DNA from: Candidatus Woykebacteria bacterium
GTDB lineage: Bacteria > Patescibacteriota > Microgenomatia > Woykebacterales > RBG-16-39-9b
Reading direction: 5' to 3'
Length of the DNA stretch: 64,000 bases
Assembly: GCA_040876345.1 (NCBI GenBank)
Contig: JBBDPM010000001.1
Location: 116,688-180,687, forward strand
A program made the translations under genes and the position numbers. The notes beneath the pieces were generated by a model. The model was not told the DNA's origin. It saw nothing but the letters and a program-made list of their open reading frames with translations, and ran no database searches. Below, piece after piece: positions 1-64,000 of this stretch. Numbering within the stretch: position 1 is the first letter of the stretch; each line of letters opens with the position of its first letter.

Positions 1-1337
1 GGTCGAACGTTGACATCTACGGCTGGGTAAATACCCGCAGAGACCACGGTAAGATAATTTTTCTTGATGTGCGAGACTCATCTGGTATAGTTCAAGTTGT
101 GGTAACTCCAAAAAGCGAAGAGGCTTATAAAGTTGCTAATGGTCTTGGCTCAGAAGATGTCGTCCACATCACTGGTAAAGTATCCGATAGACCAAAGGAA
201 AACGTGAATCCAGATCTTCCCACAGGTACAGTTGAAATCTCATCAGATAAAATCGAACTAGTCTCTAAATCTAAGGAACTACCAATACCAATCGATGGTG
301 AGGGGTACGATATTGAGGAACTTATTCGCTACAAATATCGCTATATGGATCTTCGCCGAGCCCGCCTTCAGAAAAACCTCAGGCTTCGTCATAAGATAGT
401 AAATCTAGTTCACGAGTTTTTAGATGAGAAAGATTTTGTTGAGATTGAGACGCCTTACCTATCAAAAACTACTCCGGAAGGATCAAGAGATTTTTTAGTT
501 CCAAGCCGGCTTCAAAAAGGCAAGTTTTACGCTTTGACACAGTCCCCGCAACAATATAAGCAACTTTTGCAAATTGCGGGCTTTGAGCGTTACTACCAAA
601 TCGCTAGGGCTTTCAGAGATGAGGATTTGCGAGCCGATAGACAGTTTGAACACACTCAAATTGATTTGGAAATGGCTTTTGTGGATAGAGAGGATGTAAT
701 GAAGCTTGTGGAAGAGATGATTGTTTTCGTGGCCAAAGGGGTCGGAAAGAAAATCGAAAGGACACCCTTCCCCAACCTTTCCTTTCAGGAGGCTAAAGAC
801 AAATATGATACAGATCGCCCTCATTTGGGCGGTGAGGAGGGGTCGTTATCTTTTCTTTGGGTGATCGACTTTCCACTCTTCGATAAAACCCCTGAGGGCA
901 AATACACTTTTGCCCACAATCCGTTCGCCTCGCCAAAATCAGAAGAGGTTGAAGATCTAATGAAAAATAAAAACCTAGACATCCTCAAATCTCTCCAATA
1001 CGATATTGTTTGTAATGGCGAAGAGGTGGGTGGTGGAAGTATCCGTATTAAGGACCCAGAGGTCCAGCGCCAGATTTTTCGGGTGATGGGCTATTCTGAC
1101 CCTCATATTGAGAAAGAGTTTGGTCACCTGCTTTCAGCTTACGAATACGGGGCCCCATTTCACGGTGGAATTGCAATTGGCCTGGATCGCTTGGCTGCTC
1201 TTTTTGCCGGTGAGGAAAATATACGTGAAGTAATTGCTTTTCCGGTTGCATCTTCTGGTCAGACCTCAGTGATGGATGCGCCAAGTGAGGCGGATGAAAA
1301 GCAATTGAAGGAAGTTGGCTTGAAGATTAAGGACTAG
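1..1337 (+). CDS. aspS: Aspartyl-tRNA synthetase (5' end outside the window)
   Basis: The reading frame is open from nucleotide 1 (..VDIYGWVNTRRDHGKIIFLDVRDSSGIVQVV), matching the AspRS anticodon-binding region. Class II core motifs are present (FRDEDLRADRQ, GGGSIRI, GLDRL). Confidence 0.9.
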   Translation, partial: SNVDIYGWVNTRRDHGKIIFLDVRDSSGIVQVVVTPKSEEAYKVANGLGSEDVVHITGKVSDRPKENVNPDLPTGTVEISSDKIELVSKSKELPIPIDGEGYDIEELIRYKYRYMDLRRARLQKNLRLRHKIVNLVHEFLDEKDFVEIETPYLSKTTPEGSRDFLVPSRLQKGKFYALTQSPQQYKQLLQIAGFERYYQIARAFRDEDLRADRQFEHTQIDLEMAFVDREDVMKLVEEMIVFVAKGVGKKIERTPFPNLSFQEAKDKYDTDRPHLGGEEGSLSFLWVIDFPLFDKTPEGKYTFAHNPFASPKSEEVEDLMKNKNLDILKSLQYDIVCNGEEVGGGSIRIKDPEVQRQIFRVMGYSDPHIEKEFGHLLSAYEYGAPFHGGIAIGLDRLAALFAGEENIREVIAFPVASSGQTSVMDAPSEADEKQLKEVGLKIKD

Positions 1338-2433
1338 ATGCTCTAGAGCTTATTGGCTTTTCTAAGTACTCGTCGGCAACAGCTGGTAGAAAGGCCACAA
1401 ATTCCACAGTGCTATTTTTATAACTTCCAGTCCCCTCAAGAACATAAATTGGTTCTAGATATGGTTGGTAGGCTTTAGTCTCAAAGTAGGCCAAAGAAAT
1501 ATCGGCTAGCGATATTTCTTCGAAAGAAGTTAACGCCCCTTTAATAAACGAAGCGTTGCTTTGTTGAAAGTCTCTCCAGGCATTTTCTACTCCCCGCAGA
1601 GGATAAGTTGAGGAACTGCCAAAATTTACATTCCAGTGAATAAACTCGGCTTCCAAAACGCCGCCCTCTTTAGAAAGATTTGCACCAAGAACGACTCTTA
1701 CTAATGATGTGTTAGGATTTGCTTGGAATATTTGGTATTTTTCGGCAATTGGTTTTCTAAAAAACAAAATCTCTACGGCGTTAGATTCTGAAAAACTGGT
1801 GACCTTTACCATTTTTTTACCGGTTATTTTATAAAAGTTTATTTTGGTTTTTTCTTGATCCAATTCTTCTGGTAAGGCCTTCACCCTTCTTAAAAAGGCC
1901 AAGGCTTCTCTTGTTGCGTCTTGTTCAGTAATCTTGAAAGGGCCCTTTAGTATAGAAGGGTCTTGTGATGGATCGTATTTATACAAAAACTCACCGGCAA
2001 CAATGTTTGATCGCAGCGATTTAGCCTTTAGTTTAGAGTCGGTCCATAAATAAGCTGTCTCACTAATCTTTTTTGGTGGGCTGGTAAAACCAAACAGTTT
2101 GGCTTTAGCGTTTGCTTCATCTAAAGATGTCAAAGTACCGCCTGGTCTTGGTATTTGGTAGACAGGAAGTTCGGCTGGTAAGCTGGGTAGTACCCCTTGA
2201 ATAGTATCGATTTTGAAAGAAGCTTTTTCTAAATTGGCTTTGACATTTGGAAGAGATGGGGGTGAGAGTTTTCCAAAGGCGGCTTTTGGGTTTACTTGAG
2301 GAGCGGGAAAAACGGCTCTGTACAAGCCTCTGAGACCTAGCCAAATAAGCCATAATACAAAAAGGACTACAATGGCAAGGCCAATCCAGCCTATACCCTT
2401 TCGAATTTGAGAAGAAAGTTCAAAAAGACCCAT
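1327..2433 (-). CDS. Hypothetical protein with an N-terminal membrane anchor and a large extracytoplasmic domain
   Basis: 368-aa ORF with an N-terminal TM helix (IGWIGLAIVVLFVLWLIWLGL). No motif recognised. Confidence 0.5.
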   Translation of the reverse strand: MGLFELSSQIRKGIGWIGLAIVVLFVLWLIWLGLRGLYRAVFPAPQVNPKAAFGKLSPPSLPNVKANLEKASFKIDTIQGVLPSLPAELPVYQIPRPGGTLTSLDEANAKAKLFGFTSPPKKISETAYLWTDSKLKAKSLRSNIVAGEFLYKYDPSQDPSILKGPFKITEQDATREALAFLRRVKALPEELDQEKTKINFYKITGKKMVKVTSFSESNAVEILFFRKPIAEKYQIFQANPNTSLVRVVLGANLSKEGGVLEAEFIHWNVNFGSSSTYPLRGVENAWRDFQQSNASFIKGALTSFEEISLADISLAYFETKAYQPYLEPIYVLEGTGSYKNSTVEFVAFLPAVADEYLEKPISSRASSP

Positions 2434-2487
2434 TAATGTGAGTATAGCTTCTCTCTATGATATAATTCAAGCAATCTTGGAGGTTTA

Positions 2488-3894
2488 ATGAGTGTAAGAG
2501 TTCGAATTGCTCCTTCGCCCACTGGGGAACCACATATCGGTACTGCCTATACCGCCCTTTTCAACTTCGCCTTTGCGAAGCAAGAAAAGGGTAAATTCAT
2601 TTTAAGAATTGAAGATACCGACCAAACTAGACTCGTGCAAGATGCTGAAAAAAAGATAATCGAGGCTCTGAAATGGTTGGGTTTATCTTGGGATGAAGGA
2701 CCAGATGTTGGTGGACCGCGGGGACCTTATAGACAGACTGAGAGGCTTGAAACTTACCAAGAGTATGCTAGGGAACTGGTAAATGCTGGTAAGGCATATT
2801 TTTGTGATTGCTCACCGGAGAGGTTAAAGAGGCTTCGGGATGAGCAGCAATCGAGAAAAGAAGTCCCACGCTATGATGGAAAGTGCCGCGCTCGTATTTT
2901 AAAAGAGGGGCCAAACATAGTGGCGCGGCTTTCGGTTCCAGAGGAAGGAGTGACAAGTTTTAGAGATCAGGTTCGGGGTGAAATTACGTTTCAAAATAAA
3001 GATATTGACGACACTATTATTTTAAAATCAGATAAGTTCCCTACTTACCACTTAGCTAGTGTTGTAGATGACCATATCATGGAAATTACTCACGTAATTC
3101 GAGCTGAGGAATGGCTTTCTAGCACGCCAAAACACGTTTTGCTCTATCAAGCGTTTGGTTGGGAGCTGCCTACTTTTGTCCACCTACCCCTTCTTCGCAA
3201 TCCAGATAGAAGTAAGATAAGTAAACGAAAAAATCCAATATCTCTCACCTGGTACAGGGAGCAAGGTTATTTACCAGAGGCACTACTTAATTATCTTGCA
3301 ACCATGGGTTGGTCGATGCCAGGCGATAAAGAAATATTCACTCTAGAGGAATTTATCAAGAATTTTGATTTTGGCAGAATTGATACAACCGGGCCAATTT
3401 TTGATACTCAGAAATTGGATTGGATGAACGGTGAGTACATCAGAAAAATGAGTTATGGAGAGTTAGTTCAAAGGCTCAAAGAATTCACAAAAGTTAAAAA
3501 AGAAGACATCGCTAGGGTTTTACCTTTAGTAAAAGAAAGAATGAAAAAACTCTCCGAGTTTGATGGTCTAACCAGCTTTATCTTTAAAGAAGAGATTAGT
3601 CCGGAGTTCAGTGAAATTGTTAAAAACTACGCTAATAAGGTGAAAGCAGAAGCTTTAGAGAGAGTCGTAGAAGCACTTCAAAAAACAGCGGATTGGAACA
3701 CTCATAGTATTGAAAAGGCCCTGGAATCTGCGAGAGAAAAATTAAAATGGTCAAAATCTGATCTCTATATGCTTACAAGAGTGGCCATTAGTGGGTCGAG
3801 TACCACACCACCCCTTTTTGAAACCATGGAAGCAGTTGGCAGAGACAAAGTTATTGATAGGTTAAGGGGCGGATCAAGAAGGCTTTTAAAGTGA
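2488..3894 (+). CDS. gltX: Glutamyl-tRNA synthetase
   Basis: Class I HIGH motif (PSPTGEPHIGTA) and KISKR (KMSK-type) motif. 468 aa. Confidence 0.9.
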   Translation: MSVRVRIAPSPTGEPHIGTAYTALFNFAFAKQEKGKFILRIEDTDQTRLVQDAEKKIIEALKWLGLSWDEGPDVGGPRGPYRQTERLETYQEYARELVNAGKAYFCDCSPERLKRLRDEQQSRKEVPRYDGKCRARILKEGPNIVARLSVPEEGVTSFRDQVRGEITFQNKDIDDTIILKSDKFPTYHLASVVDDHIMEITHVIRAEEWLSSTPKHVLLYQAFGWELPTFVHLPLLRNPDRSKISKRKNPISLTWYREQGYLPEALLNYLATMGWSMPGDKEIFTLEEFIKNFDFGRIDTTGPIFDTQKLDWMNGEYIRKMSYGELVQRLKEFTKVKKEDIARVLPLVKERMKKLSEFDGLTSFIFKEEISPEFSEIVKNYANKVKAEALERVVEALQKTADWNTHSIEKALESAREKLKWSKSDLYMLTRVAISGSSTTPPLFETMEAVGRDKVIDRLRGGSRRLLK

Positions 3895-4785
3895 TTTGAA
3901 ATTTTTACCAAGGAAGTCCCAGACCTCCCTTTTCCAAAGATTTGGGTGAAGTTTGTAGGTTTCGATGTGAAGACCATCCGGAAAAACTACAAATTTGCTG
4001 GTTGGGTGAGCCTCGGCTACTTTATTAGCATCGTCAATTAAAAAGAGAGGGTCGTTTTCTGCGTGAAGAAAAAGTATTGGCAGATCTGGAACTTCTTTTA
4101 CTCTCGCCAGGGGTTTTATCGGCTCAAGGTCTAGGCCATAAAGTTTTTCCGCAACGAAGAGTGCCGTTGGTGTGACAAATGTTGGTATATGCTTTTCCTG
4201 CCAAAGCCGGCGGATGAAAACAGGTTTAAATTCACTTGGCACAGAGTCAATTACTAAAGATCCTACATCCAGATCTTTTGCCGCCATCAAAGTTGAAATC
4301 GCCCCAAAAGAATTAGCAACGATTGCAATTTTTTCACTCTGAAAACCTTTAGTATTTACAAAATCCACGGCCGCTTTTACATCATTTGCCTCTTTCAAAC
4401 CATAAGTTGTTGCCCGACCGCTAGAGGATCCGTGGGCTCGAAAGTCAAATGTTAAGACAGAATATCCTTCGGAAAGTAGATCGCGAATAAGAGGAACGAA
4501 ATAATAGCCTCGGTCTTGACGGTTTTGAGTTATTCCGTGAGCAAGAATTAGCACCTTATCATTACCAGGGAAAAACCAGCCCTTTAGGGTGACGCCATCC
4601 TTAGTTTGAAAAGAAACGTCTTCATAATTTTCGGAAATTAAAGATGCCGATACGTTGTCCTTACTGGGAAAGTGTTGGTGGCTAATACCATAAGCTACGT
4701 AAAAAACTAAACCTATATAGATTAAAATTAATATTAAAATTAGAATAATAAACATCTTCTTAAGTTTTTTTAACAAACCCATCAA
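3886..4785 (-). CDS. Membrane-anchored alpha/beta hydrolase
   Basis: N-terminal TM helix (FIILILILILIYIGLVF), an HG dipeptide, and the nucleophile-elbow pentapeptide ANSFG. Confidence 0.7.
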   Translation of the reverse strand: MMGLLKKLKKMFIILILILILIYIGLVFYVAYGISHQHFPSKDNVSASLISENYEDVSFQTKDGVTLKGWFFPGNDKVLILAHGITQNRQDRGYYFVPLIRDLLSEGYSVLTFDFRAHGSSSGRATTYGLKEANDVKAAVDFVNTKGFQSEKIAIVANSFGAISTLMAAKDLDVGSLVIDSVPSEFKPVFIRRLWQEKHIPTFVTPTALFVAEKLYGLDLEPIKPLARVKEVPDLPILFLHAENDPLFLIDDANKVAEAHPTSKFVVFPDGLHIETYKLHPNLWKREVWDFLGKNFKSL

Positions 4786-4865
4786 CTTAATTATATCAGT
4801 TTTAACGTCAAACTAGTATTAACCACAATCTTGCTAGTTCGGCCAGGAACCTTTAATATGGATAT

Positions 4866-5474
4866 GTGATCAGGGCAATTATTTTTGATGCCGGGGGTGT
4901 ACTTTTTAATAGTGAGCAGTCTCTTTTTAAGAGCCCGTGTGAGTACATTTCCCAGATTACTGGTGAGAGTTTTGATAAAGTATATACAGCTTATAGACAA
5001 GCTATTGTTATTTGTGAGTCTAAGAGTGTTAGTAAAGAAGAGCTTTGGAATACAATAATGGAAAAACTTGACAGATCAATTCCATTTTCCGGTCAAGATC
5101 CAATCGCTCAAGGTTTTAAAGAATTTCAGCCTGATCAAGAAGTAGTTGATCATATTCGCAACTTGAGACCAAAGTACAAGACGGCCCTTGTCTCCAACGC
5201 CAATGCAGTTGAGTTTTCAACCCCTCAAGCGCAAGCTCTTTACAAGAGTTTTGATGTGGTGGTACTTTCGTACCAAGTTGGGGTCCGTAAGCCCCATGAG
5301 AAAATTTACGATGTGGCCTTTGAAAAATTAAGTGTTGAGCCGAAAGAAGCTGTATTTGTAGATAATGAAGCTGATAATGTCGAGGAAGCAACAAAATTGG
5401 GAATGGTCGGGATTTTATTTAAAGATGCAAAGCAGCTCGAAAAAGATCTTGAAAATGTTGGTGTTACTATTTAG
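4866..5474 (+). CDS. HAD-superfamily hydrolase
   Basis: N-terminal DxG HAD motif I (IIFDAGGVLF) and a C-terminal FVDN(E)xDN motif. Confidence 0.7.
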   Translation: MIRAIIFDAGGVLFNSEQSLFKSPCEYISQITGESFDKVYTAYRQAIVICESKSVSKEELWNTIMEKLDRSIPFSGQDPIAQGFKEFQPDQEVVDHIRNLRPKYKTALVSNANAVEFSTPQAQALYKSFDVVVLSYQVGVRKPHEKIYDVAFEKLSVEPKEAVFVDNEADNVEEATKLGMVGILFKDAKQLEKDLENVGVTI

Positions 5475-5525
5475 TTCTGTGGTAAGATTAAATTAAAGTT
5501 ATTTAATTGAAAGAAGAGGTAGTAG

Positions 5526-6485
5526 ATGGCAAAAGTTTATGTGACTAGACCAATCCCAGAGGTTGGTGTAAATACGCTGAAAGAAAAATTTGAAGTTGTG
5601 GTGAACCCAGAAAACAGAGTTTTGTCAAAAGATGAGCTAAAGCAAACGGTTGCTGGGGTGGATGCAATTCTATGTCTTTTAACCGACAAAATTGATGGGG
5701 AGGTGCTTGATGCAGCTGGCAGAGGGCTTAAAGTGGTCGCCAACTACGCCGTCGGGGTTGATAATATAGATCTTGAGGCAGCTAAACAGAGGAACGTAGT
5801 CGTGGCCAACACGCCGGGTGTTCTTACTGAGGCTGTGGCAGAACATGCAATTGCTCTACTTCTTGCTTGCGCCAAAAGCATTACGGAGGCAGATAAATTT
5901 ACCAGGGAGGGTCAATATAAACAGTGGGAGCCAAAGGGTTTTCTTGGACCGCAAGTTACCGGCAAGACTTTGGGTGTTGTTGGACTAGGACGGATTGGGT
6001 CTATGGTAGCCTCCTTTGGTCACAAAGGACTTGGCATGAACATTCTTTATTACGATGTTAAGCAAAATGCAGAGTTTGAGAATGAAGTAGACGCAAAATT
6101 TGCTTCTCTAGATGAAGTTTTGAAGCAATCTGATTTTGTCTCAATTCATGTTCCACTTTTACCGACAACAAAACACTTAATTAACGCTGAAAAATTTAGT
6201 CTGATGAAAAAAACAGCTGTCCTTGTCAATACTTCTCGGGGGCCGGTGATAGACGAGGCAGCTTTGGTGCAAGCTTTGAGAAGCAAGCAAATTTGGGCAG
6301 CGGGCCTTGATGTGTTTGAAAACGAGCCAACCCTGGCAGCCGGTCTAGCCGAGCTCTCAAACGTAATTCTCACACCTCATACTGCAAGCGCGACTTTTGA
6401 GGCAAGAGACGCCATGAGTAAAATGGCCGCCGAAAATATTATCGCTGTCTTGGAAGGTAAGACTCCCCCCAATATTGCCAAATAG
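5526..6485 (+). CDS. D-isomer-specific 2-hydroxyacid dehydrogenase (glycerate dehydrogenase / hydroxypyruvate reductase family)
   Basis: Rossmann GxGxxG motif (GVVGLGRIGSMVA) and the catalytic-domain architecture of the family. 319 aa. Confidence 0.8.
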   Translation: MAKVYVTRPIPEVGVNTLKEKFEVVVNPENRVLSKDELKQTVAGVDAILCLLTDKIDGEVLDAAGRGLKVVANYAVGVDNIDLEAAKQRNVVVANTPGVLTEAVAEHAIALLLACAKSITEADKFTREGQYKQWEPKGFLGPQVTGKTLGVVGLGRIGSMVASFGHKGLGMNILYYDVKQNAEFENEVDAKFASLDEVLKQSDFVSIHVPLLPTTKHLINAEKFSLMKKTAVLVNTSRGPVIDEAALVQALRSKQIWAAGLDVFENEPTLAAGLAELSNVILTPHTASATFEARDAMSKMAAENIIAVLEGKTPPNIAK

Positions 6486-6493
6486 TTGAGATT

Positions 6494-7312
6494 GTGAAAT
6501 GCCCGGTTTGTGGTGAAGATACAATCGAGAAAGACGGGAAAGCGTATTGCCCATCTTGTAATATTTTCCTTGGAGACGTTTCGAGTATACCGCAATTTGG
6601 TTCTAGGGCCAAGGAAGAAGAGGCCGGTAAAATTTTCCAAAAGCGGGCAAAGAAAAGCTTTCGGGCCGCTCTTTTAACAATCTTTTTAGTTCTTCTTATA
6701 GTATCCCCAATTGCAGCCTATCTTGGTCTTAATTTTACTTCTTTCGGATACAGAGAAAAAGTTTTTTATAAGTATGGATTTACGGCGGAAGCAAGTAGTT
6801 ATTTGAGAAGAAAAACAAGCATCTTCGTAGTTAATATTTCTGAAACAAGGCCTTTCGGCTTTACTCACAGCGGTTATTGGTCAAAATCGGCTGGTGGGAA
6901 TTCGATTAAATTAAACACCGCTAATGACGAAGTGGCAGTTCATGAACTGGCCCACGCTTGGTGGGACAAAATAAGTGTTGATAAAAGTTTGAAGCAAGGT
7001 TTAGTCAACGATACTATTCGGTTATCTAAGCTGAATGATAGCCGCTATAATCAAGCTGTTAAGAAAGCGGGCTTGATTGTAAGCAACTTTTGCAATTGCC
7101 TAAATCCAGCAACAGTAAATTACAAAGGAGTTGATGATCATCATTTCTATGCCTACATGGCCCAATTTACAATGGGTAACTTTAAAGACGGCCCTCACCA
7201 ATTACCAAGCTTTATGTGGAAATACTTTGATAGTATGTTTTTAGGCAAAACAAGAGTTGTTTCCTGTTACGAAACTAAAAGTTGTGGGTTTCCTGACGAC
7301 AACGATCTCTAA
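6494..7312 (+). CDS. Membrane protein with an N-terminal zinc ribbon and an HExxH motif
   Basis: GTG start. CxxC..CxxC (CPVCGEDTIEKDGKAYCPSC), one TM helix, then an extracytoplasmic domain containing HELAH. Confidence 0.5.
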   Translation: MKCPVCGEDTIEKDGKAYCPSCNIFLGDVSSIPQFGSRAKEEEAGKIFQKRAKKSFRAALLTIFLVLLIVSPIAAYLGLNFTSFGYREKVFYKYGFTAEASSYLRRKTSIFVVNISETRPFGFTHSGYWSKSAGGNSIKLNTANDEVAVHELAHAWWDKISVDKSLKQGLVNDTIRLSKLNDSRYNQAVKKAGLIVSNFCNCLNPATVNYKGVDDHHFYAYMAQFTMGNFKDGPHQLPSFMWKYFDSMFLGKTRVVSCYETKSCGFPDDNDL

Positions 7313-7329
7313 TCTTGGATTGAGACAGA

Positions 7330-7728
7330 TTAAAACACCTCAAGTGCGCTTATCGCTTCTTGGATGTGGGGTATAAACAACACTAGACCGACTATCACTG
7401 AGAAAATTGAAATGAGCAATACCGAGGCAGCCGAAACATCTTTTGCTATCTTAGCTTTAGGAAGAATTTTTTCCTGAGAAGCAAGATCCACCGCAAGTTC
7501 AATTACTGTATTCAAAAGCTCGGCTGTCAGAACCAAAGAAATAGTAAGAAAAAGTAAAACCCATTCAAATCGAGCAAAGTTAAAAATCCAAGCAAGAATG
7601 AGGACTAAAATTCCAAGTAGCGCTTGAATTCTGAAGTTTCGCCCTTCTCTTAGTGCATGAATTAGACCATCAAAAGCATATTTGAAGCTGTTAACTTGTT
7701 CTTTATCTGGGTCAACCCGCTGCTCCAT
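7330..7728 (-). CDS. dgkA: Diacylglycerol kinase / undecaprenol kinase family
   Basis: Prokaryotic DAGK signature (FKYAFDGLIHALREGRNFRIQ, ELLNTVIELAVD, AKDVSAASVL) and three TM helices. 132 aa. Confidence 0.8.
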   Translation of the reverse strand: MEQRVDPDKEQVNSFKYAFDGLIHALREGRNFRIQALLGILVLILAWIFNFARFEWVLLFLTISLVLTAELLNTVIELAVDLASQEKILPKAKIAKDVSAASVLLISIFSVIVGLVLFIPHIQEAISALEVF

Positions 7729-7785
7729 AAGTTTAAAACTAATAATATCAAATTTAATCTAGGAACGTTAGAGGATAAAGATATG

Positions 7786-8283
7786 TTATCTGGTTACACT
7801 GATGGAAGGTGCTCCACCACCAGGGTCTTCTGATAGGGGACCAGAGACAGTAACTCGATTGTTTGCAGATCTTCTAATAGTATATCCGGTATTATAATCC
7901 GTGCAGTCGGTGTATTGAAGTGTAGCATCATTTGGATCTGGATCCACGGGCATCTCGGCTAGATATCTTTGGGTTGCCCCAACTAAATCATCACAAATAT
8001 CAGCTCCAGCGTCGCTAATTACCGCAGAGGCTGTGCCGATGTTAGTGGGAATTCTGCCTTCCTCAGCGTAAAATTGGCCAACTGCATTCAATACCGCTAG
8101 GACGTCGGATCTTCTGGTGGTGTTCCTTGCCAAAATAAATTGCCTTGGCGGATTAACAGCGATCAAAACAATTGCAAGTAAGACGGCTAATATTCCGATG
8201 ACAACAAGAAGCTCGATTAGAGTGAAACCTCGCTCGCGGTTCTTTGAAGATTTATTTACTTTCTTGTGGAAGGGCAGATACAT
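7786..8283 (-). CDS. Type IV major pilin (prepilin with a class III signal peptide)
   Basis: Leader followed by G|FTLIELLVVIGILAVLLAI with Glu at +5. C-terminal Cys residues suggest a disulfide loop. It is the last gene of the pilus operon. Confidence 0.75.
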   Translation of the reverse strand: MYLPFHKKVNKSSKNRERGFTLIELLVVIGILAVLLAIVLIAVNPPRQFILARNTTRRSDVLAVLNAVGQFYAEEGRIPTNIGTASAVISDAGADICDDLVGATQRYLAEMPVDPDPNDATLQYTDCTDYNTGYTIRRSANNRVTVSGPLSEDPGGGAPSISVTR

Positions 8284-8284
8284 T

Positions 8285-9748
8285 TTACTGTTTACCTATA
8301 ATTACCTGTGCATCGGCCGAGCTGGACTCGGCAAGCGCTGCATCTATAACAACAGTATATCTAGTTGATAAATCCTTTGTCAAGAGAGGTAGATAATCTA
8401 GCTTCGATTTCTTAATTCTTATTTCAGTTTTAGTAAAGTTGTAGTTTGCAGCGTTTCCGGAAGAGATAACGTTGTAACCTTTTAGTTTTAGAAAATCAGC
8501 TGCCTCATTAGCCGACCCTGGAACACCGTTACCGTTGAGCGCTTCAACTTTCAACGATGATTTTTTTAGCACCGGTTTCGGCTCTTCCTCTTTCTTTGCA
8601 GATGAAGTTGCCTCTGGTACTTCTTTCGTGGCTGAGGCGGTAGCTGAAGGTGTTGCTGAAGGAATAGCTGAGGCAGTTGCCGGTTGGACGGATGGGGAAG
8701 CTAGAGTTTGCTTATCCCTTCCTTTTGGGGTCGAAAAAAGGCTGAAGATTTTTGGGGTGAGTAGAGCTAAGGTTATGATAATAACAACCAAAGCGGCCCA
8801 AGGCATCAAGCGGCGCAAGCTGGTTTTCGGTAGTATTGGGGTCTGAATTACTTTAGATTTGGTAGGCTCGTGCTCGTAGACTTCTCTTATGTGAAATCCG
8901 GGTATATACTTATTTAGCCCGGTTGCCAGGATCAGTCTTTTAAAGGCCGAGAAATCTCCAATTTGAGGGTTGACCTTCCCAAAAGCAACGGGGAGAAGGG
9001 AGCCAGTAAAACCTGTCTCCTTAACAATATTTAGTATTTCTTCTTCTCTTTCCCCGAATACAAAAATCTCAAAAGCACTGCCCTCTCTAAGTTTTTTAAT
9101 TTCTGCCTCTACCAGCTCCTTAATCCAGGAAGAGAGCCTCTCCTTATTAAAAACTCCGTCTTTGAAGTGTTTTGTTGTTGAAAAATAAATACCCCCATCA
9201 AATACTACCGAGAACAAAACCGAGGCTCCTTCAAGGGAAATAACAAGGGCGGGCTTGGTAGATTTCTCCAGGAAGGGAAGAAAAACGACTGGTTCTGGAA
9301 TTATTGAATTAATCTTCAATCCCAAATCCGCAAAAAGTTTTTGATAAAAACTAATTAGCTCCTGAGGAGAGGCGACAAGTTGAATGCTTTTGTTTTTTAA
9401 AAGCCGCAAGCTTGTGTAGCTTCCTTTCAGAGGATAAGGTACACTTTCCTGAACTTTTGGATCTTCAATTAAGTCCTTTTCTTTTTCGGCCTCAATAACT
9501 TTAAGGAAACTTCCCTCTTCTGCAAGTAGTATGTTGATATGATGAGATTTTGCCTCAGTCACGCTGCCGAGAAGTTGGCCAAGTTTTAACTTTACCTCAT
9601 CATAATTCTTTATCGCCCCCGACTGTATAGATCCATCATTGATTTCGACACTCCCAGAATTGATTAGATCAAATTTGCTGCCAGATTTCTCCACAATAGA
9701 GGCTTTAATCGATTTTTCATTGAAACTAAGAATTAATTCTTTAGCCAT
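8285..9748 (-). CDS. PilM-like pilus assembly protein fused to a TM segment, an Ala/Ser/Thr/Pro linker and a C-terminal LytR_C-like domain
   Basis: The N-terminus resembles actin-like PilM (LILSFNEKSIKASIVEK..). TM helix at about aa 315-335. The low-complexity linker is followed by LKVEALNGNGVPGSANEAADFLKLKGYNVISSGNA..TVVIDAAL, matching the LytR_C pattern. Confidence 0.55.
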   Translation of the reverse strand: MAKELILSFNEKSIKASIVEKSGSKFDLINSGSVEINDGSIQSGAIKNYDEVKLKLGQLLGSVTEAKSHHINILLAEEGSFLKVIEAEKEKDLIEDPKVQESVPYPLKGSYTSLRLLKNKSIQLVASPQELISFYQKLFADLGLKINSIIPEPVVFLPFLEKSTKPALVISLEGASVLFSVVFDGGIYFSTTKHFKDGVFNKERLSSWIKELVEAEIKKLREGSAFEIFVFGEREEEILNIVKETGFTGSLLPVAFGKVNPQIGDFSAFKRLILATGLNKYIPGFHIREVYEHEPTKSKVIQTPILPKTSLRRLMPWAALVVIIITLALLTPKIFSLFSTPKGRDKQTLASPSVQPATASAIPSATPSATASATKEVPEATSSAKKEEEPKPVLKKSSLKVEALNGNGVPGSANEAADFLKLKGYNVISSGNAANYNFTKTEIRIKKSKLDYLPLLTKDLSTRYTVVIDAALAESSSADAQVIIGKQ

Positions 9749-9751
9749 TTT

Positions 9752-10126
9752 TTAAGGAGTTTCCTTCCATGAGGTAGTAGTTAGAATATTATTAGAGATT
9801 GTCACGGAAACTTCAACCCTTCTCTTTAAATTGTTTTTTGTGGCGACGCTTGCAATCAACCTGGGATTAGGAGATAAGGGTACAGCGACTTGTACGGAGG
9901 CACCGTCTGGCGTAACAAAGGTTTCGCCGGTATAACTTGGGTCACGGAGAAGTTTTATTAGTGCTTGTTCGACGCCAGACTCAGCTGCATAATGAATAAT
10001 TTCCGTTTGGGTGGCTCGCCCGACGTTTTGAGCAAAACTAGTCGACACTAAAGCAATGCTTGTAGCCAAAGTGGTCATGGCAATTACAATTAATATTGTG
10101 ACAAGGGCTTGTCCTTTTTGATTCAT
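9752..10126 (-). CDS. PilX-like minor pilin (PilX_N-type N-terminus)
   Basis: QKGQALVTILIVIAMTTLA .. AAESGVEQAL fits the PilX N-terminal domain pattern. Its start overlaps the upstream gene's stop (ATGA). Confidence 0.5.
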   Translation of the reverse strand: MNQKGQALVTILIVIAMTTLATSIALVSTSFAQNVGRATQTEIIHYAAESGVEQALIKLLRDPSYTGETFVTPDGASVQVAVPLSPNPRLIASVATKNNLKRRVEVSVTISNNILTTTSWKETP

Positions 10127-10638
10127 GGTCTTTCTCTTAAGCTTATAACAGTACTAAAATTCTTGGATTGGAGGCTAGTCTTCGTCGGCTCGGTTGAAGA
10201 TAAAGTGAAGGTTAAAATGACAGTTGGGAATCCTCCTTGGTTACCAATATTTGTGAATTGCAGATTGTTTGCCTGTATAAAATCGCCGGTTATGGGTACG
10301 CTTGGCCCTGAAGTCTGCAAGTTTATAGTTGAGCCGGACAAAGTGTAGCGGTAGTCGCCCCCGTTTATCCGAAGCCAGAGTATTGAACTTGTATTCCCTG
10401 GGGCAGCGGGGTCACGCACTTCTTGGGCTCTTCTGATGTCATAAGTGAGCCTTTTTAATAAGTAACTACCTTCCGTTTCAAGTCGATTTCGAGCGGTTGA
10501 CTCAAGGTTGGACTCAGATATCCTGAATAAAAGGTCAAGGCCGATAACTAGAATTATAGATAATAAAGTAAAATAGATAAGTATTTCTATTAAAGTAAAT
10601 CCTTTATCGTTTCTCAAACCTTTCTTAAAAGTTTTCAT
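10123..10638 (-). CDS. Pseudopilin / minor pilin with a prepilin-type N-terminus
   Basis: KG|FTLIEILIYFTLLSIIL cleavage/methylation motif. 171 aa. Confidence 0.65.
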   Translation of the reverse strand: MKTFKKGLRNDKGFTLIEILIYFTLLSIILVIGLDLLFRISESNLESTARNRLETEGSYLLKRLTYDIRRAQEVRDPAAPGNTSSILWLRINGGDYRYTLSGSTINLQTSGPSVPITGDFIQANNLQFTNIGNQGGFPTVILTFTLSSTEPTKTSLQSKNFSTVISLRERP

Positions 10639-13214
10639 GGTGAATAATTTACAATAACGTCTTGTAATACAGGGGTGATAATGCCATTCCCAGAAAATTC
10701 AACTTTATACCGAAAGTGGCGTTTACTGACAAGCGCAAGTGGTATTGCTCCAGGACTGTCAAAGTAAGTGGCTGATGTGCCGTCTGGTCCAACAAAACTA
10801 CTACTTAACCACGGGCCGTCCGAATTCAGAGAAGCTATCTGGAATTTAATATTTGTTGTTAGTGGTGGCGCATTCTCCGACCAAGTAACTCGGTTGAAAC
10901 CGACGTTGCTTCCAGCATCAAATGTTCTTGATTCAAAAGTACCAAGCCCCGCAAAATCTGGCCCAATGCCAGGCCCAACAATCTGCAGTTCCCTGGAGTT
11001 GTGAACTGTAGCAAGAAAAGCAACGTTCGCTTCAAAAAATATTCCGTTCGCGTCTCCATCTAGATCTCGTGACCCAAGTTCGGCTATTGCCGAGGGTGTT
11101 TGGACATTAAGAAGCAAAAACTCTTTGTTACTAACCGTCGTTGCTAAGAAAGCTATGTTTCCCGCTATCCAAACACCATTGACGTTACTGCCCACGTTAT
11201 AAGTTGAAGGTGGTGAGTTACTTACCAAACTGATACTTGCTGGATTTGTGACGTTAAGGATATTAAATTCGGGGCCAGAGCCGTTATTTTGGGTTGCAAG
11301 ATAGGCTGTATTGCTGTTCACAAAAACTTCGGAACCATCTGAGTTTGAAGCAGCGTTGTAAGAGCCAATCTCGGTTGGCAGAGTTTTATTGGTAATGTCC
11401 ACCACCATGAGCTCTTTATCATCACGGGCAGTAGCTAAATAGGCTCGATTTCCAACAACGGTTACTCCATAAACTGCATTTGCGTTGACCGGTCCATTAC
11501 CTACCTCAAAACTTCCGATAACGTTTGGGTTGGGTGTGTGAGGACAGGTCAGACCAAAGCGGCTCGCCGCTAAATTTACATCGGTGATACTTACAATTTT
11601 GTCACCATTTATGTCTGAAGGCACATCACCTGTCATACCCACGTTAGACACTATTGTGCCGATATCAACGTTATCAACTCGGTTATCTCCGGTTACATCA
11701 AAACAAGTGTTAACACTTGCTATATAAAGTTCTCGGGCGGTCCCGCTGGAAGATTGTTTTGTTATATAAGCAAATTTGAGTCTGCCAGAGCCTTGTACTG
11801 TGATGTCCAATGCGTCTACAGCGTCTCCAAGATCAAGTGTAGCAACTTTGGCAGGGGCTGCCTTATTACTTATGTTAATTACGGTTAGCTCCTCAGTAGC
11901 ATGGCTCGTGGCCAGATAAGCAAATTGCCCGCTGGTTGCACTGTCTTCCACTGAGATTCCGTTGACGTCGGCCGTTAAATTAAGTGTTCCAGTAACCACG
12001 GGACTTGCCGGGTTAGAGACGTTGATAATCGCGAAATCTGGGGCGCTGCCAGCATCTTGTATACCCACGTAAGCATAATTATTCAACACGAATGTATCGA
12101 CCCCATTTCCATTGCCGGAGTTATCATAGTTTGCTAAAGATTGCGGATTTCCCCAGTTAATGTTTCTTTTCAGCTGTACTTCTCCACCAGAAACGCTTGT
12201 AGTTTCCGTGTTGGATAAGGTGCCGGAGTTAAAATCTGCTTGAGTAGTTTGCACCCAGGTAGTGTTTCCCAAAGTCCTTGTTAAATAGAATGTGTTTTGG
12301 ATGTTTCCACCGAAAAATGAGGTCCAAGAAACATTAGAGGTGATTTTTTTTGTGGAAGTGTCTATTGTGCCAGAGGGGCAGGTGACAAGGTTGTTACTAG
12401 AATCACGACAAGCATCTCCAATTTCTACTTGTCTAGTGAAATTTCCGACTGTTTCTGATCCAGTTTCAAGACGCCAAGTTTTAGCAGGATCAAGGCCGGA
12501 AAGAGTCATATTTTGAATATAGGTTGGAGAAAAACAGAGGAGGGGGTTTAAACTACAGTTTGTTTTTATCACCCAAATCTCAACTATAGTAGTTGGCGTA
12601 TAAGGCGGAAATGTGGCAGTCAGTTCTCCGGAAGACCCTGGTGTCCCAATATAATCGGCAATTGCGTTTGATGGGGTGCAGCCGCCTTGGGGGCAAATAG
12701 AAACCCGCTCCTCTATACCGGGGTTCAGACCAGTAAGTTTTAAACTTGAAATTGTGTTAAAAGCGAAACACGACAGGGGTTCTAAGGGCCCACCACAGTT
12801 TGAAGTTTTTAATACCCATACTTCAACAATGGCTTGAGGTGTTAGTGGTGTGTATTGAGGAAAATTAACATCAAGCTGACCGGGACCGAAGGAATAATCT
12901 GTATCCTGGGTAAAAACACCATTTTGACACCCAGAAGTTTGGCAAATTGATACTGAGTATTCTCTGCCAGACGGCTCAATATGATAAGTTCCGTTTGTTA
13001 GCTTAGACCAGCCCGACTCTCTTACAGAACGCATTGCTTCTCCTTGCAAAAGAGAGGAGGTTTCGGCGGCAAGAACGTTTGCAGCTCTCTCTCGAGACTC
13101 TCTTGTGCTAACCAAAAGAAGGCTGACGCTGGTCAAAACAATAGCGACAATACCAAAGCCGATGACGAGTTCAATTAAAGCTTGCCCATTTTTAGTTAAT
13201 CGTGACTCTTCCAT
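10635..13214 (-). CDS. Giant pilin-like protein (859 aa), a putative pilus-tip adhesin. Pilin-like N-terminus, tandem Cys-containing repeats, a dockerin-like Ca-binding module, and LVIVD-type beta-propeller repeats
   Basis: N-terminus NG|QALIELVIGFGIVAIVL has Glu at +5. Two roughly 85-aa tandem repeats each carry 4 Cys. DVTGDNRVDNVDIGTIVSNVG and DINGDKIVSITDVNLAASRFG resemble dockerin type I repeats. Repeated (A)Y(L/V)AT..(E)L.V(I/V)(N/D)(I/V)(S/T)N(P/K)..P units match LVIVD repeats. Confidence 0.65.
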   Translation of the reverse strand: MEESRLTKNGQALIELVIGFGIVAIVLTSVSLLLVSTRESRERAANVLAAETSSLLQGEAMRSVRESGWSKLTNGTYHIEPSGREYSVSICQTSGCQNGVFTQDTDYSFGPGQLDVNFPQYTPLTPQAIVEVWVLKTSNCGGPLEPLSCFAFNTISSLKLTGLNPGIEERVSICPQGGCTPSNAIADYIGTPGSSGELTATFPPYTPTTIVEIWVIKTNCSLNPLLCFSPTYIQNMTLSGLDPAKTWRLETGSETVGNFTRQVEIGDACRDSSNNLVTCPSGTIDTSTKKITSNVSWTSFFGGNIQNTFYLTRTLGNTTWVQTTQADFNSGTLSNTETTSVSGGEVQLKRNINWGNPQSLANYDNSGNGNGVDTFVLNNYAYVGIQDAGSAPDFAIINVSNPASPVVTGTLNLTADVNGISVEDSATSGQFAYLATSHATEELTVINISNKAAPAKVATLDLGDAVDALDITVQGSGRLKFAYITKQSSSGTARELYIASVNTCFDVTGDNRVDNVDIGTIVSNVGMTGDVPSDINGDKIVSITDVNLAASRFGLTCPHTPNPNVIGSFEVGNGPVNANAVYGVTVVGNRAYLATARDDKELMVVDITNKTLPTEIGSYNAASNSDGSEVFVNSNTAYLATQNNGSGPEFNILNVTNPASISLVSNSPPSTYNVGSNVNGVWIAGNIAFLATTVSNKEFLLLNVQTPSAIAELGSRDLDGDANGIFFEANVAFLATVHNSRELQIVGPGIGPDFAGLGTFESRTFDAGSNVGFNRVTWSENAPPLTTNIKFQIASLNSDGPWLSSSFVGPDGTSATYFDSPGAIPLALVSKRHFRYKVEFSGNGIITPVLQDVIVNYSP
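12449..12947 (-). repeat. In-frame tandem duplication (2 x ~85 aa) inside the giant pilin-like gene
   Basis: Protein repeats CQTSGCQNG..FPQYTPLTPQAIVEVWVLKTSNCGGPLEPLSCF and CPQGGCTPS..FPPYTPTTIVEIWVIKTNCSLNPLLCF. Coordinates are approximate. Confidence 0.5.
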
Positions 13215-13680
13215 ATTGATTTATGGTAAACGCTCTAGTTTGACCAGTATTAGATTCAGTTAACGCGAAGTTATTTTGGGCACCGCTGTAGTTTTGTACC
13301 TCCCCTGAAAGTTTAGAAAAGATAATGTTACTAGAGGGTAAATTTATTGGGCTTATGGATATGCTTGGCTCAAACGTAGTTTCTAGGTTGGCTGTATCAC
13401 TTAGGTTGTAAGAAGCTCCTTTGAAAATAACGATTTTGTTTTGTTCAAAATGCACACCGTGGCTTTCGGCTGAGGAAGATCCCCCCGTGCTTCCCACCAT
13501 AGCTAGGTTTTGAGCTTCTTTAAGTGCAAAATAGATTTGGTCTTCGGCCGCTCTTATGTCGGCTTGGGATTTTGGTCTAGTGATACTCACTAATATGAAT
13601 CCAAAAGCTAAAGAAAATAGGGCGATAACTAATATAATTTCTATTAGGGTAAAGCCAGAAGACTTTAGAGATTTTCTCAT
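13192..13680 (-). CDS. Pseudopilin / minor pilin with a prepilin-type N-terminus
   Basis: SG|FTLIEIILVIALFSLAFGF motif. 162 aa. Overlaps both neighbours. Confidence 0.65.
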   Translation of the reverse strand: MRKSLKSSGFTLIEIILVIALFSLAFGFILVSITRPKSQADIRAAEDQIYFALKEAQNLAMVGSTGGSSSAESHGVHFEQNKIVIFKGASYNLSDTANLETTFEPSISISPINLPSSNIIFSKLSGEVQNYSGAQNNFALTESNTGQTRAFTINQYGRVTIN

Positions 13681-14780
13681 CCTGGGCTTATTTGGCTAAT
13701 TAATTGGTAAATTGGAGAAATTACAGCTAGGATCACAGAGCCAACAATAATACCAATTACAATGATTAAAGCTGGCTCAATTACCGTGGACAGGGTTTTT
13801 ACTTCGCGGGAGAGTTTGTCGTGGTAGTGGAGGGCTACACCAGCCAGGACTTCGTCGAGTTGTCCAGTTTTCTCTCCGGTGGAGATTATTCGAGTCATTA
13901 GAGTAGGAAAAGTTTTAAATTCTCTCATCCCCTCGGCCAACCCCTTACCTTCAGTCAATTTATGAGTTACTTCTTCAAGTTCACGCTTGGTTCTCTTATT
14001 CAAAACCACAGTTGATGAAGCTTCGACCGCCTTAATTATGGGAATGCCAGCCGAAAGTAGTAAGGATAAGGTGGACGAAAGGCGTGATAAGTCAAGATAT
14101 CTCAAGACACTTCCGAAAACTGGGATGTGAAAAGAAGCGGTGAGTAGTTTTTTCCGTACTTCTTTATTTGATAGTAAAATTATTGTGCCAATAGCAGCGA
14201 TTAAGATGAATATACCGACAAAAATATAGTATTTGTTTACAAAAAGAGCAGTGGAAAGGAGGATTCTTGTTGGTAATGGTTTGGGAATAGTAAGCTTTTC
14301 AAATATTTCGGCAACTCTGGGAACAACAAATCCAAAAAGAACCGCCATTACGAAAAAAAGCACGCCCAAGACAATCGCTGGGTAAAAAGCGGCTTGTTTA
14401 ATATCGTTTTTTAACTCTTCCTCTTGTTTCATGTTGTCGGAGAGCTGTTTGAGTACTTTATCCAAGCCCCCGCTTTCCTCTCCGGCTTTGACAGTATTTA
14501 CAAATATATCGTCAAAAATATTGGGGAATTGAGAGAAGCTTTCAGCAAGGTTGTGCCCTTTTTGGATGGAGTCTCTAACCGAGCGGACCACACCTTTAGT
14601 CTTTAAGTTGTCGGAGTCGTTTTCAATGCTTTCAAAAGCATCTAAAATTGGGATTCCGGCCCCAAGCATGATCCCTAAAGACTCGACTAAGGTGAGTCTT
14701 TCAATAAAAGGAAGTTTTACCTTAAGGGGGATTATTTTCGGCTCTTTTTTAACTGTGAAATTAAACATTGGCAGTTTCAA
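13677..14780 (-). CDS. pilC: Type IV pilus inner-membrane platform protein PilC (GspF family)
   Basis: Two GspF-type repeats (..GEESGGLDKVL.. and ..GEKTGQLDEVL..) and three TM segments. 367 aa. Confidence 0.85.
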   Translation of the reverse strand: MKLPMFNFTVKKEPKIIPLKVKLPFIERLTLVESLGIMLGAGIPILDAFESIENDSDNLKTKGVVRSVRDSIQKGHNLAESFSQFPNIFDDIFVNTVKAGEESGGLDKVLKQLSDNMKQEEELKNDIKQAAFYPAIVLGVLFFVMAVLFGFVVPRVAEIFEKLTIPKPLPTRILLSTALFVNKYYIFVGIFILIAAIGTIILLSNKEVRKKLLTASFHIPVFGSVLRYLDLSRLSSTLSLLLSAGIPIIKAVEASSTVVLNKRTKRELEEVTHKLTEGKGLAEGMREFKTFPTLMTRIISTGEKTGQLDEVLAGVALHYHDKLSREVKTLSTVIEPALIIVIGIIVGSVILAVISPIYQLISQISPG

Positions 14781-15049
14781 CCAAAATTATACCACTTGTG
14801 GGTGTTAAAGTAGATTCCAAAGTTTGACCCCAAACCCATAGCTATGTTATGATCAGGTACGAAATTTGTTGAAACAGCTTCGGATGGGTATTTTGTCGAC
14901 TAAGATTTAATCGCCAGTGAGCCCAATCTGAGGCCGCCGTAGGAGGGATTTCGATCAGTTTCGGGACGGTGTTACCCATGCAGCCCCAACCACATTTCCT
15001 AGTGAAGCCGTTAGTGGATCTAGGTGGGGCACCGAAAAGGAGGAAAGTG

Positions 15050-15649
15050 ATGTGGCGTACAGTAGAAGGACGAAGAGTTCTAAGGCCAACCGATAGAGAT
15101 CTTAAGCCTCGGGCAAGCAAACTCCAAGATGTCGCGAGGGTTATCAAAGGGCTAGGGTCTCCAGAATCGGTGGATATCTACGTTTCGAAGTGGCGGTTTG
15201 GTGTTACGATGCTGGGTGTTAATAGCAACATCAAAGGCGCAGTTCCCATAGGCGAGGTGGTAGAAGCTCTCAACATAGAGTTTGGGCGTGGTGAGTACCA
15301 CCAAGTAGGTGTTCAGCATGTAGGTGAATGGATTCTCTCACTTGCGACCACCTGCCCTGTCTTTTGGGCCTACACCGAGGATCGCTCTTGCTACATCGGG
15401 CGGCACGATCCGGTTGTAGCGGGGGGCACAGTGCTGTACAAGCACAGCGATGAATGCCCTTGTAGGCATCATGGAGTCAGCTGCAGCGTCCGGCCTTGCG
15501 GGGATTGCAAGGGAAGTTGTCCAATGATTCGTAAATGCACGAACTGTGGGAGTCGTTGGGATCTGAACAGGAAGCCTCCACGGCCGCTGACGCTCATTTG
15601 GACTCCGGTCCACGTTTCTAACCCCTGGTCTAGGGAGCAAGAAACGTAA
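15050..15649 (+). CDS. Hypothetical Cys-rich protein in a GC-rich (55-60% GC) island, antisense to the pilus operon
   Basis: Consensus SD (AAGGAGG, 15037-15043) lies 6 nt upstream of the ATG. The 200-codon ORF stays open across sequence at about 58% GC (chance p ~1e-3). The C-terminus has Cys pairs (CPCRHHG..CGDCKGSCP..CTNCG). The track ORF 14969-15649 includes an unlikely 5' extension. Confidence 0.45.
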   Translation: MWRTVEGRRVLRPTDRDLKPRASKLQDVARVIKGLGSPESVDIYVSKWRFGVTMLGVNSNIKGAVPIGEVVEALNIEFGRGEYHQVGVQHVGEWILSLATTCPVFWAYTEDRSCYIGRHDPVVAGGTVLYKHSDECPCRHHGVSCSVRPCGDCKGSCPMIRKCTNCGSRWDLNRKPPRPLTLIWTPVHVSNPWSREQET

Positions 15650-15716
15650 CGATTGTCGATCGTACTGGGTGGCGGTGGCAGGCTTGCCCTTCACCGCTGC
15701 CCACAGTTCTTATGTG

Positions 15717-17405
15717 TTATTCGCTTACTGCGCGGATGACTTCGCCAAGGCTTGTTTGGCCTTCGGCCACTTTTTCTAAGCCATCTTCAATCATTAGTTT
15801 AAAGCCTTCAGATTTTGCCTGATCCATTAGTTTTTGAATTGACGACTTGTCAAAAATTAGCTTGCGTAGGTCCTCACTCACCCGCAGTACTTCGTAAATC
15901 CCAACTCTTCCTCGGAAACCGGTATTTGAGCATTCTGGGCAGCCTTTTCCACGCCTTGCTTCTACTTTACCGGCCAAAAAACCGGCTACTACTTCTTCGC
16001 CGTATTCTTTAGCAAGGTCTTTAAGAACGCTTTCTTTAATCTCCTCTTTTACAAGGCAAGATGGGCAATTTCTGGCTACAAGTCGCTGCGAAATCACTAA
16101 ATTAAGGGTGGATCCAATTAGATAAGGCTGGGCTCCAAGGTCGTAAAGCCTTGGAATTGTACTGACTGCATCGTTCGTATGTAAAGAGCTCAGTACTAAA
16201 TGACCAGTTAGAGCAGCGTGAATTGCAATTTCGGAAGTTTCTTCATCGCGGATTTCTCCGACTAAAATTACGTTTGGATCATGCCTCAGGATTGCCCGAA
16301 GCCCAGAGGCAAAAGTAAGGCCAGCTTTAGGATTTATTTGGGTTTGGTTTACTCGGGGGAGTCCATATTCAATTGGATCTTCAATAGTGCAGATATTGAC
16401 ACTAGAGGTGTTGAGAATTATTAGCAGGTTGTATAGGGTTGTCGTTTTACCACTTCCCGTGGGGCCAGTTGAAAGTACCATACCATGGGATTTTTGGATG
16501 CCTTCTTTAACTAGTTTTAAGTTATTACCAGAGAGTCCAAGATCCTCCAAAGTCTTTGGTCTTGCTGCCGATGAAAGAAGCCGCATTACGGCGTCCTCAC
16601 CGTGATAGGTAGATAATATCGAGACCCTTACTGATATTTCGTCCGAGCGGTGTTTGAAGCGAAATCTACCGTCTTGGGGGAGCCGGTGCTCATCGGTGCG
16701 CAGATCTGAAATTATTTTTATCCTGGTGATTAATCCAGCCTGAATTGTGGTTGGAAGCTCTAAAACATCTCTAAGCCTGCCGTCAACCCTGAAGCGGATT
16801 ATTACTCTATCACCTACATTTTCAATGTGAATATCACTGGCTCTCTCCGATGCCGCAAAGTCTAATATTGTATCCAGGATTTTTACAACTGGAAGATCCT
16901 CACCACCGACTGCTCCTTTCGCTTTTGCTTGGGAGACGTTTTCCTCAATAATTTCCTTAAAATCCTTCCTTATATCCTTATGATATTGATCGAGGACGTC
17001 ATCTATTATTGAAGGTAGAGTGAAGTATATTTCTACTGACCCACCAACCTTTTTCTTGATAAAATCTAGGGCTTCAGGGTCTTGAGGATTTTCAAGCGCA
17101 ATTTTTACACTGTTACCATCTTTGGCAAAAGTCACCGCCCTTTTTTCAGCGGCTATCTCCTCGGGGATAAGATCTAAGATTGATTTTTCGATTTTATGGT
17201 CTTTTAGATCGGCGTAAGGGTAACCAACGTATTCGGCGATCGCTTGCCCAAGAAACTTCTCTAATATTACACCACGTTCTATTAATACATCAGTTAAGGG
17301 TTTATTTAGGTCAGAAGCAGCTTTTTCTGCCTCTTGTAGTTCGGCAGGATCAACAAATCCAGATTTTAAGATAAGCTTTTTAAGCTCATTACCTTCAATG
17401 GTCAT
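15717..17405 (-). CDS. pilB: Type IV pilus assembly ATPase PilB (GspE family)
   Basis: Walker A (STGPTGSGKTTTLY), Asp and His boxes, and a C-terminal tetracysteine motif (CPSC..CPEC). 562 aa. Confidence 0.9.
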   Translation of the reverse strand: MTIEGNELKKLILKSGFVDPAELQEAEKAASDLNKPLTDVLIERGVILEKFLGQAIAEYVGYPYADLKDHKIEKSILDLIPEEIAAEKRAVTFAKDGNSVKIALENPQDPEALDFIKKKVGGSVEIYFTLPSIIDDVLDQYHKDIRKDFKEIIEENVSQAKAKGAVGGEDLPVVKILDTILDFAASERASDIHIENVGDRVIIRFRVDGRLRDVLELPTTIQAGLITRIKIISDLRTDEHRLPQDGRFRFKHRSDEISVRVSILSTYHGEDAVMRLLSSAARPKTLEDLGLSGNNLKLVKEGIQKSHGMVLSTGPTGSGKTTTLYNLLIILNTSSVNICTIEDPIEYGLPRVNQTQINPKAGLTFASGLRAILRHDPNVILVGEIRDEETSEIAIHAALTGHLVLSSLHTNDAVSTIPRLYDLGAQPYLIGSTLNLVISQRLVARNCPSCLVKEEIKESVLKDLAKEYGEEVVAGFLAGKVEARRGKGCPECSNTGFRGRVGIYEVLRVSEDLRKLIFDKSSIQKLMDQAKSEGFKLMIEDGLEKVAEGQTSLGEVIRAVSE

Positions 17406-17770
17406 TTGGAATACTCGCGGATTTTATCAACAATTTCTTGGGGGGTGACATCTGTCTTCATGAATATTTCTTTCGCGCCTAAGCTTTTGCATTTTTTTAC
17501 ATCTTCTTCGGAAACATTTAGGTTTGTTAAAACAATCACCGGTATGTCTTTTGTTTCCGAGTCTCCTTTGATTTTTTCCAAAACTTCTGTACCACTCATT
17601 TTCGGTAACATTATATCGAGTACTATTACATCTGGCTTGGTGTCCTTTACTTTTTGCAGACCTTCTTCACCGTCCAGAGCAGTTTCAACCTGAAATCCGT
17701 CATGAGTGAATTTCATGTTATACATCTTCACCATTAAAGAGTCGTCCTCAACAAGCAGTACCTTACTCAT
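17402..17770 (-). CDS. Single-domain response regulator (CheY-like receiver)
   Basis: Receiver domain with the acidic pocket (LLVEDD) and phospho-acceptor Asp (VIVLDIMLP). No output domain. Its stop overlaps the pilB start. Confidence 0.8.
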   Translation of the reverse strand: MSKVLLVEDDSLMVKMYNMKFTHDGFQVETALDGEEGLQKVKDTKPDVIVLDIMLPKMSGTEVLEKIKGDSETKDIPVIVLTNLNVSEEDVKKCKSLGAKEIFMKTDVTPQEIVDKIREYSK

Positions 17771-18567
17771 CAGTTTTTACCCTCCTCTTGTGTAAGATTT
17801 TCAGCTACTTCTCTTGCTTTTTTACTGCCAGTTGTGGGTAAAGAAAAACAGAATTTTGAGCCCTCTTGAGGCTTACTTTCTCCAAGCCAAATTTTTCCAC
17901 CAAGTTTCTCAATAATGACTTTAGAAATATAAAGGCCTAGGCCACTGCCGCCCGAAACTCTAGTTTCTTTAGTTGAGGCTTGGGAAAATTTTTCGAAAAG
18001 ATGCGATTGCTTTTCCACTGGTACTCCCGCTCCGGTGTCGGCAACACAAGTTATTACGTAGTCTTCCTTCTGTGAAAAGTTAACCGTAATAGAGCCTTTT
18101 TTCGTAAATTTCATAGCGTTACCGACAAGATTAATTAGTACTTGAACTAGCTTGTCGGTGTCAGCTTGGACCTTTGGTAAATTTTCTGAAGGCGCTTCAA
18201 GAATTAGAGAAAGCTTTTTTTCGGAAGCGGAACGAATCAAAGATTGTAATAGAAGCCTTGCTTGTTCAACCACATCAATGTCGTCTCGTAAAATAAATTG
18301 CATTCGGCCAGCCTCAAGCCTGCTTATATCCAGCATGCCGTTGACAAGCCTGATTTCCCGCTCAACCGCAAGGAGCATTTCAGTAAGAACGTCCCTGACT
18401 TGAGGTGAGACAGGTCCTGCATCTCCGGCAAGAAGCATGTTTAAGTAACCTTTAATAGTGGACATTGGGGTACGTAGCTCATGAGAAACAATTGAAATAA
18501 ACTCATCCTTAACGGATTCCAACTTTTCTGTCTGGACATTTTGTTTTTGGGAGGTAGTCTCTTGCAT
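17770..18567 (-). CDS. Cytoplasmic histidine kinase (HisKA + HATPase_c, no sensor or TM)
   Basis: H-box SHELRTPMSTIKGY, N-box NLVGNAMKFT, G-boxes DTGAGV and GGSGLGL. Its stop overlaps the response regulator start. Confidence 0.8.
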   Translation of the reverse strand: MQETTSQKQNVQTEKLESVKDEFISIVSHELRTPMSTIKGYLNMLLAGDAGPVSPQVRDVLTEMLLAVEREIRLVNGMLDISRLEAGRMQFILRDDIDVVEQARLLLQSLIRSASEKKLSLILEAPSENLPKVQADTDKLVQVLINLVGNAMKFTKKGSITVNFSQKEDYVITCVADTGAGVPVEKQSHLFEKFSQASTKETRVSGGSGLGLYISKVIIEKLGGKIWLGESKPQEGSKFCFSLPTTGSKKAREVAENLTQEEGKN

Positions 18568-18701
18568 ATTGAGAGTTTGCCTAAGTTATCTTTAGTTTAC
18601 TCTACGTTCAGCTAAGGGTCAACCGCACTTAGTTAAAGCTTCTTGTGAAGGGTGAAATCAAACCTTTCGTAAAATGCAAAAATAGGTTAAATTAGAGTGT
18701 C

Positions 18702-18995
18702 ATGGAAATTGGTTTGGCTTTTGAATATTTTTTGCTTACGCTCGCCGCCACTTTTGCTAGCCTTCAAATGGTTGCTATTCTAAAAAACAAAAGAGAAATC
18801 GCCGTTTTTAAAAATAGAAACCTTGCAGCTGTTCTTTATTCGGCCTTAATTGCACTTAGTTTCTATGGGTTTTTTTCAATAAGGGATCGGAATGTTCAAA
18901 CTTTTTTGGAGGGGGCTCAATTATCCGCTATATTCGGGATTGGGGCTTTTAGTTCTTTACTAGTCACTAAAATTTTGAAAAAATTATGGATCTAA
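18702..18995 (+). CDS. Small hypothetical membrane protein
   Basis: 97-aa ORF with 3 predicted TM helices. Confidence 0.4.
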   Translation: MEIGLAFEYFLLTLAATFASLQMVAILKNKREIAVFKNRNLAAVLYSALIALSFYGFFSIRDRNVQTFLEGAQLSAIFGIGAFSSLLVTKILKKLWI

Positions 18996-19582
18996 GTAGT
19001 GTTGATAGGGATTTATTTATTTTTATAAATAGTTTTGTTGGTAAAAGCTCTTCTTTCGATGCTCTGGCTAAACCTTTGGTTAATGAGTATTTTGTTCCGA
19101 CTGTTCTCTCCCTAATCATATTCTCGATGTGGTTTTATTGGGACAAAAAGGACAAAGATGTAAAACAAAAAGGGGTGTTGATTAGTGTTTTAGGTGTGGT
19201 AGTTGGTAGCCTTTTGCTGGTGACAATAATTAACATGTTATTTCAAAGGCCAAGACCGTTTGAAGATCTTGACGTTAATCTTTTGTTCTATAAACCAACT
19301 GACCCTTCTTTTCCAGCAAATTCAGCCGTTGTAGCTTTTGCTCTGTCAACCGCAGTTTTTTTGGTGGACAAAAAAGCTGGAGTAGCCGCTTTGTTACTAT
19401 CTGCTTTCTACGGATTTTTGAGAGTTTACGTAGGGGTTCATTTCCCTTCAGACGTTATTGCCGGAGCCTTAATTGGAGCAGGGTCTACAATTTTTGTTAG
19501 TCAATTTGATAAGCTTTTAATGGAGGTAGTGAAAATTCTTAGAACTTTGTTGGAGGCTTTAGGATTAGCCGAGTTTTCATAA
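18986..19582 (+). CDS. PAP2-family lipid phosphatase (undecaprenyl-diphosphatase-like)
   Basis: PAP2 motifs: K..RP (FQRPRPF), a PSGH-like motif (FPANSA) and SRxxxxxHxxxD (LRVYVGVHFPSDV). Multi-TM. Confidence 0.65.
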   Translation: MDLSSVDRDLFIFINSFVGKSSSFDALAKPLVNEYFVPTVLSLIIFSMWFYWDKKDKDVKQKGVLISVLGVVVGSLLLVTIINMLFQRPRPFEDLDVNLLFYKPTDPSFPANSAVVAFALSTAVFLVDKKAGVAALLLSAFYGFLRVYVGVHFPSDVIAGALIGAGSTIFVSQFDKLLMEVVKILRTLLEALGLAEFS

Positions 19583-19583
19583 A

Positions 19584-20711
19584 ATGAGTAAAAAAAAGAA
19601 AAAGATAGCTTTACAATCAGGCAATAAGTTAAGTGGCAGACGGGCTATTTACCTATTGTTCGCTGCTATCTTGATTGGGTTACTAGGGTTTTTAATAAAC
19701 GCAAGTTACCTTGGATTAAGCGTCCCGTTTATACCAAAAGGTTTGGCTCGTGCCACAGATGTTTCAATAACTTACCTACCATTTGTACCAAAAACTTCGA
19801 AACAGGTTGTCACCAGAGCGTTTTTTGAGATGGGGAGAATAAAATCTGGAGAACACGTATTTAATCTTGAGCTTGCAGAGGAAGATAATGGATCAAAGAA
19901 GACTGTCATAGCACCAAAAATTGTTGGCCAATTCAGGGAAGAAAATGGTGAACTTGACCTTGCTGGTGAAGCATCAGTTGACGGGCCAGGGGGGGATAAA
20001 TTGAAAATAAATTTTGTTGAGAAAGATAAGTTCCTTTATTTTAAGCTAAACAATGTACCAAATATTTTAGGTTTGGATTTTACCAAAGTTGGTGAAGACT
20101 GGAACAAAATTGATGTGGATAAAATTATTAATCAGGGAAATGCAAAAGTGCGAGGCGACTCTGATATAAAGAAAGATGTAAAGGGGAAAGAAGACATTTT
20201 ATACGACACTTTAGCAGCCGAGAAAATTTTTGAAAAGACTACCGTGTCATCGGAGGGGAGCAGTTTTAAATATCAGATAGACCTGGGTGAGAGCGAAATC
20301 GATAAAATAGCCAAAGTATTTTTCCCAAAAGGTTTGTCCCAACTAAAAAAGCTTAATTTAGCACTTTTTATAGACAAATCAAGCTACCGTATCCAAAAGC
20401 TTGAGGCAATTGGGGAAATATCCAGCCTTCCTGTAAGTCAAACTTCGGGTTTATCGATTAGCGCACCAGAAACAAACTTTAAGTTTTCTTATCAGCTTAA
20501 AGAAGCAAATGAAAAGTTGGAGATAAAAGCACCAGAAGCGAGGGAAATTGAATCACTTTTTAGCCTTTACCTTTTAGTTCAAGGTGGTAAGAAAGAGGAT
20601 CCGGCTAACCTAATTTTTGGTGCTACAAAATCTTTGCCGGAATTCGGGGCTAATTTCCTAACAATTGAACGCTTGATCCACGTACTATACCTAGCCCCAC
20701 TATCATTGTAA
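19584..20711 (+). CDS. Hypothetical membrane-anchored extracytoplasmic protein
   Basis: 375 aa. Lys-rich N-terminus, one TM helix, no recognisable catalytic motif. Confidence 0.5.
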   Translation: MSKKKKKIALQSGNKLSGRRAIYLLFAAILIGLLGFLINASYLGLSVPFIPKGLARATDVSITYLPFVPKTSKQVVTRAFFEMGRIKSGEHVFNLELAEEDNGSKKTVIAPKIVGQFREENGELDLAGEASVDGPGGDKLKINFVEKDKFLYFKLNNVPNILGLDFTKVGEDWNKIDVDKIINQGNAKVRGDSDIKKDVKGKEDILYDTLAAEKIFEKTTVSSEGSSFKYQIDLGESEIDKIAKVFFPKGLSQLKKLNLALFIDKSSYRIQKLEAIGEISSLPVSQTSGLSISAPETNFKFSYQLKEANEKLEIKAPEAREIESLFSLYLLVQGGKKEDPANLIFGATKSLPEFGANFLTIERLIHVLYLAPLSL

Positions 20712-20732
20712 AGATAAAAGGAGGTGATTTTT

Positions 20733-20927
20733 ATGGCAGTTGAGACAAGATATTTTTGTACCGGTACTTGTGGCGCCGTAATTACTGAGGAACAATATAA
20801 TAATGGTCTCACTCATTGTGGTACTAACACTTGCACTATGCATAAGGAGCCCTTTGAAAAAGGTTTATACTGTACTACTTGTCAGAAAAGAGTTAGTGAA
20901 GCTGAAAAAGATCAACATCAACACTGA
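20733..20927 (+). CDS. Small Cys-rich protein (putative metal-binding)
   Basis: SD AAAGGAGG upstream of the ATG at 20733. 64 aa with FCTGTCG, HCGTNTC and CTTC. The track start at 20724 is an alternative. Confidence 0.4.
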   Translation: MAVETRYFCTGTCGAVITEEQYNNGLTHCGTNTCTMHKEPFEKGLYCTTCQKRVSEAEKDQHQH

Positions 20928-20978
20928 TAAAGTACTGGGATTTCGATAGGTTTCTTTGAATTGATGGGGAGTAGGAGA

Positions 20979-21194
20979 CTATCTAGTTTTGGGTCTGCCG
21001 CGGCCTCTACTAAGGAAAAAAAGCCTTCTCTCTTCCTTTTCCGCAATTTGCTTATCCACTATTTTTTGACATTCTTTGTCTGGACACGTGTAGACAACCG
21101 TTTTTGTTTTAACGGAGTTTAACATAAAAGTGTCTTCCTTGCCCTTTATTCTTTCTTTTCCACACCTAACACACGGATTACTTTTAAGTTCCAT
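20979..21194 (-). CDS. Small zinc-ribbon protein with a C-terminal AT-hook-like RGRGRPK tail
   Basis: MELKSNPCVRCG..YTCPDKECQ (CxxC..CxxC) followed by GRGRPKTR. The track's upstream TTG start is rejected because it lies inside the terminator hairpin. Confidence 0.4.
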   Translation of the reverse strand: MELKSNPCVRCGKERIKGKEDTFMLNSVKTKTVVYTCPDKECQKIVDKQIAEKEERRLFFLSRGRGRPKTR

Positions 21195-21229
21195 AGATTT
21201 AATGTTTATCGAAACAGTGGCCAGAGAAA

Positions 21230-21255
21230 TTAAGCTCCCCAAAAGGGGAGCTTAA
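21230..21255 (-). terminator. Intrinsic terminator after the RRM-protein gene (perfect 11-bp stem, 4-nt loop)
   Basis: TTAAGCTCCCC-AAAA-GGGGAGCTTAA lies 6 nt past the stop codon. It is followed on the minus strand by UUUCUCU. Confidence 0.5.
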
Positions 21256-21261
21256 TCAAGT

Positions 21262-21567
21262 TTAATATCTTCGGTCTCTGCTAAAACCACTTCGTTTGAA
21301 GCCGCCTGATGGGCGTTCTTCACGAGGTCTAGCTTCGTTGACGACAATTGCTCTTCCAGAAAGCTCTTTACCAGTAAGCTCTTTTATTGCTTTTTCCGCT
21401 TCTTCATCGCTTCCCATTTCCACAAAACCAAAACCTTTTGAGTTGCCGCTGAACTTGTCAGTAACCAAAGTAGCTTCTTTCACGCTGCCAACAGTAGAAA
21501 AAAGTTCTTCTAGTTGACTTTGAGTGACATCGTAGGATAAAGATCCTACAAATAACCTTTTAGCCAT
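21262..21567 (-). CDS. RRM-type RNA-binding protein
   Basis: RNP-2 (LFVGSL) and RNP-1 (KGFGFVEM) motifs with a Gly/Arg-rich C-tail. Confidence 0.8.
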   Translation of the reverse strand: MAKRLFVGSLSYDVTQSQLEELFSTVGSVKEATLVTDKFSGNSKGFGFVEMGSDEEAEKAIKELTGKELSGRAIVVNEARPREERPSGGFKRSGFSRDRRY

Positions 21568-21907
21568 GTTTTCCTTTCCGGCAGATTTAACACTTCTGCC
21601 CTGCGCCTTATCTATTCTCTATCTGGGAAAACCTAAGAGGGAGAAATCTAAGGAAATTATAATGGAGATATTATAGCATAAAATCGACTGTAATTCAATT
21701 AGTATTTACTCTTCGTCTTCTTCGTCAGCTTCATCTCGGAGTTCTTGAGCATCAGCCTCCAGACGTCTTGCAGCATCTCCTAAATCATTTACCACGTACG
21801 GGCCATTCTTATTGTAGGCTTCACCTTGGCGCAGCTTTGCTGCTTCCTAATCCTTTTGTTGAGCTTCGTACAGTTCTCTTTGAATCGCCCATACGAGCCT
21901 TAGTAAT

Positions 21908-23074
21908 TTAGATAATAGAATCTTTTCTTGCAGAGCTGTAGGCGTCTTTCTTGGCTATTAACGAGGCTCCAAGACCAAATAGTAGTACTAAGAAGGTTAC
22001 TATTCCGCCAAGGATAGGTATTATTTGGACGACGTAGTATATTAGGACGCCCAAAATAAACGCCCAATAAGCATTTATTTTCCAACTTGTTTTTTCAGAA
22101 AGCAGTGTGCCTACCCAAAGCATGACAAAAATTCTCCCAATGTAAAGACTCATAAAATATATTGGTAAAATAATCAAAGCAAGCGGTATTCCTACCAAAG
22201 TAGCGGCCAGGATCAGGGCTATTATTGGAGTAGCTATCAGGGCAATAAAGCCAAGGCCAAGGGAGGGCCAGGGTTTGTTTTTAATATTATCAGCAGCGTT
22301 CTGAGAGAGGCTTGGGAAAAGTCGAATAATTAAAAGACCAAGTATCAAGGTTGATATAAAGCTAACAATTTTAAAGAACAATATTACACCAGTAGCGACA
22401 CCAAAGATTTCGTTGGGGGTGGGGGGTTTCTGGGTTGGAGTTTTTTTCGCAACCTCTCCGGCAACTTTTGCAGCAGAGTCGATTGATGCATCGTTGTCGC
22501 TCCAATAAGTAAGGTTTCCACCGACAGAAGCTTTAGAGGTAAGCCTTAAAGAGCCAACGGCTGCATCCACATTTCCTTTGATAGGGGACGAGATTGTTAA
22601 ACTACCAGTCCCCACTCTAATGTCTTTTCCCACTGGAGAGGCAATGTTTAAATTGCCGGCCCCGGCTAGGACACTCCCGCCAATTTTTGCAGAGTCGGTT
22701 ATGTCAACACTTCCACCGCCGATGCTTAAATTCTTGCCGATATCTCCGGTGATTGTTACTTGCCCACCGGCCACACGCGCATCTTGAGTAACTTTTCCGG
22801 AAATGTTTAGAGTACCACCCGCCGCCAAAAGATCTCCATTAATGGTTCCGTCAACAATTACGTTTCCGCCAGCTGCATAAACGTCGCCATTGACAGTGCC
22901 GGAAATCTCTACTCTTTCGCCAAAGGCAAAAAAGTCTCGATTTATCGTCTCGCCCTGTTTAAGAGTCACAACCTCATCGTTGCGAAAGTTCTCGGAAGAT
23001 TCTTGAGCAAAAACCGGAAAGGCAACAGCAAGAAGGAATAAGAGAGAGGTAAAAATAATGAAAAATCTTTTCAT
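21908..23074 (-). CDS. Secreted beta-helix-repeat (bactofilin-like) domain fused to a C-terminal multi-TM domain
   Basis: Signal peptide, then about 8 repeats of ..G(D/N)V..AGG.V.(I/V).G.I.G.. (polymer-forming cytoskeletal-type repeat), then 5-6 TM helices. Confidence 0.5.
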   Translation of the reverse strand: MKRFFIIFTSLLFLLAVAFPVFAQESSENFRNDEVVTLKQGETINRDFFAFGERVEISGTVNGDVYAAGGNVIVDGTINGDLLAAGGTLNISGKVTQDARVAGGQVTITGDIGKNLSIGGGSVDITDSAKIGGSVLAGAGNLNIASPVGKDIRVGTGSLTISSPIKGNVDAAVGSLRLTSKASVGGNLTYWSDNDASIDSAAKVAGEVAKKTPTQKPPTPNEIFGVATGVILFFKIVSFISTLILGLLIIRLFPSLSQNAADNIKNKPWPSLGLGFIALIATPIIALILAATLVGIPLALIILPIYFMSLYIGRIFVMLWVGTLLSEKTSWKINAYWAFILGVLIYYVVQIIPILGGIVTFLVLLFGLGASLIAKKDAYSSARKDSII

Positions 23075-23119
23075 GTGGGGATATTTTAAATCCCGTTTGT
23101 TAATCTGTCAACTAGTAAG

Positions 23120-23797
23120 CTAGCTTGAATCCAACTTATTGGCGTTTGTGCGGTAAGTGCAGTAGATACAACTATCGGAACTTTTGGGAATCGGGCCAGA
23201 AAGAATTTTCTTTGCTTCCTTTATTTTGCTTTCAACCCAGGAAGCGTCTCCCTCATAGGGCTGCACTTTAATGTTAAAATCAAGCTTTCCGTCTGCAAAG
23301 CCGTTGTCTTTGTTTACCCTGGCATAAACAAAGTACGCTCTATCTAGTACTTTGAATTTGTTTTTGCGAAGGAGCCACTGGTAAATTTCGACTTGGCGTT
23401 TGTAGCTTTCGTAAAGCTCGCCTTCCTTGGCTCCAGATGCTTTATAGTCAACCACGATCAAGTTGCCTTTTGAATCTACCCAGATATCATCTACCGCTCC
23501 AAAAACTAGGAAACCGTTTTCGTGGTCTTCATATTGGATGCCCGTGAAAGTATTCCTCCATTTATCTATATCATCATGAAGATAGGGAATAGCCTCTATT
23601 CCTTCACGCTCGATCAAGTAGTGGGCTGTTCCACCTTTTCTATGATCGTCAAATTCTTTCTTAAGAAGAAAATCAATTGCGTTGTTGATTGTGTATGGTG
23701 CACCGAAAGGCCGGGAAATATTCTTTCCGGCGTAGAGCCAAAAACATTTTGGACACTCGATTAATAACTCAAGTTTGCTCCGAGAGAGTTTTATCAT
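23120..23797 (-). CDS. Cas4/RecB-like PD-(D/E)xK nuclease (DUF83-type), solitary
   Basis: Motif II GAVDDIWV, motif III VVDYKAS, QxxxY (QVEIYQWLL). N-terminal CPKC plus C-terminal CIYC give 4 Cys for an Fe-S or Zn site. Confidence 0.6.
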   Translation of the reverse strand: MIKLSRSKLELLIECPKCFWLYAGKNISRPFGAPYTINNAIDFLLKKEFDDHRKGGTAHYLIEREGIEAIPYLHDDIDKWRNTFTGIQYEDHENGFLVFGAVDDIWVDSKGNLIVVDYKASGAKEGELYESYKRQVEIYQWLLRKNKFKVLDRAYFVYARVNKDNGFADGKLDFNIKVQPYEGDASWVESKIKEAKKILSGPIPKSSDSCIYCTYRTNANKLDSS

Positions 23798-23842
23798 AGA
23801 GCGAATTCTAACGTTTGTTATCCTGGGGTGTCAACGAGGTGA

Positions 23843-24100
23843 TTAATCAACCGAACGGTGTATTATTGAAGAGGCTAGTGTTTGGTAAGGAAGACCTTCT
23901 CTTGCAGCTTTGGATTTTAGCTTCAGCAGATCCTTTTGAGAAAGCCTAATATTTATATTTTTAGTTTTGGCTAAGGTAGTCTGAGCGTATTTTCTAAAAT
24001 TGCTCCTGACATTTTGGATATCACCAATGCTAATTAGCTTTTCCTCTTCAAAATCCTTTAATATTTTTCCTTCTTCTTTATCAAGTTCAAAATATTTCAT
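23843..24100 (-). CDS. brnA: BrnA-type antitoxin
   Basis: NINIRLSQKDLLKLKSKAAREGLPYQTLASSIIH matches the BrnA C-terminal signature. It lies immediately downstream of brnT. Confidence 0.6.
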   Translation of the reverse strand: MKYFELDKEEGKILKDFEEEKLISIGDIQNVRSNFRKYAQTTLAKTKNINIRLSQKDLLKLKSKAAREGLPYQTLASSIIHRSVD

Positions 24101-24104
24101 AATT

Positions 24105-24383
24105 TTATTTCCTGTTGATTATATACTTTTTAGTTGCTTTCCTGCTCGGAATAATAGTCTTCAAAAAAACTTTTTCCATATCTTCTACGAATGGGACTAA
24201 GTACGCGTAGTTTTCAATATTAACAACAAACAATTTTTGATTGGGATGACTTTTAGGGTTTGGGTGCTCCATTATATCTAAGATTGCCCCTTCAGAAATT
24301 GCCAGCACCACTTCTTCAAAAGAAATATCGCGTTGTCCCTTTAACTCTTGGTTTTTCTTCTCATCCCAATCGAGATGTTTCAC
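24105..24383 (-). CDS. brnT: BrnT-type ribonuclease toxin
   Basis: LDWDEKKNQELKGQRDISFEEV and the C-terminal IIPSRKATKKY match BrnT (COG2929) motifs. Confidence 0.6.
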   Translation of the reverse strand: MKHLDWDEKKNQELKGQRDISFEEVVLAISEGAILDIMEHPNPKSHPNQKLFVVNIENYAYLVPFVEDMEKVFLKTIIPSRKATKKYIINRK

Positions 24384-24745
24384 TTATGTATTCTATGACA
24401 AAAGATATTATATGTCAATAATGACAAGCGGTTAAGGAGATACAATCTGACACCTTGCGTATTTGAGTTTAAGGTGTACACTTATAAGGTGATACCAAAT
24501 ATAAGAGAATTCATCTCCTATCACAATGAGCATATCTTAGACATAGAATTAACCGCAAATTTTGAAACAATCTCGGCTTTTGCCTCCAAGAAAAATATTG
24601 CTCTTACTGACCTGTCTATAGAAAAACATCGTCTCCCCTTCATCAACTGGATCACCAGCCTTGCGAGTTCAAAAATCTAATCTTAAGTCTTAAGGAAATT
24701 TGAAGGATAGAATTACCGTTTAGGTTTAATATGATCCCGGAGGTG

Positions 24746-25156
24746 TCAAGGAAAAGGATTAAAAACTTTGATTGGAAATTTTTGAAAGTCCTTAACGTTG
24801 TCAGTAGCAATAGTATCAATATCATTGGTTAAAGCAGCCGCGTCTAGGTAGGCGTCAAAAATTCTGTTGCCGCCTAGAGAGTGTTTTTTTATCAACTCCA
24901 ATCCTATAAAGATTGTTCTAATATTTGGACTAATTATCCGTCCAATCTCTGCAATTTTCAAAACTGATTCTACTGCCTGTTCTGGTTCCATTGGGCTTGG
25001 AAATTTAGAATGAGTCAATATTCTGATAGATTCAAGTATGTTTTGATGGGTGATTTCCAAATTCTCTTTGTTCTCTTTTAAAAATTTTTGGGATAAGGTG
25101 TATTTAGGAGAGTCCGCATTAATTGCGTAAATCAAAATGTTGCTATCAATGAGCAT
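24746..25156 (-). CDS. vapC: PIN-domain toxin VapC
   Basis: MLIDSNILIYA (Asp5), the FDAYL and TDN acidic residues of the PIN fold. Its start overlaps the antitoxin. Confidence 0.75.
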   Translation of the reverse strand: MLIDSNILIYAINADSPKYTLSQKFLKENKENLEITHQNILESIRILTHSKFPSPMEPEQAVESVLKIAEIGRIISPNIRTIFIGLELIKKHSLGGNRIFDAYLDAAALTNDIDTIATDNVKDFQKFPIKVFNPFP

Positions 25157-25388
25157 TTGGGTTGGGGTTTGGGTAGAAATCGTCGCGAGTCAAATTATCC
25201 AGAGGCACACCAAGATTATGAGTTTTGAACACAATTTCCTTGGCTTTTTTCTTTTCAGATTTGAGTAGATATTCTTCCAAAGCTGTATTAACCACTTTCT
25301 GCAAGCTTATATCTTCTTCGAAGGCTTTTCTCTCAGCGGTTTTTTTTAGATCTTCTTTTATTCGCAGCGTGGTTCTTACAAATGCCAT
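25146..25388 (-). CDS. vapB: VapB-type antitoxin (RHH/CopG-like)
   Basis: 80 aa with an N-terminal TTLRIKEDLKK..AE ribbon-helix-helix-like segment. Directly upstream of vapC and overlapping it. Confidence 0.5.
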   Translation of the reverse strand: MAFVRTTLRIKEDLKKTAERKAFEEDISLQKVVNTALEEYLLKSEKKKAKEIVFKTHNLGVPLDNLTRDDFYPNPNPNAH

Positions 25389-25428
25389 AGAGTAATTTTG
25401 TCATATATATGACAATATGTCAAGGAAA

Positions 25429-27228
25429 TTAGTATTTGGAATTGAGATCAATCTTGCGGATGCGAATGTTTTTGGGAGTTACTTCTACCAATTCACGATC
25501 GTCAATATATTCAAGAGCTTCTTCCAGATCCATTGGTTTGGGAGCATTAAAGTGCTCGGCCACACCTTCACCCCGGCTCCTCATATTGGTTTGCTGTTTT
25601 TCTTTACAGACATTAACTTTGATGTCATCCTCCCGAGAGTTTTGGCCGATCACTTGACCTTTGTAAACCTTTATTCCCGGTCCGACAAAGAGCGTTCCGC
25701 GATCTTGGGCATTAGTTAAACCGTAGAGAGTTGTTGGACCATCTTCAAAGGCAACTAAGGAACCACGGGAGCGTTCAAAGCTGTTGCCAGTAGTTTCTCT
25801 AAATTCATGGAACATTGTATTGATGATACCGGTTCCCTTAGTGTCAGTAATAAATTCACTGCGATAACCAAACAGCTTCCGAGTTGGAATGATAAATTCA
25901 ACCAAAACAACCGCCTTTTCCGTGGTCATATCTTGCAAGACGGCCCCGCGCTCTCCCATTTTTTGCATTACCACCCCGGAATATTCTTCTGGAACTTCAA
26001 TAAAAACTTTTTCGTATGGCTCGAGTAACCTACCCTCAGTTTTTTTGGTAATCACTTGTGGTCGAGCCACTTGAAATTCGTAGTCTTCACGACGCAGCCT
26101 CTCAATTAATATTGCCAAGTGCAGCTCGCCTCGTCCGGAAACGATCCAATCTCCCTTTTCACCGTCAACAACTTTGAGAGCCATATCCGTCTCCAGTTCT
26201 TTAAAAAGACGCTCCCGGATTTGACGAGAAGTTTTGAACTGCCCTTCCTTTCCAGCAAAAGGTGAAGAATTGACTGAGAAAGTCATGTTTATTGTGGGCT
26301 CTTCAACGTCAAGTAGTGGTAGGGCGAGTGCTTCGTTGGGACCCGCTATTGTTTCGCCGATATTTACATCGGCTATTCCGGCTATAGCAACAATATCGCC
26401 GGCCTCTGCTTCTTGAATTTCGATTTTATCAAGGCCAGAGAAGCCAATCAGAAAGGTGAGTCGAAACTTTTTCATTTCCCCTAGACGATTGATCTGGGTA
26501 ACCTCTTGTCCAGTCTTAACCTGCCCGTTGTAGATTCGACAAGTAGCAATCCTGCCTTTGAAGTTGTCCCCGACAATGGTGGTTACGAGCATTTGAAGAG
26601 GTTTACTAGGGTCTCCAGCTGGAGCCGGAATATGCTCTAAAATAGCTTCAAAAACCGGTTCGATGTCTTTCATTTTGGAAATATCGCTTTCGGTGCCAGC
26701 CAAACCATTCTTGGCAGATGTATAGACAATTGGAAAAAACGCTGCGTCTTCGTCGGCACCCAGTTCCACAAAAAGATCAAAGGTCTTATTGAGAACATAA
26801 TCGATTCGAGCGTCAGAGCGATCGATCTTGTTGATCACCACAATCACTTTGTGCCCAAGCTCTAGAGCTCTTTTCAAGACAAAGCGGGTTTGGGGCATGG
26901 GGCCTTCCTTGGCATCAACCAAAAGCAGGCAACCGTCGGCCATTTTGAGAACCCGCTCAACTTCACCGCCAAAATCGGCGTGACCTGGTGTATCAATAAT
27001 GTTGATTTTAGTACCCTTCCACTCAACACTCGCATTTTTGGAAAAGATAGTGATGCCGCGCTCTTTTTCCAAATCGTTCGAGTCCATTATTAGGTTTGAT
27101 CCTTGCAGATCCTTATGGATTTTGGTATTACTTTGGCGCAGAAGAGCATCGACAAGTGTAGTCTTGCCATGATCCACGTGGGCGATGATTGCGACGTTCC
27201 GAAGTTTATTCATAAATATTTTTGACAC
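25429..27228 (-). CDS. typA: Translational GTPase TypA/BipA
   Basis: G1 [22 protein letters not shown]. 599 aa with EF-G-like domains. Confidence 0.9.
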
Positions 27229-27324
27229 AAGAGCAGCAACTCGGCAAGAATAAAAATATTCTTTTTTAGTTTTGGAAATTGTTGCCCGAAACTAATGCAG
27301 GCTAATTATAACACACTATGGGTT

Positions 27325-28314
27325 CTATGTGAACTTCAAATCAATAAAATAAACTTCTCCGCCAGTTTGCTCGTTGAAGTTCCCATAATAGAGACGGAAA
27401 TTTCCGTTTGGTAGGAAAATTCCATCAGCGTCAGCGCCGTTAATTCCTAAGGGACCAAGTTTAGTCCATTTTAGGCCGTCGGTTGACTGTGCAGCGTAAA
27501 TTTTGGAATGAGTATTGTAAAACATCAGGAAATTTCCATCTGGTTTTGTCACTACAAATGGGTGCAGAGCCTGAGGCCAATCTGCAGGAGCGTTTTCCAC
27601 ACCGTCTTCCGGTTCAATTGTTGGGGAGCGGTCGCGAGTCCAGGCTAGACCATCAGTAGAAGTTGCTCCCCAAATGACGCCTTTTCTTTTCATCGGATCG
27701 GCTGATTCTGGTTCTTCAAAATACATGCGCAACTTTCCGTTCTTCATTTTGAACACACTAGAGCCGCCAATAAAGTTGCCTTTTCGTGGAGTAATTCTTT
27801 TTCCAGAGTCTTTAGTAAAGGTCATTCCATCCTTTGAAAACGCGCTCAATAGTGAAGGCATCGGGCCACTCTCTCCTATCAAAGGCATCTGCTCTGGGTA
27901 ATAGAAACGGATACCCGTGTCTGTCTGGAAGGCCCGCGCGACTGAGATACCCGGGAAGATGATACCTGTCTTTTCAGTCCAGTTTTCAGCATCGGTGGAG
28001 GAAAGCACTAAGTAGCCACTTGGGCCCTTACCAAATTTGTTCAAATACATCAGGTAAGTACCATCGGCTTTTTTGATGATCGAAGGGTCAGCGTAGCCGC
28101 CGGTGAAAACTTTTTTAGCTTCGGTCACTTTAGTGATGGTAGTTTTCTCCGCCGGTTTAGCACTTTGAGTAGCGGTTTCTGTTGGTGCCTCAGCTGTCGG
28201 TTTTTGGTTATTGAGGAAAAAGTAACCAACAACCCCGACGCCAAGCAAAAGAATTACGATAGTCAGAATTATCAGCAAAGTCTTGGGGTTTTTCTTGGGC
28301 GGCTCTTCCGGCAT
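27325..28314 (-). CDS. Membrane-anchored beta-propeller glycoside-hydrolase-like protein (GH43/GH32 clan-like)
   Basis: N-terminal TM helix, then GGYADPSIIKKADGTYLMY (the ADPS motif typical of five-bladed propeller glycosidases) and repeated DG..W blades. Confidence 0.4.
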   Translation of the reverse strand: MPEEPPKKNPKTLLIILTIVILLLGVGVVGYFFLNNQKPTAEAPTETATQSAKPAEKTTITKVTEAKKVFTGGYADPSIIKKADGTYLMYLNKFGKGPSGYLVLSSTDAENWTEKTGIIFPGISVARAFQTDTGIRFYYPEQMPLIGESGPMPSLLSAFSKDGMTFTKDSGKRITPRKGNFIGGSSVFKMKNGKLRMYFEEPESADPMKRKGVIWGATSTDGLAWTRDRSPTIEPEDGVENAPADWPQALHPFVVTKPDGNFLMFYNTHSKIYAAQSTDGLKWTKLGPLGINGADADGIFLPNGNFRLYYGNFNEQTGGEVYFIDLKFT

Positions 28315-28363
28315 TGATACTATTATATAGAGGTTTTTCCGATTTTATAAGCCTGTTCTGTTA

Positions 28364-28828
28364 TCAGTTGCTGCCTAGATCCAGCAAAACCTCATCTGCG
28401 TGGATAGCTGGTTTAACCTTCTCGTAAATTTTCTCTATCTTGCCAGTCTTGTCAATCAAAAATGAGGTGCGCACTACTCCCAAAAATTCTTTCCCCAGGA
28501 ATTTCCTGGGTCGATAGACATCGTAGGCCCTGGCGACTTCTTTGTTTACGTCGGCAAGTATGGTGAAAGGAAGGCCATGTTTTTGGGCAAACTTTTTGTG
28601 GCTTTCAATGCTGTCAGTGCTAATTCCCAAAACTATCGCCTTAGCACTTCCAAATTTTGGAAAGCTATCGCGGATTTGGCAGGCTTCGACCGTACAACCA
28701 GCGGTGAAATCCCTTGGGTAAAAATAAATCAGGACTTTTTTGCCAAGGTAATCAGAAAGCTTGTGATTTTTGCCGTTTTGGTCCGCTAATTCAAAATCTG
28801 GGGCTTTGTCTCCAACTGCAAGTGGCAT
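28364..28828 (-). CDS. bcp: Peroxiredoxin Bcp (thiol peroxidase)
   Basis: FYPRDFTAGCTVEAC peroxidatic Cys motif. 154 aa. Confidence 0.85.
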   Translation of the reverse strand: MPLAVGDKAPDFELADQNGKNHKLSDYLGKKVLIYFYPRDFTAGCTVEACQIRDSFPKFGSAKAIVLGISTDSIESHKKFAQKHGLPFTILADVNKEVARAYDVYRPRKFLGKEFLGVVRTSFLIDKTGKIEKIYEKVKPAIHADEVLLDLGSN

Positions 28829-28838
28829 GGTGATTTAG

Positions 28839-29210
28839 TTAATAACCAGCAGCATCGGCTTCGGCTTTGGTTTTGTGGATTGTTCCGGGTGGGTGATGGG
28901 GTGGTGAGTAGGCAGTTACTACTTTTAGATCGCCCTGTCCGGTATTAATGAAATTATGCTTGGTCCCAGCGTTTACCAAAAAAACATCGTCTTTGCTTAT
29001 TGGCTTTTCCTCCCCATTCAATATTGCTTTGCCGCTTCCTTCGACAAAATAGAGGACTTGATCGTTGTCATTGTGGGTTTCTTCACCGATTTCGCCGCCA
29101 GCCGGCATACTCATAACGACTATTTGGGTATGTACACCGGTCTCCAATACTTGACGGAAATAAGTGTTTTCCCGGGCTTTGTCAGAAATATCGTGAATAT
29201 AGCCTTTCAT
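28839..29210 (-). CDS. Cupin-domain protein
   Basis: Cupin motifs G(X)5HxH-like (PAGGEIGEETHNDNDQVLYFVEGSG) and a second conserved motif (GTKHNFIN). Confidence 0.6.
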   Translation of the reverse strand: MKGYIHDISDKARENTYFRQVLETGVHTQIVVMSMPAGGEIGEETHNDNDQVLYFVEGSGKAILNGEEKPISKDDVFLVNAGTKHNFINTGQGDLKVVTAYSPPHHPPGTIHKTKAEADAAGY

Positions 29211-29283
29211 AGTCTCTCCATAATACCACTTTTGTCCATGTACAAATCAGAGTAATTTCGCTTGAAGTGCCTAGAAAAGTTTT

Positions 29284-29427
29284 TTTACTCTTCTTTACGT
29301 TCGGGGGAGGATTTACTAAAGCTGCGGTGACACATCTGGCATTTATATGCGGTAGCGGAAGTGCTGTCTCTAGATATTTTTGATAAATCTCTACTATTGC
29401 AGTAAGGACATTTTACATCATCGGCCA
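29284..29427 (-). CDS. Small zinc-ribbon protein (47 aa). It falls below the ORF-track cutoff
   Basis: Translated by hand: MADDVKCPYCNSRDLSKISRDSTSATAYKCQMCHRSFSKSSPERKEE (CxxC..CxxC). It has its own promoter (see next feature). Confidence 0.35.
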
Positions 29428-29547
29428 TATTACTTTTTTCTTTTCTGAAGCTTTAGTGAAGAAATGCAAAAAGTTATTTCTTTTTATTCTTTTTTGGTTT
29501 TTTAACTTCTCTTTTTTGTTTACCTTGAGAATGGGCCATAGAATGTA

Positions 29548-29576
29548 ATTATACGGTCTCTAGCACTAAAAGACAA
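29548..29576 (-). promoter_or_regulatory. Sigma70-like promoter (TTGTCT-N17-TATAAT) for the small zinc-ribbon gene
   Basis: On the minus strand, a -35 TTGTCT (plus 29571-29576) and a perfect -10 TATAAT (plus 29548-29553) are separated by 17 nt. This sits just downstream of the LigD-PE stop. Confidence 0.35.
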
Positions 29577-29579
29577 GAA

Positions 29580-30206
29580 TTAGGTTTGTTTGGGGGAATT
29601 TGATATATCCGCTAGGCTCTTGTTTGTTTTTGCGGAAAAATCCAAGTCTTTGGCGTCAAAGCCCTCTTGTGCATATTTATCTTTATGCTTGATCAAAAGC
29701 CAAGCATTTTTACCTGCAAAGCCTTTGGTTTTCACCAAGGCAAAGGAGCCTTTTAATTTTTTGCCGTTTAGAAAAAATTTTAACTCTCCTTTTTCCAAAC
29801 CCGTCTTTAAAACTTTTTCCGCTTCTTTTTTGGTTTTTACTTGCACTCTTTCTCCATCCTCTTCAATTTCCGGCCAATAGGTGCCAAAGTCCCAAATTAT
29901 TACAGTTCCAGCACCATATTGCCCCTCGGGTATCACTCCTTCAAAATGTCGATAGTCCAGGGGGTGATTCTCGGTTTGCATTGCTAGTCGCTTCACCGAT
30001 GGGTCTAATGTTGGCCCTTTGGGAACAGCCCACGAGGGCATGGCTCCACCTGCTTCCAGCCGGAAATCGTAATGGAGTGCTGTGGCTTGGTGTTTCTGGA
30101 CTACATAGACTAGTTTTTTGGGGTCAATATTTTCGGATGTAAAAGGCTCAGGAGTGATATTTGGGTCTCTTTTTTCGCGGTAGGTAGAAAGCGAATCATT
30201 TAGCAT
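29580..30206 (-). CDS. Standalone LigD 3'-phosphoesterase (PE) domain protein
   Basis: VVQKHQATALHYDFRLE..SWAVPKGPTLDPSVKRLAMQTENHPLDY..FEGVIPEGQYGAGTVIIWD matches the LigD-PE core almost motif-for-motif. Confidence 0.8.
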   Translation of the reverse strand: MLNDSLSTYREKRDPNITPEPFTSENIDPKKLVYVVQKHQATALHYDFRLEAGGAMPSWAVPKGPTLDPSVKRLAMQTENHPLDYRHFEGVIPEGQYGAGTVIIWDFGTYWPEIEEDGERVQVKTKKEAEKVLKTGLEKGELKFFLNGKKLKGSFALVKTKGFAGKNAWLLIKHKDKYAQEGFDAKDLDFSAKTNKSLADISNSPKQT

Positions 30207-30289
30207 TTCCCTGGAATTTTACTGTTTGACCAGAAAAGGTGTCAAGGGAATAATTTATATCGCTCTGGCGATACGAGAGTAGATGTAAT

Positions 30290-30559
30290 CTAGCGATTAT
30301 AAATTGCGTGGGTTCCTATATTGTCAAAAACAACCACGCTGCCTTCTTCAAAGTGAAAAACTATCCTCCATTGGTATGAAACGGAAAATGAGTAAAAATC
30401 GGCCAGTTTGCCCTTCAACTTGTGAGTTTTTAACCTTGGATCGAAAACGTCCTCCTTGAATATTTGTTCTTGCTTCTTGAGAGATTTGAGTTCTGAGCTG
30501 GGAAATCTTTTCAAACTTTTGAAAAAGGCAGATGAATATTTAATCTGCTTGGGCTTCAT
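30290..30559 (-). CDS. RelE/ParE-family toxin
   Basis: LKTHKLKGKLADFYSFSVSYQWRIVFHFEEGSVVVFDNIGTHAIY fits the RelE/ParE fold signature. It overlaps the upstream antitoxin. Confidence 0.65.
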   Translation of the reverse strand: MKPKQIKYSSAFFKSLKRFPSSELKSLKKQEQIFKEDVFDPRLKTHKLKGKLADFYSFSVSYQWRIVFHFEEGSVVVFDNIGTHAIYNR

Positions 30560-30797
30560 TCCAAAGTTCCTCTAACGAGCCTTTTAACACTTTTGCCTTG
30601 CCCTCTCTTGCTTCCTCACGGCTTTGTAATACAGATAAAACCGCTTCCATCTCTGCAAGTTCCGTAGCATCGATTATTGCAACCTGGGGCTTGTTATTCT
30701 TCATTACAAATATGGGCTCCTTGGTTTTCTTCGCCTGATCGAAGATTTTTTTGTAATTACGCTGTATTTCTCTGGCAGTAGTAGTTTTTGGAAACAT
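30540..30797 (-). CDS. Phd/YefM-family antitoxin
   Basis: The N-terminus T..EIQRNYKKIFDQAKKTKEPIFVMKNNKPQVAIID is typical of Phd/YefM. 85 aa. Confidence 0.65.
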   Translation of the reverse strand: MFPKTTTAREIQRNYKKIFDQAKKTKEPIFVMKNNKPQVAIIDATELAEMEAVLSVLQSREEAREGKAKVLKGSLEELWNEAQAD

Positions 30798-30806
30798 ATT
30801 ATGTAT

Positions 30807-30835
30807 ATAATACCGTATGTAATATTATATGTCAA
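30807..30835 (-). promoter_or_regulatory. Sigma70-like promoter (TTGACA-N17-TATTAT) immediately upstream of the yefM-like ATG, embedded in an AT-rich imperfect palindrome
   Basis: On the minus strand, the -35 TTGACA is at plus 30830-30835 and the -10 TATTAT at plus 30807-30812. The ATG at 30797 is about 10 nt downstream of the -10, implying a leaderless or near-leaderless transcript. The palindrome is a plausible autoregulatory operator. Confidence 0.4.
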
Positions 30836-30940
30836 TAAAGTTTGGGCGTTTTAAGCTTGTTCCTATCATAAATTGAGACTAAGAAGCGAGGGTAAAATTG
30901 GGTTCTCTCCTTTCCGCCAAAAGGTGACCCATATCCCTCT

Positions 30941-31258
30941 TCAGCCTGATACGTACTCCTTTGCTAGTTTCTTAACCTCCGCCATCACCTCCTTGTCTGT
31001 GATACGAAACGGATGTTTGTGAATCTCGCACCAGCCGTTTGGGCCGTAATTGTGCTCCGGATGGTGTTTCGCAAGCGGGTTTCCGTATGCCTCGAATCCG
31101 AGATCGGTTACGAGGCCGACTGCGAAATCCTGAAACACAAATGCCCCCTCATCCAAGGGAGAATCGCACGCTATCTCCAGGTGAAGGTAGAGCTCGCCGT
31201 CTTTACTGTAGAACCAGATATGCCTAATCTGGTTCTGCTCATCCTTTGCTGTCGCCAC
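30941..31258 (-). CDS. Hypothetical protein in a GC-enriched patch
   Basis: GTG start preceded by GGAGAGAGGAGG. 105 aa, about 50% GC against about 40% background. No recognised motif. Confidence 0.4.
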   Translation of the reverse strand: MATAKDEQNQIRHIWFYSKDGELYLHLEIACDSPLDEGAFVFQDFAVGLVTDLGFEAYGNPLAKHHPEHNYGPNGWCEIHKHPFRITDKEVMAEVKKLAKEYVSG

Positions 31259-31345
31259 GGGAAGCCTCCTCTCTCCAATTTGTTGATTGCTACAAGGCTG
31301 TGCTGGGAAGAGATCTTATCATATTTGAAGCTAAAAAGCGAGGTT

Positions 31346-31819
31346 TTATCTTTCCAAATTGAAATAACCGATTGTGAAGGGGAGACCGGGAATGATACGC
31401 AGATGGATTTTACCTAAATAAACTCCAGGTTCGGTTTCTACTATCTCATCCAGAAGAGTTCGCAGCCAAATGGGGTTTCCAGAAACATTGTAGTTTAATT
31501 TTAAAACTCCTATATTTTTATCTTGTAAACCTTTTCCCTCGGAAGTTTTAAATTTGTAGCGCTCTGAATCTTCTATTTTGTTAACCCCGCTGTTTTCCGC
31601 AGCATTAAAAATTTTCCCTTTCCAAGAAAGACTGTCCCGACCGTTAACAGAACCTTTGTAAAATCCGTCTAGTTTTGGAGAGGGAAGTTTTCCGGAAAGG
31701 AATATTTTTTGGTTATCACTGTGCTGAATTTTCCAAGTTCGGTAAAGGGCGAACAGAATAGATAGAATGACTATTATTAGAATAATGATTGGGATTAACT
31801 TAAAAAACTTAAATGTCAT
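31346..31819 (-). CDS. Hypothetical membrane-anchored protein
   Basis: 157 aa with an N-terminal TM helix (LIPIIILIIVILSILFALY). Confidence 0.4.
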   Translation of the reverse strand: MTFKFFKLIPIIILIIVILSILFALYRTWKIQHSDNQKIFLSGKLPSPKLDGFYKGSVNGRDSLSWKGKIFNAAENSGVNKIEDSERYKFKTSEGKGLQDKNIGVLKLNYNVSGNPIWLRTLLDEIVETEPGVYLGKIHLRIIPGLPFTIGYFNLER

Positions 31820-31959
31820 TGGATTTGTCTTGGCTCCTTAAAATTCTAAAGAATACTGTGACTATTTCATAGACTACAAATACTAATCTGAAAAGCGAGA
31901 GTGGGAGAGGGCAGGCTGGCAGCTCTGTGATCCCTCTACCAGTTGGTTTTCGCGTGAAT

Positions 31960-32709
31960 CTAGGCCTCGGTTGCCATGAGTGCCATGAGTATTTCTATGG
32001 CGGCCCGAGGTGGATTGAGGATGAGCCAGTCGTGACCAGTATCCTTGATGATCCGAGGCTCTACCCCAAGGGCTTCACAGATTGGCTCCCATGGGAAGTA
32101 CTCGTCGTTCTCTGCCCAGAGTACGGCAACTTCCGTTTGGAGGTTGGGTAGCACCTCAAGTAGGTTGCAGCGAACAGTCATCTGGAAAGTTCGCAGCATC
32201 CAAGTTGGGTGCTTGAGGTGGTTAGCCAGGAACGAAAGCACCACTTTCGCCGCTTGCCGCCGCTGACCCTTCCGGAAACTTCGCCAAGTTTTCTGGCGCC
32301 CCACGTTTAGCCAACCAAAGGTGGAACGCCGCACTCGACCGCCAGCGGTATCAACCAGGACAAGCTTGGCTACCCTTTCCGGGTAGTGCCTTGCAACTTC
32401 GGCTGCTACGGAACCACCCATGGAGTGACCAACAAGGCGGACTTTCGTAGCTCCGAGATGGTCGATTATTCCCACCACAATCTCGGCGAAGCGCCCAAGG
32501 TCAGCCAAGACCAAGGCGTCACTTTTTCCGTGGCCTGGTTGGTCTGGGATGATGACAAAGAAGGAGTTCGAAAGCAGCTCACCCACCAACTCAAATAGAG
32601 ACGCTTGGGCCGACCAGCCGTGGATGATCATTGCCGCTGGGTTTGTTGGGTCTCCTGCCGTCAGATAAGAGACCAAGCAGCCGTCGACGGAGACTTGACT
32701 CCTTTGCAT
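31960..32709 (-). CDS. Alpha/beta hydrolase in a GC-rich (about 57%) patch, probably horizontally acquired
   Basis: HGW oxyanion motif, GHSMGG nucleophile elbow, strong SD (AGGAGAGG) before the ATG. The 3' flank has a hairpin AGAGGG..CCCTCT. Confidence 0.75.
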   Translation of the reverse strand: MQRSQVSVDGCLVSYLTAGDPTNPAAMIIHGWSAQASLFELVGELLSNSFFVIIPDQPGHGKSDALVLADLGRFAEIVVGIIDHLGATKVRLVGHSMGGSVAAEVARHYPERVAKLVLVDTAGGRVRRSTFGWLNVGRQKTWRSFRKGQRRQAAKVVLSFLANHLKHPTWMLRTFQMTVRCNLLEVLPNLQTEVAVLWAENDEYFPWEPICEALGVEPRIIKDTGHDWLILNPPRAAIEILMALMATEA

Positions 32710-32799
32710 GACCTCTCCTATGCGAAGTTATCTCTCTGCCCGAGTATTCAGTTGTCAGGGGAATTATACCTTAGCTTGTAAAATAAGTAGAGGAAGAGC

Positions 32800-33201
32800 C
32801 TAAAGGGAAGGGTTTTTAGGCAGGTATTTAAGGGCAAATTGGTGGGCTTGGGCCTCTTGAATAGTTGTTTCTCTTTTAGTTTGCGGAGCAAGAATGGCGT
32901 TTTTGTGACCGAGCATCACGTGCCCAATTTCGTGGGCAACAGTGTAGTGTTGATCGTATTTATCCTGCTCAAAAAGCTCATCTCCCAGGAAAACTAGGTG
33001 TTTATTCCCAAGATCTTTACTATCCAACACAAAACCCCAAGCGTCATCAAAAGAAGATATGAACCAGACATTTGCGGAAATAAAGTTGATTATTTCTTTT
33101 GGGAAAAGGAGAAGTGTTTCGCAAACAAGAAGCTGCATCTTTGCGTTACCAACAAGCTTACCACTAAATCTCTTTTTTATCTTTTCAAGCTCTGGGCCCA
33201 T
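32800..33201 (-). CDS. Putative zinc metallopeptidase (HExxH, ImmA/IrrE- or DUF955-like)
   Basis: HEIGHVMLGH motif in a 133-aa protein. There is no adjacent HTH partner. Confidence 0.45.
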   Translation of the reverse strand: MGPELEKIKKRFSGKLVGNAKMQLLVCETLLLFPKEIINFISANVWFISSFDDAWGFVLDSKDLGNKHLVFLGDELFEQDKYDQHYTVAHEIGHVMLGHKNAILAPQTKRETTIQEAQAHQFALKYLPKNPSL

Positions 33202-33212
33202 TCAGATATGGT

Positions 33213-33551
33213 TTATATTGCAAAGATTATCAAAATCAACACCAAAATTATCAAAAATGAATATAGCAAGGTGTAGGAGAGGGTTGCAAGAGCCTCTTTT
33301 ATCTTGTTGTTTAGGGCTAAATATACTGGTAGTCCAAATACTAAGGAGCCGGTGATCGCGGCTGAGAAAACGAACAGCACCAGAATTAGGAAAACGCCAA
33401 TATATCCGGGCTCCATATTGCCTTTCTCGATGAAGAACATAAAAGCGCCAACCAAGGCGCAGTAGGCGGTTAATCCTAAAGCTTGACCAAGCCCCGCCAG
33501 AGCTGGATGCACCTCACCTTTTAAGAGTTTATCCATGTTTAAATTATACAA
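33213..33551 (-). CDS. Hypothetical membrane protein
   Basis: 112 aa with 3 TM helices. Confidence 0.4.
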   Translation of the reverse strand: MYNLNMDKLLKGEVHPALAGLGQALGLTAYCALVGAFMFFIEKGNMEPGYIGVFLILVLFVFSAAITGSLVFGLPVYLALNNKIKEALATLSYTLLYSFLIILVLILIIFAI

Positions 33552-33559
33552 GATTTTTG

Positions 33560-34282
33560 TTATTTTATTACAGACTTAAGATAATATTGTCTTTTTCCTT
33601 CAGGAAAATGTTCGATAGAGTAACGAAGGGCAGTGCGGGGCATGGTGGCGGCGTGTTTATCAAGAAAATTGGTCAAGTCCTTTTCACTGCAGCGTTTGCC
33701 AACTTCCCGCAGCATCCAACCAACTGCTTTTTGGATTAGATCATGCTTGTCGTCAATCAAAATCTCGGCTATCTTCAACGCATCTTTAGGGTCACCTTGG
33801 GCAATAAAATAAGAAGTCGCTACCATGGCAATTCTTCTTTCCCACAGGTTTTTAGACTTTGCCAGCTTGTATAAAATGTCTTTTGACCTGTTCTCTAGGT
33901 ACGGGCCGACAATATAACCAGCTGATGAATCAACCAAATCCCAGTTATTCACCCAGCCAGTATTTGCTAAATAAAATTCGTAAATTTCTTTCTGGATTTT
34001 GCTGTCGTTTTGTTTAACAGCTGCCTTGAATTGATTCACAAGGATTATCAACGCCACTAAGCGCTCTTCGTGAATTGGGGATTTGAAGAGTTGTTCGGCT
34101 TTGGTTAGCGGCAAATCTTTGTATTTTTTCGCGATCAATCGCTGCTCCGGCACGGTAACGCCGATAAATTTATCACCCTCGCCGTATTGCCCCTTATCTG
34201 TTTTAAAAAACCACTCTGACGCTTTTGCTTTTTGAGGGGTGGCTAATTCTTGAAGGTCTTTTTTTAACTGTTCGATCATCAC
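33560..34282 (-). CDS. AlkD-like DNA alkylation repair glycosylase (HEAT-like repeats)
   Basis: Pattern ..WNLWERRIAMVATSYF.. and ..KAVGWMLREVGK.. typical of the DNA_alkylation (AlkC/AlkD) family. 240 aa. Confidence 0.75.
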   Translation of the reverse strand: MMIEQLKKDLQELATPQKAKASEWFFKTDKGQYGEGDKFIGVTVPEQRLIAKKYKDLPLTKAEQLFKSPIHEERLVALIILVNQFKAAVKQNDSKIQKEIYEFYLANTGWVNNWDLVDSSAGYIVGPYLENRSKDILYKLAKSKNLWERRIAMVATSYFIAQGDPKDALKIAEILIDDKHDLIQKAVGWMLREVGKRCSEKDLTNFLDKHAATMPRTALRYSIEHFPEGKRQYYLKSVIK

Positions 34283-34353
34283 CCAGGTATTTTATATGAT
34301 TTTTTTGGGATCGTGAAGTGGTCTGAGTTGGATAGCGTCCTTGTCTACCCAAC

Positions 34354-34638
34354 TCAGCGGTACGGGTGTCGGCGGCAATAGTCGCAGAGCAGGCGGCTCG
34401 TTCTCCAGATCAAAAACCAGCTGCTGTGATTGCACGGTAGTTGGCTGCCGTACTCGGTATTCTTGCGCCCGCTTCCATAGCAGGGTGTGCATGTTTTGAC
34501 GCCCGTGGTCTTACCGCACTGCCCACATCTCGTCACTGGCCGTATCCGACCCCAGCGTACGATGGGCAAGAGGAGCAAGACCCCAACGAGTATCAGTACC
34601 GACAATTCGAGTGGCATCTCGATTGCGATTATTGGCAT
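34354..34638 (-). CDS. Small TM protein with CxxC pairs, in a GC-rich (about 57%) patch
   Basis: Strong SD GGAAGGAGG 6 nt before the ATG. TM helix, then CGQCGKTTG..CTPCYGSG (the second matches the DnaJ-type CxxCxGxG motif). The C-terminal third of the ORF may be read-through. Confidence 0.4.
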   Translation of the reverse strand: MPIIAIEMPLELSVLILVGVLLLLPIVRWGRIRPVTRCGQCGKTTGVKTCTPCYGSGRKNTEYGSQLPCNHSSWFLIWRTSRLLCDYCRRHPYR

Positions 34639-34695
34639 TTCCGACCTCCTTCCGACTATATTTTATAAAACCTGTAGTAAAATTATGGAGTTTAG

Positions 34696-35496
34696 TTAGA
34701 TTTTAAGGTCTCTTTTTTGGAAAGAGACGATGCTGATTAGGAGAAATACCAAGGTTACAGCAATAAACACGGCCATATGTTCCAACTTTAAGCCATTCTT
34801 CAGTGGGTTATTTTCACTGTAATAGTAGGAAAGCGAAAATTTTTGATAATCTTTGAGAAAATTTACTATTGGGGAGAGGCCATATAGAAAAAAGCTAATG
34901 ACTGCTAAAGAAGCGCTTATCCCGATACCTATCGAACGGCTTCCAGTGGCAGCACTTAAAGCTAAAGAAATTGATCCAAAAGCAAGGGCAAGTAGAGACA
35001 CACTAATCATAACATCGACTATCCGCATTGGGTTAACGTCCATGCCGATTGATTGGGTTCCGATTATTAAAGAAATTGCTGTAATAGATGACAATATTGC
35101 CGTAGTTAAAATCATTAAAATAAATTTTTCGACAACTACCTGAAAGCGAGGAATAGGATTGGCCAAAAGAAGGTCCAGAGTGCCTTTATCTTCCTCACCA
35201 GCGATTGCTCCGCTGCCGGCGGCCACAGTGAAAATTATCAAGAGGGTTGGCATAAAGAAAGTAAAAAGTTCGCTGTTCAAGTATCCGGCCGGGGTGGCGT
35301 AATCAGTCGCCTCTCCAACAAATGCTCTAAGCGCTTCTGGCAAGTTCTCAAAATATGAGGTTATATTCTGAGCGCTCTCTTTAACACTAGGGTAAAAAGC
35401 GATAAGAAGAGAAACAGTAAGAATTAGTCCAATACTCCAGAACAACAAGGATATCTTTTGGTCTTTTAGATTTCTGAATATTATATTGCCAATCAT
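34696..35496 (-). CDS. ABC-2 family transporter permease
   Basis: 266 aa with 6 TM helices. Overlaps the ATPase gene by 4 nt. Confidence 0.65.
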   Translation of the reverse strand: MIGNIIFRNLKDQKISLLFWSIGLILTVSLLIAFYPSVKESAQNITSYFENLPEALRAFVGEATDYATPAGYLNSELFTFFMPTLLIIFTVAAGSGAIAGEEDKGTLDLLLANPIPRFQVVVEKFILMILTTAILSSITAISLIIGTQSIGMDVNPMRIVDVMISVSLLALAFGSISLALSAATGSRSIGIGISASLAVISFFLYGLSPIVNFLKDYQKFSLSYYYSENNPLKNGLKLEHMAVFIAVTLVFLLISIVSFQKRDLKI

Positions 35497-36392
35497 GACT
35501 TTTCTTTATCCACGTAGTAGGTGAGAAATAGCTCCTCTAAGTTTGGTTCTTGACTTATAATATTTACCACTTCATATTTCGCGATTTCCTTTACAAAAGA
35601 ATCCAGAGTTCCGACAACGGTGCAACGCAGTAGATTGCCCTCTACCCTTACGTCTTGTACACCTTCAATTTTTGAAAACTCTTCTAGTTTTGGAGCTTTA
35701 GAAAAATGAACTTCCAGGGGACGGAGGGCTTTTTCTCTTAGAGTCTCAACCCTTTCAACAATTGCAAGCTCCCCTTCGCGAATTATACCCACCCGGTCAC
35801 AAATTTTTTCTACTTCGGGGAGATTATGCGATGAGATAAAAAAAGTAGTGCCCATCCCTTTAGTCTCACTGACTAAATGGTAAAACTCGTGCTGAATAAG
35901 GGGATCGAGACCAGAGGTTGGCTCGTCTAAAATTACAAGCTTTGGTTTGTGCATGAAAGCTTGAATAAGGCCGATTTTTTGCTTGTTGCCGTGGGACATT
36001 TTTTTAATTTTCTGGTGAAGATCTACTTTCAGGCGGCTGCGTAGTTTTTCAACGTATTTCCAATCTACGCCATCTCTAAATTTTGCTAAAAACTTCAAAA
36101 TTTCTGTGCCAGTTAGGTTTTCGTACAAGCTAAGGTCTCCTGGCAAGTAGCCAACAAGCCTTTTTATTTCAACGCTATTTTTGTGAGAATCTAGACCAAA
36201 GATTTCAGTCTGACCTTGGCTTGGCCTCATAAAGTCTAGAAGAACTCGGATAGTAGTTGTTTTACCGGCACCGTTAGGGCCAAGGTAACCAAAAACTTCT
36301 CCTTGAATCACACTGAAGTTTAGGTCAACGACACCTCTTTGTTTTCCGTAGGATTTTGTGAGGCCCTTTACTTTGATCGCGTCATCTGCCAT
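35493..36392 (-). CDS. ABC transporter ATP-binding protein
   Basis: Walker A GPNGAGKTT, a signature-like motif (SHGNKQK), Walker B LVILDEPTSGLD, and an H-loop. Confidence 0.85.
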   Translation of the reverse strand: MADDAIKVKGLTKSYGKQRGVVDLNFSVIQGEVFGYLGPNGAGKTTTIRVLLDFMRPSQGQTEIFGLDSHKNSVEIKRLVGYLPGDLSLYENLTGTEILKFLAKFRDGVDWKYVEKLRSRLKVDLHQKIKKMSHGNKQKIGLIQAFMHKPKLVILDEPTSGLDPLIQHEFYHLVSETKGMGTTFFISSHNLPEVEKICDRVGIIREGELAIVERVETLREKALRPLEVHFSKAPKLEEFSKIEGVQDVRVEGNLLRCTVVGTLDSFVKEIAKYEVVNIISQEPNLEELFLTYYVDKEKS

Positions 36393-36462
36393 CGAAAGCT
36401 AGTTTAACACTAAATTTTTTAAACGCCAATAAGTAGCAAATTTTGGAGAGAAGAGTTATATT

Positions 36463-36882
36463 GTGTTCATGGATAAGATGAAAATGGATGCGCAGGAATT
36501 GAAAAATAAGCTTTCACCAGAGCTTTATAATATTGCCGTTGAGAAGGGTACCGAGGCTCCTTTTTCGGGGAAATATGTTTTTTCCAAGGACGAAGGGGTG
36601 TATAAATGTGCTGTCTGCAGCAATCCTTTGTTTTCATCTGAGACAAAGTTTGACTCCAAAACTGGCTGGCCAAGTTTCACGGAGCCTGTGACGCCAGATG
36701 CTGTAGACTATAATGAAGACACAAGCTTTGGTACGTCTCGTACTGAGATTACCTGCGGAAAGTGTGGAGCTCACCTTGGTCACGTGTTTGATGATGGTCC
36801 AAAAACTCTCTCTGGTAAACCCTCTACGGGTAAGAGGTACTGCATAAACTGCGTTTCTCTTGATCTTAATAAAAACAAGTGA
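36463..36882 (+). CDS. msrB: Peptide-methionine (R)-S-oxide reductase MsrB
   Basis: CxxC..CxxC zinc site and the catalytic motif CGKCGAHLGHVFDDGP. The true start is probably the internal Met (MDKMKM..). Confidence 0.9.
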   Translation: MFMDKMKMDAQELKNKLSPELYNIAVEKGTEAPFSGKYVFSKDEGVYKCAVCSNPLFSSETKFDSKTGWPSFTEPVTPDAVDYNEDTSFGTSRTEITCGKCGAHLGHVFDDGPKTLSGKPSTGKRYCINCVSLDLNKNK

Positions 36883-36939
36883 TTATCCCATTGACAAATA
36901 TGGGCGGAAAAGATATAAACTTACTACTTTGGAAAGGCG

Positions 36940-37143
36940 GTGATTTTTGTGAAATATTCTTTTACTTGTAATCAAGGACATGAACCGGTGACTTTTACAG
37001 CTGAAGCAGACAGTGATGACGAAGCTCTGCAAAAAATTATGGAACAGGCCGGCCCTCACGCCGCTGAAGTCCACCCCGATATGGCTAACAAAAGCCCAGA
37101 GGAGATGAAGCAGATGATAACTGGCAGTTGGACAAAAGAGTAG
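36940..37143 (+). CDS. Small hypothetical protein
   Basis: 67-aa ORF (GTG start, alternative GTG at 36949) with a weak SD. Possible DUF1059-like pattern (a small Cys/His protein). Confidence 0.3.
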   Translation: MIFVKYSFTCNQGHEPVTFTAEADSDDEALQKIMEQAGPHAAEVHPDMANKSPEEMKQMITGSWTKE

Positions 37144-37353
37144 TATAGGCTACAGAAATTGCCCAAAAGAAGTGTTAAATTTTTTAAAAAGATGGAAAGT
37201 GTTCGTAAAACGTTAGTTGCGGTAATACTTGTTGTTGCAATTGTGCTTTTAGCCTTTATATTACTCAGCGCATTTTTCCGCCAGTATTAAATCTCCAAAA
37301 AATTCCGGTTGCTTTAAGAAATAATCTTCATTATATTATGGTAAGGGGGTAAT

Positions 37354-38370
37354 ATGCTTAAAGTTGCAATTAATGGATTTGGTAGGATTGGTAGAAGTGC
37401 TTTTAAAGTGGCCGTTGATGACCATAAAAACGAAGTTGATGTGGTTGCACTCAACGACCTTACAGATTCTAATACACTCGCCCATCTTTTGAAATATGAT
37501 ACTGCCTACGGTTCCTACGAGAGAGAGGTTTCCTCAAGCGGAAATAACATTATTGTTGATGGGAAAAAATACCCAGTTTATTCTGAGAAAGACCCTGTCA
37601 ATCTTCCGTGGCGCGAGCTTGGGGTTGATATTGTAATTGAGTCAACTGGTTTTTTCACGACTAAAGAGGGCAGCATGGGTCATATCAAAGCTGGCGCAAA
37701 AAGGGTGGTAATATCAGCCCCTGCCAAGGGTGACGGAGTCGGAACCTATTTAATTGGTGTCAATGCGGATAAGGATACAGGGGAGGAGCAGATTATCAAC
37801 AACGCTTCTTGTACTACTAACTGTATTGCTCCAGTCGCTGCCATCATGCATGCAGAGTTTGGCGTTGCAAAGGCCATGATGACCACAATTCACAGTTACA
37901 CCGCCGACCAAAACTTGCAGGATGGTCCGCACAAAGATTTACGAAGAGCCAGGGCCGCCGCTGAAAACATTGTGCCGACTTCTACTGGTGCAGCAATTGC
38001 GACCACCGAAGCAATCCCAGAGCTAAAAGGTTTGTTTGATGGGGTCGCCATCAGAGTTCCCACTCCAGTCGGGTCAATATCAGATTTTACCTTTCTTATC
38101 AAGAAAAAAGCTAGTGTCGAGGAAATTAACAGCGCTTTTAAAGAAGCAGTTAAGAATCCCCTGTACAAAGGAGTATTGGCTATAACCGATGAGCAAGTAG
38201 TCTCGTCCGATATTGTGGGCCGCACCGAAAGCTCTATTGTCGACCTTTCTCTTACCCAAGTTGTGGATGGGGATCTTGTGAAGGTGTTTGCTTGGTATGA
38301 TAATGAGATGGGATATTCTCACCGGTTGATTGAGCAAGTAGTTCACGCGGGTAAGAAAATCAAGAGCTAA
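37354..38370 (+). CDS. gap: Glyceraldehyde-3-phosphate dehydrogenase
   Basis: NGFGRIGR NAD-binding motif and the ASCTTNC active-site Cys. 338 aa. Confidence 0.95.
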   Translation: MLKVAINGFGRIGRSAFKVAVDDHKNEVDVVALNDLTDSNTLAHLLKYDTAYGSYEREVSSSGNNIIVDGKKYPVYSEKDPVNLPWRELGVDIVIESTGFFTTKEGSMGHIKAGAKRVVISAPAKGDGVGTYLIGVNADKDTGEEQIINNASCTTNCIAPVAAIMHAEFGVAKAMMTTIHSYTADQNLQDGPHKDLRRARAAAENIVPTSTGAAIATTEAIPELKGLFDGVAIRVPTPVGSISDFTFLIKKKASVEEINSAFKEAVKNPLYKGVLAITDEQVVSSDIVGRTESSIVDLSLTQVVDGDLVKVFAWYDNEMGYSHRLIEQVVHAGKKIKS

Positions 38371-38373
38371 AAT

Positions 38374-38697
38374 TTGATGAAAACAAGGTTTTTGAAAGTG
38401 CAAATAATCGTTTTGTTTATGTCGCTTATCTTGTCATTTGCTTCTTTTTTTATTTTCCAAAAGGACGGTTGTGGCCCACCTTATGATGGTGGTGGTACAA
38501 ATCGAGCTCCTATTGTAGATGTTACAGATGCTCCCTATTGTACGGAATGGGGGTTTCCAGTAGTTTTGAAATCCGGTGGATTTTCTGATACTCGACCGGC
38601 GGAGGGATTCCCAACCGCATTTATTGGGAACTCTGTTTTTTATTTTCTACTCTTAAATTTGCTTTATTTAGTAGTCAGTAAAGTTAAAAAAACATGA
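38374..38697 (+). CDS. Hypothetical membrane protein
   Basis: 107 aa with N- and C-terminal TM helices. Confidence 0.35.
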   Translation: MMKTRFLKVQIIVLFMSLILSFASFFIFQKDGCGPPYDGGGTNRAPIVDVTDAPYCTEWGFPVVLKSGGFSDTRPAEGFPTAFIGNSVFYFLLLNLLYLVVSKVKKT

Positions 38698-39200
38698 TCT
38701 ATCTCGCTTCTGATCACGCTGGATTTGAGTTAAAAGAAAAGGTTAAGAAGAGCCTTCAAGATTCTGGTTTTAATGTAGAAGACTGTGGCGCCTATAAATT
38801 TGATCCAAATGATGATTATCCAGATTTTGTAAGCAAAGCTGCTAAAAAAGTTTCTGAGGACCTGGAAAATTCAAAGGCGATAATTTTTGGCGGCTCAGGT
38901 CAGGCTGAAGCTATGGTCGCGAATAAGTTCCCGGGTGTACGCTGCGCCCTTTTTTATGCAGCTGTAGCTCCTGTTGAGGCAGCCGATATAACCGGCAGGA
39001 AAAGTGAGGACCCTTTTGAGATGATTCGTTTAACTCGTGAGCACAATGATGCTAATATTTTGTCGATCGGGGCAAGATTTGTTACCGAGGAGAATGCCCA
39101 GAAGGCAGCGAAATTTTGGCTTGAGCAGAAATTTTCTAAGGATGAGCGCCATGTAAGGCGACATAATAAAATTAGCAATATTGAGGCTTCAAATGGTTGA
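38694..39200 (+). CDS. rpiB: Ribose-5-phosphate isomerase B (RpiB/LacAB family)
   Basis: The N-terminus MIYLASDHAGFELKEKV is characteristic of RpiB. 168 aa. Confidence 0.85.
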   Translation: MIYLASDHAGFELKEKVKKSLQDSGFNVEDCGAYKFDPNDDYPDFVSKAAKKVSEDLENSKAIIFGGSGQAEAMVANKFPGVRCALFYAAVAPVEAADITGRKSEDPFEMIRLTREHNDANILSIGARFVTEENAQKAAKFWLEQKFSKDERHVRRHNKISNIEASNG

Positions 39201-39861
39201 TATCATTCCGGCAATTTTAAGCACAACTAGGAGCGACTTTCACCTTCGGTTTAAGGCAGTAGAGCCTTATACGGAGTGGATTCAAATTGATTTTGTCGAC
39301 GGTCGATTTGCCCCGAGCAAGACAGTTGGACCAGAAGTTATTGGGCAATTTAGAACCTCAAAAAAACTGGAAATCCAGCTCATGGTGAACTTTATTGAGG
39401 ATTGGATCGATCCTTTTGTAAAACTCAAGCCAGAGAGAATAATATTTCCAGTCGAGACTGCCCATGACCCGATTGGTATTGTTAATCATCTTCGTCGCCA
39501 CCGAATCCAAGTAGGGTTTTCTCTTAATACTCACACCGAAGTTGGGCGGATGCAGCACCTTGTTGATAAAATAGACTGCGCTGTGCTTCTGGCTGTAAAT
39601 CCGGGGTTCCAGGGACAGAAGTTTTACGAAGGTGTGTATCAAAAAATAAAAGATTTGCGGGCAATGAGAGAGGATCTTTACATCGAGGTTGATGGTGGAC
39701 AGCAGCCAGGGATTGCCCGGAAATGTGCGCAGGCTGGAGCAAAGGCACTTGCTGTCGGGTCATATATTTTAAAAAATGATAAAATAGAAGGAGCAACTTA
39801 CGGAGAAAAGATTAAAAATGCGATAGATGCCCTTAAAGAAGATGTAAAGGGGGTGAGCTAA
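39181..39861 (+). CDS. rpe: Ribulose-phosphate 3-epimerase
   Basis: TIM-barrel RPE pattern (IIPAILS..IQIDFVDG..AVNPGFQGQKF..VDGG). Overlaps rpiB. Confidence 0.8.
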   Translation: MRLQMVDIIPAILSTTRSDFHLRFKAVEPYTEWIQIDFVDGRFAPSKTVGPEVIGQFRTSKKLEIQLMVNFIEDWIDPFVKLKPERIIFPVETAHDPIGIVNHLRRHRIQVGFSLNTHTEVGRMQHLVDKIDCAVLLAVNPGFQGQKFYEGVYQKIKDLRAMREDLYIEVDGGQQPGIARKCAQAGAKALAVGSYILKNDKIEGATYGEKIKNAIDALKEDVKGVS

Positions 39862-39928
39862 AATAACGAAAGGTTTAGTCGCAATTGTCGCCATCGTAAT
39901 AATTGGTGCTCTGGGATACTTTTTCTTT

Positions 39929-40318
39929 ATGAAAGACCAAAGTACGACCGAGGAGCCAGCGGCAACCACAACACAACAAACTTCGGGTCAGGAAGCAACC
40001 TTGCCTGATAATGATACTGAGAACGTAGTGGAGCCTGAAAAGACAGAGACAGAAGCTACCATCACCTTTTCAGATTCTGGCTTTAGCCCGGCAAACACTA
40101 CTGTGAAAGCTGGTTCTAAAGTCACATTTGTTAACAATTCTTCTAAAGAAGTTCAGCCAGCAAGTGATCCCCACCCGATCCACACCGCAAACCCCGAGCT
40201 AAATGCCGGGTCGATAGCAGCCGGTAGTTCCAAAACTGTTACTCTGACAAAAACTGGATCATGGGGATACCATAACCATTTAAGTTCTGGCCAAAGAGGC
40301 ACAATAATGGTAGAGTAA
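39929..40318 (+). CDS. Cupredoxin-like domain protein (no Cys ligand)
   Basis: Pattern TVKAGSKVTFVNNS..HNH resembles the cupredoxin fold, but the canonical Cu-Cys is absent. An in-frame TM segment lies upstream of the ATG without a canonical start (see findings). Confidence 0.45.
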   Translation: MKDQSTTEEPAATTTQQTSGQEATLPDNDTENVVEPEKTETEATITFSDSGFSPANTTVKAGSKVTFVNNSSKEVQPASDPHPIHTANPELNAGSIAAGSSKTVTLTKTGSWGYHNHLSSGQRGTIMVE

Positions 40319-40336
40319 AGTCAGTAACCTGCCCAT

Positions 40337-41218
40337 ATGAAAGTTGGAGAGCCGAAAGAACACATCGAACACGCTCATCTCGAAGTCTTGGAAAAGACCG
40401 CCAATACTATTCGCCAAGACATAATCAAAATGCTCCTCGAGGCAGGTTCCGGTCACTCGGCTGGCCCTTTAGGAATGGCAGACGTTTTCACCGCTCTTTA
40501 TTTTGCCGTTTTAAATCACAATCCCAAAGATCCAGGCTGGAGTGAGCGGGATAAGGTTTTTCTTTCCAATGGCCACATTACCCCTGTTTGGTACGCCACT
40601 TTAGCCAACGCTGGCTATTTTTCCAGAGAAGAAGCAGTGGGAACACTGCGCAAATTAAATACCCGTATGCAAGGTCATCCTCATGTGGGAACTACCCCTG
40701 GGGTTGAAAATACGGGCGGGCCCTTAGGGCAAGGTCTGTCTCAGGCAGTGGGCGCAACACTAGCTACCAAAATGGACGGAAAGAAGAACTGGACTTACTG
40801 CTTAATGAGTGATGGGGAGCATGATGAAGGGCAGATTTGGGAAGCCATTATGTTTGCCGGTAAAAACAAACTTTTTCAACTCACTGGAATTATCGACCGT
40901 AATAATATCCAAATTGATGGTATGACGGAGGATATTATGCCGCTGGAGCCTTTGAAGGATAAATATGAAGCTTTTGGTTGGCACGTGCTGGAAGTCGACG
41001 GCCACAATATTCAAAGAATTATTGAGGCTTGCCAAGAAGCAAAGGCAATTTATGAAAAGCCAGTGATTATAATCGCTCACACGATTCCTGGCAAAGGCGT
41101 TGACTTTATGGAGTTTGAATATTCTTGGCACGGCAAACCGCCTAGGCCGGATGAAGCCAAAAAAGCTTTAGCGGAACTTCGAACTTTGAAAGGGAAAATT
41201 GTTAGTGAGCATGAATGA
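40337..41218 (+). CDS. tkt: Transketolase, N-terminal (TPP-binding) subunit
   Basis: Split-type transketolase N-subunit (GSGHSAGPLGMADV, GHPH, GPLGQG). 293 aa. Confidence 0.9.
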   Translation: MKVGEPKEHIEHAHLEVLEKTANTIRQDIIKMLLEAGSGHSAGPLGMADVFTALYFAVLNHNPKDPGWSERDKVFLSNGHITPVWYATLANAGYFSREEAVGTLRKLNTRMQGHPHVGTTPGVENTGGPLGQGLSQAVGATLATKMDGKKNWTYCLMSDGEHDEGQIWEAIMFAGKNKLFQLTGIIDRNNIQIDGMTEDIMPLEPLKDKYEAFGWHVLEVDGHNIQRIIEACQEAKAIYEKPVIIIAHTIPGKGVDFMEFEYSWHGKPPRPDEAKKALAELRTLKGKIVSEHE

Positions 41219-42191
41219 TGCAAGGTTGAATCCAAAACTTTACGACTCTGAAGTTGAGCAAGTACCGACAAGGGATGGTTATGGTGATGGGGTGGTTGCT
41301 TTGGGAGAAAAGAATCCAAATGTGGTTGTGTTGACTGGAGACCTTGCTGAGTCCACTCGCGCCAATAAATTTCAGGAAAAATTCCCAGATCGTTTTATTG
41401 AATGCGGGGTAGCCGAGCAGAATATGATGGGAATTGCAGCTGGTATGGCCCTCTCCGGAAAAATCCCTTTTGTCTCAAGCTACGCTGTCTTTGTTCCTGG
41501 ACGTTGTTGGGATCAACTCCGAGTATCAGTTTGCTACTCGAAAGCTAATGTAAAAGTCGCCGGTGCTCACGCTGGCATTTCCGTGGGTCCAGATGGAGCA
41601 ACCCACCAAGCGCTTGAAGACGTTGCCTCTGTCCGCGCACTGCCGAACTTAGTTGTACTGGTCCCTTGCGACGTGATTGAGAGTAAAAAAGTAACGATTG
41701 CAGCTGGTGAACACAAAGGACCAGCCTACTTTCGCTTTACCAGGGAAAAGACGCCAGTCATCACCACCGATGAGACACCGTTCAAAATTGGCAAGGCCGA
41801 GGTCTTCAAAGAAGGCAGCGACGTTACAATTGTCGCCTGCGGCCCTTTGGTTTATCAATCATTAGTCGCTGCTAAAGAGCTTGAAAAAGAAGGAATATCG
41901 GCTGAAGTTATCAATAACCACACTATCAAACCAATCGACAAGCTTACTCTTGCCAGCTCGGCTAAGAAAACTGGAGCTGTCATCACCGTCGAAGAACATC
42001 AAATAAACGGTGGCCTTGGTGGTGCTGTTGCCGAAGTTCTTGTTGAAAATTACCCTGTTCCCATGGAGCGAGTCGGCATGCCCGACACCTTTGGCGAAAG
42101 CGGCAAACCCGAGGAGCTTTTGGAAAAATACGGAATGAGTGTTAAGAAGATTAAAGAAGCAGTGAAAGGTGTGTTGAAAAGAAAAAACTGA
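41199..42191 (+). CDS. tkt: Transketolase, C-terminal (pyrimidine-binding / C-terminal domain) subunit
   Basis: Overlaps the N-subunit by 20 nt. Transketolase Pyr and C domains (GVAEQNMMGIAAGMA, GATHQALED). 330 aa. Confidence 0.9.
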   Translation: MLVSMNDARLNPKLYDSEVEQVPTRDGYGDGVVALGEKNPNVVVLTGDLAESTRANKFQEKFPDRFIECGVAEQNMMGIAAGMALSGKIPFVSSYAVFVPGRCWDQLRVSVCYSKANVKVAGAHAGISVGPDGATHQALEDVASVRALPNLVVLVPCDVIESKKVTIAAGEHKGPAYFRFTREKTPVITTDETPFKIGKAEVFKEGSDVTIVACGPLVYQSLVAAKELEKEGISAEVINNHTIKPIDKLTLASSAKKTGAVITVEEHQINGGLGGAVAEVLVENYPVPMERVGMPDTFGESGKPEELLEKYGMSVKKIKEAVKGVLKRKN

Positions 42192-42470
42192 ATGAAAATT
42201 GCGGTTTTGATTTTCGTAATTTTATCCTCACCAGTGATACTTTATTTTCCCTTTCTACTCCACGGCTTGGGTGGTGGGGGACCGGTGCCATTGGAGTTTA
42301 AAATCATTTATCTTGTAACTTTCACCTCATTAATAACATCGATAATTTCCTTTTTCTTTGTGAACAAAAACAAGTTTTTTCGATTTTTGCTTATGTCTTC
42401 GTTCGTAGCAATTTTAGTCGAATTAATGCTAATTATTTTCACAGTCGTTCTCGGAAATATTTTTTGGTAA
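42192..42470 (+). CDS. Hypothetical small membrane protein
   Basis: 92 aa with 3 TM helices. Confidence 0.3.
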   Translation: MKIAVLIFVILSSPVILYFPFLLHGLGGGGPVPLEFKIIYLVTFTSLITSIISFFFVNKNKFFRFLLMSSFVAILVELMLIIFTVVLGNIFW

Positions 42471-42522
42471 AAAAGTCTTTTTAACTTGTGAGTGGGTACG
42501 ACTGGATAGGAAAAGGTGAACA

Positions 42523-42954
42523 ATGAAAATATCATTTTTAATTTGGACACTTGTAATAATTTTCTTTTGGGGCTTGTGGGGATTATTCAGCAAAATTGCT
42601 GCCAACAAACTCGGTTTGCAATCGGCCCTTTGGGGTGCTTTCATAACTTTTCCTATAATAATGGTTGGTTACTTACTTGTGTCTAAGCAGATCTACCCGT
42701 TGAATCTAGATAAAGCTGGGATTTTTTACAGTTTAGCCGGGGGTGTAGTCGGGGCAATCGGCACAATAATTTTTATACCACTTCTCAAGCAGGAACAGGC
42801 GTCGATTTTGATACCAATTACCGCGCTGTACCCCGCGGTCACCGTTGTCTTAGCCATATTATTCTTGCACGAAAAACTAACTCTTCCTCAGATCGGCGGA
42901 ATAATACTGGCACTGGGCTCTATTTTTCTGGTAAGCTTATCTGGTAAATCATGA
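42523..42954 (+). CDS. EamA/DMT-superfamily half-size membrane transporter
   Basis: 143 aa with 4 TM helices and an EamA-like pattern. Confidence 0.5.
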   Translation: MKISFLIWTLVIIFFWGLWGLFSKIAANKLGLQSALWGAFITFPIIMVGYLLVSKQIYPLNLDKAGIFYSLAGGVVGAIGTIIFIPLLKQEQASILIPITALYPAVTVVLAILFLHEKLTLPQIGGIILALGSIFLVSLSGKS

Positions 42955-43043
42955 ATGCTTAAAATTGGCTCGAAAGAGCAAAAGGGGAAGTTTTGCGAGC
43001 CAGTTTTGACATAAATATGCGTTTATGATAATGTGAGTTTGCT

Positions 43044-43267
43044 ATGGAAAAAACTAGGACTACGGTGGAGCTTGATAAAGCGCTTCTGAAAAAGGCTAAA
43101 CAAAAGGCGATCGAGGAGGATAAGACTTTAAAGAAATTTTCGAAGAAGGACTTAAGGTGAGGTTGGAAAGGAAAAAGCATAAGGGAAGAAAAGTCCAGTT
43201 CAAAGCCTATCACTTAGGGGAGATAAAGGGTACGTTGAGCAGAGAAGAAATTTATGATCGGCTCTGA
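43044..43267 (+). pseudogene. vapB: vapB-type antitoxin gene disrupted by a 1-nt frameshift in an A-run (or recoded by slippage)
   Basis: Frame 0 gives MEKTRTTVELDKALLKKAKQKAIEEDKTLKKFSKKDLR* (stop at 43158). Frame 2 continues from about 43124: ..KEIFEEGLKVRLERKKHKGRKVQFKAYHLGEIKGTLSREEIYDRL*, ending at 43267 and overlapping the vapC start. Joining the frames at ttaaagaaatttt reconstructs a typical antitoxin. Confidence 0.5.
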
Positions 43268-43652
43268 TGAGACTGTACTTTTCGATTCAAATATTCTAAT
43301 CTTCGCTCATAACATCGACTCACCGTTTTATCAAGAAGCGAATAGACTACAAGAGCAGGTCAACAACGGTTTGTTAAAAGGAGTGATTGCTAACCAGAAT
43401 CTGCTGGAATTCTATTCGGAGATCACTAATCCGAACATTATCAAAACACCTTTGTCTCCAGAGCGCACTCTTGATGAGATTAAAAAGTACCTAGATTCCC
43501 CATTTGAAGTAGTTTTTCCTAGCGGAGAAGAACTTGGTGCTGTTGATCTTCTAATAAGGGATAAGAATTTAATGGGCAGGAAAGTTTTTGACGTCTATTT
43601 ATTGGCTACAATGCTTGCTAATGGGGTTTATACTATCTATAACGCAGAATGA
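43254..43652 (+). CDS. vapC: PIN-domain toxin VapC (paralog of the 24746-25156 gene)
   Basis: LFDSNILIFAH, then D..FDVYL and an acidic PIN tetrad. 132 aa. Confidence 0.75.
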   Translation: MIGSDETVLFDSNILIFAHNIDSPFYQEANRLQEQVNNGLLKGVIANQNLLEFYSEITNPNIIKTPLSPERTLDEIKKYLDSPFEVVFPSGEELGAVDLLIRDKNLMGRKVFDVYLLATMLANGVYTIYNAE

Positions 43653-43703
43653 AAAAGATTTTAAAATATTTAAAGAAATAAAAGTTATTAACCCATTCAA
43701 ATC

Positions 43704-44570
43704 ATGACTGCCCACGACTGGCTCGAAAAAGCAAAAAAAGAAGGCTTTGCAATACCAGCGTTAAATGTTGGGACGCTGGAAACTTTTAAGGGAATTGTTG
43801 AAGCTTGTGTGGAAGTTAAGTCACCCGTAATTATCGAATCCTCCACCGGTGAAACTAAGTGGATGGAAGGCGAGAATGTGGCAAGTATTTCAAGAAACCT
43901 CTCTAAGAAATACAATGTCCCGATTATCGTTAATCTTGATCACGCCTACACTTATGAAGATACTCGGCCCGGGTTTGCGGCAAAGTACGATCTTATTCAT
44001 TTTGACGGCTCCAAACTTCCTTATGAGGAAAATGTGGAAGTTTGCAAAAGAATTGTTCCCGAAGCCCACGAGATGGGAGCCCTTGTTGAGGGTGAAATTG
44101 ATAGAATCCAGGGGGAGGGGTCTGAAGTTCACGAGGGCCAAACAGTTGATCAAGCCGTAATTAACGCCGGAAAAAGTAATCCTGAGAAATCGGCTAAGTT
44201 TGTTGCTGAGACTGGGGTGGATATCTACGCTTCTTTCTTTGGCAATGTTCACGGTATTTTCCCAGGGTACACTCCTCAGCTCGATTTAGGTTTACTAAAA
44301 AGAATTCAGCAGGCTATCCCAAATACTTTCCTTTCCATGCACGGCTCTTCCGGTACCCCTAAGGATCAGGTGAAAGCAGCGGTTGCTGCCGAAATTGTCA
44401 AGGTCAACGTCAACACCGAGATTCGTTTAGCCTACAGACAGTCCCTAGAAAAATCCCTTGCTGAGCACAAAGAAATTGCGATGTATAAAGTTTTCCCGCC
44501 TGTGGTAGAAGCTGTTAAACAAGAAGCTCTTCAGTGGATTGATTGGTGCGGATCAGCTGGTAAATTGTAG
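43704..44570 (+). CDS. fba: Class II fructose/tagatose-bisphosphate aldolase
   Basis: Pattern ALNVGTLETFKGIVEA..NLDHAY..HGSSG typical of class II (metal-dependent) aldolases. 288 aa. Confidence 0.85.
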   Translation: MTAHDWLEKAKKEGFAIPALNVGTLETFKGIVEACVEVKSPVIIESSTGETKWMEGENVASISRNLSKKYNVPIIVNLDHAYTYEDTRPGFAAKYDLIHFDGSKLPYEENVEVCKRIVPEAHEMGALVEGEIDRIQGEGSEVHEGQTVDQAVINAGKSNPEKSAKFVAETGVDIYASFFGNVHGIFPGYTPQLDLGLLKRIQQAIPNTFLSMHGSSGTPKDQVKAAVAAEIVKVNVNTEIRLAYRQSLEKSLAEHKEIAMYKVFPPVVEAVKQEALQWIDWCGSAGKL

Positions 44571-44578
44571 CCTCTCCT

Positions 44579-45082
44579 ATGAAAAAGCCGGCCCTAATAA
44601 AAGCTTTAGGTTGGTTATATTTGGTAGTTTTTTTAAGTTTCGTTGGAATGGTTATTCTTCTTCACGCTATCCCCAAACCTTTCTTGGACATAATTCGTAT
44701 GCCGACATTTATCCGGGCCGCTGAGCCCTATTTAGGATTTAGCTACACTCCTTCGCTACACGTTTATCAGGCTACCCTTCTATTTTTTATTTTTTTAGTG
44801 TTGGTGGATAGCTTAAGTTTGTTTAATTTATCATCAAAGATCATGAAAAAAGCTTCCGCCCTCTCCTCCTTTGTTGGTTTTATTCTAATTGGCACAGTGT
44901 TCTTTTATTTCCTCTACGCTTTAGCTACAGTCGGTGTAGCAAGTTCTCTTACTAAAACGATATTAATTTATTTACTACTAACGAGCTTTCTAATGTCCTT
45001 GGATTTATTTACCTTTGTTATCGATGAAGAGCTAATCTATCATTTGCCTTTAGCTGGTAAAGGAAGGGATAGAAAAGATTAG
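44579..45082 (+). CDS. Hypothetical membrane protein
   Basis: 167 aa with 4-5 TM helices. Confidence 0.35.
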   Translation: MKKPALIKALGWLYLVVFLSFVGMVILLHAIPKPFLDIIRMPTFIRAAEPYLGFSYTPSLHVYQATLLFFIFLVLVDSLSLFNLSSKIMKKASALSSFVGFILIGTVFFYFLYALATVGVASSLTKTILIYLLLTSFLMSLDLFTFVIDEELIYHLPLAGKGRDRKD

Positions 45083-45104
45083 CTAAAAACGTTATATTGA
45101 ATTT

Positions 45105-46091
45105 ATGCACGATATTATTACCGTTGGGGACGCCACAATTGATACTTTCATAAAGATCCACGATGCTCATGTGCAGTGTAGTATAAATAAAGAAGACTGC
45201 CAGCTTTGCGTTAATTATGGAGATAAAATTGCGGTCGATGAAATCAAGCATTTGGTGGCGGGAAACGCTGCTAATAATGCAGTAGGAAGCGCTCGTCTTG
45301 GCCTGAAAGACGCTATCTACGTAAACGTGGGTGAGGACGATTCTGGGACAAGAATCAAGAATAAGCTAGAAGAAGAAGGGGTAGATTGCACCTACATCAC
45401 CACTAACAAAGGAATAGATTCCAATTATTCGGCAGTGATTAATTTTGAAGGGGAGCGAACTATCTTTGTTTACCATCAACCCTGGCAATACCGACTTCCA
45501 AAACTCTCTCCTGCTAAATGGGTTTACTACACGTCTGCTTCAGAAAGTTTTTCTAACAGCACCCTTAGTAAAGATCTTGCCGATTACGTAAAAGAGGCCG
45601 GAGCAAAAATGCTCTACAACCCAGGAACTTATCAAATAAGGACAGGGGTAAAAAAATATCCGGAAATACTGCAAGAGTGCACGGTGTTTAATGTGAATAA
45701 AGAGGAAGCAAAGAAGATTTTGGAAATAGCCTCGGAAAAAGAGATTGGTATGAAAGAACTCCTAAAAAAGACTCGGGACGATCTTGGGGTTGAGAGTGTT
45801 TTGATCACCGACGGCCGAGACGGATCGTATTCTTTCGACGGCAAGGATTATTATAAATTACCAGAGTTTCCTGGAGAGCGTGTAGAAGCTACTGGAGCAG
45901 GAGATTCTTTTGCTACAGCTCTGGTGGCGGCCCTTTTCTACGGGCTGCCTCTTTCTGAAGGAATGGTTTGGGGCTCTATTAACGGTGCTTACGTTGTCAA
46001 ACAAGTTGGTCCACAAGCCGGTCTCTTGCACAGACACGAGATGGAAAAAATTCGCGCCGAAAGTCCTGACTTCAAAGCTGAAAAGTTTTAA
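45105..46091 (+). CDS. PfkB-family (ribokinase-like) sugar kinase
   Basis: Gly-Gly pair (GNAANNAVG) and the anion-hole/ATP motif ATGAGDSFATALVAAL. 328 aa. Confidence 0.8.
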   Translation: MHDIITVGDATIDTFIKIHDAHVQCSINKEDCQLCVNYGDKIAVDEIKHLVAGNAANNAVGSARLGLKDAIYVNVGEDDSGTRIKNKLEEEGVDCTYITTNKGIDSNYSAVINFEGERTIFVYHQPWQYRLPKLSPAKWVYYTSASESFSNSTLSKDLADYVKEAGAKMLYNPGTYQIRTGVKKYPEILQECTVFNVNKEEAKKILEIASEKEIGMKELLKKTRDDLGVESVLITDGRDGSYSFDGKDYYKLPEFPGERVEATGAGDSFATALVAALFYGLPLSEGMVWGSINGAYVVKQVGPQAGLLHRHEMEKIRAESPDFKAEKF

Positions 46092-46133
46092 CTACTTCCA
46101 AAATTTCCCGACAATATCTATAATAAAGTTCAT

Positions 46134-46382
46134 ATGAAAGTTACTATTTACACAACTACCACGTGCCCGTACTGCAAGATGGAAAAAGATTACTTTGATG
46201 AGAAGGGCGTGAAGTACGAAAATGTCTTTGTTGATCAAGATGCGAAGAAGGCCCAAGAGATGATGGAGCTTTCCGGACAACTTGGGGTGCCCTTTACAGT
46301 GATTGAAAAAGATGACGGTTCCGAAGAAAAAATTCTTGGGTTCGACAAGGAAAAATTAAACTTAGCATTAAATTTATCGTAA
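46134..46382 (+). CDS. Glutaredoxin-like protein (NrdH/Grx fold)
   Basis: CPYC redox motif in an 82-aa thioredoxin-fold protein. Confidence 0.7.
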   Translation: MKVTIYTTTTCPYCKMEKDYFDEKGVKYENVFVDQDAKKAQEMMELSGQLGVPFTVIEKDDGSEEKILGFDKEKLNLALNLS

Positions 46383-46414
46383 TTTCCAAAAGTTTACACT
46401 AACCGAGTTGACGT

Positions 46415-47044
46415 ATGGGTAAAAAACCAGATGTTTCTGAGCTTTCTAAAAAAGAGAGAAAAGAATTTCTTAAAGACTTTAGGAAATCTGAAGAGCAAAG
46501 GGATAAAGTTAAATCAAACGTTACAAAAATAGTAATAGCAGTCGTGATGTTGGCAGTTTTAGGAGGGTTGGGTTACTTATTTTTGACAGCCGATCAAGGC
46601 TCAGCCGTTATGGGGGAAGAGATAACAATCCAGAGCAGAGACCATATTAATCCGGGAACGCCCCATCCAAGTTATAATTCAAATCCACCAACCTCCGGCC
46701 CACATTGGCCAACCCCTCAGACTTGTGATATATACAATGAGCCAGTGGCAGATGAATCTGCGATCCACAGCTTAGAGCACGGGGCCGTTTGGATAACTTA
46801 CAAAGACAAGGACGATACGGATCTCGCCGGAAAATTGAAAGCTATTGTCGAAAAAAACAAAGCTAAAGTGCTTCTTTCACCAAGGCCGGAAAATGATTCC
46901 AAGATTGCTCTTTCCTCTTGGGGAAGGCTTATGAAGCTCTCTGATTTTGATGAAAATCAAATCAGCCAATTTATAAAATCAAACCGGAACAATTCTCCAG
47001 AGCCTCTTGCTGCTTGCCAAGGCACCAACCAAACTCGACAATGA
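46415..47044 (+). CDS. DUF3105-domain membrane-anchored protein
   Basis: TM helix, then ..PPTSGPHWP..SLEHGAVWITY.. matching the DUF3105 conserved core. Confidence 0.5.
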   Translation: MGKKPDVSELSKKERKEFLKDFRKSEEQRDKVKSNVTKIVIAVVMLAVLGGLGYLFLTADQGSAVMGEEITIQSRDHINPGTPHPSYNSNPPTSGPHWPTPQTCDIYNEPVADESAIHSLEHGAVWITYKDKDDTDLAGKLKAIVEKNKAKVLLSPRPENDSKIALSSWGRLMKLSDFDENQISQFIKSNRNNSPEPLAACQGTNQTRQ

Positions 47045-48108
47045 TTTTAGATAATATCGAAGAAATAAAAAAACTAGATAAAAAACAAGTTGCTCTCTCA
47101 ATCGAGAGACTACCAGATCAGTTGGAGCAAGCATGGCTTGAGGCCTTAAGCGTAAGTTTCCCGGACTCCTACAAACAAGTAAAAAACATTTTGGTCGATG
47201 GAATGGGTGGGTCTGGGCTTGGCCCAGAGATCGTAAACACTGTTTTTAAAGACAAAATCAACGTGCCGATGACTTTGATTCACGATTATCACTTGCCTGC
47301 TTTTGTCGATGGAGACACGCTAGTTTTGATCTCCAGTTACTCAGGAAATACCGAGGAGCCCCTAAATGCTGGAGAAGAGGCACTAGCTAAAAACTACAAA
47401 GTTGCCGGTATAACGGAAGGCGGAAAACTAGCCGAGTTTCTAAAGGTCAACAAGCTCCCTGGATTTGTTTTTAATGCTCCGTATAACCCATCACATCAGC
47501 CGCGTCTTGGTCTTGGCTACCAAGTCGGTGGGATTTTAGGGATGTTTAGGTCACTGGGATTTATAAATATAAGTGATGAAGAAATGGACAGAGTTCTGTT
47601 TTGTAGTCGGGAGCTGAATCAAAAACTATCTCCGGGCTCCCCAACTTCAGAAAACTTCGCTAAGGAACTCGCCACAAAAATTCAGGGAAATATTGTCGTA
47701 GTAATAGCTGCCGAGCCCTTATCTGCTAACGCCCATGTTTTTGCAAATCACCTAAATGAAACTTCAAAGACTTTCTCAACCTACTTTATAATTCCGGAGC
47801 TTAACCATCATCTTTTGGAAGGGTTAAATAAGCCGGCTGGTTTAGGGGAAAGGCTCAAAGTGATTGTACTTGAATCCGATCTTTATTCAGACAAAATTAA
47901 AAAAAGAGTTCAAATCACTAAGGATATAATTGAAAAGCAAAAAATCGAGACTATCTCGGTTAAAATTGAGGGTGACACGGCTCTCATTCAAGCGTTTGAG
48001 GCCCTTTTAGTAAGTTCCTGGACGACGTTTTACTTAGCAATCTTGAATGGATTCGATCCGTCCGAAATTCCTTGGGTGGATTATTTCAAAGAACAACTAG
48101 CAAAATAA
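47014..48108 (+). CDS. Bifunctional phosphoglucose/phosphomannose isomerase (SIS-domain, archaeal-type PGI/PMI)
   Basis: SIS-domain pattern (GMGGSGLG, SYSGNTEE) with the C-terminal bact-PGI_C-like region. The start may be the internal Met at 47041. Confidence 0.7.
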   Translation: MPRHQPNSTMILDNIEEIKKLDKKQVALSIERLPDQLEQAWLEALSVSFPDSYKQVKNILVDGMGGSGLGPEIVNTVFKDKINVPMTLIHDYHLPAFVDGDTLVLISSYSGNTEEPLNAGEEALAKNYKVAGITEGGKLAEFLKVNKLPGFVFNAPYNPSHQPRLGLGYQVGGILGMFRSLGFINISDEEMDRVLFCSRELNQKLSPGSPTSENFAKELATKIQGNIVVVIAAEPLSANAHVFANHLNETSKTFSTYFIIPELNHHLLEGLNKPAGLGERLKVIVLESDLYSDKIKKRVQITKDIIEKQKIETISVKIEGDTALIQAFEALLVSSWTTFYLAILNGFDPSEIPWVDYFKEQLAK

Positions 48109-48148
48109 ATTTCCTCGGAAATAGTGACTTATCTGTTAAACTACAATT

Positions 48149-49108
48149 ATGGATAAAATCTACGATGTAATAATTGCGGGCTCAGGTCCTGCTGGTTTGA
48201 CAGCCGCAATTTATGCCTCCCGATCTAATCTTAAAACGCTGGTTATAACAGGAGTCGATGTTGGTGGCCAACTCATTTGGACTACGGATGTTGAGGACTA
48301 TCCTGGTTTCCCGGATGGAATTCAAGGTCCAGAACTCATGGAAAAGATGAAAAAACAGGCTGAGAGACTGGGGGCCGATTTTACAGGTGGCGATGTCAAA
48401 AAAGTCGATTTTGGTAAGAGGCCTTTTAAAGTTCAATCTGAGGAAGGAGAATTTTTAGCCAAAACTTTTATAGTAGCAACTGGTGCTAGTGCCCAGTGGC
48501 TCGGGATAGAGAGCGAGCAGCGTTTGCGGGGCCGGGGTGTTTCTGCCTGTGCTGTTTGTGATGGTGCTTTCTTCAAAGGTAAGAATCTTGCGGTTATTGG
48601 CGGTGGTGACACGGCTCTTCGGGAGGCTATTTTCTTAACAAAGTTTTCGCCAAAAGTTTACGTGGTTCACCGTAGAGAAGAACTGCGAGCGTTTAAAGCC
48701 TTGCAGGATAGAGCTTTTGCAAACAAAGCGATTGAGTTTGTTTGGAATAGTGAGGTAAAAGAAGTGCTGGGGGAGCCCAAAGTTGCGGGAGTCAAGATTT
48801 TTGATAACAAAACTAGAAAAGAAAGAGAGATGGATGTTGAAGGGGTGTTTGTGGCTATTGGGCATAAACCAAACACAGAGTTTTTAAGAGGTGAAATAGA
48901 GTTGGACAATAGAGGTTATGTGGTGTTGAAAGGAACAAGTCAGACTACTATTCCCGGAGTTTTTGCAGCCGGTGACGTACATGATTGGCATTATCAGCAA
49001 GCGGTAACTGCAGCCGGAGCCGGCTGTATGGCCGCCCTTGATGCAGAGGAATATCTTGAGGAAGAAAAAACAACGGAAAAAATCTCCTCAAAAGCCTCTC
49101 AACCTTGA
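48149..49108 (+). CDS. trxB: Thioredoxin reductase
   Basis: FAD motif GSGPAGLTAA, redox-active CAVCDG, NADPH motif GGGDTA. Confidence 0.9.
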   Translation: MDKIYDVIIAGSGPAGLTAAIYASRSNLKTLVITGVDVGGQLIWTTDVEDYPGFPDGIQGPELMEKMKKQAERLGADFTGGDVKKVDFGKRPFKVQSEEGEFLAKTFIVATGASAQWLGIESEQRLRGRGVSACAVCDGAFFKGKNLAVIGGGDTALREAIFLTKFSPKVYVVHRREELRAFKALQDRAFANKAIEFVWNSEVKEVLGEPKVAGVKIFDNKTRKEREMDVEGVFVAIGHKPNTEFLRGEIELDNRGYVVLKGTSQTTIPGVFAAGDVHDWHYQQAVTAAGAGCMAALDAEEYLEEEKTTEKISSKASQP

Positions 49109-49119
49109 AAAGTGAGGTA

Positions 49120-49156
49120 TTGACAGACCCTAGATGTTGGTATTAACATGGATATT
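49120..49156 (+). promoter_or_regulatory. Candidate sigma70 promoter of nrdR-nrdJ (-35 TTGACA, weak -10)
   Basis: Perfect TTGACA at 49120-49125. A TATTAA / TAACAT -10 candidate follows 15-18 nt downstream. Confidence 0.3.
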
Positions 49157-49159
49157 GTA

Positions 49160-49173
49160 CCCAATATCTAGTG
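49160..49173 (+). promoter_or_regulatory. Candidate NrdR box
   Basis: CCCAATATCTAGTG matches the NrdR-box palindrome core (CACwATATaTwGTG) at 12 of 14 positions. It sits just downstream of the putative -10. Confidence 0.35.
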
Positions 49174-49335
49174 CTTGTTAGGTTTCCACCCGTGGAAACT
49201 CTGAAAAGTAATAACACCCTTCTTTACCACAACAAGGGCAAGATAGATGGGTTCTTAGATCTTTAACCTCTTTAATTAAATCAGCACGAGGACAGCGTTT
49301 GGTATATTCTTGTGCCTTAAAAATCAGGAGAGTTT

Positions 49336-49818
49336 ATGAAGTGTCCGTATTGTTCAAATTTTGATACTGCCGTGATGGACTCGCGTGACAGCGAGGATCT
49401 TGGCTCCATTCGCCGCCGCCGGGAGTGCTTGAAATGCAGTAAGCGTTTCACCACCTATGAGCGGATTGAAATGATCGACTTAGCTATTTTGAAAAAAGAC
49501 GGTAGAAGAGAGAATTTTGATCGAAACAAGCTGCTTTTGGGTTTTAAAAAAGCCACGGAAAAGCGGCCCGTAAGCTTAGAAGATATTGATAATGCTGTGG
49601 ATGCGATTGAGAGGGAATTGCGAAGAAAAGATAGTACGGAGATTCCAAGTACCGTGGTTGGTGAGATTGTGATGAGAAAGCTCAAGGCCTTGGACAAAGT
49701 AGCTTACATCCGCTTCGCCAGTGTCTATCGAAGTTTTGAGGATGTTGCGTCTTTTGAAAAAGAAATCAAGAGCCTTTTAAATAAGACTGGTAGTAAGAAG
49801 GCCGTAACAACTAATTAA
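49336..49818 (+). CDS. nrdR: Transcriptional repressor NrdR
   Basis: N-terminal zinc ribbon (CPYC..CLKC) and an ATP-cone domain. 160 aa. Confidence 0.9.
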   Translation: MKCPYCSNFDTAVMDSRDSEDLGSIRRRRECLKCSKRFTTYERIEMIDLAILKKDGRRENFDRNKLLLGFKKATEKRPVSLEDIDNAVDAIERELRRKDSTEIPSTVVGEIVMRKLKALDKVAYIRFASVYRSFEDVASFEKEIKSLLNKTGSKKAVTTN

Positions 49819-49839
49819 AATAAAAGGAGGATTCTGCTC

Positions 49840-52347
49840 ATGGCTAAAGTAAAAACAACTCAGCGGATAGCGACAAAGGAAGGATTTCGATTTAATCCAA
49901 AACTTCAAGTTGAGCTCGAAAGTTTAGTTGGTGATAGCGCCCAAACTACTTTGGAAGGAGTCCGCCAAACAGTTTTTCGTGATCGCTATTCTTTGAAAGA
50001 CGCTGAGGGCGCTTCTATCGAAGAGCACCCTGAGCAGATGTGGAAAAGGGTTGCGGCTGGCATCGCTCAGGTAGAAAAGGCCTCTCCAAAACAAAAAGAA
50101 TGGACCGAGAAATTTTATGGAGCTCTCAAGGATTTCAAATTTGTCCCCGGTGGTAGAATCCTCTCGGGCGCCGGCACACCTTACGAAGTAACTTTCTATA
50201 ACTGTTTTGTAATTCCCTCGCCTCATGATTCCCGAGACGGAATAATTGATAACTTGAAAATAATGGTGGATATTATGTCAAGGAGCGGTGGAGTTGGAAT
50301 AAACCTCTCTTCCTTACGCCCTCGGGGCGCCCGGGTCAAAAAAGTAAACGGTACGAGCTCCGGGCCAGTAAATTGGGCCGAGCTTTACTCCACAGCCACT
50401 CACGATGTTATCCAGCAAGGTGGTACTCGTCGTGGAGCCTTGATGCTGATGATTAATGATTGGCATCCAGATGTTGAGGAGTTTATCGAGGTTAAGAAAG
50501 ACCTTTCCCGCATCAATGGTGCAAACCTTTCCGTCTGTGTTTCCGATGCTTTCATGGAAGCTGTTAAGAAAAATGGAGATTGGCAACTAGCCTTCCCGGA
50601 TATTTCAGATCCCGAGTACGATAAAGTTTGGGATGGAGACATCGATAAATGGAAGAGCCTTGGGAAGAAGGTTAATGTCTACCGAACAGTTAAGGCAGCT
50701 GAAGTCTGGGACAAGATTTGCCACGCTGCTTGGGCGTCAGCTGAGCCAGGCCTTCACTTTATCGACAGAAGCAATAACCGTAGCAATACTTGGTATTTTG
50801 AAAAACTAATCTCCACTAACCCTTGCGGCGAGCAACCACTTGGAGCCTGGGCGGTTTGCAATCTAGCATCCGTGAGCTTGCCCGCTTTCGTCGAAAATGG
50901 GGAAATGAATTACCAGAAGCTTTACGAGAATGTAAAAGTGGCCATCCGCTTTATGGATAACGTAATTGAGGCAACCGGTTACTATTACGATGAAAACAAA
51001 AAGCAGCAAGAAGGAATCCGCCGGGTCGGGCTCTCAGGGATGGGTTTAGGAGACGCTCTTATTCTCCTTAAGCAAAGATACGGATCAAAAGAAGCGGAGC
51101 CGACAGTTGAGAAAATTTACAAAACTATAAGAGACGCTGCTTATGAGTCATCGGCTGAGCTTGCGGCCGAAAAAGGGGCTTTCCCCAATTTTGACAAAGA
51201 AAAATATCTGCAAGGGCATTTCATCAAAAAACTTCCGGAGAGAATCAAAGAGAAAATTCGCAAAAACGGTATTCGTAACGCAGTGCTGTTGACGCAAGCA
51301 CCAACTGGTACTACTTCCCTTGTTTCGGGAGTCTCCTCTGGAATTGAGCCAGTTTATGATTTTGCCATGACCCGAAGGGACCGCACTGGAGAACACATGA
51401 TTTACCACCCGCTTTATCAAAAATGGCTGGAGGATAATCCTGGGAAAGAACCACCGGAATATTTTGTTTCGGCCAATGATTTGACTCCTGAGGAGCACGT
51501 GCGGATGCAAGCAATTGTTCAGGAATACACGGATTCTTCAATCTCCAAGACAGTCAATGCTCCGGAGACCCACAGTGTGGAAGATGTCAAACAGCTCTAT
51601 ACACTAGCGTATGAGCTTGGTTGTAAAGGAATTACTTACATGAGGGATGGATCTCGTGAAGGAGTACTCTCGCACGGTACTGAGACCAAGAAAGAAACAG
51701 CCGAGGCTGGTAACGGCCATAGCGCTGAGCAGGTGCCCGTTCACCTTCGCAAGAGACCAAATTATCTAAATGGAATTACAAGAAGAATTCAAACTCCAGT
51801 GGGGCACGCTTTTGTTACCATCAATGAAGATGAGAATAGGAATCCGTTTGAAGTATTCGTTAATGTCGGCAAGGCCGGAAGTGATATAACCGCCGATGCT
51901 GAGGCTATTGGTCGTTTGATATCTTTGGCCCTTCGCATTCCAACCGGCTACTCGTCCAAAGAAGTCGCCCAACAAGTGGTCAATCAACTCACCGGAATTG
52001 GTGGTAGCCGCCAGCAGGGGTTTGGGCCCAACCGTGTCCACTCTTTGGGAGATGCCATATCTAAAGTTCTCGCCGAGTACTTGGGGTCCGAGAGCACCTA
52101 TCCAGAAGTTGAGCTTAATGGAAATGGCCATGCAAAGCCAAATGGAAACGGCAAGACAGTTAGCGTAGAACAGCCCGAAGTCAAAGAAACTCCCCAAGTA
52201 ATTGACCCGCCTCAGGATGTTTCGCAGTCGACTGCCCTACATCTTGATACCGCCAGGCGCGACATGTGCCCAAAATGCGGAGTCGCCAGTTTCGTCTACG
52301 AAGAGGGCTGCAAGAAGTGTTACAGTTGTGGACACTCGGAGTGCTAA
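49840..52347 (+). CDS. nrdJ: Class II (adenosylcobalamin-dependent) ribonucleotide reductase
   Basis: 835 aa. RNR barrel motifs (NCFV, GGTRRGALM, NPCGEQPL), no adjacent NrdB or NrdD/G, and a C-terminal zinc ribbon (CPKCG..CKKCYSCG) as in monomeric/dimeric NrdJ. Confidence 0.8.
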   Translation: MAKVKTTQRIATKEGFRFNPKLQVELESLVGDSAQTTLEGVRQTVFRDRYSLKDAEGASIEEHPEQMWKRVAAGIAQVEKASPKQKEWTEKFYGALKDFKFVPGGRILSGAGTPYEVTFYNCFVIPSPHDSRDGIIDNLKIMVDIMSRSGGVGINLSSLRPRGARVKKVNGTSSGPVNWAELYSTATHDVIQQGGTRRGALMLMINDWHPDVEEFIEVKKDLSRINGANLSVCVSDAFMEAVKKNGDWQLAFPDISDPEYDKVWDGDIDKWKSLGKKVNVYRTVKAAEVWDKICHAAWASAEPGLHFIDRSNNRSNTWYFEKLISTNPCGEQPLGAWAVCNLASVSLPAFVENGEMNYQKLYENVKVAIRFMDNVIEATGYYYDENKKQQEGIRRVGLSGMGLGDALILLKQRYGSKEAEPTVEKIYKTIRDAAYESSAELAAEKGAFPNFDKEKYLQGHFIKKLPERIKEKIRKNGIRNAVLLTQAPTGTTSLVSGVSSGIEPVYDFAMTRRDRTGEHMIYHPLYQKWLEDNPGKEPPEYFVSANDLTPEEHVRMQAIVQEYTDSSISKTVNAPETHSVEDVKQLYTLAYELGCKGITYMRDGSREGVLSHGTETKKETAEAGNGHSAEQVPVHLRKRPNYLNGITRRIQTPVGHAFVTINEDENRNPFEVFVNVGKAGSDITADAEAIGRLISLALRIPTGYSSKEVAQQVVNQLTGIGGSRQQGFGPNRVHSLGDAISKVLAEYLGSESTYPEVELNGNGHAKPNGNGKTVSVEQPEVKETPQVIDPPQDVSQSTALHLDTARRDMCPKCGVASFVYEEGCKKCYSCGHSEC

Positions 52348-52348
52348 A

Positions 52349-52732
52349 ATGAAGATCAAGATACTTAGTGTAGAAGAGTTTGAGATTTTTGATAAACTTG
52401 GAACCACGGAAAGGTTCGAACTCAGTTCACCTTTTAAATCTGTAACCAAGCCGCCATCAGCAATTACAATTGGTTTGAGATCGGCTGTTTCAGGAACCGC
52501 TACCTATGCAGAAGCTAAATTTTATCGGATTGGAGATGAAAGAGATTTAAAACAGGGTGTCTTGATAAACGTGGATACGTATAGAGCTTGGCCGCACAGT
52601 AGATTAATTGAAGGTCCTATAAAAGACGTTGATCACCACATGTATACTTATAAGAATTTTGAAGAATTCCTAGATAAATTAAGGTTGTTGGAAGAGCAAA
52701 GACAAAGGAAGATGCTTGACAACAAGCTTTAG
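52349..52732 (+). CDS. Hypothetical protein
   Basis: ATG overlaps the nrdJ stop. 127 aa. The track's 5' extension into nrdJ is rejected. Confidence 0.4.
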   Translation: MKIKILSVEEFEIFDKLGTTERFELSSPFKSVTKPPSAITIGLRSAVSGTATYAEAKFYRIGDERDLKQGVLINVDTYRAWPHSRLIEGPIKDVDHHMYTYKNFEEFLDKLRLLEEQRQRKMLDNKL

Positions 52733-52773
52733 GAAATTGTAGAGTAGTCATACTTTAAAAATTTATCCGACGT

Positions 52774-52865
52774 CCGCCAGCTGGCGGAGCGGAGTCAGAA
52801 GCTCCGAAGTCTGTGAAACTCAGACACTGTGCCGCAACCGTTAAAGTCGGGTCGAAGGCTTCTGA
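52774..52865 (+). promoter_or_regulatory. Structured 5' leader, candidate cobalamin-riboswitch-like aptamer
   Basis: Perfect palindrome CCGCCAGCTGGCGG. Hairpins GGAGC..GCTCC and GTCTG-UGAAACU-CAGAC. A long-range 8-bp pairing UCAGAAGC/GCUUCUGA. The segment GCCGCAACCGUUAAAGUCGGG resembles the conserved CCGCcACUGUAAG core. No canonical B12 box was seen. Confidence 0.3.
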
Positions 52866-52898
52866 TTTAACATGCTTCGAGCAAAGTTAAGTTTTTGA

Positions 52899-52927
52899 AA
52901 CCTTCTTTTAGCTCGAGAAGGTTTTTT
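52899..52927 (+). terminator. Intrinsic terminator / attenuator (8-bp stem plus a 6-U tract) inside the leader
   Basis: AACCTTCT-tttagctcg-AGAAGGTT followed by TTTTTT. Confidence 0.55.
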
Positions 52928-52931
52928 GGTG

Positions 52932-52959
52932 GCCTTCTTTGCTTGCAAGTAAAGAAGGC
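52932..52959 (+). promoter_or_regulatory. RBS-sequestering hairpin immediately upstream of the DUF4430 gene
   Basis: GCCTTCTTT-gcttgcaagt-AAAGAAGGC. The right arm contains the SD AAAGAAGG, 5 nt before the ATG at 52963. Confidence 0.45.
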
Positions 52960-52962
52960 TTT

Positions 52963-53598
52963 ATGTTTTTAAAACTAAAAAATCTTCTGCAGAAAAAATT
53001 CATTTTGATTTTTGCGCTCGTGTTTGCCACTGCTCTTTTGGTGGCACCAAAGTTTTTAGCAGATAAACAGGAATCTAATCCCCAATCATCAAAGACTGAG
53101 GTTAGTGACCAAACTGATTTCGAAGAGGCTCTTACTAATCAAACCGATATTACATCAGTTGATCACGAAAATCCTAAGGAGCAAGTAGGTGGTTCTAAAA
53201 AGATCCAAGGGACCACTACCCAACAAACAACAAAGTCGAACAATACACCAACCACAAAAAAACCCACCTCATCTTCGCAGGCATCTGTCATACAAGAAAT
53301 TGCCCTGAATATTAATACTGGCAGCGCAAATTATTCTTATTCAGTTGCTCGGGCAAAGAGTATGACTGTATATGATGTTTTAGTTAAAGCAAGCAACGAA
53401 AATAAATTCTCGCTTGTTTCCAGTTGGTACGGAGCACCTTTGAATAGCCAATACATTATCGAAATCCACGGTTTCAATTGCGGGTGTTGGACATACACCC
53501 TCAAAGATAAATACGGTGTAAAAGTTCCTGGCTCAGGGGAAGGTGCGTCTTTAGACACCGTGAAACCTGGAAATATTATTATTTGGAAAACAACCTAA
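52963..53598 (+). CDS. Secreted DUF4430-domain protein (transcobalamin / intrinsic-factor beta-domain-like), putative corrinoid-binding
   Basis: ATG start with SD (the track's TTG 52939 start is rejected). Signal peptide/TM, Thr/Gln-rich linker, then ..YSVARAKSMTVYDVLVKAS..GAPLNSQYIIEIHG..CGCWTY.. fitting DUF4430. Confidence 0.5.
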   Translation: MFLKLKNLLQKKFILIFALVFATALLVAPKFLADKQESNPQSSKTEVSDQTDFEEALTNQTDITSVDHENPKEQVGGSKKIQGTTTQQTTKSNNTPTTKKPTSSSQASVIQEIALNINTGSANYSYSVARAKSMTVYDVLVKASNENKFSLVSSWYGAPLNSQYIIEIHGFNCGCWTYTLKDKYGVKVPGSGEGASLDTVKPGNIIIWKTT

Positions 53599-53609
53599 AG
53601 GAGGTAAAC

Positions 53610-54878
53610 ATGTCTAAAAAATTTAAAATATTATCTGCACTTACAACAAGTAGTTTGGTCGCAGGGTCGTTGCTGCCAATGACTATCTTTGCAGTTACCC
53701 CAGATATGAGTAGCAATATAAATTCTGCCGTAGATTATTTAAAATCGCAGCAGGAAACATCAGGAAAGATTTCGGGCTTTGGGACGGAAACCTCGTGGGC
53801 GATTATGGGTTTTGCTGCGGCAGGAATTGACCCTGAAACAATTGAAACAAATGGAAACTCCTTAGTTGACTATATTAGAGCAAATCCCCCAGCAAGCTCC
53901 ACCCCAACTGCCTGGGAGCGAGATATATTGGCAATAACAGCTGCTGGTGAAAATCCTTACAATTTTGGTGGGACAAACTACATAAAGACACTTGAGTCTT
54001 TTGCAGCTGGCGGGCAACTTGGAGGTAATACACTTCTCAATGATGATACTTTCGGAGTACTCGCCTTGATTTCGGCCGGACCATCTGCTGATCAACAGAT
54101 AATTTCAGATTCGGTTAACTTTATTATCGCCAATCAAAACGCTGATGGAGGATTGAGTTGGTCCACCTCAGGTGATAGTGATACGAACGATACCGCCATT
54201 GCAATCATGGCCCTGAACGCTGCCAAAAGCGCCGGTTTTACAAATGTTGGGTTAGGTACAAGCTTGGATGAGGCTAAAAATTATATGCTCACATCCCAAA
54301 ATCCCGATGGTGGTTGGTCCTTTACACCAGGGGACACATCAGACGCCTCCTCCACCGCTTGGGGCATTCAAGCAATGCTTGGAGATGATATGGTAGTTAG
54401 TAATGCTTTAAATTTTCTTGTCAGCCTTCAGAATCTGGACGGTTCTGTTAGCTGGATGAGTGGGTTTGGTGGGGACACTTTTACAAGTGCCTATGCGCTC
54501 TCTGCTTTTGCCCAGAGAGCTTTTCCGGTTGGAGCCTTTACCCAAGAGTTTCCGGGTGATCCGGGTCAAGTGCCGGGTAACCAGGACCCTCAAGACGGTG
54601 AAGAAGAGAACCCAAGAGACTCAGATGATGACGGTGATGTTCTTTCAGCAACCGATACTAACGATGATGGAAAAGTGTTGGCAGCTACTTTACCAGACAC
54701 TGGTATCGCTTATGAGCCGAAGTCTATGGTAAGAGCTCTTGATCAACCTTTCGGGAGTCAAAAAGATTCTAGATTGCGCTTCTTTGGATTATTTCTTGCT
54801 TTGGGCAGCAGTTCTGCTCTGGCTGGAGTCTCTCTTCGATGTGTCTATAAGAAGCTAGTTGAATATGATATAAACTAA
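53610..54878 (+). CDS. Surface protein with alpha/alpha-toroid prenyltransferase/squalene-oxidase (QxxDGGW) repeats and a C-terminal LPxTG-like sorting signal
   Basis: SD AAAGGAGG before the ATG at 53610. Signal peptide. Repeats QNADGGLSWS, QNPDGGWSF, QNLDGSVSW. An acidic linker, then LPDTG, a hydrophobic segment, and RCVYKK. Confidence 0.6.
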   Translation: MSKKFKILSALTTSSLVAGSLLPMTIFAVTPDMSSNINSAVDYLKSQQETSGKISGFGTETSWAIMGFAAAGIDPETIETNGNSLVDYIRANPPASSTPTAWERDILAITAAGENPYNFGGTNYIKTLESFAAGGQLGGNTLLNDDTFGVLALISAGPSADQQIISDSVNFIIANQNADGGLSWSTSGDSDTNDTAIAIMALNAAKSAGFTNVGLGTSLDEAKNYMLTSQNPDGGWSFTPGDTSDASSTAWGIQAMLGDDMVVSNALNFLVSLQNLDGSVSWMSGFGGDTFTSAYALSAFAQRAFPVGAFTQEFPGDPGQVPGNQDPQDGEEENPRDSDDDGDVLSATDTNDDGKVLAATLPDTGIAYEPKSMVRALDQPFGSQKDSRLRFFGLFLALGSSSALAGVSLRCVYKKLVEYDIN

Positions 54879-54882
54879 CAAA

Positions 54883-55482
54883 ATGAGAAAATTTATTGAG
54901 TTAGCAGCAAGTTCAGCATTAATAATTGGGTCTGCAGTCGGTCTTAGACTTATACCGCATATGCCAAACTTTGCTCCAGTTGGGGCAATGGCTCTTTTTG
55001 GCGGTGCTTATCTGCCTAGAAAATACGCTCTATTGGCTCTATTTGCAGTGATGCTGGTCTCCGATTATCTACTTCTCTACTTTCACCCCTTCTCGGCGGA
55101 TCTAGTTGATTTTTCTAGGTTCTATGGACCATCCAGCCTTATTCATTCGACGACAGTTTTTGTCTACGTAAGTTTCTTCATTAATTTCCTAATCGGCCGT
55201 TGGATTGCTCGGAAAAGATCAGTTGAAAGAGTGGCAGCTGGGGCATTGGCAGCGTCAATTCAATTTTTCATTGTTACAAACTTTGGTGTCTGGGTTGCTG
55301 GTGGCTACTCTAGATATCTCTACGGGCTTTTGCAAAGCTACATTATGGCCTTGCCATTTTTCCGGGGGACACTTTTTGGAGACCTTTTTTACACAGGGCT
55401 TTTCTTTGGCAGTTATGAGGTGGTAAAATCTCTAATTGTTAGAAGAAGTTTGGCTCATAAGGAGGCTAAAGTTTATGGCTAA
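54883..55482 (+). CDS. ECF-transporter S-component-like membrane protein (solitary)
   Basis: The N-terminal ALIIGSAVGLRLIPHMPNFAPVGAMALFGGAYL matches the ECF S-component (PF12822-like) start. 5-6 TM helices, 199 aa. Confidence 0.45.
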   Translation: MRKFIELAASSALIIGSAVGLRLIPHMPNFAPVGAMALFGGAYLPRKYALLALFAVMLVSDYLLLYFHPFSADLVDFSRFYGPSSLIHSTTVFVYVSFFINFLIGRWIARKRSVERVAAGALAASIQFFIVTNFGVWVAGGYSRYLYGLLQSYIMALPFFRGTLFGDLFYTGLFFGSYEVVKSLIVRRSLAHKEAKVYG

Positions 55483-55717
55483 ATCAGAGGAGACCTTTAA
55501 AGTTCGTGGGGAAGACGTAATTAAGAAAGTTAAAGAACTTATTAAAGAAGGCAACGTCCGAAAGATTACTATAAAAGACAAAGCTGGCAAAACCATTGCT
55601 GAGTTTCCCCTGACTATCGGAGTTCTTGGCACTTTGATCGCCCCAATCTTGGCAGCAGTTGGGGCAATTGCTGCTCTAGTGGCTGAATGCACGATTGCAG
55701 TTGAGCGTAGAGAATGA
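55475..55717 (+). CDS. DUF4342-domain protein
   Basis: SD AAGGAGG before the ATG at 55475. Pattern VRGEDVIKKVKELIKEGNVRKITIKDKAGKTIAEFPLTIGVLG..AAVGAIAALV typical of DUF4342. Confidence 0.55.
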   Translation: MAKSEETFKVRGEDVIKKVKELIKEGNVRKITIKDKAGKTIAEFPLTIGVLGTLIAPILAAVGAIAALVAECTIAVERRE

Positions 55718-56643
55718 GGATTGTTTCCACTCTTCCGACTGCCACCGAAATCATTTATCAGCTAGGATTAGGATCTAGCTTGGTTGGTGTTTCCCACGAA
55801 TGCAACTACCCTAAAGAAGCTTCTAAAAAACCCAGAGTTTCCAAGGTTGATTTTGATTACGGCACTGCTGCATCTTCCGAAATTGACGACTATGTTGGTG
55901 AAAAGATGCACAATCACCATAGTCTTTATCAGCTAAAGGACGAATTGGTTACCGCTCTTGCCCCAACCCATTTAATTACTCAAAAACTTTGTGATGTGTG
56001 TGCTGTTACACCAAACGATGTTCAGAGAGTTATTAAGTCACTAACAGAAAAACCAGAACTAATAACTTTAAATCCAACAAACCTCGAAGAAATCCTTAAA
56101 GATATTCTAATGGTCGGCTCTTCCTTGGGTCGGGGCAAGGAAGCTATCGAACTGGTAGAGAAATTGCGGTCAAAGATTGAACAAATAAAACTTAAAACTC
56201 ATAAGCTTCAGCGTAAAACTATCTTTTGCGTTGAATGGATCGATCCGCCGTATGCATCAGGACATTGGATACCGGAAATGGTTGATATTGCTGGCGGATC
56301 CGAAGTTCTCGGTTGGAAGGGGAAGCCCTCCCGAAAGGTTAGCTGGGAGGATGTGCTAAAAGCCGATCCAGAAATTTTGGTTTTTATGCCCTGTGGCTTT
56401 TCACTAGAGAAAACAATATTGGAAATTCGAAACTGCTTGTCTAAAGATTCAGCGTTCAGGAGTCTTAGGGCTATTAGAAATATTCAGGTTTGGGTCGTGG
56501 ATGGACCAAGTTACTTTAATCAATCAGGACCTCGAGTGCTTGCCAAAGGAGTTGAGATCCTTGCCAAAATAATCCACCCTGAGGTTTTTGAATCTCCAAC
56601 AAAAGCTGAAGCAACAAAACTTTCCTCAACTTACTTTCTCTAA
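55714..56643 (+). CDS. BtuF-like cobalamin / class III periplasmic-binding-protein fold protein, with no signal peptide
   Basis: RIVSTLPTATEIIYQLGLGSSLVGVSHECNYP aligns with the BtuF N-terminus ([30 protein letters not shown]). The C-terminal ..GPRVLAKGVEILAKII matches ..SPRIILAAQQL. It starts directly at MRIV with no leader peptide. Confidence 0.55.
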   Translation: MRIVSTLPTATEIIYQLGLGSSLVGVSHECNYPKEASKKPRVSKVDFDYGTAASSEIDDYVGEKMHNHHSLYQLKDELVTALAPTHLITQKLCDVCAVTPNDVQRVIKSLTEKPELITLNPTNLEEILKDILMVGSSLGRGKEAIELVEKLRSKIEQIKLKTHKLQRKTIFCVEWIDPPYASGHWIPEMVDIAGGSEVLGWKGKPSRKVSWEDVLKADPEILVFMPCGFSLEKTILEIRNCLSKDSAFRSLRAIRNIQVWVVDGPSYFNQSGPRVLAKGVEILAKIIHPEVFESPTKAEATKLSSTYFL

Positions 56644-56676
56644 AGCTGATTTTCAGGTATAATCTAAAAGTCTCCT

Positions 56677-57441
56677 ATGGAAGAATTTAAAAAAGTTGCG
56701 CTTGAGGCTGTAAAAAAAGCTGAGGAAAGAATCCTTTTTTACTACAAGAAACAAATTGAGATAGAAATGAAGGAAAATCTTTCCCCGGTTACCAAAGCGG
56801 ATAAAGAGGCAGAAGAAGTCATTATCGATACTATCCGTAAAAAATTCCCAAGCCATGGTTTTTTTGGTGAAGAGTTTGGTAAAGATAATGAAGATGCAGA
56901 ATTTGTTTGGATAATAGACCCAGTTGACGGAACAAAATGTTTTATTCATGGAATAGATCTTTTCGGAACGGTGCTTGGCCTGCAACACGAGGGGAAAATA
57001 GTTCTTGGAGTTTCCAACATGCCAGCTATTGGTGAGCTTATTTTTGCATCAACGCTAGAAAAAACTACTTTAAATGGTAAGCCCGCTCAAGTCTCAAAAA
57101 ATGATAATTTAAAGGATGCTTTCGTAACTTTTAGTTCTAGCAATTTTAAAGAAGAATGGTACCTAAGAGCGGTTCAAGAAATAGATAAAAGAGCCTACCA
57201 AATGAGAGGCTATGGCGATACTTATGGTTATCATTTAGTGGCAACGGGCCGAGCCGATGTTATGTATGAAAATGGTCCAAAGCCCTGGGATATATCGGCC
57301 TACCAGATTATAATTAAGCAGGCAGGTGGTAGACATACTAACTTTTTTGGAGAGGAAACTATTGAAGGACCAACCTCATTAGCCACAAATGGTATTTTGC
57401 ATGACGAAATGCTAGGAATTTTTAAGGGGGCACATGACTAA
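56677..57441 (+). CDS. Inositol-monophosphatase-family protein (possible IMPase/FBPase)
   Basis: Metal-binding motifs E(E)..WIIDPVDGT and the second Asp motif. 254 aa. Confidence 0.8.
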   Translation: MEEFKKVALEAVKKAEERILFYYKKQIEIEMKENLSPVTKADKEAEEVIIDTIRKKFPSHGFFGEEFGKDNEDAEFVWIIDPVDGTKCFIHGIDLFGTVLGLQHEGKIVLGVSNMPAIGELIFASTLEKTTLNGKPAQVSKNDNLKDAFVTFSSSNFKEEWYLRAVQEIDKRAYQMRGYGDTYGYHLVATGRADVMYENGPKPWDISAYQIIIKQAGGRHTNFFGEETIEGPTSLATNGILHDEMLGIFKGAHD

Positions 57442-58822
57442 ACTCAATAAATACATGTTCCGTGAATATGATATTCGTGGAAAAGAAAGTAAAGATGAGT
57501 TAAACAGGGGCACAGTAAGTTTAATCGCTAAAGCATACGGCACTTTTTTGATAAAAAGAGGTATTAATGATGCTGTAGTTGGGCATGATAATAGAGAGAC
57601 TTCTAAGGAGTTTTACGAAGCATCAATCGAGGGTCTAAAGAGCTGCGGGGTTAATGTTATCGGTATTGGTATGGGCTTAACCCCAATGATGTATTGGTCT
57701 CAATATCACTTTAAGGTTAAAGGTGGGATTATGATAACAGCGAGCCATAATCCGGCTGGGTGGAATGGTCTTAAACTTGCTTACGGGTATTCTTACACTC
57801 TGATTGGTGATGAACTTTCCGAAATACTAAAAACAACTGAGTCAGAGGATTTTGCGACAGGAGTGGGGAAGTTTCGAGCGGAAAATATATCTGATAAGTA
57901 TGCTTATGATATTTTGGGAAAGGCAGAGCTTAGTAAAAAACTAAAAATTGTAGTCAACACTGCAAATGCTACAAGTAGTTTCTTCTCCCCTGGATTATTT
58001 AAAAAATTTGGGTGCGAAGTGGTCGAACACAACACTAATCCAGACCCAAACTACCCAAACTATGTACCAAACCCGGCAAATGTGGAAATGATGGAAGACA
58101 CTGGTAAGCAGGTGGTTAAAAATAAAGCAGATGTTGGTATAGCGATTGATGCAGATGGAGATAGATTGGGAGTTACGGATGAAAAAGGCCAGACTATTTG
58201 GCCAGACAGATGGTTAATTCTACTTTCCCGATTAGTTTTGGAAAAACACCCAGGAGCAAAAATTATTTTTGATGTTAAGGTCTCAGAGTCACTACCGGAG
58301 GATATTAAGGCTCATGGTGGAGTGCCGATAATGTGGAAAACCGGGCACTCTTATATTAAAGAAAAACTTCATGAGGAGAAAGCAAGTTTGGCGGGTGAGC
58401 AATCTGGTCACGTGTTCTTTGTAGATGATTTTTATGGATTTGACGATGCCAATTTCGCAGCTCTAAAGCTTTTGGAATACATATCTACACAAGCTGAGCC
58501 CCTTTCCAAAATTGTTGCAGAAACTCCTTATTATGTTTCCACACCGGCTTACCACGCGAAAGTAGCCGATGAAGTAAAATATAAGATAGTTGATAGATTA
58601 ACAGATGAATTTAAATCAGAAGGATATAGAGTTGTGGATATAAACGGAGCCAGGGTTTATCTTAAGGGTGGTTGGGGTTTAGTACGTGCCTCATCGAATC
58701 TTCCCGCATTAGTCCTTCGTTTTGAAGCAAAAAACGAAGACAGTCTGAAAGAAATCGAAAACCTTTTTAAAGAGAAATTAGAAAAATTTAGTGACGTTTC
58801 TAAAGAATGGGAGTCGGCTTAA
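57434..58822 (+). CDS. Phosphomannomutase / phosphoglucomutase
   Basis: Active-site phosphoserine loop TASHNPAGWNG and Mg site DADGDR. 462 aa. Confidence 0.85.
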   Translation: MTKLNKYMFREYDIRGKESKDELNRGTVSLIAKAYGTFLIKRGINDAVVGHDNRETSKEFYEASIEGLKSCGVNVIGIGMGLTPMMYWSQYHFKVKGGIMITASHNPAGWNGLKLAYGYSYTLIGDELSEILKTTESEDFATGVGKFRAENISDKYAYDILGKAELSKKLKIVVNTANATSSFFSPGLFKKFGCEVVEHNTNPDPNYPNYVPNPANVEMMEDTGKQVVKNKADVGIAIDADGDRLGVTDEKGQTIWPDRWLILLSRLVLEKHPGAKIIFDVKVSESLPEDIKAHGGVPIMWKTGHSYIKEKLHEEKASLAGEQSGHVFFVDDFYGFDDANFAALKLLEYISTQAEPLSKIVAETPYYVSTPAYHAKVADEVKYKIVDRLTDEFKSEGYRVVDINGARVYLKGGWGLVRASSNLPALVLRFEAKNEDSLKEIENLFKEKLEKFSDVSKEWESA

Positions 58823-59593
58823 ATGACTAAAGAACTAGAAGTCGCGATAAAAGCAGCAAAAATAGCCGGTGAGACTCTTGAATACCATTTCGAAACTCTT
58901 CTGGAACGCAAGCAAAAAGAGGATAAGTCACTGGTTACCAAGGCAGACTTGGAAGCTGACGATATAATCATCAAAGAAATTAAAGAAAATTTCCCCACCC
59001 ACGCGATTCTAAGCGAAGAAAAGGGTTTAATAGATGGCGACGAAAAGTATCTGTGGGTTATTGACCCGCTTGATGGAACCACGAATTTTGCCAGGGGTAT
59101 ACCAGTGTTCTCCACGTCAATTGCTTTTCTTGAGGAAGGAGAAGCAAAAATCTCAGTGGTTTATAATCCGGTAACAAATTCACTGTTTACCGCTGAGAAG
59201 GATAACAGTGCTTATTGGAATGGTGAGAAACTTCAGGTTTCGGAAATTTCTGATCTTTCTAAATCTCTGGTATCTATCGGTAGAGCTCGTGACGTCGAAA
59301 ACAAAGAGAAGATGTCCGGAATATTTAACAAATTATATTTTAAGATTTCTAGCCAGAGAATTCTTGGTAGTGCTGCCCTGGAACTAGCCTGGGTTGCTTC
59401 TGGCAGACTCGAAGGTTTTATCTCAGTTGGATTGCAAAATTGGGACGTGGCTGGGGGACTGCTTTTGGTATCTGAAGCTGGCGGTAAAATCACAAACTTT
59501 AATGGAGATAGTCTTGGGAAAGATGATAAACACTTTGTGGCGTCGAACGGCAGAATCCATAACGAGCTTCTTGAGACTCTAAAGTCAGATTAA
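58823..59593 (+). CDS. Inositol-monophosphatase-family protein (second paralog)
   Basis: LWVIDPLDGTTNF motif. 256 aa. Confidence 0.8.
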   Translation: MTKELEVAIKAAKIAGETLEYHFETLLERKQKEDKSLVTKADLEADDIIIKEIKENFPTHAILSEEKGLIDGDEKYLWVIDPLDGTTNFARGIPVFSTSIAFLEEGEAKISVVYNPVTNSLFTAEKDNSAYWNGEKLQVSEISDLSKSLVSIGRARDVENKEKMSGIFNKLYFKISSQRILGSAALELAWVASGRLEGFISVGLQNWDVAGGLLLVSEAGGKITNFNGDSLGKDDKHFVASNGRIHNELLETLKSD

Positions 59594-59762
59594 TCCACTT
59601 TTGTCTGAATTTGTCCGTTGACAAAGAAATTGCTATTTAGGTAAACTAAAAACAGACCCATTTTACTGACCGCAACCGGAAGTAAAGGTAATTTTCTAAC
59701 TGCCTAAGTCATAAGTAATTTAAAATCTTAAGTGTATATCTGCTGCCCACAGAAACTGCACC

Positions 59763-61046
59763 GTGAGATCAAACACAACTCTAGAAAATAACTTTACTAA
59801 TTCAGCCTATACTAATATTCTTTCAAAAATTAAAAATCGTAAAGTCAGAGTCGGTGTTGTCGGTGTAGGTTACGTAGGCCAAGCTTTGGTCGAAGCACTT
59901 CTGGCGGAGAGATTTGAGACGGTCGGGTTTGATTTAAATGAATCAAAGCTGGCTAGTATTAACCACCCTCTTTTTTCACCAACGACGAGTGTAACTAATT
60001 TGTCAAAGTGCGAAGTTATTTGTATTTGCGTGCCTACGCCAGTTGATGAAGATCGTCGCCCCGATATTTCGGACTTAGAAAAAGCTTCTTTTGACATTGC
60101 TAGATTAGAAAAAAAGGAAAGATTGGTAGTTGTCGAAAGCACTGTTTCTCCGGGGACACTACGAAAAAAAGTCTTGCCAATTTTTGAAAAAGCCCTTTGG
60201 AAAGGGGGTAATAACTTGTTCCTGGCTATATCTCCAGAACGCATTGATCCAGGAAATAAAAGTTTTACCTTAAAAAACACTCCGAAGATTGTTGGGGGAA
60301 TTGATGAGCGCTCAACTCGGCTTGCAGTCGAGCTCTACTCTGCCATCGTCGAAAAAGTAGTCCCGACTACAACCCCCGAAATAGCTGAATTTTCAAAGAT
60401 GTTGGAAAATACTTACCGGCTTGTGAACATAAGTTTAATCAACCAAATTAAAGGGTATGCTGATGCTGCCGGTATTGATATTTGGGAAGCGATTGAGGCA
60501 GCTTCCACAAAGCCATTTGCCTTTATGGCGCACTACCCCGGTCCCGGAGTTGGAGGACACTGCATACCAGTTGACCCTGTTTATCTTTTGGAAGAAGCAA
60601 AAAATTACGGAATAAATCTTGGCATGGTTGAAGAAGCCGTCAGGATAAATGAAGAGCAGCCTAAAAAAGTGATAAGTGAAGCAAAGAAAAAGTTGAATGG
60701 GCATACAGCCGGTAGAGCCCCAAAAATGTTGCTGCTTGGTATTGCCTATAAACCCGGAACTGCGGATACTAGAGAGTCTCCGGCGATAAAAATTATTCAT
60801 GAAGCCGAAAAAGAGGGCTTTGAAGTTTCTTACTTTGACCCCTACGTTCCAAAACTTAATGGTTATAACTCGCGCTTTTTAACTCGGGAGCTTTTGGAGG
60901 AACAGGATGTTGTAGTGATAGCGACTCATCACGCCAACATTCCGTATGAGCTTATTGTAAATCTAGACAAGCCGGTTATTGACACTAGAAACATTCTAAG
61001 AAGTTATCACCAGAGCGTTTTAAACCCGAATGGAGAGTATACGTGA
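59763..61046 (+). CDS. Nucleotide-sugar dehydrogenase (UDP-glucose 6-dehydrogenase family)
   Basis: N-terminal Rossmann GVVGVGYVGQ and the catalytic Cys region (GPGVGGHCIPVDP). The true start is probably internal. Confidence 0.85.
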   Translation: MRSNTTLENNFTNSAYTNILSKIKNRKVRVGVVGVGYVGQALVEALLAERFETVGFDLNESKLASINHPLFSPTTSVTNLSKCEVICICVPTPVDEDRRPDISDLEKASFDIARLEKKERLVVVESTVSPGTLRKKVLPIFEKALWKGGNNLFLAISPERIDPGNKSFTLKNTPKIVGGIDERSTRLAVELYSAIVEKVVPTTTPEIAEFSKMLENTYRLVNISLINQIKGYADAAGIDIWEAIEAASTKPFAFMAHYPGPGVGGHCIPVDPVYLLEEAKNYGINLGMVEEAVRINEEQPKKVISEAKKKLNGHTAGRAPKMLLLGIAYKPGTADTRESPAIKIIHEAEKEGFEVSYFDPYVPKLNGYNSRFLTRELLEEQDVVVIATHHANIPYELIVNLDKPVIDTRNILRSYHQSVLNPNGEYT

Positions 61047-61993
61047 AAATATTAGTTACTGGGGCAGCCGGATTTATCGGCACAAACCTAGGCGAGCGCC
61101 TTTTAGAAGAGGAAAACGAGGTTGTCGGTATCGATAATTTTATCACTGGTTCGAGAAAAAATGCTCAAAGACTTTCCCGGCATCCTAGTTTTACTTTTTT
61201 AGAAGCAGATATTTCAAAGCTTGACCCTGTCAAGCTGCAAAACCTTAAGGGTCATAATTTTGATGAAATCTACCATTTGGCCTGCCCAACTGGTGTACCG
61301 AATTTAGGGCCACTGGCGGAAGAGATGCTTCTTGCAAGCTCGGCCGGCACAAAAAATATTTTAGACGTTTCTAAAGAAAGTAAATCAAGATTTTTATTCA
61401 CTAGTTCTTCAGAAATCTATGGCGATCCAGAAGTTTTTCCACAAACCGAGGGCTACACTGGTAATGTAGACCCAGTTGGGCTAAGGAGCCCTTATGAAGA
61501 GGGAAAACGCTTTGCCGAAAGTTTGGCAGCCGCCTACGCTCGAAAATATGATCTGGACTTAAAAATCACTCGGGTCTTCAATACTTACGGCCCCTTTATG
61601 TCTGAAAAAGATCTGCGTGTAATACCGATGTTTGCCAAGCAAATTGAGGAAGGCTCACCGCTTTCCGTGCATGGCGATGGCCAGCAAAAGAGAACCTTTT
61701 GCTACATAAATGATCTAGTTGATGGGTTAGTTTTGGTCCTGAGAAAGGGGAAAAAGGGAGAAGTCTATAACATTGGCAGTGACGAAGAAATTAATATACT
61801 TGACCTTGCTAAACTTGTAGCTAAGATTTCTGGATCAGGTATAAAGATTGAATTTCGAGACCGTCCTGAACACGATCATGAAGCAAGGCTTCCTGATCTT
61901 TCTAAGATCAAATCTCTTGGTTGGTCCCCAAAGATCAATCTTGACGAAGGACTTTCCCTCACCCTAAAAAGCCTCGAATCTGCTAAAATGTAA
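61043..61993 (+). CDS. UDP-glucuronate decarboxylase (UDP-xylose synthase)-like NAD-dependent epimerase/dehydratase
   Basis: GAAGFIG, YHLACP, RVFNTYGP and DGQQKRTFCYINDLVDG parallel the UXS motifs. Confidence 0.7.
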   Translation: MKILVTGAAGFIGTNLGERLLEEENEVVGIDNFITGSRKNAQRLSRHPSFTFLEADISKLDPVKLQNLKGHNFDEIYHLACPTGVPNLGPLAEEMLLASSAGTKNILDVSKESKSRFLFTSSSEIYGDPEVFPQTEGYTGNVDPVGLRSPYEEGKRFAESLAAAYARKYDLDLKITRVFNTYGPFMSEKDLRVIPMFAKQIEEGSPLSVHGDGQQKRTFCYINDLVDGLVLVLRKGKKGEVYNIGSDEEINILDLAKLVAKISGSGIKIEFRDRPEHDHEARLPDLSKIKSLGWSPKINLDEGLSLTLKSLESAKM

Positions 61994-61998
61994 ACTTT

Positions 61999-63282
61999 AT
62001 GAAACCAATTTCACCCTTTGGACTGCCAATCGGGATAAGTATCGCATTTTGGTCACTTGTTGGAATTGCTAGATTTTTCTACGAAAAGTTTATCGCAATA
62101 CCAAAAAAAACCTCGTTCACCCGTTACAAAATTTCCGATATCGCCGCAATCTTGCCGGCTCATAACGAAGAGCTAGTAATAAAAGATTGTATTCAGGCTC
62201 TGAAAGATTCTGGGCTTATGCAAAATCAAATATATGTTGCTTCCGATGGGTCTATCGATAAAACAACAAAATTGGCAAAGAAGGAAAGAGTAAACGTAGT
62301 GGATATTAATCCAGGAAAAGGCAAGGCGAAGGCTTTAGTTTATCTCATTGAACACTTTAATCTATACGAGAGATACAAGTTAATATTTATAATCGACGCC
62401 GACACGAGGGTGGATAAAGAGTTTGTTAAAAGAGCCTTGCCCTTCTTTAACAATCCCGAGATTGGAGTAGTTTTTGCAGCATCAAGGATAGTCTGGCCAC
62501 CACACATTATTCCACGTCTTAAGCTGTATTTTGTTGCTTACCGGGAACGTTTAAACCGCATGCTTCAATATTTATTAATTTATGGACAGACTTGGAAGTT
62601 TGCTAGTGTAAATTACGTAATCCCAGGCTTTTGTACAATTTACCGATCAAATGTTTTGAGTCAACTAGAAATAGATACTCCCGGACTTTTAATTGAAGAT
62701 TTCAACCTAGCATTTCAGTTTCACAAGAAAAAAGTAGGTAAGCTTGGATTTAATCACCAACTTATTGGTTGGGATCAATATCCAGATAATTTGATGGATT
62801 ATGTAAAACAAGTAAGGCGGTGGAACATAGGTTTTTTCCAGACGGTTCGTAAAAATGGAGTCTGGCCATCATTTTTTTGGCTTACGCTTTTTGTATTTTC
62901 AACTGAAGTCTTGCTTAATTCAGTTTTTGTGCTCTTTCTACCGCTCCTTCTACTTTATCTCACCTCACCCTGGATACCCTTTTCTAGTGACGTGCTTAAT
63001 TCGTTTTCAAATTTGTATAGTAATTTTGGACCGTATAGAAATTTAACTTTGGGTGATATCTGGCTGGGAACTTTTCTGATAGATTACTTATTTACAGTTG
63101 CGATCGGCTTGATTACCCGCAAGCCTCAGTTTATAATTTACGGACTGTTCTTTTTTATTATGCACTTTATTGTGTCCGCAGTTTTACTAAGCTCAATAAT
63201 ACCCGGTTTTTTTGGGAAATCGGCTGGTCGTTGGGTACCGCCGACAAGAAGCGCTGAACAGCTTGGAGGAGCCGGTGGATAA
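61999..63282 (+). CDS. Family 2 glycosyltransferase with a C-terminal multi-TM domain
   Basis: GT2 DxD region (IFIIDADTRVD) and a Q/RxxRW-like (VRRWNIG) motif, followed by 4-5 TM helices. Confidence 0.7.
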   Translation: MKPISPFGLPIGISIAFWSLVGIARFFYEKFIAIPKKTSFTRYKISDIAAILPAHNEELVIKDCIQALKDSGLMQNQIYVASDGSIDKTTKLAKKERVNVVDINPGKGKAKALVYLIEHFNLYERYKLIFIIDADTRVDKEFVKRALPFFNNPEIGVVFAASRIVWPPHIIPRLKLYFVAYRERLNRMLQYLLIYGQTWKFASVNYVIPGFCTIYRSNVLSQLEIDTPGLLIEDFNLAFQFHKKKVGKLGFNHQLIGWDQYPDNLMDYVKQVRRWNIGFFQTVRKNGVWPSFFWLTLFVFSTEVLLNSVFVLFLPLLLLYLTSPWIPFSSDVLNSFSNLYSNFGPYRNLTLGDIWLGTFLIDYLFTVAIGLITRKPQFIIYGLFFFIMHFIVSAVLLSSIIPGFFGKSAGRWVPPTRSAEQLGGAGG

Positions 63283-64000
63283 GAAAAAGGTTTTAGCAGT
63301 CGGTGCTCATCCTGATGACATGGAACAGTTTGCCGGAGGTACGTTGGCTCTGCTTACTAAAGAAGGCCATGAAGTCTTAATCGCTGCTATGACCGCTGGG
63401 GAATGTGGATCACGAGAGTTGCTAGATAGCGAAGTTGTCGAGGTTCGCAGAAAAGAATCTGAGGAAGGGGCGAAAATAATTGGAGCAAAATTTACTAACC
63501 TTGGTATTAGAGACGGGAGTTTAAGTTATGATTTGGAAACCAGCAAAAAAATGGTGAAATTAATCCGCGAATTTGCCCCAGACATAATTATCACCCATCC
63601 AGTGATTGACTACATGGCCGATCACGCTCACACGGGCCGCTTAGTTTTGTGGGCGGTTCCAGAAGCAACTCACAAGAATTTCCCGGCCGATACAAAAGCT
63701 TCTTCACTAACCACTATGTCTCATATTTATCATACTGATCCGCAAGGTTTGATTGGGCCAGATGGGCAGATTGTCCGGGTGAACACGATCGTTGATATTT
63801 CTGAGACTATAGAACAAAAACTCAAAGCTTTCGCTGCTCACAACAGCCAAATGGGGTTTTTGGAAAAAGGAAAGATAAATGCGGTTGAGAAAACTCGCCG
63901 ATGGGCGATTGCCCGAGGGCAACAGGTGCGGGTTGAGTATGGCGAAGGTTTCTACCAAGAACTTCTTGAAGAATACCCCCGCAAAAATATCCTTGTTGAA
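63275..64000 (+). CDS. PIG-L / LmbE-family N-acetylglucosaminyl deacetylase (3' end outside the window)
   Basis: GTG start overlapping the GT2 stop. AHPDDME zinc-binding motif. The ORF is open to the end of the window. Confidence 0.7.
   Translation, partial: MDKKKVLAVGAHPDDMEQFAGGTLALLTKEGHEVLIAAMTAGECGSRELLDSEVVEVRRKESEEGAKIIGAKFTNLGIRDGSLSYDLETSKKMVKLIREFAPDIIITHPVIDYMADHAHTGRLVLWAVPEATHKNFPADTKASSLTTMSHIYHTDPQGLIGPDGQIVRVNTIVDISETIEQKLKAFAAHNSQMGFLEKGKINAVEKTRRWAIARGQQVRVEYGEGFYQELLEEYPRKNILVE

Follow-up and report, generated by a model that had tools for sequence, protein, structure and literature searches.

Gene content around typA

The window is a 64,000-nt stretch of a MAG from Candidatus Woykebacteria (CPR/Patescibacteria), an uncultured, ultra-small bacterium. 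The features described here lie around typA (Table 1), and every gene between 20979 and 36392 is on the minus strand, apart from small68. We used profiles from Pfam (with GA cutoffs), NCBIfam/TIGR, PADLOC and PHROGs, and scanned ~84 kb of the source genome for integrases, transposases, tRNA genes, CRISPR arrays, Ku and a short motif described below. The locus was compared with 21 relatives whose TypA is 77-90% identical, with typA as the anchor. Since ±10 kb around typA was viewed in each relative (handles beginning with L), "absent" means missing from the typA neighbourhood and not from the genome, and gain and loss are indistinguishable for most modules.

Table 1. Features of the typA neighbourhood, in window positions
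Feature	Positions	Strand	Description
Cas4-like nuclease	23120-23797	-	Solo PD-(D/E)XK; PDDEXK_1 49 bits (GA 22), Cas_Cas4 24 bits (GA 22.7)
BrnA	23843-24100	-	Putative antitoxin; CopG_antitoxin 24.4 bits, below GA 28
BrnT	24105-24383	-	Putative type II toxin; BrnT_toxin 29.6 bits, below GA 34.5, E 9e-7
small68	24489-24680	+	Conserved 63-aa protein; backbone adjoining variable slots
VapC	24746-25156	-	PIN toxin; PIN 40.5 bits (GA 23.6)
VapB	25146-25388	-	RHH/Arc-like antitoxin; PHROGs E 8e-8, no Pfam match
typA/bipA	25429-27228	-	Housekeeping translational GTPase; Pfam GTP_EFTU and BipA_C
GH43/BNR-like protein	27325-28314	-	Membrane-anchored
Bcp	28364-28828	-	Peroxiredoxin; backbone
Cupin	28839-29210	-	Backbone
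Zinc ribbon ORF	29285-29428	-	47 aa, in 369-nt spacer
Lys-rich peptide ORF	29474-29539	-	21 aa, in 369-nt spacer
LigD-PE	29580-30206	-	Stand-alone 3'-phosphoesterase; LigD_N 138.7 bits, TIGR02777 190.9 vs 144
RelE/YafQ-like toxin	30290-30559	-	YafQ/HigB/RelE 32.8 bits (GA 30); NCBIfam RelE_StbE 30.1 vs 27.9
Phd/YefM antitoxin	30540-30797	-	PhdYeFM 37.7 bits (GA 29.8); NCBIfam phd 23.4 vs 20.8
GC1 insert	30870-31343	-	Motif copy b, SD GGAGAGAGGAGG, ORF, hairpin, motif copy c
Motif copy c	30870-30891	-	3' of GC1
GC1 hairpin	30888-30939	-	3' of ORF
GC1 ORF	30941-31258	-	105-aa orphan
Motif copy b	31322-31343	-	5' of GC1
hyp157	31346-31819	-	Membrane-anchored; native composition
GC2 insert	31878-32730	-	SD-led ORF, hairpin, motif copy a
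Motif copy a	31878-31900	-	3' of GC2
GC2 hairpin	31906-31937	-
GC2 ORF	31960-32709	-	249-aa alpha/beta hydrolase; Abhydrolase_1 82.7 bits, GHSMGG nucleophile motif
M78/ImmA-like peptidase	32800-33201	-	HEIGH; Peptidase_M78 22.3 bits (GA 22), borderline
Membrane protein	33213-33551	-	112 aa; backbone
AlkD-like glycosylase	33560-34282	-	DNA_alkylation 218.6 bits
GC3 insert	34320-34660	-	SD GGAAGGAGG, ORF, strong 3' hairpin
GC3 hairpin	34323-34357	-	3' of ORF; z = -4.0
GC3 ORF	34354-34638	-	94 aa; TM helix and two-zinc-site finger
ABC-2 exporter permease	34696-35496	-	Pfam
ABC-2 exporter ATPase	35493-36392	-	Pfam

An earlier note had listed here a solitary Cas4-like nuclease, three toxin-antitoxin (TA) pairs, a standalone LigD phosphoesterase, an AlkD-like glycosylase and an ImmA-like peptidase, interspersed with typA, bcp and an ABC exporter. 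These names held up in the profile searches, with BrnT/BrnA weaker and the peptidase borderline. The nuclease scored above GA with both Pfam models, and neither a CRISPR array nor further cas genes were found; it carries the CxxC...CxxC cysteines and the D..DYK and QxxxY motifs, and matched the PADLOC Cas4 models at E 1e-10, with TIGR00372 scoring under its cutoff. The peptidase has the family match and the HEIGH motif, but its score is only borderline; M78-type matches were also present in PADLOC and PHROGs, and its AF2 model (pLDDT 53) was unusable.

Among the TA pairs, VapBC and Phd/RelE were confirmed. VapC scored under the cutoff of TIGR00028 (49.6 bits), vapB and vapC overlap by 11 nt, and a perfect palindrome, the putative operator TTGTCATATATATGACAA (25398-25415), lies within the VapB promoter. 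For Phd/RelE both genes were above the Pfam and NCBIfam cutoffs; they overlap by 20 nt behind a leaderless promoter, TTGACA-N17-TATTAT. BrnT/BrnA gave family matches, but both scores were under the curated thresholds, and neither NCBIfam nor PADLOC gave a match. The toxin gene lies upstream, 4 nt from the antitoxin gene, behind a leaderless promoter of its own (TTGACA-N17-TAGAAT); the two are probably a BrnT/BrnA pair.

The promoters of the TA pairs and of LigD-PE follow the design of the lineage itself, TTGACA-N17-TAnnnT ending 6-9 nt before the start codon, which implies leaderless mRNA. The six best promoter matches all stop 6-9 nt (one ~77 nt) before minus-strand start codons, and native leaderless promoters were seen at the Cas4-like gene, AlkD and LigD-PE. 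LigD-PE is also native in composition, and neither Ku nor a ligase accompanies it in ~84 kb.

Backbone genes

We observed that many of these genes recur near typA in the relatives. Cas4-like homologues were found there in L004 (78%), L145 (81%) and L093 (46%). The AlkD, membrane protein and peptidase genes form a tightly packed trio (32800-34282, with gaps of 8 and 11 nt), with homologues near typA in L007 and L084 (AlkD), in L007, L084, L088 and L091 (membrane protein) and in L004, L005 and L088 (peptidase). Bcp was seen upstream of typA in four relatives (L002, L084, L086 and L089); in L084 the order is MsrB, AlkD, membrane protein, cupin, Bcp, TypA. The hyp157 protein, which has no Pfam, PADLOC or PHROGs match, has a 74% identical homologue in L004. 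The GH43-like gene was common only to L001 among the relatives (62% identical).

Recurrence near typA, native composition and, for several, native leaderless promoters place the Cas4-like, AlkD, M78-like, hyp157, cupin and Bcp genes in a backbone. This backbone, read as vertically inherited, comprises AlkD, the membrane protein, the M78-like peptidase, hyp157, two mini-ORFs, the cupin, Bcp, TypA, small68 and the Cas4-like nuclease, and its repair genes are native.

This bears on the earlier note's description of the stretch as accumulating mobile and defence-related cargo, which did not survive for the repair genes. Abortive infection can involve type II TA modules, and the solo Cas4 and the M78 peptidase, together with the TA pairs and the genes nearby, could be imagined as a functional anti-phage cluster. 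PADLOC models for Cas4 and of M78 type (RmrA, CapP) do match, and the nuclease aligned over its full length to the phage family phrog_31195 (PHROGs, E 1e-20). However, PADLOC returned no complete system, with only its Cas4 models matching the nuclease; no cas1/cas2, CRISPR array or RM genes were found, and the M78 matches span the HExxH region only. The Cas4-like and M78-like genes are moreover conserved beside housekeeping genes in relatives, and solo-Cas4 genes are common in CPR, where they are mostly vertically inherited and evolve like ordinary genes (PMC5704561). A defence island is improbable.

Variable modules

The truly variable set consists of the GC-rich ORFs, the ABC pair, LigD-PE and the TA pairs. 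Gene content around typA differed among the 21 relatives, none of which had a counterpart there of VapBC, BrnTA, LigD-PE, the ABC pair or the GC-rich ORFs, the nearest to the ABC pair being 34-35% identical ATPases in L004 and L089. The Phd/RelE pair is also found in L004 (Phd 79%, RelE 49%), at another position. In L145 (TypA 90%) the typA stop directly abuts the promoter of the Cas4-like gene, a near-empty site at which the window has ~1.6 kb with VapBC, small68 and BrnTA; L004 has small68 directly after typA, likewise without VapBC. The same slots hold other TA types in relatives (MazE/AbrB-PIN in L084, AbrB-Doc in L093), as well as other GC-rich, SD-led orphan ORFs, and in L001 a VapB homologue of RHH type has Doc as its partner.

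These observations agree with the earlier view of a plastic region rather than one integrated element. The TA modules and compositionally odd genes do cluster within 11.5 kb, as they would in a genomic island, prophage remnant or integrative plasmid covering 23.1-34.7 kb. Such an element is nevertheless very improbable: no integrase, transposase, tRNA gene or long att-like direct repeats were found in ~84 kb, there are no phage structural genes, the core genes typA and bcp are interleaved, composition is native over most of the stretch, and the backbone is common to relatives piecemeal.

Three GC-rich inserts

The three GC-rich patches with strong SD sequences are real ORFs, each read here as a single-gene insert. 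Their ORFs (GC1, GC2 and GC3) have a GC content of 0.52, 0.56 and 0.57, and a third-position GC of 0.63, ~0.61 and 0.70, which is 4.7-6.5 sd above the native mean of 0.387 (sd 0.048). GC1 and GC3 have their GC maximum at the third codon position, and amino-acid composition differs from native (GARP excess) in GC2 and GC3 but not in GC1. All three have a GGAGG-type SD, carried by only 7 of 79 window ORFs. Across the window and 14 relatives, an SD was found at 6/10 ORFs with high third-position GC vs 38/313 others (Fisher p = 6e-4), and a start-proximal -10 box at 0/10 vs 106/313. Downstream of each GC-rich ORF lies a separate 3' hairpin, of which only that of GC3 is statistically significant.

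GC1 matched only itself among 5.8e9 clusters, and had one homologue (P0033, 36% identical, on contig L164) among 1.84e9 representatives; its structure model (pLDDT 62) gave no significant fold match. The closest non-self homologue of GC2 was 30% identical, its plasmid matches were ≤32% identical and in GC-rich taxa, and no relative was found in viral contigs. GC3 is missing from the protein database, and no gene is called there in the public record L081. It has homologues in L007 (12126-12416) and L088 (7255-7521), with invariant C38, C41, C50, C53, C69, H71, C85 and C88.

The sharp composition jumps and the uncalled GC3 ORF could be taken as signs of assembly chimeras, contaminating reads or non-genes. 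We regard this as the least probable reading of all. The arrangement, junctions included, was the same in six contig records (NCBI and Logan assemblies), 100% identical over 20.7 kb, and the homologues of GC1 and GC3 are also GC-rich, within AT-rich, CPR-type flanks from independent metagenomes. GC2 is an intact alpha/beta hydrolase, the GC3 family retains its eight metal ligands at ~30% identity, and the peak of GC at the third codon position of GC1 and GC3 also argues against it. No donor was found for any of the three ORFs, and the GC-rich homologues of GC1 and GC3 were confined to this clade; these two could be long-resident, clade-specific genes instead of recent imports.

A motif at the insert boundaries

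A motif of ~24 nt, CCTCGCTTTTTAGNTTCAAA, lies on both sides of GC-rich inserts, here and in two relatives, and upstream of the GC1 homologue on a fourth contig. In the window three copies fall within 1 kb, and there are none elsewhere in ~84 kb. Others, in uniform orientation, occur in L004 (4), L093 (3), L084 (1) and L164 (1). The motif might be where cassettes recombine, or it might have no more than a regulatory or terminator role.

If it were a recombination site, (A)ACCTCGCTTTTTAGNTTCAAATTT, then ~30.87-32.73 kb and its L004 and L093 equivalents would form an array in which each cassette holds one gene (the GC-rich ORFs, hyp157, perhaps Phd-RelE), with a site-specific recombinase encoded elsewhere. 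Copies b and c, 452 bp apart, bracket GC1, and other GC-rich inserts are bracketed by the copies at 12044/12902/13430 in L004 and at 3383/3827 in L093. Two bracketed inserts are reverse-strand; the copy upstream of them has no gene in its own orientation that it could regulate, and in L004 the motif lies outside the Phd promoter. At 7 of 11 copies GC jumps by ≥0.10, vs a background of 7.6% (binomial P ~4e-6, the copies not being fully independent). GC1 and P0033 are only 36% identical as proteins, yet agree in 20/20 nt of the motif, which lies at the same distance (84-85 nt), and in 18 nt of 3' flank, and hyp157 has a copy on either side here as in L004, though its neighbours differ.

An array of this kind would be analogous to integron/CALIN arrays and Xer-dependent dif modules, but the motif has neither integron R''/R' cores (RYYYAAC/GTTRRRY) nor dif-like arms, and no conserved dyad; no recombinase was found in ~84 kb, and a scan of viral contigs gave only chance-level matches. 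The distance from the motif to the next start codon downstream varies little (72-94 nt) and corresponds to the position of an UP-element or activator for leaderless promoters. The 5' half of the motif may belong to a small terminator, as its 3' arm plus U-tract (in L004, AAGCAAG-ATAAAC-CTCGCTT-TTT). GC2 and GC3 have no 5' copy, and only ~12 copies, from five sequences, are known. The cassette reading is rather unlikely, while being the strongest of the alternatives weighed here.

Proposed origin of the neighbourhood

The reading we prefer, with a probability of about 0.7, is a chromosomal variable neighbourhood in which the backbone around typA is joined by small modules one at a time, without a mobile element. 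Self-contained modules would be gained or lost singly at the intergenic promoter/terminator junctions of the backbone, namely three type II TA pairs (RHH-VapB/PIN-VapC, Phd/RelE and probably BrnT/BrnA), LigD-PE, the ABC-2 exporter and the three GC-rich inserts. The TA pairs, each presumably a usual autoregulated addiction module, and LigD-PE may circulate within related CPR bacteria, and the GC-rich ORFs may have come by horizontal transfer from GC-richer, SD-using donors outside the databases. Insertion would need no island-encoded recombinase; the most economical route would be the uptake of DNA that then recombines at promoter boxes, either through short homology or illegitimately. For the GC-rich inserts the ~24-nt motif may instead have served as the recombination site, and its conservation at GC boundaries suggests a more specific process than illegitimate recombination at random. 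For Patescibacteria, both genomic islands and genes transferred individually have already been documented (PMC12455944).

Small genes

The first reading had missed small68 and the two small ORFs at 29285-29539. The small68 gene, which is uncalled in public annotation (L081) and has no Pfam or PHROGs match, shows codon-periodic conservation in alignment, with 12 homologues in 11 relatives (60-78% identity) and an invariant DLSIEKHR(L/M)PFINW. The two mini-ORFs are conserved at the nucleotide level in L001, L002 and L004, and the zinc ribbon has a homologue at 8102-8248 of L001.

Backbone and variable slots around typA

We found that the stretch around typA is a mosaic, in which a vertically inherited backbone of maintenance and housekeeping genes is interrupted by slots where small, self-contained modules are acquired and lost, through an insertion mechanism that we infer. 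The α/β hydrolase GC2 was identical to an NCBI protein from a "Candidatus Woykebacteria bacterium" MAG, a Logan assembly contig was 100% identical to the window across 20.7 kb, and the arrangement was present on six contig records. Close relatives of TypA were seen only in CPR/Patescibacteria when species-representative genomes and JGI metagenomes were searched, Daviesbacteria being the nearest named taxon (72%). Twenty-one loci had a TypA 77-90% identical to that of the window. These were compared over ±10 kb around typA, and absence here means absence from that neighbourhood. Every gene between 20979 and 36392 is encoded on the minus strand. Outside the studied region the window carries type IV pilus genes, a two-component system, aminoacyl-tRNA synthetases, pentose-phosphate and glycolysis enzymes, and ribonucleotide reductase.

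Several backbone genes recurred in the relatives. Contig L084 and the window share the order MsrB, small68 (a 63-aa protein), AlkD, a 112-aa membrane protein, a cupin, Bcp and TypA. Bcp stood immediately before typA in four relatives, an M78-like peptidase gene lay ahead of typA in L004, L005 and L088, and L004 shared Phd-RelE and the membrane-anchored protein hyp157. Other maintenance genes near typA in relatives (a Tag glycosylase, a MazG-like gene and DUF2196) were missing from the window. For VapBC, BrnTA, the LigD phosphoesterase (LigD-PE), the ABC pair and the GC-rich ORFs GC1 and GC2, none of the 21 relatives showed a counterpart in the 10 kb on either side of typA. The relatives' neighbourhoods carried different toxin-antitoxin modules (MazE/AbrB-PIN in L084, AbrB-Doc in L093), and also different GC-rich ORFs that were led by Shine-Dalgarno (SD) sites and had no Pfam family.

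Two relatives showed a nearly empty site. In L004, 6 nt separate the typA stop from small68, a gene located on the far side of VapBC in the window. In L145, TTTCCTTGACAC comes after the typA stop, and the Cas4-like gene starts 30 nt on. The window also has TTTCCTTGACA after typA, where it serves as the vapB promoter, and its Cas4-like gene lies ~1.6 kb further on, behind a second TTGACAC. Gain and loss of a module cannot be told apart from ±10 kb of fairly distant relatives.

The marks of a classical genomic island (an integrase or recombinase, a tRNA or other att site, flanking direct repeats) were not found. There was no integrase, transposase, Ku or ligase in the window or 10 kb past either end (~84 kb). 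The window itself gave no tRNA or tmRNA, no CRISPR array, and no tandem or long repeats. The earlier note had proposed a plastic region rather than a single element, and this is supported, as the backbone recurs in relatives, the slot contents differ, and the island marks are absent. Nearly all of its gene calls were also confirmed by profile searches.

HGT-rich regions have already been documented in Patescibacteria (PMC12455944), and the present finding is therefore another instance of a known phenomenon. Small CPR genomes hold many singly transferred genes as well as islands, mostly exchanged between Patescibacteria, with donors that are often unsampled (PMC12455944). The stretch around typA resembles these islands in the transfer of individual genes and in the unsampled donors. 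However, it is not compositionally uniform, as islands predicted by IslandViewer-type methods are; backbone genes alternate in it with slots for single modules, and foreign composition is confined to three inserts of 0.3-0.85 kb. As it stands, the case is an unremarkable illustration that even very small, symbiont-like genomes retain a flexible neighbourhood with a turnover of addiction modules and foreign genes. It can serve as an annotated case for CPR bacteria and as a source of overlooked small genes.

Coordinates of features in the window and on contigs of its relatives
Contig	Feature	Position	Strand	Remark
Window	pilC	13677-14780
Window	Fourth GC-rich patch	~14880-15750	+	Cys-rich orphan ORF
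Window	pilB	15717-17405
Window	Cas4-like nuclease	23120-23797	-
Window	brnA	23843-24100	-
Window	brnT	24105-24383	-
Window	small68	24489-24680	+	between vapC and brnT
Window	Two small ORFs	29285-29539	-	ligD-PE/cupin spacer
Window	LigD-PE	29580-30206	-
Window	~24-nt motif	30870-30891	-	after GC1, 94 nt before phd
Window	GC1	30941-31258	-
Window	~24-nt motif	31322-31343	-	after hyp157, 85 nt before GC1
Window	hyp157	31346-31819	-
Window	23-nt near-repeat	31463-31485		in hyp157
Window	~24-nt motif	31878-31900	-	after GC2, 81 nt before hyp157
Window	GC2	31960-32709	-	α/β hydrolase
Window	GC3 ORF	34354-34638	-
Window	83-aa ORF	63707-63958	-	carries 23-nt near-repeat
L001	RHH antitoxin-Doc/Fic pair	5910-6559
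L004	~24-nt motif	12044, 12902, 13430, 14016
L007	GC3 ORF homologue	12126-12416
L084	~24-nt motif	6518
L088	GC3 ORF homologue	7255-7521
L093	~24-nt motif	2267, 3383, 3827
L164	~24-nt motif	122
L169	GC-rich patches	12051-13200, 18001-18700		same genome, 2-9 kb past right end of window

Toxin-antitoxin pairs

Three toxin-antitoxin pairs had been called in the earlier note from the sequence alone. On checking with HMMs, the PIN toxin scored above its Pfam cutoff, Phd and the RelE/YafQ-like toxin scored above the cutoffs of both Pfam and NCBIfam, and BrnT and BrnA fell under the Pfam gathering scores. VapC matched the PIN domain PF01850 with 40.5 bits (GA 23.6), and its acidic residues D4 and E42 and later Asp residues are visible in the sequence; its score against NCBIfam TIGR00028 was 49.6 bits, under the cutoff of 73.6. 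VapB is an 80-aa ORF immediately upstream of vapC, which it overlaps by 11 nt. It had no Pfam match, and matched an Arc-like RHH repressor in PHROGs (E 8e-8). The palindrome TTGTCATATATATGACAA is located within the vapB promoter and is a candidate operator, in agreement with a VapBC-type module.

The Phd antitoxin matched PF02604 (37.7 vs 29.8) and TIGR01552 (23.4 vs 20.8), and the RelE-superfamily toxin matched PF15738 (32.8 vs 30) and TIGR02385 (30.1 vs 27.9). The two genes are adjacent and co-oriented, with a 20-nt overlap. For BrnT, PF04365 gave 29.6 bits against a GA of 34.5 (E 9e-7), and for BrnA, PF12441 gave 24.4 bits against 28 (E 5e-5). Neither protein had a match in NCBIfam or PADLOC, and PDB sequence searches with them returned spurious matches only. 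The order is brnT first, then brnA after a 4-nt gap, which is the toxin-first order of this family.

The window pairs are like the VapBC, Phd/YefM-RelE(YafQ/HigB-like) and, for the putative BrnT/BrnA pair, BrnT/BrnA families in gene size, order, overlaps and domain matches, and the predicted palindromic operator in the vapB promoter is typical of type II modules; the BrnT/BrnA scores beneath the Pfam thresholds are unlike the family models. Toxin-antitoxin activity is predicted for these pairs, and all three appear to be leaderless transcription units. Partner swapping is also typical of type II modules. In L001 we observed an RHH antitoxin homologous to the window VapB (73% nucleotide identity over 108 nt) whose partner is a Doc/Fic toxin and not a PIN protein; this pair is an example of partner swapping inside the clade.

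Cas4-like nuclease, repair genes, M78-like protein and small genes

The Cas4-like protein scored 24 bits against PF01930 (Cas_Cas4, GA 22.7) and 49 bits against PF12705 (PDDEXK_1). The cysteines C15, C18, C209 and C212, together with D..DYK and QxxxY, are visible in its sequence, and it matched the PADLOC Cas4 models. Its score against the Cas4 equivalog TIGR00372 of NCBIfam was 36 bits, under the cutoff of 65. Since this score is under the cutoff and no cas genes or CRISPR repeat array were found in the 64 kb, the gene is best described as solo-Cas4-like. A PDB sequence search returned spurious matches only.

In CPR, solo-Cas4 is reported to be common and to be inherited vertically (PMC5704561). 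Like the solo-Cas4 proteins of small-genome bacteria and archaea (PMC5704561), the window protein has the PD-(D/E)XK type and four cysteines, and lacks cas1/cas2 or CRISPR. Vertical inheritance is likewise shared: the gene lies near typA in L145, L004 and L093, and is 81%, 78% and 46% identical, respectively (78-81% being the figure behind this comparison). In contrast to solo-Cas4, it scores under the NCBIfam Cas4 cutoff, its cysteines are arranged as CxxC...CxxC, and its best full-length match is to an uncharacterised phage family, phrog_31195 (E 1e-20, better than any Cas4 model). A nuclease function is predicted for it. The earlier note had also spoken of defence-related cargo. A PADLOC-DB 2.0 search, which it had suggested, gave an isolated Cas4 and weak M78-type matches and no complete defence system; with the Cas4-like nuclease behaving as a vertically inherited solo-Cas4, that description is not supported.

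The repair genes can likewise be corrected from cargo to native genes. LigD-PE is a 208-aa protein made of the PE domain alone, which it matched over its full length and above the curated cutoff (TIGR02777, 190.9 vs 144; PF13298, 138.7 bits), as stand-alone PE domain proteins do. No Ku or ligase families occurred among the called genes of the ~84 kb, and with neither a fused nor an adjacent ligase, polymerase or Ku over this distance, the protein is not assignable to an NHEJ pathway. AlkD matched PF08713 (DNA_alkylation, HEAT-like repeats) with 218.6 bits over residues 6-226 of 240. The M78-like protein was borderline (PF06114, 22.3 bits vs GA 22, residues 79-124 only). The PADLOC RmrA/CapP and phrog_87 matches fell on the same stretch, where HExxH is present as HEIGH. 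Its AF2 model (pLDDT 53, catalytic half below 50) was too poor for a structure search. No XRE/ImmR-type repressor lies beside it; its gene is flanked by those for a membrane protein and the GC2 hydrolase, and no neighbour has an HTH family. We regard it as a putative peptidase.

Two sets of small genes were also noted. A conserved element at 24.45-24.68 kb matched no credible RNA family in Rfam and turned out to be the protein gene small68, which is uncalled in the public annotation. It is on the opposite strand, is 60-78% identical in 11 relatives with an invariant DLSIEKHR(L/M)PFINW, and had no family in Pfam or PHROGs. It usually adjoins typA and variable cargo, and two copies flank typA in L004. 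The 369-nt 'spacer' between ligD-PE and the cupin gene contains ORFs for a 21-aa Lys-rich peptide and a 47-aa zinc ribbon, and each ORF has a promoter-like box to itself; nucleotide-level conservation of the region was seen in L001, L002 and L004.

GC-rich ORFs and two expression designs

The three GC-rich patches with strong SD sites were confirmed by measurement. Their GC was 0.52, 0.56 and 0.57 (window 0.42), and the third-position GC of the three ORFs was 0.63, 0.61 and 0.70, compared with 0.387±0.048 for native genes. A GGAGG-type SD preceded all three, while a 5-mer SD was seen in only 7/79 ORFs of the window.

The native genes follow a different design. The best sigma-70-like matches in 23.0-34.8 kb were all on the coding strand, and for phd, ligD-PE, brnT, the cas4-like gene and DUF8173 the promoter ends 6-9 nt ahead of the start codon; vapB and alkD had weaker matches at the same spacing. 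A match this close to the start would imply leaderless mRNAs, and the native genes of 23000-34800 (minus strand) appear to be leaderless. The native promoter form there is TTGACA-N17-TAnnnT. The GC-rich ORFs have SD leaders and lack the start-proximal promoter. We extended this comparison to the window and 14 relatives, taking as high-GC3 those ORFs with third-position GC more than 0.15 above the median. An SD was commoner in such ORFs (6/10 vs 38/313, p = 6e-4), and a start-proximal -10 box was seen in 0/10 of them compared with 106/313 of the others.

A fourth patch of this kind (GC 0.52-0.58) lies between pilC and pilB; its plus-strand ORF (199-226 aa) had no family match. GC2, the GC3 ORF and this pilus-locus ORF encode GARP-rich, FYMINK-poor proteins, a composition that points to a past in a GC-richer genome. 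GC-biased gene conversion at a recombination hot spot could also raise GC, but it fails on the sharp ORF-sized boundaries, the SD leaders and the GARP-rich proteins. The two patches in L169 contain an LVIVD-repeat gene and an ORF of 244 aa that belongs to no family; GC-rich inserts therefore occur at scattered sites across the genome, and the studied region is only their densest spot.

The best non-self homologue of GC2 was 30% identical. Among 5.8 billion clusters GC1 matched nothing but itself, and 1.84 billion representatives gave a single homologue (36%); with its single-sequence AF2 model (pLDDT 62), Foldseek returned no match below E 0.03. The GC3 ORF is absent from the protein database and uncalled in the public annotation. 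We nevertheless consider it a real gene, because in two GC-rich homologues an N-terminal TM helix is followed by eight invariant Cys/His ligands. This family of small, membrane-anchored, unannotated proteins is GC-rich and SD-led in 3/3 genomes, and in window numbering its pattern is CxxC-x8-CxxCxGxG-x15-CxH-x13-CxxC. It is convergent with small68 in L007 and L088. No donor for the GC-rich ORFs was identifiable in these homologue searches. Viral-contig searches with GC2 and the GC3 family gave nothing, and a phage-collection search for GC1 and a plasmid-collection search for GC2 gave nothing or matches of at most 32% identity. The patches had no sequence in common when compared with each other. 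Known RNAs were ruled out for them: Rfam at the gathering threshold gave no RNA family on the 64 kb, and at permissive E-values no credible one in 30.7-34.8 kb and 24.3-24.8 kb. Hairpins 3' of GC1 and GC2 were no better than shuffled sequence (z -0.7 and -1.0), and significant ones were found only after the GC3 ORF and an L004 orphan ORF.

A ~24-nt motif at the edges of GC-rich inserts

The motif CCTCGCTTTTTAGNTTCAAA, with consensus (A)ACCTCGCTTTTTAGNTTCAAATTT, has three coding-strand copies inside 1 kb of the window and no further copies in ~84 kb of its genome. At the boundaries of GC-rich inserts its orientation was always the same. In L004 the order is motif, GC-rich orphan ORF, motif, reverse-strand GC-rich ORF, motif, hyp157, motif, MazG-like gene, and the three copies of L093 have a similar layout. 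The sole homologue of GC1, on an unrelated 573-bp metagenomic contig, carries the motif at the same distance (20/20 identical), and the 18-nt 3' flank is identical in the two despite 36% protein identity. A GC jump of at least 0.10 was seen at 7/11 copies compared with 7.6% of background positions. A DNA-uptake sequence was rejected, as the remaining ~83 kb examined contain no copy of the motif; a scan of viral contigs gave chance-level matches only.

This architecture resembles a cassette array, which would suit a recombination site. As in integron cassette arrays/CALINs and the pdif modules of Acinetobacter, short single-gene, often orphan cassettes and toxin-antitoxin modules lie between copies of a conserved site, and the contents vary among relatives while the sites stay conserved. 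The GC-rich orphan genes and hyp157 would then be mobile single-gene cassettes, captured and shuffled at this site in Woykebacteria-like CPR bacteria by an integron-like or dif-module-like system with a new type of site and a recombinase encoded outside the ~84 kb seen. We consider such a system unlikely. The resemblance is architectural only: the ~24-nt site is asymmetric and lacks attC cores and dif arms, no R''/L''-L'/R' structure or RYYYAAC/GTTRRRY cores were seen by eye in the spacers, and the ~84 kb hold no IntI tyrosine recombinase with attI and Pc, nor any other recombinase. Moreover, the position of the motif also suits an upstream promoter element, and its 5' half may be a terminator remnant. 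A role as a recombination site is thus doubtful. The presence of the motif at the insert edges would matter more if it held, as it would point to a mechanism of gene capture in bacteria that are believed to rely on the uptake of DNA, and would account for the entry of orphan genes with foreign translation signals into genomes whose mRNAs otherwise appear to be leaderless.

We also observed a 23-nt near-repeat shared by hyp157 and an 83-aa ORF at the end of the window (third-position GC 0.57), which may be a paralogue of hyp157.

Follow-up and report, generated by a model that had tools for sequence, protein, structure and literature searches.

The region 49120–56643 (+) of the window, the whole 64,000-nucleotide stretch analysed here from Candidatus Woykebacteria (a CPR lineage with a tiny genome), is best explained as two linked units, nrdR-nrdJ-orfX and a five-gene corrinoid uptake operon. 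In this B12-scavenging reading, to which a probability of roughly 0.72 is assigned, a riboswitch controls the uptake operon, which would encode a split transcobalamin, a BtuM-like DUF6580 membrane protein and a cytoplasmic protein of the periplasmic-binding-protein (PBP) fold. Tool results underlie the assignments of domains and folds, the riboswitch and the synteny given below, and the eight open reading frames are confirmed on the + strand. The locus suggests how CPR bacteria with tiny genomes scavenge B12, as well as a function for the widespread uncharacterised family DUF6580.

The ribonucleotide reductase unit

The first unit contains the following features.
49120–49178 (+): promoter-like site TTGACA-18-TAACAT, from a promoter scan
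about 49127–49142 and 49160–49175 (+): two NrdR-box-like palindromes overlapping the promoter-like site, from reading of the sequence
49336–49818 (+): nrdR, transcriptional repressor of RNR genes, with Zn-ribbon and ATP-cone
49840–52347 (+): nrdJ, class II adenosylcobalamin-dependent RNR, with C-terminal TSCPD domain and Cys-rich tail
52349–52732 (+): orfX, 127-aa orphan ORF, starting one base past the nrdJ stop

Both enzyme-related genes are as initially annotated: NrdR matches TIGR00244 at 2.8e-59 and 199 bits (cutoff 125), together with PF22811 and PF03477, while NrdJ matches TIGR02504 (NrdJ_Z) at 568 bits (cutoff 400), together with PF02867, PF00317 and PF12637, and is the only match to NrdJ profiles in the window. 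An inverted repeat, I1 (arms 49123–49140 and 49161–49178), lies at the nrdR promoter-like site, and the palindromes within 49120–49178 are presumably NrdR boxes, as judged from the known box consensus.

The orphan orfX, which separates nrdR-nrdJ from the co-oriented five-gene block, has no match in Pfam or NCBIfam searches and only 5 representatives among 1.84 billion proteins; its slot is occupied by an HNH endonuclease in locus L001 and by two small ORFs in L003. OrfX and the riboswitch at 52785–52874 are two features absent from the initial annotation.

The cobalamin riboswitch and leader

The leader of the second unit contains the following features.
52716–52745 (+): promoter-like site TTGACA-18-TAGAGT before the riboswitch, from a consensus scan only
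52785–52874 (+): cobalamin riboswitch aptamer, AdoCbl-II type, with Rfam core 52795–52865
52897–52930 (+): intrinsic-terminator hairpin (stem 52897–52925) and T-run, a candidate for the OFF element of the switch
52931–52960 (+): 13-bp hairpin sequestering the gene 1 Shine-Dalgarno (AAGAAGG, 52952–52958), from terminator scan and fold

The cobalamin riboswitch before the block is the strongest evidence for the B12 reading. It scores 34.8 bits against RF01689 (E 2.5e-5 on 8 kb), 1.7 below the gathering threshold of 36.5, and lacks one internal helix that the Rfam model contains. Homologues in the equivalent place in L001 (39.3 bits), L019 (53 bits), L032, L027 and L022 all exceed the gathering threshold. 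In a 4-sequence alignment, 7 of the 18 pairs are compensatory. When 34 sequences are aligned, pairing holds in 94% of cells and covariation in 15 of the 18 pairs, a level reached by none of 500 shuffles and by no slid control. Folding of 52780–52975 gives an 11-bp stem followed by the T-run, with a leader z-score of −3.3, and the terminator is also apparent on reading the sequence itself. Gene 1 is predicted to start at ATG 52963, as homologues share the conserved N-terminus MFxKxKN. Promoter-like sites in the region are no more numerous than in shuffles by the consensus scan, and the stretch from nrdJ to the riboswitch shows no terminator; transcripts begun at the putatively NrdR-controlled promoter may thus also run on into the operon.

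Conservation of the block

Synteny was compared in 20-kb loci around 84 non-redundant DUF6580 genes (85 fetched). An SLBB gene is adjacent in 54 of the 84, a toroid gene is present in 18, a same-strand riboswitch is located no more than 3.5 kb upstream in 38, and nrdJ is directly upstream in 30; the riboswitch model matches fall on the DUF6580 strand in 52 of 53 cases. About 30 loci, spread over many CPR lineages, share the arrangement nrdR-nrdJ-riboswitch-SLBB-(toroid)-DUF6580, although adjacency to nrdJ among close CPR relatives partly reflects general synteny. Loci of Bacteroidota and Ignavibacteria have the order Cobalamin riboswitch (82 and 75 bits against RF00174), TonB-dependent receptor and DUF6580, followed in two loci by metH, and in L033 a PduO adenosyltransferase directly follows DUF6580. 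The block had been proposed as a dedicated, non-canonical corrinoid acquisition locus, and this view is supported by the riboswitch, the BtuM-like fold of gene 3 and the recurrent synteny, with nrdJ in CPR and with metH in Bacteroidota/Ignavibacteria.

Surface proteins encoded by genes 1 and 2

52963–53598 (+): gene 1 (p4), with N-terminal signal/anchor, Ser/Thr/Gln-rich low-complexity linker and C-terminal domain of ~100 aa
53610–54878 (+): gene 2 (p5), secreted alpha/alpha toroid with signal peptide, LPDTG, C-terminal TM anchor and basic tail

Gene 1, initially annotated as a DUF4430 protein, matches neither PF14478 nor any other Pfam domain even at E<=10, but profile and fold evidence, which is indirect, points to a divergent SLBB/DUF4430, transcobalamin-beta-like C-terminal domain, with transcobalamin a weak match by fold. 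This domain has an invariant His169 along with a CxC motif formed by Cys173 and Cys175.

Gene 2 starts at ATG 53610 behind a strong Shine-Dalgarno (AAGGAGGT), and its earlier identification as a toroid holds, with matches to PF13243, PF13249 and PF00432 just over the gathering scores. Its LPDTG motif is kept in L003 and L004. A profile of 15 homologues retrieves class II terpene-cyclase chains from the PDB at 3e-27, with no match to transcobalamin and no detected similarity to its alpha domain. The acid motif DxDD of the cyclases is replaced by DTND in gene 2 and reads SDxNDTA in most homologues. The protein is probably not an enzyme but serves for binding. Taken together, genes 1 and 2 resemble a split animal transcobalamin, and fused DUF4430-toroid proteins occupy the position of the separate genes in L006 and L061. 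A role in B12 scavenging has been predicted for bacterial surface proteins with SLBB and toroid domains (Burroughs et al. 2007, PMC1796856).

The two proteins might instead function in the cell envelope or as enzymes (adhesion, or the chemistry of terpenoids or glycans) and be merely co-transcribed with a B12 transporter, in which case the split transcobalamin would be wrong. Such a role would suit a toroid whose sequence relatives in the PDB are limited to class II terpene cyclases and beta subunits of prenyltransferases, as well as the lack of a Pfam domain and the weak fold match of gene 1. It is nevertheless very improbable, given the altered general-acid motif, the extracellular location of the toroid, where no obvious isoprenoid substrate is found, the transcobalamin-like SLBB-toroid fusions, and the 18 loci in which the pair lies between a B12 riboswitch and DUF6580.

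The DUF6580 membrane protein

54883–55482 (+): gene 3 (p6), membrane protein of the DUF6580 family, predicted to adopt a BtuM-like ECF-S-component fold and a candidate for corrinoid translocation

Gene 3 had been described as ECF-S-component-like, with PF12822 as the family to check. The likeness stands at the level of predicted fold, the closest structure being the cobalamin transporter BtuM, whereas the Pfam family is PF20221 (DUF6580), matched at 4e-47, and not PF12822. The family, with the invariant residues His26 and His88, occurs at over 579 loci in genomes that represent species and spans CPR, Chloroflexota, Bacteroidota, Ignavibacteriota, Acidobacteriota and Planctomycetota. BtuM, a solitary S-component, supports B12 uptake without an ECF module and has been reported mostly from Proteobacteria (131 hits)(PMC6072759).

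As noted initially, no btuCD or ECF A/T genes are seen among the window ORFs (reading by eye and partial scans, with 10 further ORFs searched against Pfam). An ABC-motif regular expression gives no output over the window ORFs, and the sole ABC ATPase recognised by eye (35493–36392) is paired with a six-TM ORF (34696–35496). An ABC-ATPase-like ORF lies within 4 kb of DUF6580 in only 4 of 84 loci. S-component genes that use a shared ECF module are often distant from the module genes, and the lack of nearby ATPases is thus no proof that DUF6580 is independent of ATP. DUF6580 could be an ordinary S-component docking on a shared EcfAA'T encoded elsewhere, with uptake driven by ATP as in ECF-CbrT and the operon still a member of the B12 regulon; this is unlikely but the most credible of the alternatives.

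Accessory proteins encoded by genes 4 and 5

55475–55717 (+): gene 4 (p7), 80-aa DUF4342 protein with hydrophobic C-terminal stretch, overlapping genes 3 and 5
55714–56643 (+): gene 5 (p8), signal-less Peripla_BP_2 protein (BtuF/IsdE-type fold), candidate cytoplasmic corrinoid-binding protein

Gene 4 matches PF14242 at 5.9e-27, in agreement with its earlier assignment, and has no NCBIfam match; a DUF4342 gene likewise comes after DUF6580 in L001, in its near-duplicate L002 and in L032. DUF4342 is present in 4 of the 85 fetched loci (the near-duplicate L002 included) and the PBP in 3, and both are sporadic accessories.

Gene 5, which is translationally coupled to the operon and named 'cobalamin-binding protein' by NCBI, matches PF01497 at 2.7e-21, as expected from its description as BtuF-like, but reaches only 41 bits against the BtuF equivalog (cutoff 234); its PDB matches include weak ones to 5ysc ('Vitamin B12-binding protein') and to E. 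coli BtuF. The ORF allows no upstream extension, and in an alignment of 13 family members from bacteria and archaea every sequence begins at the mature-domain position. Since a signal peptide or lipobox is absent from 13 of the 13 members checked, the product is most likely cytoplasmic and not a corrinoid-capture protein. The family contains the invariant residues C30, C93, C96, C227, H28, H184 and H288, and its members stand alone or beside cytoplasmic B12 enzymes; a homologue adjoins DUF6580 in L004 and L075, from distant phyla, and methylmalonyl-CoA mutase in L085.

The PDB relatives of gene 5 also include haem and iron-siderophore binders, which would fit a ligand other than complete cobalamin, such as cobinamide or incomplete corrinoids for remodelling, a lower ligand, or another tetrapyrrole or metal, with the riboswitch merely tying expression to B12 status. 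CobS, CobC and CobT-like remodelling genes do occur in some CPR loci, behind a second riboswitch in L030, BtuM itself binds cobinamide (PMC6072759), and for the SLBB proteins of archaea Burroughs et al. (PMC1796856) suggested that the compound scavenged may be a different metabolite. However, such a ligand is improbable, as corrinoid remodelling genes are absent among the window ORFs scanned or read, the neighbouring consumer NrdJ requires complete adenosylcobamide, and transporters under riboswitch control normally import the sensed ligand or its precursor.

Proposed route of B12 uptake

In the preferred B12-scavenging reading, the five-gene operon, starting ~50 nt past the first unit, would be turned off by cobalamin through the AdoCbl-II-type riboswitch, acting on the terminator and the RBS-sequestering hairpin. 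We infer the binding, hand-over and transport steps as follows. The SLBB protein and the toroid, each membrane-anchored at the cell surface, would trap a corrinoid between them in the manner of the beta and alpha domains of transcobalamin, and hand it to DUF6580, a putative BtuM-like solitary S-component that would move it over the cell's one membrane and probably need no ATPase of its own. The Cys80 ligand of BtuM may be replaced by His26 and/or His88. The Cys-rich PBP-fold protein, perhaps with DUF4342, would take the cofactor in the cytoplasm, a trapping step that could give uptake its direction and supply both adenosylation and NrdJ.

Comparison with known systems

The SLBB and toroid proteins differ from transcobalamin, intrinsic factor, haptocorrin and the SLBB-toroid proteins of Burroughs et al. 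in that the two domains are made as separate polypeptides and each has a membrane tether of its own. Unlike bacterial SLBB (DUF4430) proteins, gene 1 is not recognised by the Pfam DUF4430 model and has the invariant His and CxC, while the gene 2 toroid is terpene-cyclase-like by sequence and not a member of Cobalamin_bind (PF01122). The partner transporter is DUF6580, whereas CbiO/CbiQ-type genes accompany the SLBB systems described in 2007 (PMC1796856).

Gene 5 shares the Peripla_BP_2 fold with BtuF and other cluster-A binders (IsdE, haem, siderophore), though its match to the BtuF chain is weak, and it differs from the BtuF of BtuCD-F in having no signal peptide or lipobox, no nearby btuCD and four invariant cysteines.

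As in ECF-CbrT, the B12 importer of Lactobacillus, a membrane protein of S-component fold is predicted to serve B12 uptake across a single membrane, but no EcfT/EcfA is linked to DUF6580. BtuM of Thiobacillus denitrificans (PDB 6FFV and 8OVV), the solitary S-component-like cobalamin transporter, is the closest to the predicted DUF6580 fold. DUF6580 forms a separate Pfam family (PF20221) with no sequence similarity to BtuM by HMMER, even with a profile, and has no conserved cysteine counterpart of the essential loop 3 ligand Cys80, its invariant residues being the two histidines; by predicted structure, it is nevertheless nearer to BtuM than to any S-component from an ECF complex.

Ribonucleotide reductase genes

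The five genes downstream of nrdJ are here assigned, with a probability of about 0.7, to a corrinoid uptake operon controlled by a B12 riboswitch and equipped with a BtuM-like translocator, while the individual hand-over steps, and above all what genes 4 and 5 would do, are proposed with far less confidence. The plus-strand block opens with the following genes.

49336-49818, + strand: nrdR, 199 bits to TIGR00244 (cutoff 125), with PF22811 and PF03477
49840-52347, + strand: nrdJ, 568 bits to TIGR02504 (NrdJ_Z; cutoff 400), with the expected Pfam domains
52349-52732, + strand: orfX, an orphan ORF of 127 aa, for which a search of 1.84 billion representatives gave only 5 relatives

NrdR combines a Zn-ribbon with an ATP-cone and scores above the cutoff of its equivalog model, TIGR00244. 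The nrdJ product is securely identified as a class II ribonucleotide reductase (RNR), predicted to be adenosylcobalamin-dependent; the class I model TIGR02506 gives only 342.5 bits against a cutoff of 341, and neither an NrdB/F radical subunit nor an NrdG activase lies beside nrdJ, the neighbours of which are nrdR and orfX. As the initial annotation had claimed, this is the only RNR recognised here, no second RNR-like ORF being seen in the 64-kb window by reading the translations by eye and with the NrdJ profile. Pfam returns nothing useful for orfX at E ≤ 10, and what lies between nrdJ and the riboswitch varies among the fetched comparison loci carrying DUF6580 (designated L001, L003 and so on), with an HNH endonuclease in L001 (9013-9306) and two small ORFs in L003.

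Upstream of nrdR (49120-49178) are two imperfect NrdR-box-like palindromes, with centres about 33 bp apart, over a promoter-like site, which would fit autoregulation of nrdR-nrdJ. Directly 5′ of this pair the window (46134-49108) contains genes named by eye as a glutaredoxin-like protein, DUF3105, PGI and thioredoxin reductase, and the same order is found by Pfam in L001 (2610-5572) and L003 (3013-5935); the products of these genes possibly supply reductant to the RNR.

Cobalamin riboswitch

The gap of 230 nt between orfX and gene 1 contains a cobalamin riboswitch, which matches RF01689 (AdoCbl-II, clan CL00101) at 52795-52865 with 34.8 bits (gathering threshold 36.5; E = 2.5e-5 on an 8-kb region). 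At gathering thresholds Rfam has no match in the entire window, the element surfacing only under E-value thresholds. Elements at the same position exceed the RF01689 gathering threshold in L001 (39.3 bits), L019 (53.0), L032 (40.4), L027 (39.1) and L022 (36.6), and are found in the further relatives L003 (RF01482, 47.6 bits against 50) and L004 (29.1 bits). Four aligned riboswitches have compensatory changes in 7 of 18 pairs. The covariance model built from them and run on 84 sources (the window and 83 fetched loci, all with DUF6580) gives 53 matches, 52 of them on the DUF6580 strand. Among 34 aligned matches, 94% of cells pair and 15 of the 18 pairs vary on both sides, a level of covariation reached by none of 500 shuffles and far above that of slid controls. 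A separate Rfam run at gathering thresholds identifies AdoCbl-II in L019, L032, L027 and L022; L055 and L057 match the classical Cobalamin riboswitch (82 and 75 bits). Although borderline by its own score alone, the riboswitch predicted ahead of gene 1 is solid because of these same-position homologues, the covariation, the covariance-model matches and the Rfam confirmation in other loci.

The aptamer occupies the 5′ leader directly upstream of gene 1 and is followed by a terminator, formed by an 11-bp hairpin (52897-52925) and a T-run, and by a second, RBS-sequestering hairpin of 13 bp (52931-52960), which hides the Shine-Dalgarno sequence of gene 1. Cobalamin therefore most likely turns the operon off at both transcription and translation, a direction that we infer. 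The scan for terminators gave none in the stretch from nrdJ to the riboswitch, and read-through from the NrdR-controlled promoter could therefore, speculatively, be a second input to the operon.

Surface proteins encoded by genes 1 and 2

The 469-kb contig is metagenome-assembled and derives from Candidatus Woykebacteria (CPR/Patescibacteria), with NCBI proteins of which the products of genes 1, 3 and 5 are identical. Genes 1-5 are tightly packed or overlapping ORFs on the plus strand (52963-56643), the first two of which are as follows.

52963-53598, + strand: gene 1, with a hydrophobic N-terminal stretch (anchor or signal), then a low-complexity linker, then a highly conserved C-terminal domain of ~100 aa
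53610-54878, + strand: gene 2, prenyltransferase/squalene-cyclase alpha/alpha toroid (Pfam)

The C-terminal domain of gene 1 has an invariant histidine (His169) and an invariant CxC motif, and the family comprises only 10 clusters. Gene 1, initially annotated as DUF4430, does not match PF14478 or any other Pfam family, even at E ≤ 10, nor any PDB entry by direct sequence search. The same-position proteins of L001, L016 and L018 are Pfam-positive DUF4430 proteins, and the C-terminal domain of gene 1 aligns with the DUF4430 proteins of other loci over 80 columns (hhalign probability 72%, E = 3.5e-5). When HMMs of both families are iterated, they end up with an identical set of 63 ORFs (window protein at 1.5e-19), although anchor or linker segments may have contaminated them. 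On this moderate evidence gene 1 is provisionally identified as a divergent SLBB domain (transcobalamin beta-domain family) and not PF14478 proper, so that the relationship implied by the DUF4430 label is retained and the family membership is not.

The toroid assignment of gene 2 holds, with scores above gathering for PF13243 (30.9/26.1), PF13249 (29.0/26.2) and PF00432 (29.1/26.5), and the family profile retrieves cyclase chains from the PDB at 3e-27. This protein has a signal peptide, and towards its C-terminus a transmembrane segment followed by a basic tail; it also contains an LPDTG motif, which L003 and L004 share. Export and anchor signals were read from the sequences by eye, not by a predictor. 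At the position of the catalytic general-acid motif DxDD, the window protein has DTND and most of 18 homologues have SDxNDTA, and gene 2 is therefore probably a binding module rather than an enzyme. An active terpene cyclase was rejected on account of the DTND motif and the extracellular location. Gene 2 has no match to PF01122 (transcobalamin alpha domain), and no transcobalamin, IF or HC chain is among the PDB matches of the family profile at E ≤ 10; as the profile did not reach transcobalamin in the PDB, a sequence-level Cobalamin_bind homologue was dropped as a candidate.

Membrane protein encoded by gene 3

Gene 3 belongs to PF20221 (DUF6580; 160.9 bits, gathering threshold 27), which is its sole match at E ≤ 10, none being found to PF12822 or other S-component families of Pfam. 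DUF6580 is a family of unknown function in Pfam and is labelled 'putative transport protein' at NCBI. The protein is predicted to adopt the six-helix S-component fold, and its modelled structure is more like BtuM than like other S-components; the ECF-S-like character proposed initially is thus kept at the level of the predicted fold, with the family changed from PF12822 to DUF6580. Neither gene 3 (phmmer) nor a 26-sequence DUF6580 profile matches any PDB sequence at E ≤ 10, including that of the solitary B12 transporter BtuM_Td. Two histidine residues are invariant in 26 homologues, His26 in loop 1 and His88 between helices 3 and 4.

DUF4342 and signal-less PBP encoded by genes 4 and 5

The operon ends with two genes.

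55475-55717, + strand: gene 4, DUF4342 (PF14242; 94 bits, gathering threshold 25; 5.9e-27), 80 aa with a hydrophobic tail
55714-56643, + strand: gene 5, Peripla_BP_2 fold (PF01497; 2.7e-21)

The initial identification of gene 4 as DUF4342 agrees with its PF14242 score (94 against 25 bits), and DUF4342 also follows DUF6580 in L001, its near-duplicate L002 and L032. Gene 5 was initially taken for a BtuF-like binding protein, of which the PF01497 fold remains; only this general family passes, the BtuF equivalog model NF002894 giving 41 bits against a cutoff of 234. Gene 5 contains neither a signal peptide nor a lipobox, the ORF starting where the mature fold starts, with no upstream extension possible, and an export signal is likewise lacking in 12 other bacterial and archaeal members of the family (41-67% identity over the full length). 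A cytoplasmic location is therefore most likely, and the reading of gene 5 as an extracellular capture protein was rejected, as the whole family is without export signals. Four cysteines and three histidines are invariant in the family.

The signal-less PBP family spans archaea to Chlamydiae at 41-50% identity (homologues P0131-P0250), and DUF5522 (PF17653), which is rich in Cys, forms the C-terminus of some members; a small ORF resembling it, likewise Cys-rich (L025:12527-12754), lies after an unknown gene under riboswitch control. The genomic contexts of the family are mixed, a B12 mutase being the neighbour in one locus and two others being uninformative. In the PBP-family locus L085 the PBP gene (5001-5918) lies directly before methylmalonyl-CoA mutase. 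A Dph6-like ATP pyrophosphatase (PF01902) adjoins DUF6580 in a CPR bacterium (L004:10481-12093), an Ignavibacteriae MAG (L075:8213-9963) and a Bryobacterales MAG (L076:10811-11485), the first two of which also have the signal-less PBP.

Conserved gene order

The DUF6580 profile scan of species-representative genomes confirmed more than 579 loci. Eighty of these were fetched and mapped with home-made profiles and the riboswitch covariance model, the counts being over 84 non-redundant loci. An SLBB gene lies immediately beside DUF6580 in 54 of the 84, with the toroid also present in 18. That the surface proteins serve an unrelated envelope role is very improbable. A riboswitch is located within 3.5 kb upstream of DUF6580 on the same strand in 38/84 loci, and nrdJ directly upstream on the same strand in 30/84, usually preceded by nrdR, in line with the placement beside nrdJ noted in the initial annotation. 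The order nrdR-nrdJ-riboswitch-SLBB-(toroid)-DUF6580 is found in Levy-, Woyke- and Saccharibacteria, Parcubacteria, unclassified Patescibacteria and other CPR-type bins, and judged by this spread over many CPR lineages it is more than shared synteny among close relatives, which do inflate the count.

The complete 915-kb genome of a relative (OZ246414.1) encodes two separate DUF6580 operons, one adjoining nrdJ with the order riboswitch-DUF4430-DUF6580-DUF4342 (L001), and one elsewhere with the order riboswitch-gene-1-like-toroid-DUF6580-PBP (L004); the window operon looks like the union of the two. SLBB and toroid are fused as one protein in L006 and L061. In Bacteroidota and Ignavibacteria the order is Cobalamin riboswitch, TonB-dependent receptor and DUF6580, with B12-dependent methionine synthase next in L068 and L084.

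Immediately after DUF6580, L033 encodes a PduO-type adenosyltransferase (10492-11055; TIGR00636, above cutoff). In a Levybacteria locus (L030:7289-9146), CobS-, CobC- and CobT-like genes, all below NCBIfam cutoffs, lie behind a second riboswitch. The gene content suggests that some CPR bacteria remodel and adenosylate scavenged corrinoids. An incomplete corrinoid, for which such remodelling would leave room, or some other molecule is an improbable ligand for an operon preceded by a cobalamin riboswitch.

In many CPR loci DUF6580 is closely followed by a second cobalamin riboswitch, which precedes loosely related proteins of 360-600 aa without a Pfam match, as listed below.

L031:11306-12391: protein behind second riboswitch
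L036:11104-12231: same
L049:10680-11858: same
L025:11262-12557: same
L030:5990-7288: same
L015:7213-8856: same
L033:8426-9940: same

From its position, this family is a predicted further unknown member of the CPR B12 regulon, and it has no homologue in the window. Rfam also identifies a group I intron (83 bits) in a Patescibacteria locus (L019:14215-14418) and a DUF3800-II RNA (68 bits) at L010:5761-5827.

Other genes in the window

The window survey comprised translations read by eye, regular expressions, which gave no matches, the NrdJ profile, and Pfam on 10 otherwise unrecognised ORFs. No cob/cbi, btuCD or ECF A/T genes were seen among the window ORFs by eye and partial scans, which for btuCD and ECF A/T bears out the initial annotation; neither a BtuC permease nor a BtuD ATPase is encoded in the operon or seen in the window. 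The sole ABC ATPase recognised by eye (35493-36392) lies beside a six-TM ORF (34696-35496). A solitary DUF6580 translocator is preferred to one docking on a shared ECF module encoded elsewhere in the genome. The latter is rather unlikely. EcfT/EcfA was not seen in the 64-kb window (by-eye reading and partial scans), and an ABC-ATPase-like ORF occurs within 4 kb in only 4 of the 84 DUF6580 loci.

By eye alone, a type IV pilus/pseudopilin-like cluster is recognised at 7786-17405 on the minus strand, with pilin-like N-termini, a 6-TM platform-like ORF and a 562-aa PilB-type-ATPase-like ORF; a response regulator and a histidine kinase adjoin it.

Proposed corrinoid uptake and its implications

Domain and fold assignments, riboswitch, conserved gene order and export and anchor signals are results of the analysis, and the uptake steps are inferred. 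The tethered SLBB and toroid proteins would clamp the corrinoid at the cell surface, like the beta and alpha domains of transcobalamin, and hand it to DUF6580, which would carry it across the single membrane as proposed for BtuM. The cytoplasmic PBP-fold protein, possibly with DUF4342, may then trap or process the corrinoid, which would be adenosylated and serve NrdJ, and plentiful cobalamin would shut the operon through the riboswitch.

A more far-reaching joint reading is tentative. DUF6580 proteins would be new, broadly distributed, ECF-module-independent cobalamin transporters in which histidine, in place of the cysteine of BtuM, holds the corrin. CPR bacteria would use a line of three stages, namely a split-transcobalamin surface receptor (separate SLBB and toroid), the DUF6580 translocator and a cytoplasmic Cys-rich PBP-fold acceptor or chaperone with DUF4342 as accessory, wired to RNR by nrdJ read-through and gated by the riboswitch. 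On this reading, members of the signal-less PBP family would act as intracellular B12 chaperones that have so far gone unrecognised.

CPR bacteria are thought to rely on neighbours for cofactors, and B12 import in single-membrane and ultra-small bacteria has hardly been described. In CPR bacteria the locus would tie the scavenging of B12 directly to the synthesis of DNA precursors, and with its 80-odd relatives it provides a testable function for DUF6580, the divergent SLBB family of gene 1 and the signal-less 'cobalamin-binding' PBP family, as well as a target for structural work, a putative two-chain equivalent of transcobalamin in bacteria. If DUF6580 transports B12, it would have to be counted when B12 auxotrophy and cross-feeding in groundwater, soil and gut communities are predicted from genomes.

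Comparison with known systems

Literature searches on DUF6580/PF20221, PF14478, PF14242/DUF4342 and BtuF-like proteins found no description, and those on CPR and B12 no relevant paper. As far as this literature shows, the predicted link of DUF6580 to B12, its pairing with split transcobalamin-like proteins, the signal-less PBP family and the systematic placement behind nrdJ in CPR are not described. Bacterial surface proteins with SLBB and toroid domains have been predicted to scavenge B12 (Burroughs et al. 2007; PMC1796856). With BtuM, B12 uptake through a solitary S-component is established, and BtuM was originally predicted from its btuB-linked context (PMC6072759). DUF6580 has the same type of genomic link to B12 (riboswitch, btuB and B12 enzymes), as its position behind a Cobalamin riboswitch and a TonB-dependent receptor in Bacteroidota and Ignavibacteria is a btuB-linked context as for BtuM. 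However, the conserved Cys80 in loop 3 of BtuM ligates cobalt, whereas DUF6580 has no conserved cysteine in 26 homologues.

Follow-up and report, generated by a model that had tools for sequence, protein, structure and literature searches.

The 64,000-nt stretch of DNA analysed here (the window) comes from a Candidatus Woykebacteria genome and contains a 230-nt intergenic region (52733-52962) in front of a presumed B12-uptake operon. The question raised by this locus is what the region encodes and how it might control the genes behind it. The first-pass annotation had described this 230-nt region and had suggested a corrinoid-responsive riboswitch, possibly a variant. This suggestion is supported by near-threshold covariance models, by covariation and by the B12 gene context. 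The leader belongs to the known cobalamin riboswitch group (clan CL00101) and is a small variant that was narrowly missed by the standard Rfam models. Probably, it is a cobalamin riboswitch that represses a B12-scavenging operon at high levels of the cofactor. The elements of the leader are as follows.

52716..52745, + strand: sigma-70-type promoter of the presumably regulated operon (consensus scan, 10/12 matches)
52752..52765, + strand: conserved motif ACUUUAAAAAUUUA of the 5' leader, located 3' of the -10 box and 5' of the aptamer (leader comparison)
52767..52792, + strand: GC-rich hairpin with a perfect 14-nt palindrome (MFE fold; leader comparison)
52794..52866, + strand: cobalamin aptamer, 73 nt, four-way junction (RF01689 match, covariation, model R1)
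52874..52887, + strand: P13 hairpin GCUU-CGAGCA-AAGU (RF01482 3' hairpin alignment in ortholog L010; stem covariation)
52898..52927, + strand: intrinsic terminator T1, stem AACCUUCUU / GAGAAGGUU followed by U6 (RNAfold)
52931..52960, + strand: hairpin T2, 13 bp, pairing the SD with the anti-SD CCUUCU (terminator-like scan match; -17.9 kcal/mol)

Structure and promoter of the leader

The strong structure noted by the first-pass annotation was evident with RNAfold, which gave -81 kcal/mol for the 238-nt leader (z = -4.9 relative to dinucleotide shuffles), and none of 200 shuffles was as stable. All features named in that annotation were found, at or close to the positions it assigned. Its span for the whole element (52774-52960) holds for these features but not for the start, because the element extends 5' to the promoter at 52716-52745. 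This promoter consists of the -35 box TTGACA (52716-52721), an 18-nt spacer and the -10 box TAGAGT (52740-52745), and its position predicts a transcript start at ~52752. The pattern TTGACA-N17/18-TAnnnT lies upstream of the P1 helix of the aptamer at equal distance in orthologous and related leaders. Just 5' of P1, a near-identical ACUUUAAAAAUUUA motif was present in most window-type and L001-type leaders. As partners of this motif, L6, the start-codon region and the A/U-rich spacer that precedes T1 were considered and dropped, as the complementarity, judged by eye, was inconsistent across homologs.

The perfect 14-nt palindrome reported earlier, CCGCCAGCTGGCGG, was confirmed at 52774-52787, where it has its single occurrence in the window (chance expectation, 0.06 matches). 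Neither the orthologs nor any of the 24 other window-type leaders has the hairpin that carries it, and in L086 a different small hairpin occupies its place. On this comparison, the palindromic hairpin is a lineage-specific 5' UTR insertion outside the aptamer. The former view of it as part of the sensor had to be given up because of its absence from homologous leaders. A repeat element was ruled out since the palindrome is unique in the window, and a minus-strand terminator since no convergent gene is present.

A compact aptamer below the Rfam thresholds

An Rfam scan of the whole window at the gathering thresholds returned no matches. When the scan was made permissive, AdoCbl-II (RF01689) matched best and over its full length, with 34.8 bits (gathering 36.5) and E 1.2e-6. 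An RF01482 match in the window was outscored by this one and suppressed, and RF00174 was not the best match of the clan. The closest ortholog, L010, scored 47.6 bits (gathering 50) against AdoCbl (RF01482), again over the full length and including the P13 hairpin, and the orthologs L001 and L003 scored 29.1 bits against RF01689. Five further tested copies of the variant also missed the gathering score of RF01689, and 14 of the 20 tested loci with related sequences sharing the core pattern reach an Rfam gathering score. As no model reached its gathering score for the leader, the match is sub-threshold by curated standards; the blank scan alone would nevertheless have led to a wrong dismissal of the leader. 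A dedicated model, R1, gave 109.7 bits for the aptamer, its sole copy in the window. The canonical B12 box is absent, as the first-pass annotation had observed when it allowed for a variant.

All helices of the four-way junction P1/P4/P5/P6 were covered in the covariance-model alignment, and the MFE fold agrees with it. P1 comprises 10 pairs (52794-52803 with 52857-52866) and accounts for the long-range pairing previously described as 8 bp. It encloses J3/4 CCGAA (52804-52808), the T-loop hairpin P4/L4 (52809-52825), P5/L5 (52828-52836), P6/L6 (52838-52850) and J6/3 GUCGAA (52851-52856). The loop of P4, UGAAACU, is the UGAAAnU loop recognized in the first pass. The junction strands are six nucleotides long (CCGAAG / GUCGAA), the J1/3 bulge is absent and P6 has a plain loop. 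The segment GCCGCAACCGUUAAAGUCGG (52831-52850), which had been likened to a cobalamin riboswitch core, indeed aligns with the conserved core of Rfam AdoCbl-II. Together, GUCUGUGAAACUCAGAC and GCCGCAACCGUUAAAGUCGG agree with RF01689 at its upper-case consensus positions in the L4 T-loop (GUGAAAnUC) and in the P5/P6 core (GCnACnGU...AGUCnG). A CGA/UCG mini-helix (52805-52807 with 52852-52854) was rejected as P3: these nucleotides are junction strands according to the RF01482 alignment, and they are invariant in 24 copies.

Copies of the variant and covariation

We found 25 distinct copies of the variant, all on AT-rich contigs of Patescibacteria type (Woyke-, Davies- and Levybacteria). Discarded as chance matches in GC-rich coding sequence were 20 of the 36 pattern matches on genome contigs and ~18 metagenome matches. 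In the 24 aligned copies, 97% of the cells were paired; none of 500 shuffles was as good, and slid controls reached 32-47%. P1 was one continuous helix in all 24 copies. Changes on both sides of a pair were seen for 8 of the 10 pairs of P1 and for 2 of the 5 pairs of P4. P5 and P6 were invariant in the aligned copies; the search patterns had prescribed L5, P5, P6 and L13 wholly or almost wholly. Covariation in homologous leaders is clear for P1, P4 and P13. Thus, covariance-model matches and covariation, on which the first-pass annotation had made its reading depend, were both found. With R1, the variant formed a discrete cluster of scores (89-117 bits vs at most 57 bits), although this model had been trained on the variant itself.

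The downstream operon

The genes that flank the leader are listed below; nrdR is located at 49336-49818.

49840..52347, + strand: nrdJ, AdoCbl-dependent ribonucleotide reductase (TIGR02504 NrdJ_Z, 568 bits, cut-off 399.95; Pfam)
52963..53598, + strand: first presumably regulated gene, coding for a membrane-anchored protein of 211 aa (100% identity with a Candidatus Woykebacteria protein at NCBI)
53583-54878, + strand: alpha/alpha-toroid protein (Pfam/NCBIfam)
54883-55482, + strand: DUF6580 membrane protein (Pfam/NCBIfam)
55714-56643, + strand: BtuF-like periplasmic binding protein (Pfam/NCBIfam)

The genes at 52963-56643 constitute the presumed B12-uptake operon, whose products may transport B12. 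The same gene order was found 3' of the leader in six further loci (L001, L004, L010, L011, L012 and L013). The expectation of B12-related genes downstream was borne out for the window and its relatives. The assignment of the first gene to DUF4430 was not confirmed by Pfam: the 211-aa protein had no Pfam or NCBIfam match, with none to DUF4430 (PF14478) even at E <= 10, but fold and synteny point that way. Over its conserved C-terminal ~100 aa, it is similar to the beta domain of transcobalamin (DUF4430-like), and in the AF2 model the pLDDT was ~80 for residues 110-150. With this model, Foldseek gave E values of 0.03-0.1 (probability 0.9) for its best PDB matches, transcobalamin and its beta domain; a PDB sequence search with the alignment of the protein returned noise only. 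Five proteins at the equivalent position in related loci match PF14478. For the DUF6580 protein, a PDB sequence search gave no match, and a link to CbrT was not established.

Upstream of the leader, nrdJ is also found in L004, L010 and L011, and NrdJ is a likely consumer of the imported cofactor. Elsewhere, the variant precedes genes for Cob_adeno_trans (PduO-type cobalamin adenosyltransferase; E 4e-58) or for DUF4430 proteins (E 1e-5 to 5e-19). A tblastn search of the 64-kb window for the PduO adenosyltransferase found no such gene. Support for corrinoid binding comes from the gene context only (the B12-uptake-like operon, PduO, DUF4430 and NrdJ); the aptamer would bind a corrinoid, presumably with a preference for adenosylcobalamin. 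Our literature searches retrieved no papers on cobalamin riboswitches in CPR/Patescibacteria, nor on DUF6580.

P13, terminator T1 and hairpin T2

Positions 2-4 of the P13 stem were paired in 92, 86 and 71% of 102 distinct sequences, vs 67, 64 and 47% after shuffling. P13 alone is weak (0 to -2.9 kcal/mol). In the window, the consensus P13 is limited to 4 bp, one of them G-U, and RNAfold favours another local hairpin there. RNAduplex paired L5 (UGCCG) with L13 (CG(A)GCA) at -4.1 kcal/mol with one bulged A, both loops being fixed by the search pattern. The P13 loop L13 is thus the putative expression-platform partner of L5 in a predicted kissing loop. Throughout the clan, this loop-loop helix is reported to contain at least one unpaired nucleotide, which is needed for function (PMC5028336, PMC10907184).

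The textbook intrinsic terminator previously placed at 52899-52927 corresponds to T1 (AAACCUUCUUUUAGCUCGAGAAGGUUUUUU; 52898-52927), with a stem of 9-11 bp in RNAfold. T1 was not listed by a simple consensus terminator scanner, we think because its loop is larger than the scanner's limit. All 24 testable window-type leaders have a terminator-like hairpin with a U-run 3' of P13. In the T1 loop, the segment GCUCGAG (52910-52916) complements L13 and is conserved in 8 of the 9 orthologous leaders; pairing of the two is worth -9.1 to -11.0 kcal/mol, which at most 1.4% of shuffles reach. Also kept in 8 of these 9 leaders is GCUCGAGAAGGUUUU, including those with a hairpin inserted in the loop. Full pairing of the 5' half of P13 with the 3' half of T1 amounts to -9.7 to -12.2 kcal/mol, compared to -8.9 to -15.6 kcal/mol for T1 itself, and RNAfold chose this pairing when the 5' arm of T1 was blocked.

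The second hairpin, T2 (52931-52960), buries the SD of the downstream gene in 13 pairs, as the first-pass annotation had proposed (SD AGAAGG, 52953-52958; ATG, 52963). It was kept in all nine orthologous leaders, with CCUUCU/AGAAGG in the window vs CCUCCU/AGGAGG in most orthologs. Most orthologs also have a U6 run after T2, so that T2 looks terminator-like too, whereas in the window only UUU stands ahead of the ATG. Pairing of the 3' half of P13 with the 5' arm of T2 gave -7.6 to -17.5 kcal/mol and beat at least 98% of shuffles in seven of the nine leaders. In several orthologs, a long P13:T2 duplex would cover the SD as well, which counts against the mechanism given next.

These pairings suggest the following mechanism. 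Transcription would start at ~52752 from the operon's own promoter, and the 73-nt aptamer would fold as a four-way junction. Upon corrinoid binding, L5 (UGCCG) would kiss L13 (CG-A-GCA, one bulged A) and hold P13 closed; T1 (52898-52927) could then form and stop transcription. Any read-through transcript would fold T2 (52931-52960), which would hide the ribosome-binding site. Without ligand, P13 would be free, and its 5' half and loop (UUCGAGC) would pair with GCUCGAG(AAGG) of T1 as a putative antiterminator. The 3' half of P13 (GAGCAAAG) could capture CUUUGCUU, the 5' arm of T2, and help to expose the SD, and thus serve as an anti-sequestrator. Aptamer, T1 and T2 are all formed at the thermodynamic minimum of the leader, which means that the ON state must be kinetically selected.

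Alternative explanations

The same riboswitch could also work by classical strand exchange, with no P13 hub, which we consider rather unlikely. P1 would open in the absence of ligand, and the 3' strand of J6/3-P1, UCGAAGGC, would pair with the T1 5' arm ACCUUCU as antiterminator; the freed T1 3' arm AGAAGG would then pair with the anti-SD of T2 and expose the SD, a one-step register shift among three hairpins with near-identical arms. Consistent with this, RNAfold with the T1 3' arm blocked pairs GAAGG (52854-52858) with CCUUC of T1, a second candidate antiterminator (-51.8 vs -49.3 kcal/mol for whole-leader folds). Both UCGAAGGC and ACCUUCU are kept in most window-type copies, and pairing of the T1 3' arm with the anti-SD is worth -10.8 kcal/mol in the window. 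In the orthologs, however, the latter pairing reaches just -4.6 to -6.3 kcal/mol. Moreover, orthologous L001-type aptamers have no GAAGG in their 3' part and yet share the T1/T2 platform, copies with UCGCAGGC retain CCUUC terminators, and the conserved GCUCGAG of the T1 loop is left unexplained. The P13-hub mechanism accommodates this segment as the partner of L13.

The remaining explanations question the sensor itself or its ligand. A cobalamin-fold riboswitch with a changed ligand, either non-corrinoid or an incomplete corrinoid such as cobinamide, is improbable. The strands that line the pocket in known structures do differ (J3/4 CCGAAG and J6/3 GUCGAA vs GGAA and A-N-N-N of ordinary copies), and the R1 scores, from a model trained on the variant, fall into a discrete cluster. 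On the other hand, the associated genes all concern the use, binding or adenosylation of cobalamin, and RF01482, an AdoCbl sensor family, has the same junction lengths and likewise a J6/3 that begins with GUC. Less probable again, and already contradicted, is a role of the hairpins solely in terminating or stabilising the nrdJ transcript from upstream, with no ligand sensor. The region does lie directly 3' of nrdJ and a small ORF and has two terminator-like hairpins, but a conserved promoter precedes the structured part, cobalamin aptamer models match over the full length, and P1 and P4 covary; furthermore, the leader of L001 has no nrdJ upstream, and the same leader also precedes unrelated B12 genes. 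Equally hard to credit is that a cobalamin riboswitch has decayed here to a remnant that no longer functions. The sub-threshold Rfam score, the weak P13 of the window and the hairpin inserted upstream would fit decay, but not the 25 distinct copies from several candidate phyla with an invariant core, compensatory stem changes and a terminator that is always present. The preferred reading is still an OFF-type cobalamin riboswitch with the cofactor as its ligand.

Relation to known cobalamin riboswitch classes

We equate RF01482 with class Cbl-IIb (the eut/EutX type of Enterococcus faecalis). The variant resembles it in that P1 runs straight into the junction with no bulged J1/3, in the six-nucleotide J3/4, in the six-nucleotide J6/3 starting with GUC, and in the P13 hairpin with its UCGAG(G/C)AA loop and short preceding linker; L010 aligns over the full length. 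In contrast, the P6 hairpin extension is gone in L010 (16 model positions reduced to 1 nt), and P6 of the variant has 3 bp and a 7-8 nt loop. The score of L010 stays below the 50-bit gathering value, and the cis targets of the variant would be a terminator and an SD-burying hairpin ahead of uptake genes in Patescibacteria. The class definitions (Cbl-IIa/IIb) were taken from PMC7367189 and PMC6158498. Class IIb binds AdoCbl, and no structure of it had been solved as of 2020 (PMC7367189).

AdoCbl-II, RF01689 (Cbl-IIa; env8 HyCbl riboswitch, PDB 4FRN), is the best Rfam match of the window. It is similarly small and shares the P4 T-loop GUGAAAnUC, the core GCAACnGU...AGUCnG and a simple P6 loop; its L5-L13 kissing-loop architecture is predicted here as well. 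Unlike RF01689, the window has no 7-nt J1/3 internal loop and no separate 5-bp P3: the alignment skips eight model positions, from part of J1/3 and from the P3 5' strand, and leaves the P3 3' strand unpaired. This J1/3 internal loop is a second T-loop and a key determinant of selectivity (PMC6158498). The junction strands of the variant are longer, its L13 is complementary to a terminator segment and carries no RBS, and the window scores under the 36.5-bit gathering value.

With RF00174 (Cbl-I; T. tengcongensis, PDB 4GMA), the variant has in common the core of the four-way junction and, as predicted, the kissing-loop logic. The window is without the P2 module, the P7-P11 extension and the canonical B12 box, for which 73 nt leave no room. 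P13 resembles the Tte CCUUCGGGGGGAAGG hairpin of this RF00174 member.

Tentatively, the leader may represent an undescribed, discrete class-II subclass that appears restricted to Microgenomates-type Patescibacteria (CPR), with a IIb-like junction, a IIa-like bare P6 loop, a ~73-nt aptamer and a P13 hub whose halves are complementary to the terminator and the SD hairpin; we regard this as possible rather than probable. If true, and with AdoCbl as ligand, the variant could rank among the smallest natural adenosylcobalamin-sensing aptamers, and a single ligand-stabilised tertiary contact would control both transcription and translation. Having IIb-like junctions but lacking a periphery, the 73-nt aptamer would offer a compact model for corrinoid selection by class II. 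The general understanding of cobalamin riboswitches would be unchanged in principle. As Rfam was blank here and at the five other copies tested, B12 regulation in these reduced-genome, B12-dependent CPR bacteria would be overlooked. The variant also outlines a candidate CPR regulon for B12 salvage, comprising the transcobalamin-like beta-domain protein, the alpha-toroid protein, DUF6580, the BtuF-like protein and PduO, together with a Cys-rich protein of 380-480 aa encoded behind the variant.

Leader layout and aptamer fold

By its construction, the leader upstream of the 211-aa gene belongs to the cobalamin riboswitch clan, and very probably by its mode of action as well. Every element that the first-pass annotation had described in it was present. 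The features of the leader are:

52716-52745: sigma-70-type promoter TTGACA-18-TAGAGT, just 5' of the leader
52733-52962: intergenic spacer, 230 nt, between the small ORF after nrdJ and the ATG at 52963
52774-52787: perfect palindrome CCGCCAGCTGGCGG, single occurrence in the window (0.06 chance matches expected)
52794-52803 with 52857-52866: long-range helix of 10 pairs (P1)
52809-52825: hairpin with UGAAACU loop (P4)
52831-52850: core segment GCCGCAACCGUUAAAGUCGG
52898-52927: terminator (T1)
52931-52960: 13-bp hairpin holding the SD AGAAGG (T2)

The leader had a folding energy of -81 kcal/mol (z = -4.9 versus shuffles), and its promoter arrangement was also found in homologous leaders.

The corrinoid-riboswitch interpretation put forward in the annotation was supported both by covariance models and by covariation in homologous leaders. 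At curated Rfam gathering scores, no family, tRNA included, was found in the whole 64-kb window. In a permissive scan of 52650-53050, AdoCbl-II (RF01689) matched over its full length at 52795-52865 (34.8 bits, E 1.2e-6; gathering score 36.5 bits), and nothing besides RF01689 had E < 0.04. The alignment matched the P4 T-loop, P5, P6 and the core, with deletions covering the J1/3 internal loop and the 5' strand of P3. The orthologous leader of loci L001/L003 scored 29.1 bits against RF01689, and that of L010 scored 47.6 bits against AdoCbl (RF01482; gathering score 50), in a match that takes in the 3' hairpin CCUUCGAGCAAAGG and lacks 16 model positions of the P6 extension. Among loci from the metagenome scan described below, ordinary cobalamin riboswitches passed the gathering score of RF01689, RF01482 or RF00174 in 14 of the 20 tested; the window-like copies L018, L110, L118, L123 and L131 remained below it, as did L028.

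We refer to aptamers resembling the 73-nt one at 52794-52866 as window-type. Their P1 (9-10 bp, the last pair an invariant U-G) is followed by CCGAAG, P4 (GUCUG[UGAAACU]CAGAC) and rCUG, and the 3' part consists of UGCCGC, AA, P6 (CCG[6-8 nt]CGG), GUCG(A/C)A and P1'. In 24 aligned copies, 97% of the cells held standard pairs, and both sides had changed in 8 of 10 P1 pairs and 2 of 5 P4 pairs. None of 500 shuffles reached the observed pairing and covariation values, and slid controls were 32-47% paired. No variation occurred among the 24 copies in P5, in P6 or in a candidate CGA/UCG mini-helix, partly because the search patterns fixed them. P13 (52874-52887) is a 4-bp stem with the loop CGAGCA; its stem positions paired in 92/86/71% of 102 distinct sequences, compared to 67/64/47% when shuffled.

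Relation to known cobalamin riboswitch classes

Cbl-I riboswitches carry a P2 module and a long P6 extension, Cbl-IIa a bulged J1/3 and a P6 loop (MeCbl/HyCbl), and Cbl-IIb a paired or mismatched J1/3 and a short P6 hairpin (AdoCbl); no structure of Cbl-IIb was available as of 2020 (PMC7367189). Class II members without J1/3 are known, e.g., in E. faecalis (PMC6158498). The window-type aptamer resembles Cbl-IIb in the lack of a J1/3 bulge and in the six-nucleotide J3/4 and J6/3, but Cbl-IIa in its bare P6 loop. For each of the two class-II Rfam families, it scores below the curated threshold and lacks one of the defining peripheral features; its position just under both the RF01689 and RF01482 thresholds may be due to its being intermediate between the two models. 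Ordinary copies in the collected set had J3/4 of GGAA type and J6/3 of 3-4 nt, and a few (L035, L052) were intermediate between ordinary and window-type junctions. These intermediates place the variant at one end of a continuum and not in a fold of its own. A preference for AdoCbl is plausible from sequence, because the J1/3 bulge is absent, the junctions are IIb-like, the adjoining enzyme NrdJ uses AdoCbl, and PduO adenosyltransferase genes stand behind the variant in sister lineages.

Distribution of the variant

Loci L001-L011 and L013, reached through protein homologs of the 211-aa gene, had the same gene order as the window and a homologous leader. Scanning metagenomes with GTGCCGCWACYGT...TCGAGCAA as the pattern yielded at least 120 loci, ~100 of which look like riboswitches. 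When one genome per GTDB species was scanned with the variant signature CCGAAG...TGCCGCWACYGT...RGGTCG, 16 of the 36 resulting loci were real and 20 were GC-rich chance matches within coding sequence. The real loci came from Woyke-, Davies- and Levybacteria, unclassified Patescibacteria and five AT-rich records (L142, L143, L149, L150 and L159), GTDB species representatives titled 'uncultured Gammaproteobacteria'. The leaders of these five were almost identical to those of Daviesbacteria and other Patescibacteria MAGs, and their labels may be wrong. The variant has so far been seen in Patescibacteria-type contigs only, and a search of the available literature library turned up no paper about cobalamin riboswitches of CPR bacteria.

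In total, 25 distinct window-type aptamers were collected. A dedicated covariance model trained on 20 of them found one copy only in the window and scored all window-type copies at 89-117 bits and all other cobalamin riboswitches among the collected loci at ≤57 bits, a gap that arises partly by construction; L018, L084, L143, L158 and L164 were outside the training set. In eight loci (L033, L034, L035, L078, L108, L116, L121 and L138), two cobalamin riboswitches were spaced by no more than a few kb, and the pairs in L078 and L138 combined one window-type with one ordinary copy. In the Daviesbacteria-type loci L137, L139, L142, L149, L150 and L158, the window-type riboswitch was followed by genes for 380-480-aa proteins. 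The four scanned against Pfam (L137, L139, L149 and L158) had no match, and several of these proteins carry a C-terminal Cys-rich CxxCG...GGCGxCxxC motif; they may be an uncharacterised B12-regulated family.

Expression platform and proposed mechanism

A hairpin with a U-run was located 35-50 nt 3' of P13 in each of the 24 window-type leaders for which sufficient sequence was available. The nine leaders of the orthologous operon share four conserved blocks, separated by divergent spacers: P13, both arms of T1, the segment GCUCGAG in the T1 loop, and both arms of T2. GCUCGAG, retained also in leaders whose T1 loop has gained a hairpin, is the complement of L13 (UUCGAGC), with a duplex of -9.1 to -11.0 kcal/mol in 8/9 leaders, matched by ≤1.4% of shuffles. 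The longer duplex between the P13 5' half and the T1 3' half (-9.7 to -12.2 kcal/mol) is similar in energy to T1 (-8.9 to -15.6 kcal/mol), P13 alone reaching 0 to -2.9 kcal/mol; RNAfold chose this pairing when the T1 5' arm was blocked. The P13 3' half (GAGCAAAGG) is complementary to the T2 5' arm (CCUUUGCUC), with a duplex of -7.6 to -17.5 kcal/mol that beats ≥98% of shuffles in 7/9 leaders; for some orthologs, the SD too would lie within the long P13:T2 duplex. L5 (UGCCG) and the L13 sequence CG-A-GCA are predicted to pair, leaving one A bulged. Published work on the clan reports an unpaired nucleotide in the L5-L13 helix as universal and as a requirement for ligand dependence (PMC5028336, PMC10907184). 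The fully OFF fold was the thermodynamic minimum of the leader.

The model that we infer as best is an OFF switch. Bound corrinoid would stabilise the L5-L13 kissing loop and hold the weak P13 closed, T1 would then terminate transcription, and the SD of any read-through transcript would be hidden by T2. Without ligand, the P13 strands would act as an antiterminator against T1 and also compete for the anti-SD arm of T2. A classical alternative that may hold for window-type leaders is pairing of the J6/3-P1 strand GAAGG with the T1 5' arm, but this cannot apply to L001-type leaders, whose aptamers drive the same platform.

At L012 (1-330), P13, T1, T2 and the operon were kept, and the stretch 5' of P13 was not an aptamer; the dedicated variant model had no match there. 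This is either a rearranged leader with the sensor lost or a chimeric assembly.

Neighbouring genes

The genes 5' of the leader are nrdR and nrdJ, and NrdJ scored 568 bits against TIGR02504 (adenosylcobalamin-dependent reductase; cut-off 400). On the 3' side, the gene for the 211-aa protein comes first; it is followed by genes for an alpha/alpha-toroid protein (SQHop_cyclase/prenyltransferase-like), for a membrane protein of the DUF6580 family and for a BtuF-like protein (Peripla_BP_2). The toroid protein also matched the NCBIfam 'SCO2321 family membrane protein' weakly (77 bits, far under the cut-off).

The 211-aa protein shares 100% identity with one encoded by a Candidatus Woykebacteria MAG (Patescibacteria/CPR lineage). 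The annotation had named its gene DUF4430; for the protein itself, no Pfam family came up at E ≤ 10, and it is in related loci that a bona fide DUF4430 protein holds this position. In the AF2 model of its conserved part, the C-terminal ~100 residues, pLDDT was ~80 over residues 110-150. The top Foldseek PDB matches were transcobalamin and its isolated beta domain (E 0.03-0.1, probability ~0.9), a weak but consistent likeness at the level of the predicted model. The first two operon genes (52963-54878) encode transcobalamin-beta-domain-like and alpha/alpha-toroid proteins, and together resemble the two transcobalamin domains, split over two genes.

The 176-aa ORF listed at 52202-52732 overlaps the nrdJ end with its N-terminal part in another frame, and its similarity to other loci was confined to this overlap. 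A real gene here, if any, probably starts at the internal ATG right after the nrdJ stop (MKIKILSVEEF..., ~127 aa); this ORF had no Pfam match and no counterpart in orthologous loci. The -35 box of the operon promoter falls within the 3' end of the 52202-52732 ORF.

Lineage-specific elements of the leader

Hairpin insertions specific to lineages occurred at the P4 tip (L004-L009, L018), in the P1-P13 linker (L011, ~130 nt) and in the terminator loop (L028, L012). The core and the GCUCGAG segment were intact despite each of these insertions. Between the -10 box and P1, an A/U-rich motif, ACUUUAA(A/C)AAUUUA(G) (52752-52765 in the window), was conserved in most window-type and L001-type leaders (L001, L010, L028, L036, L067, L078, L110 and L118). 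It showed no consistent complementarity to the rest of the leader and could be an initial transcribed region or a binding site. The GC-rich palindromic hairpin (52767-52792) is an insertion between this motif and P1, found in this genome only. In L086, the matching position is taken by another small hairpin (UCCGGCAGUUGCCGGA), which suggests that this point 5' of P1 is a tolerated or favoured stem-loop site.
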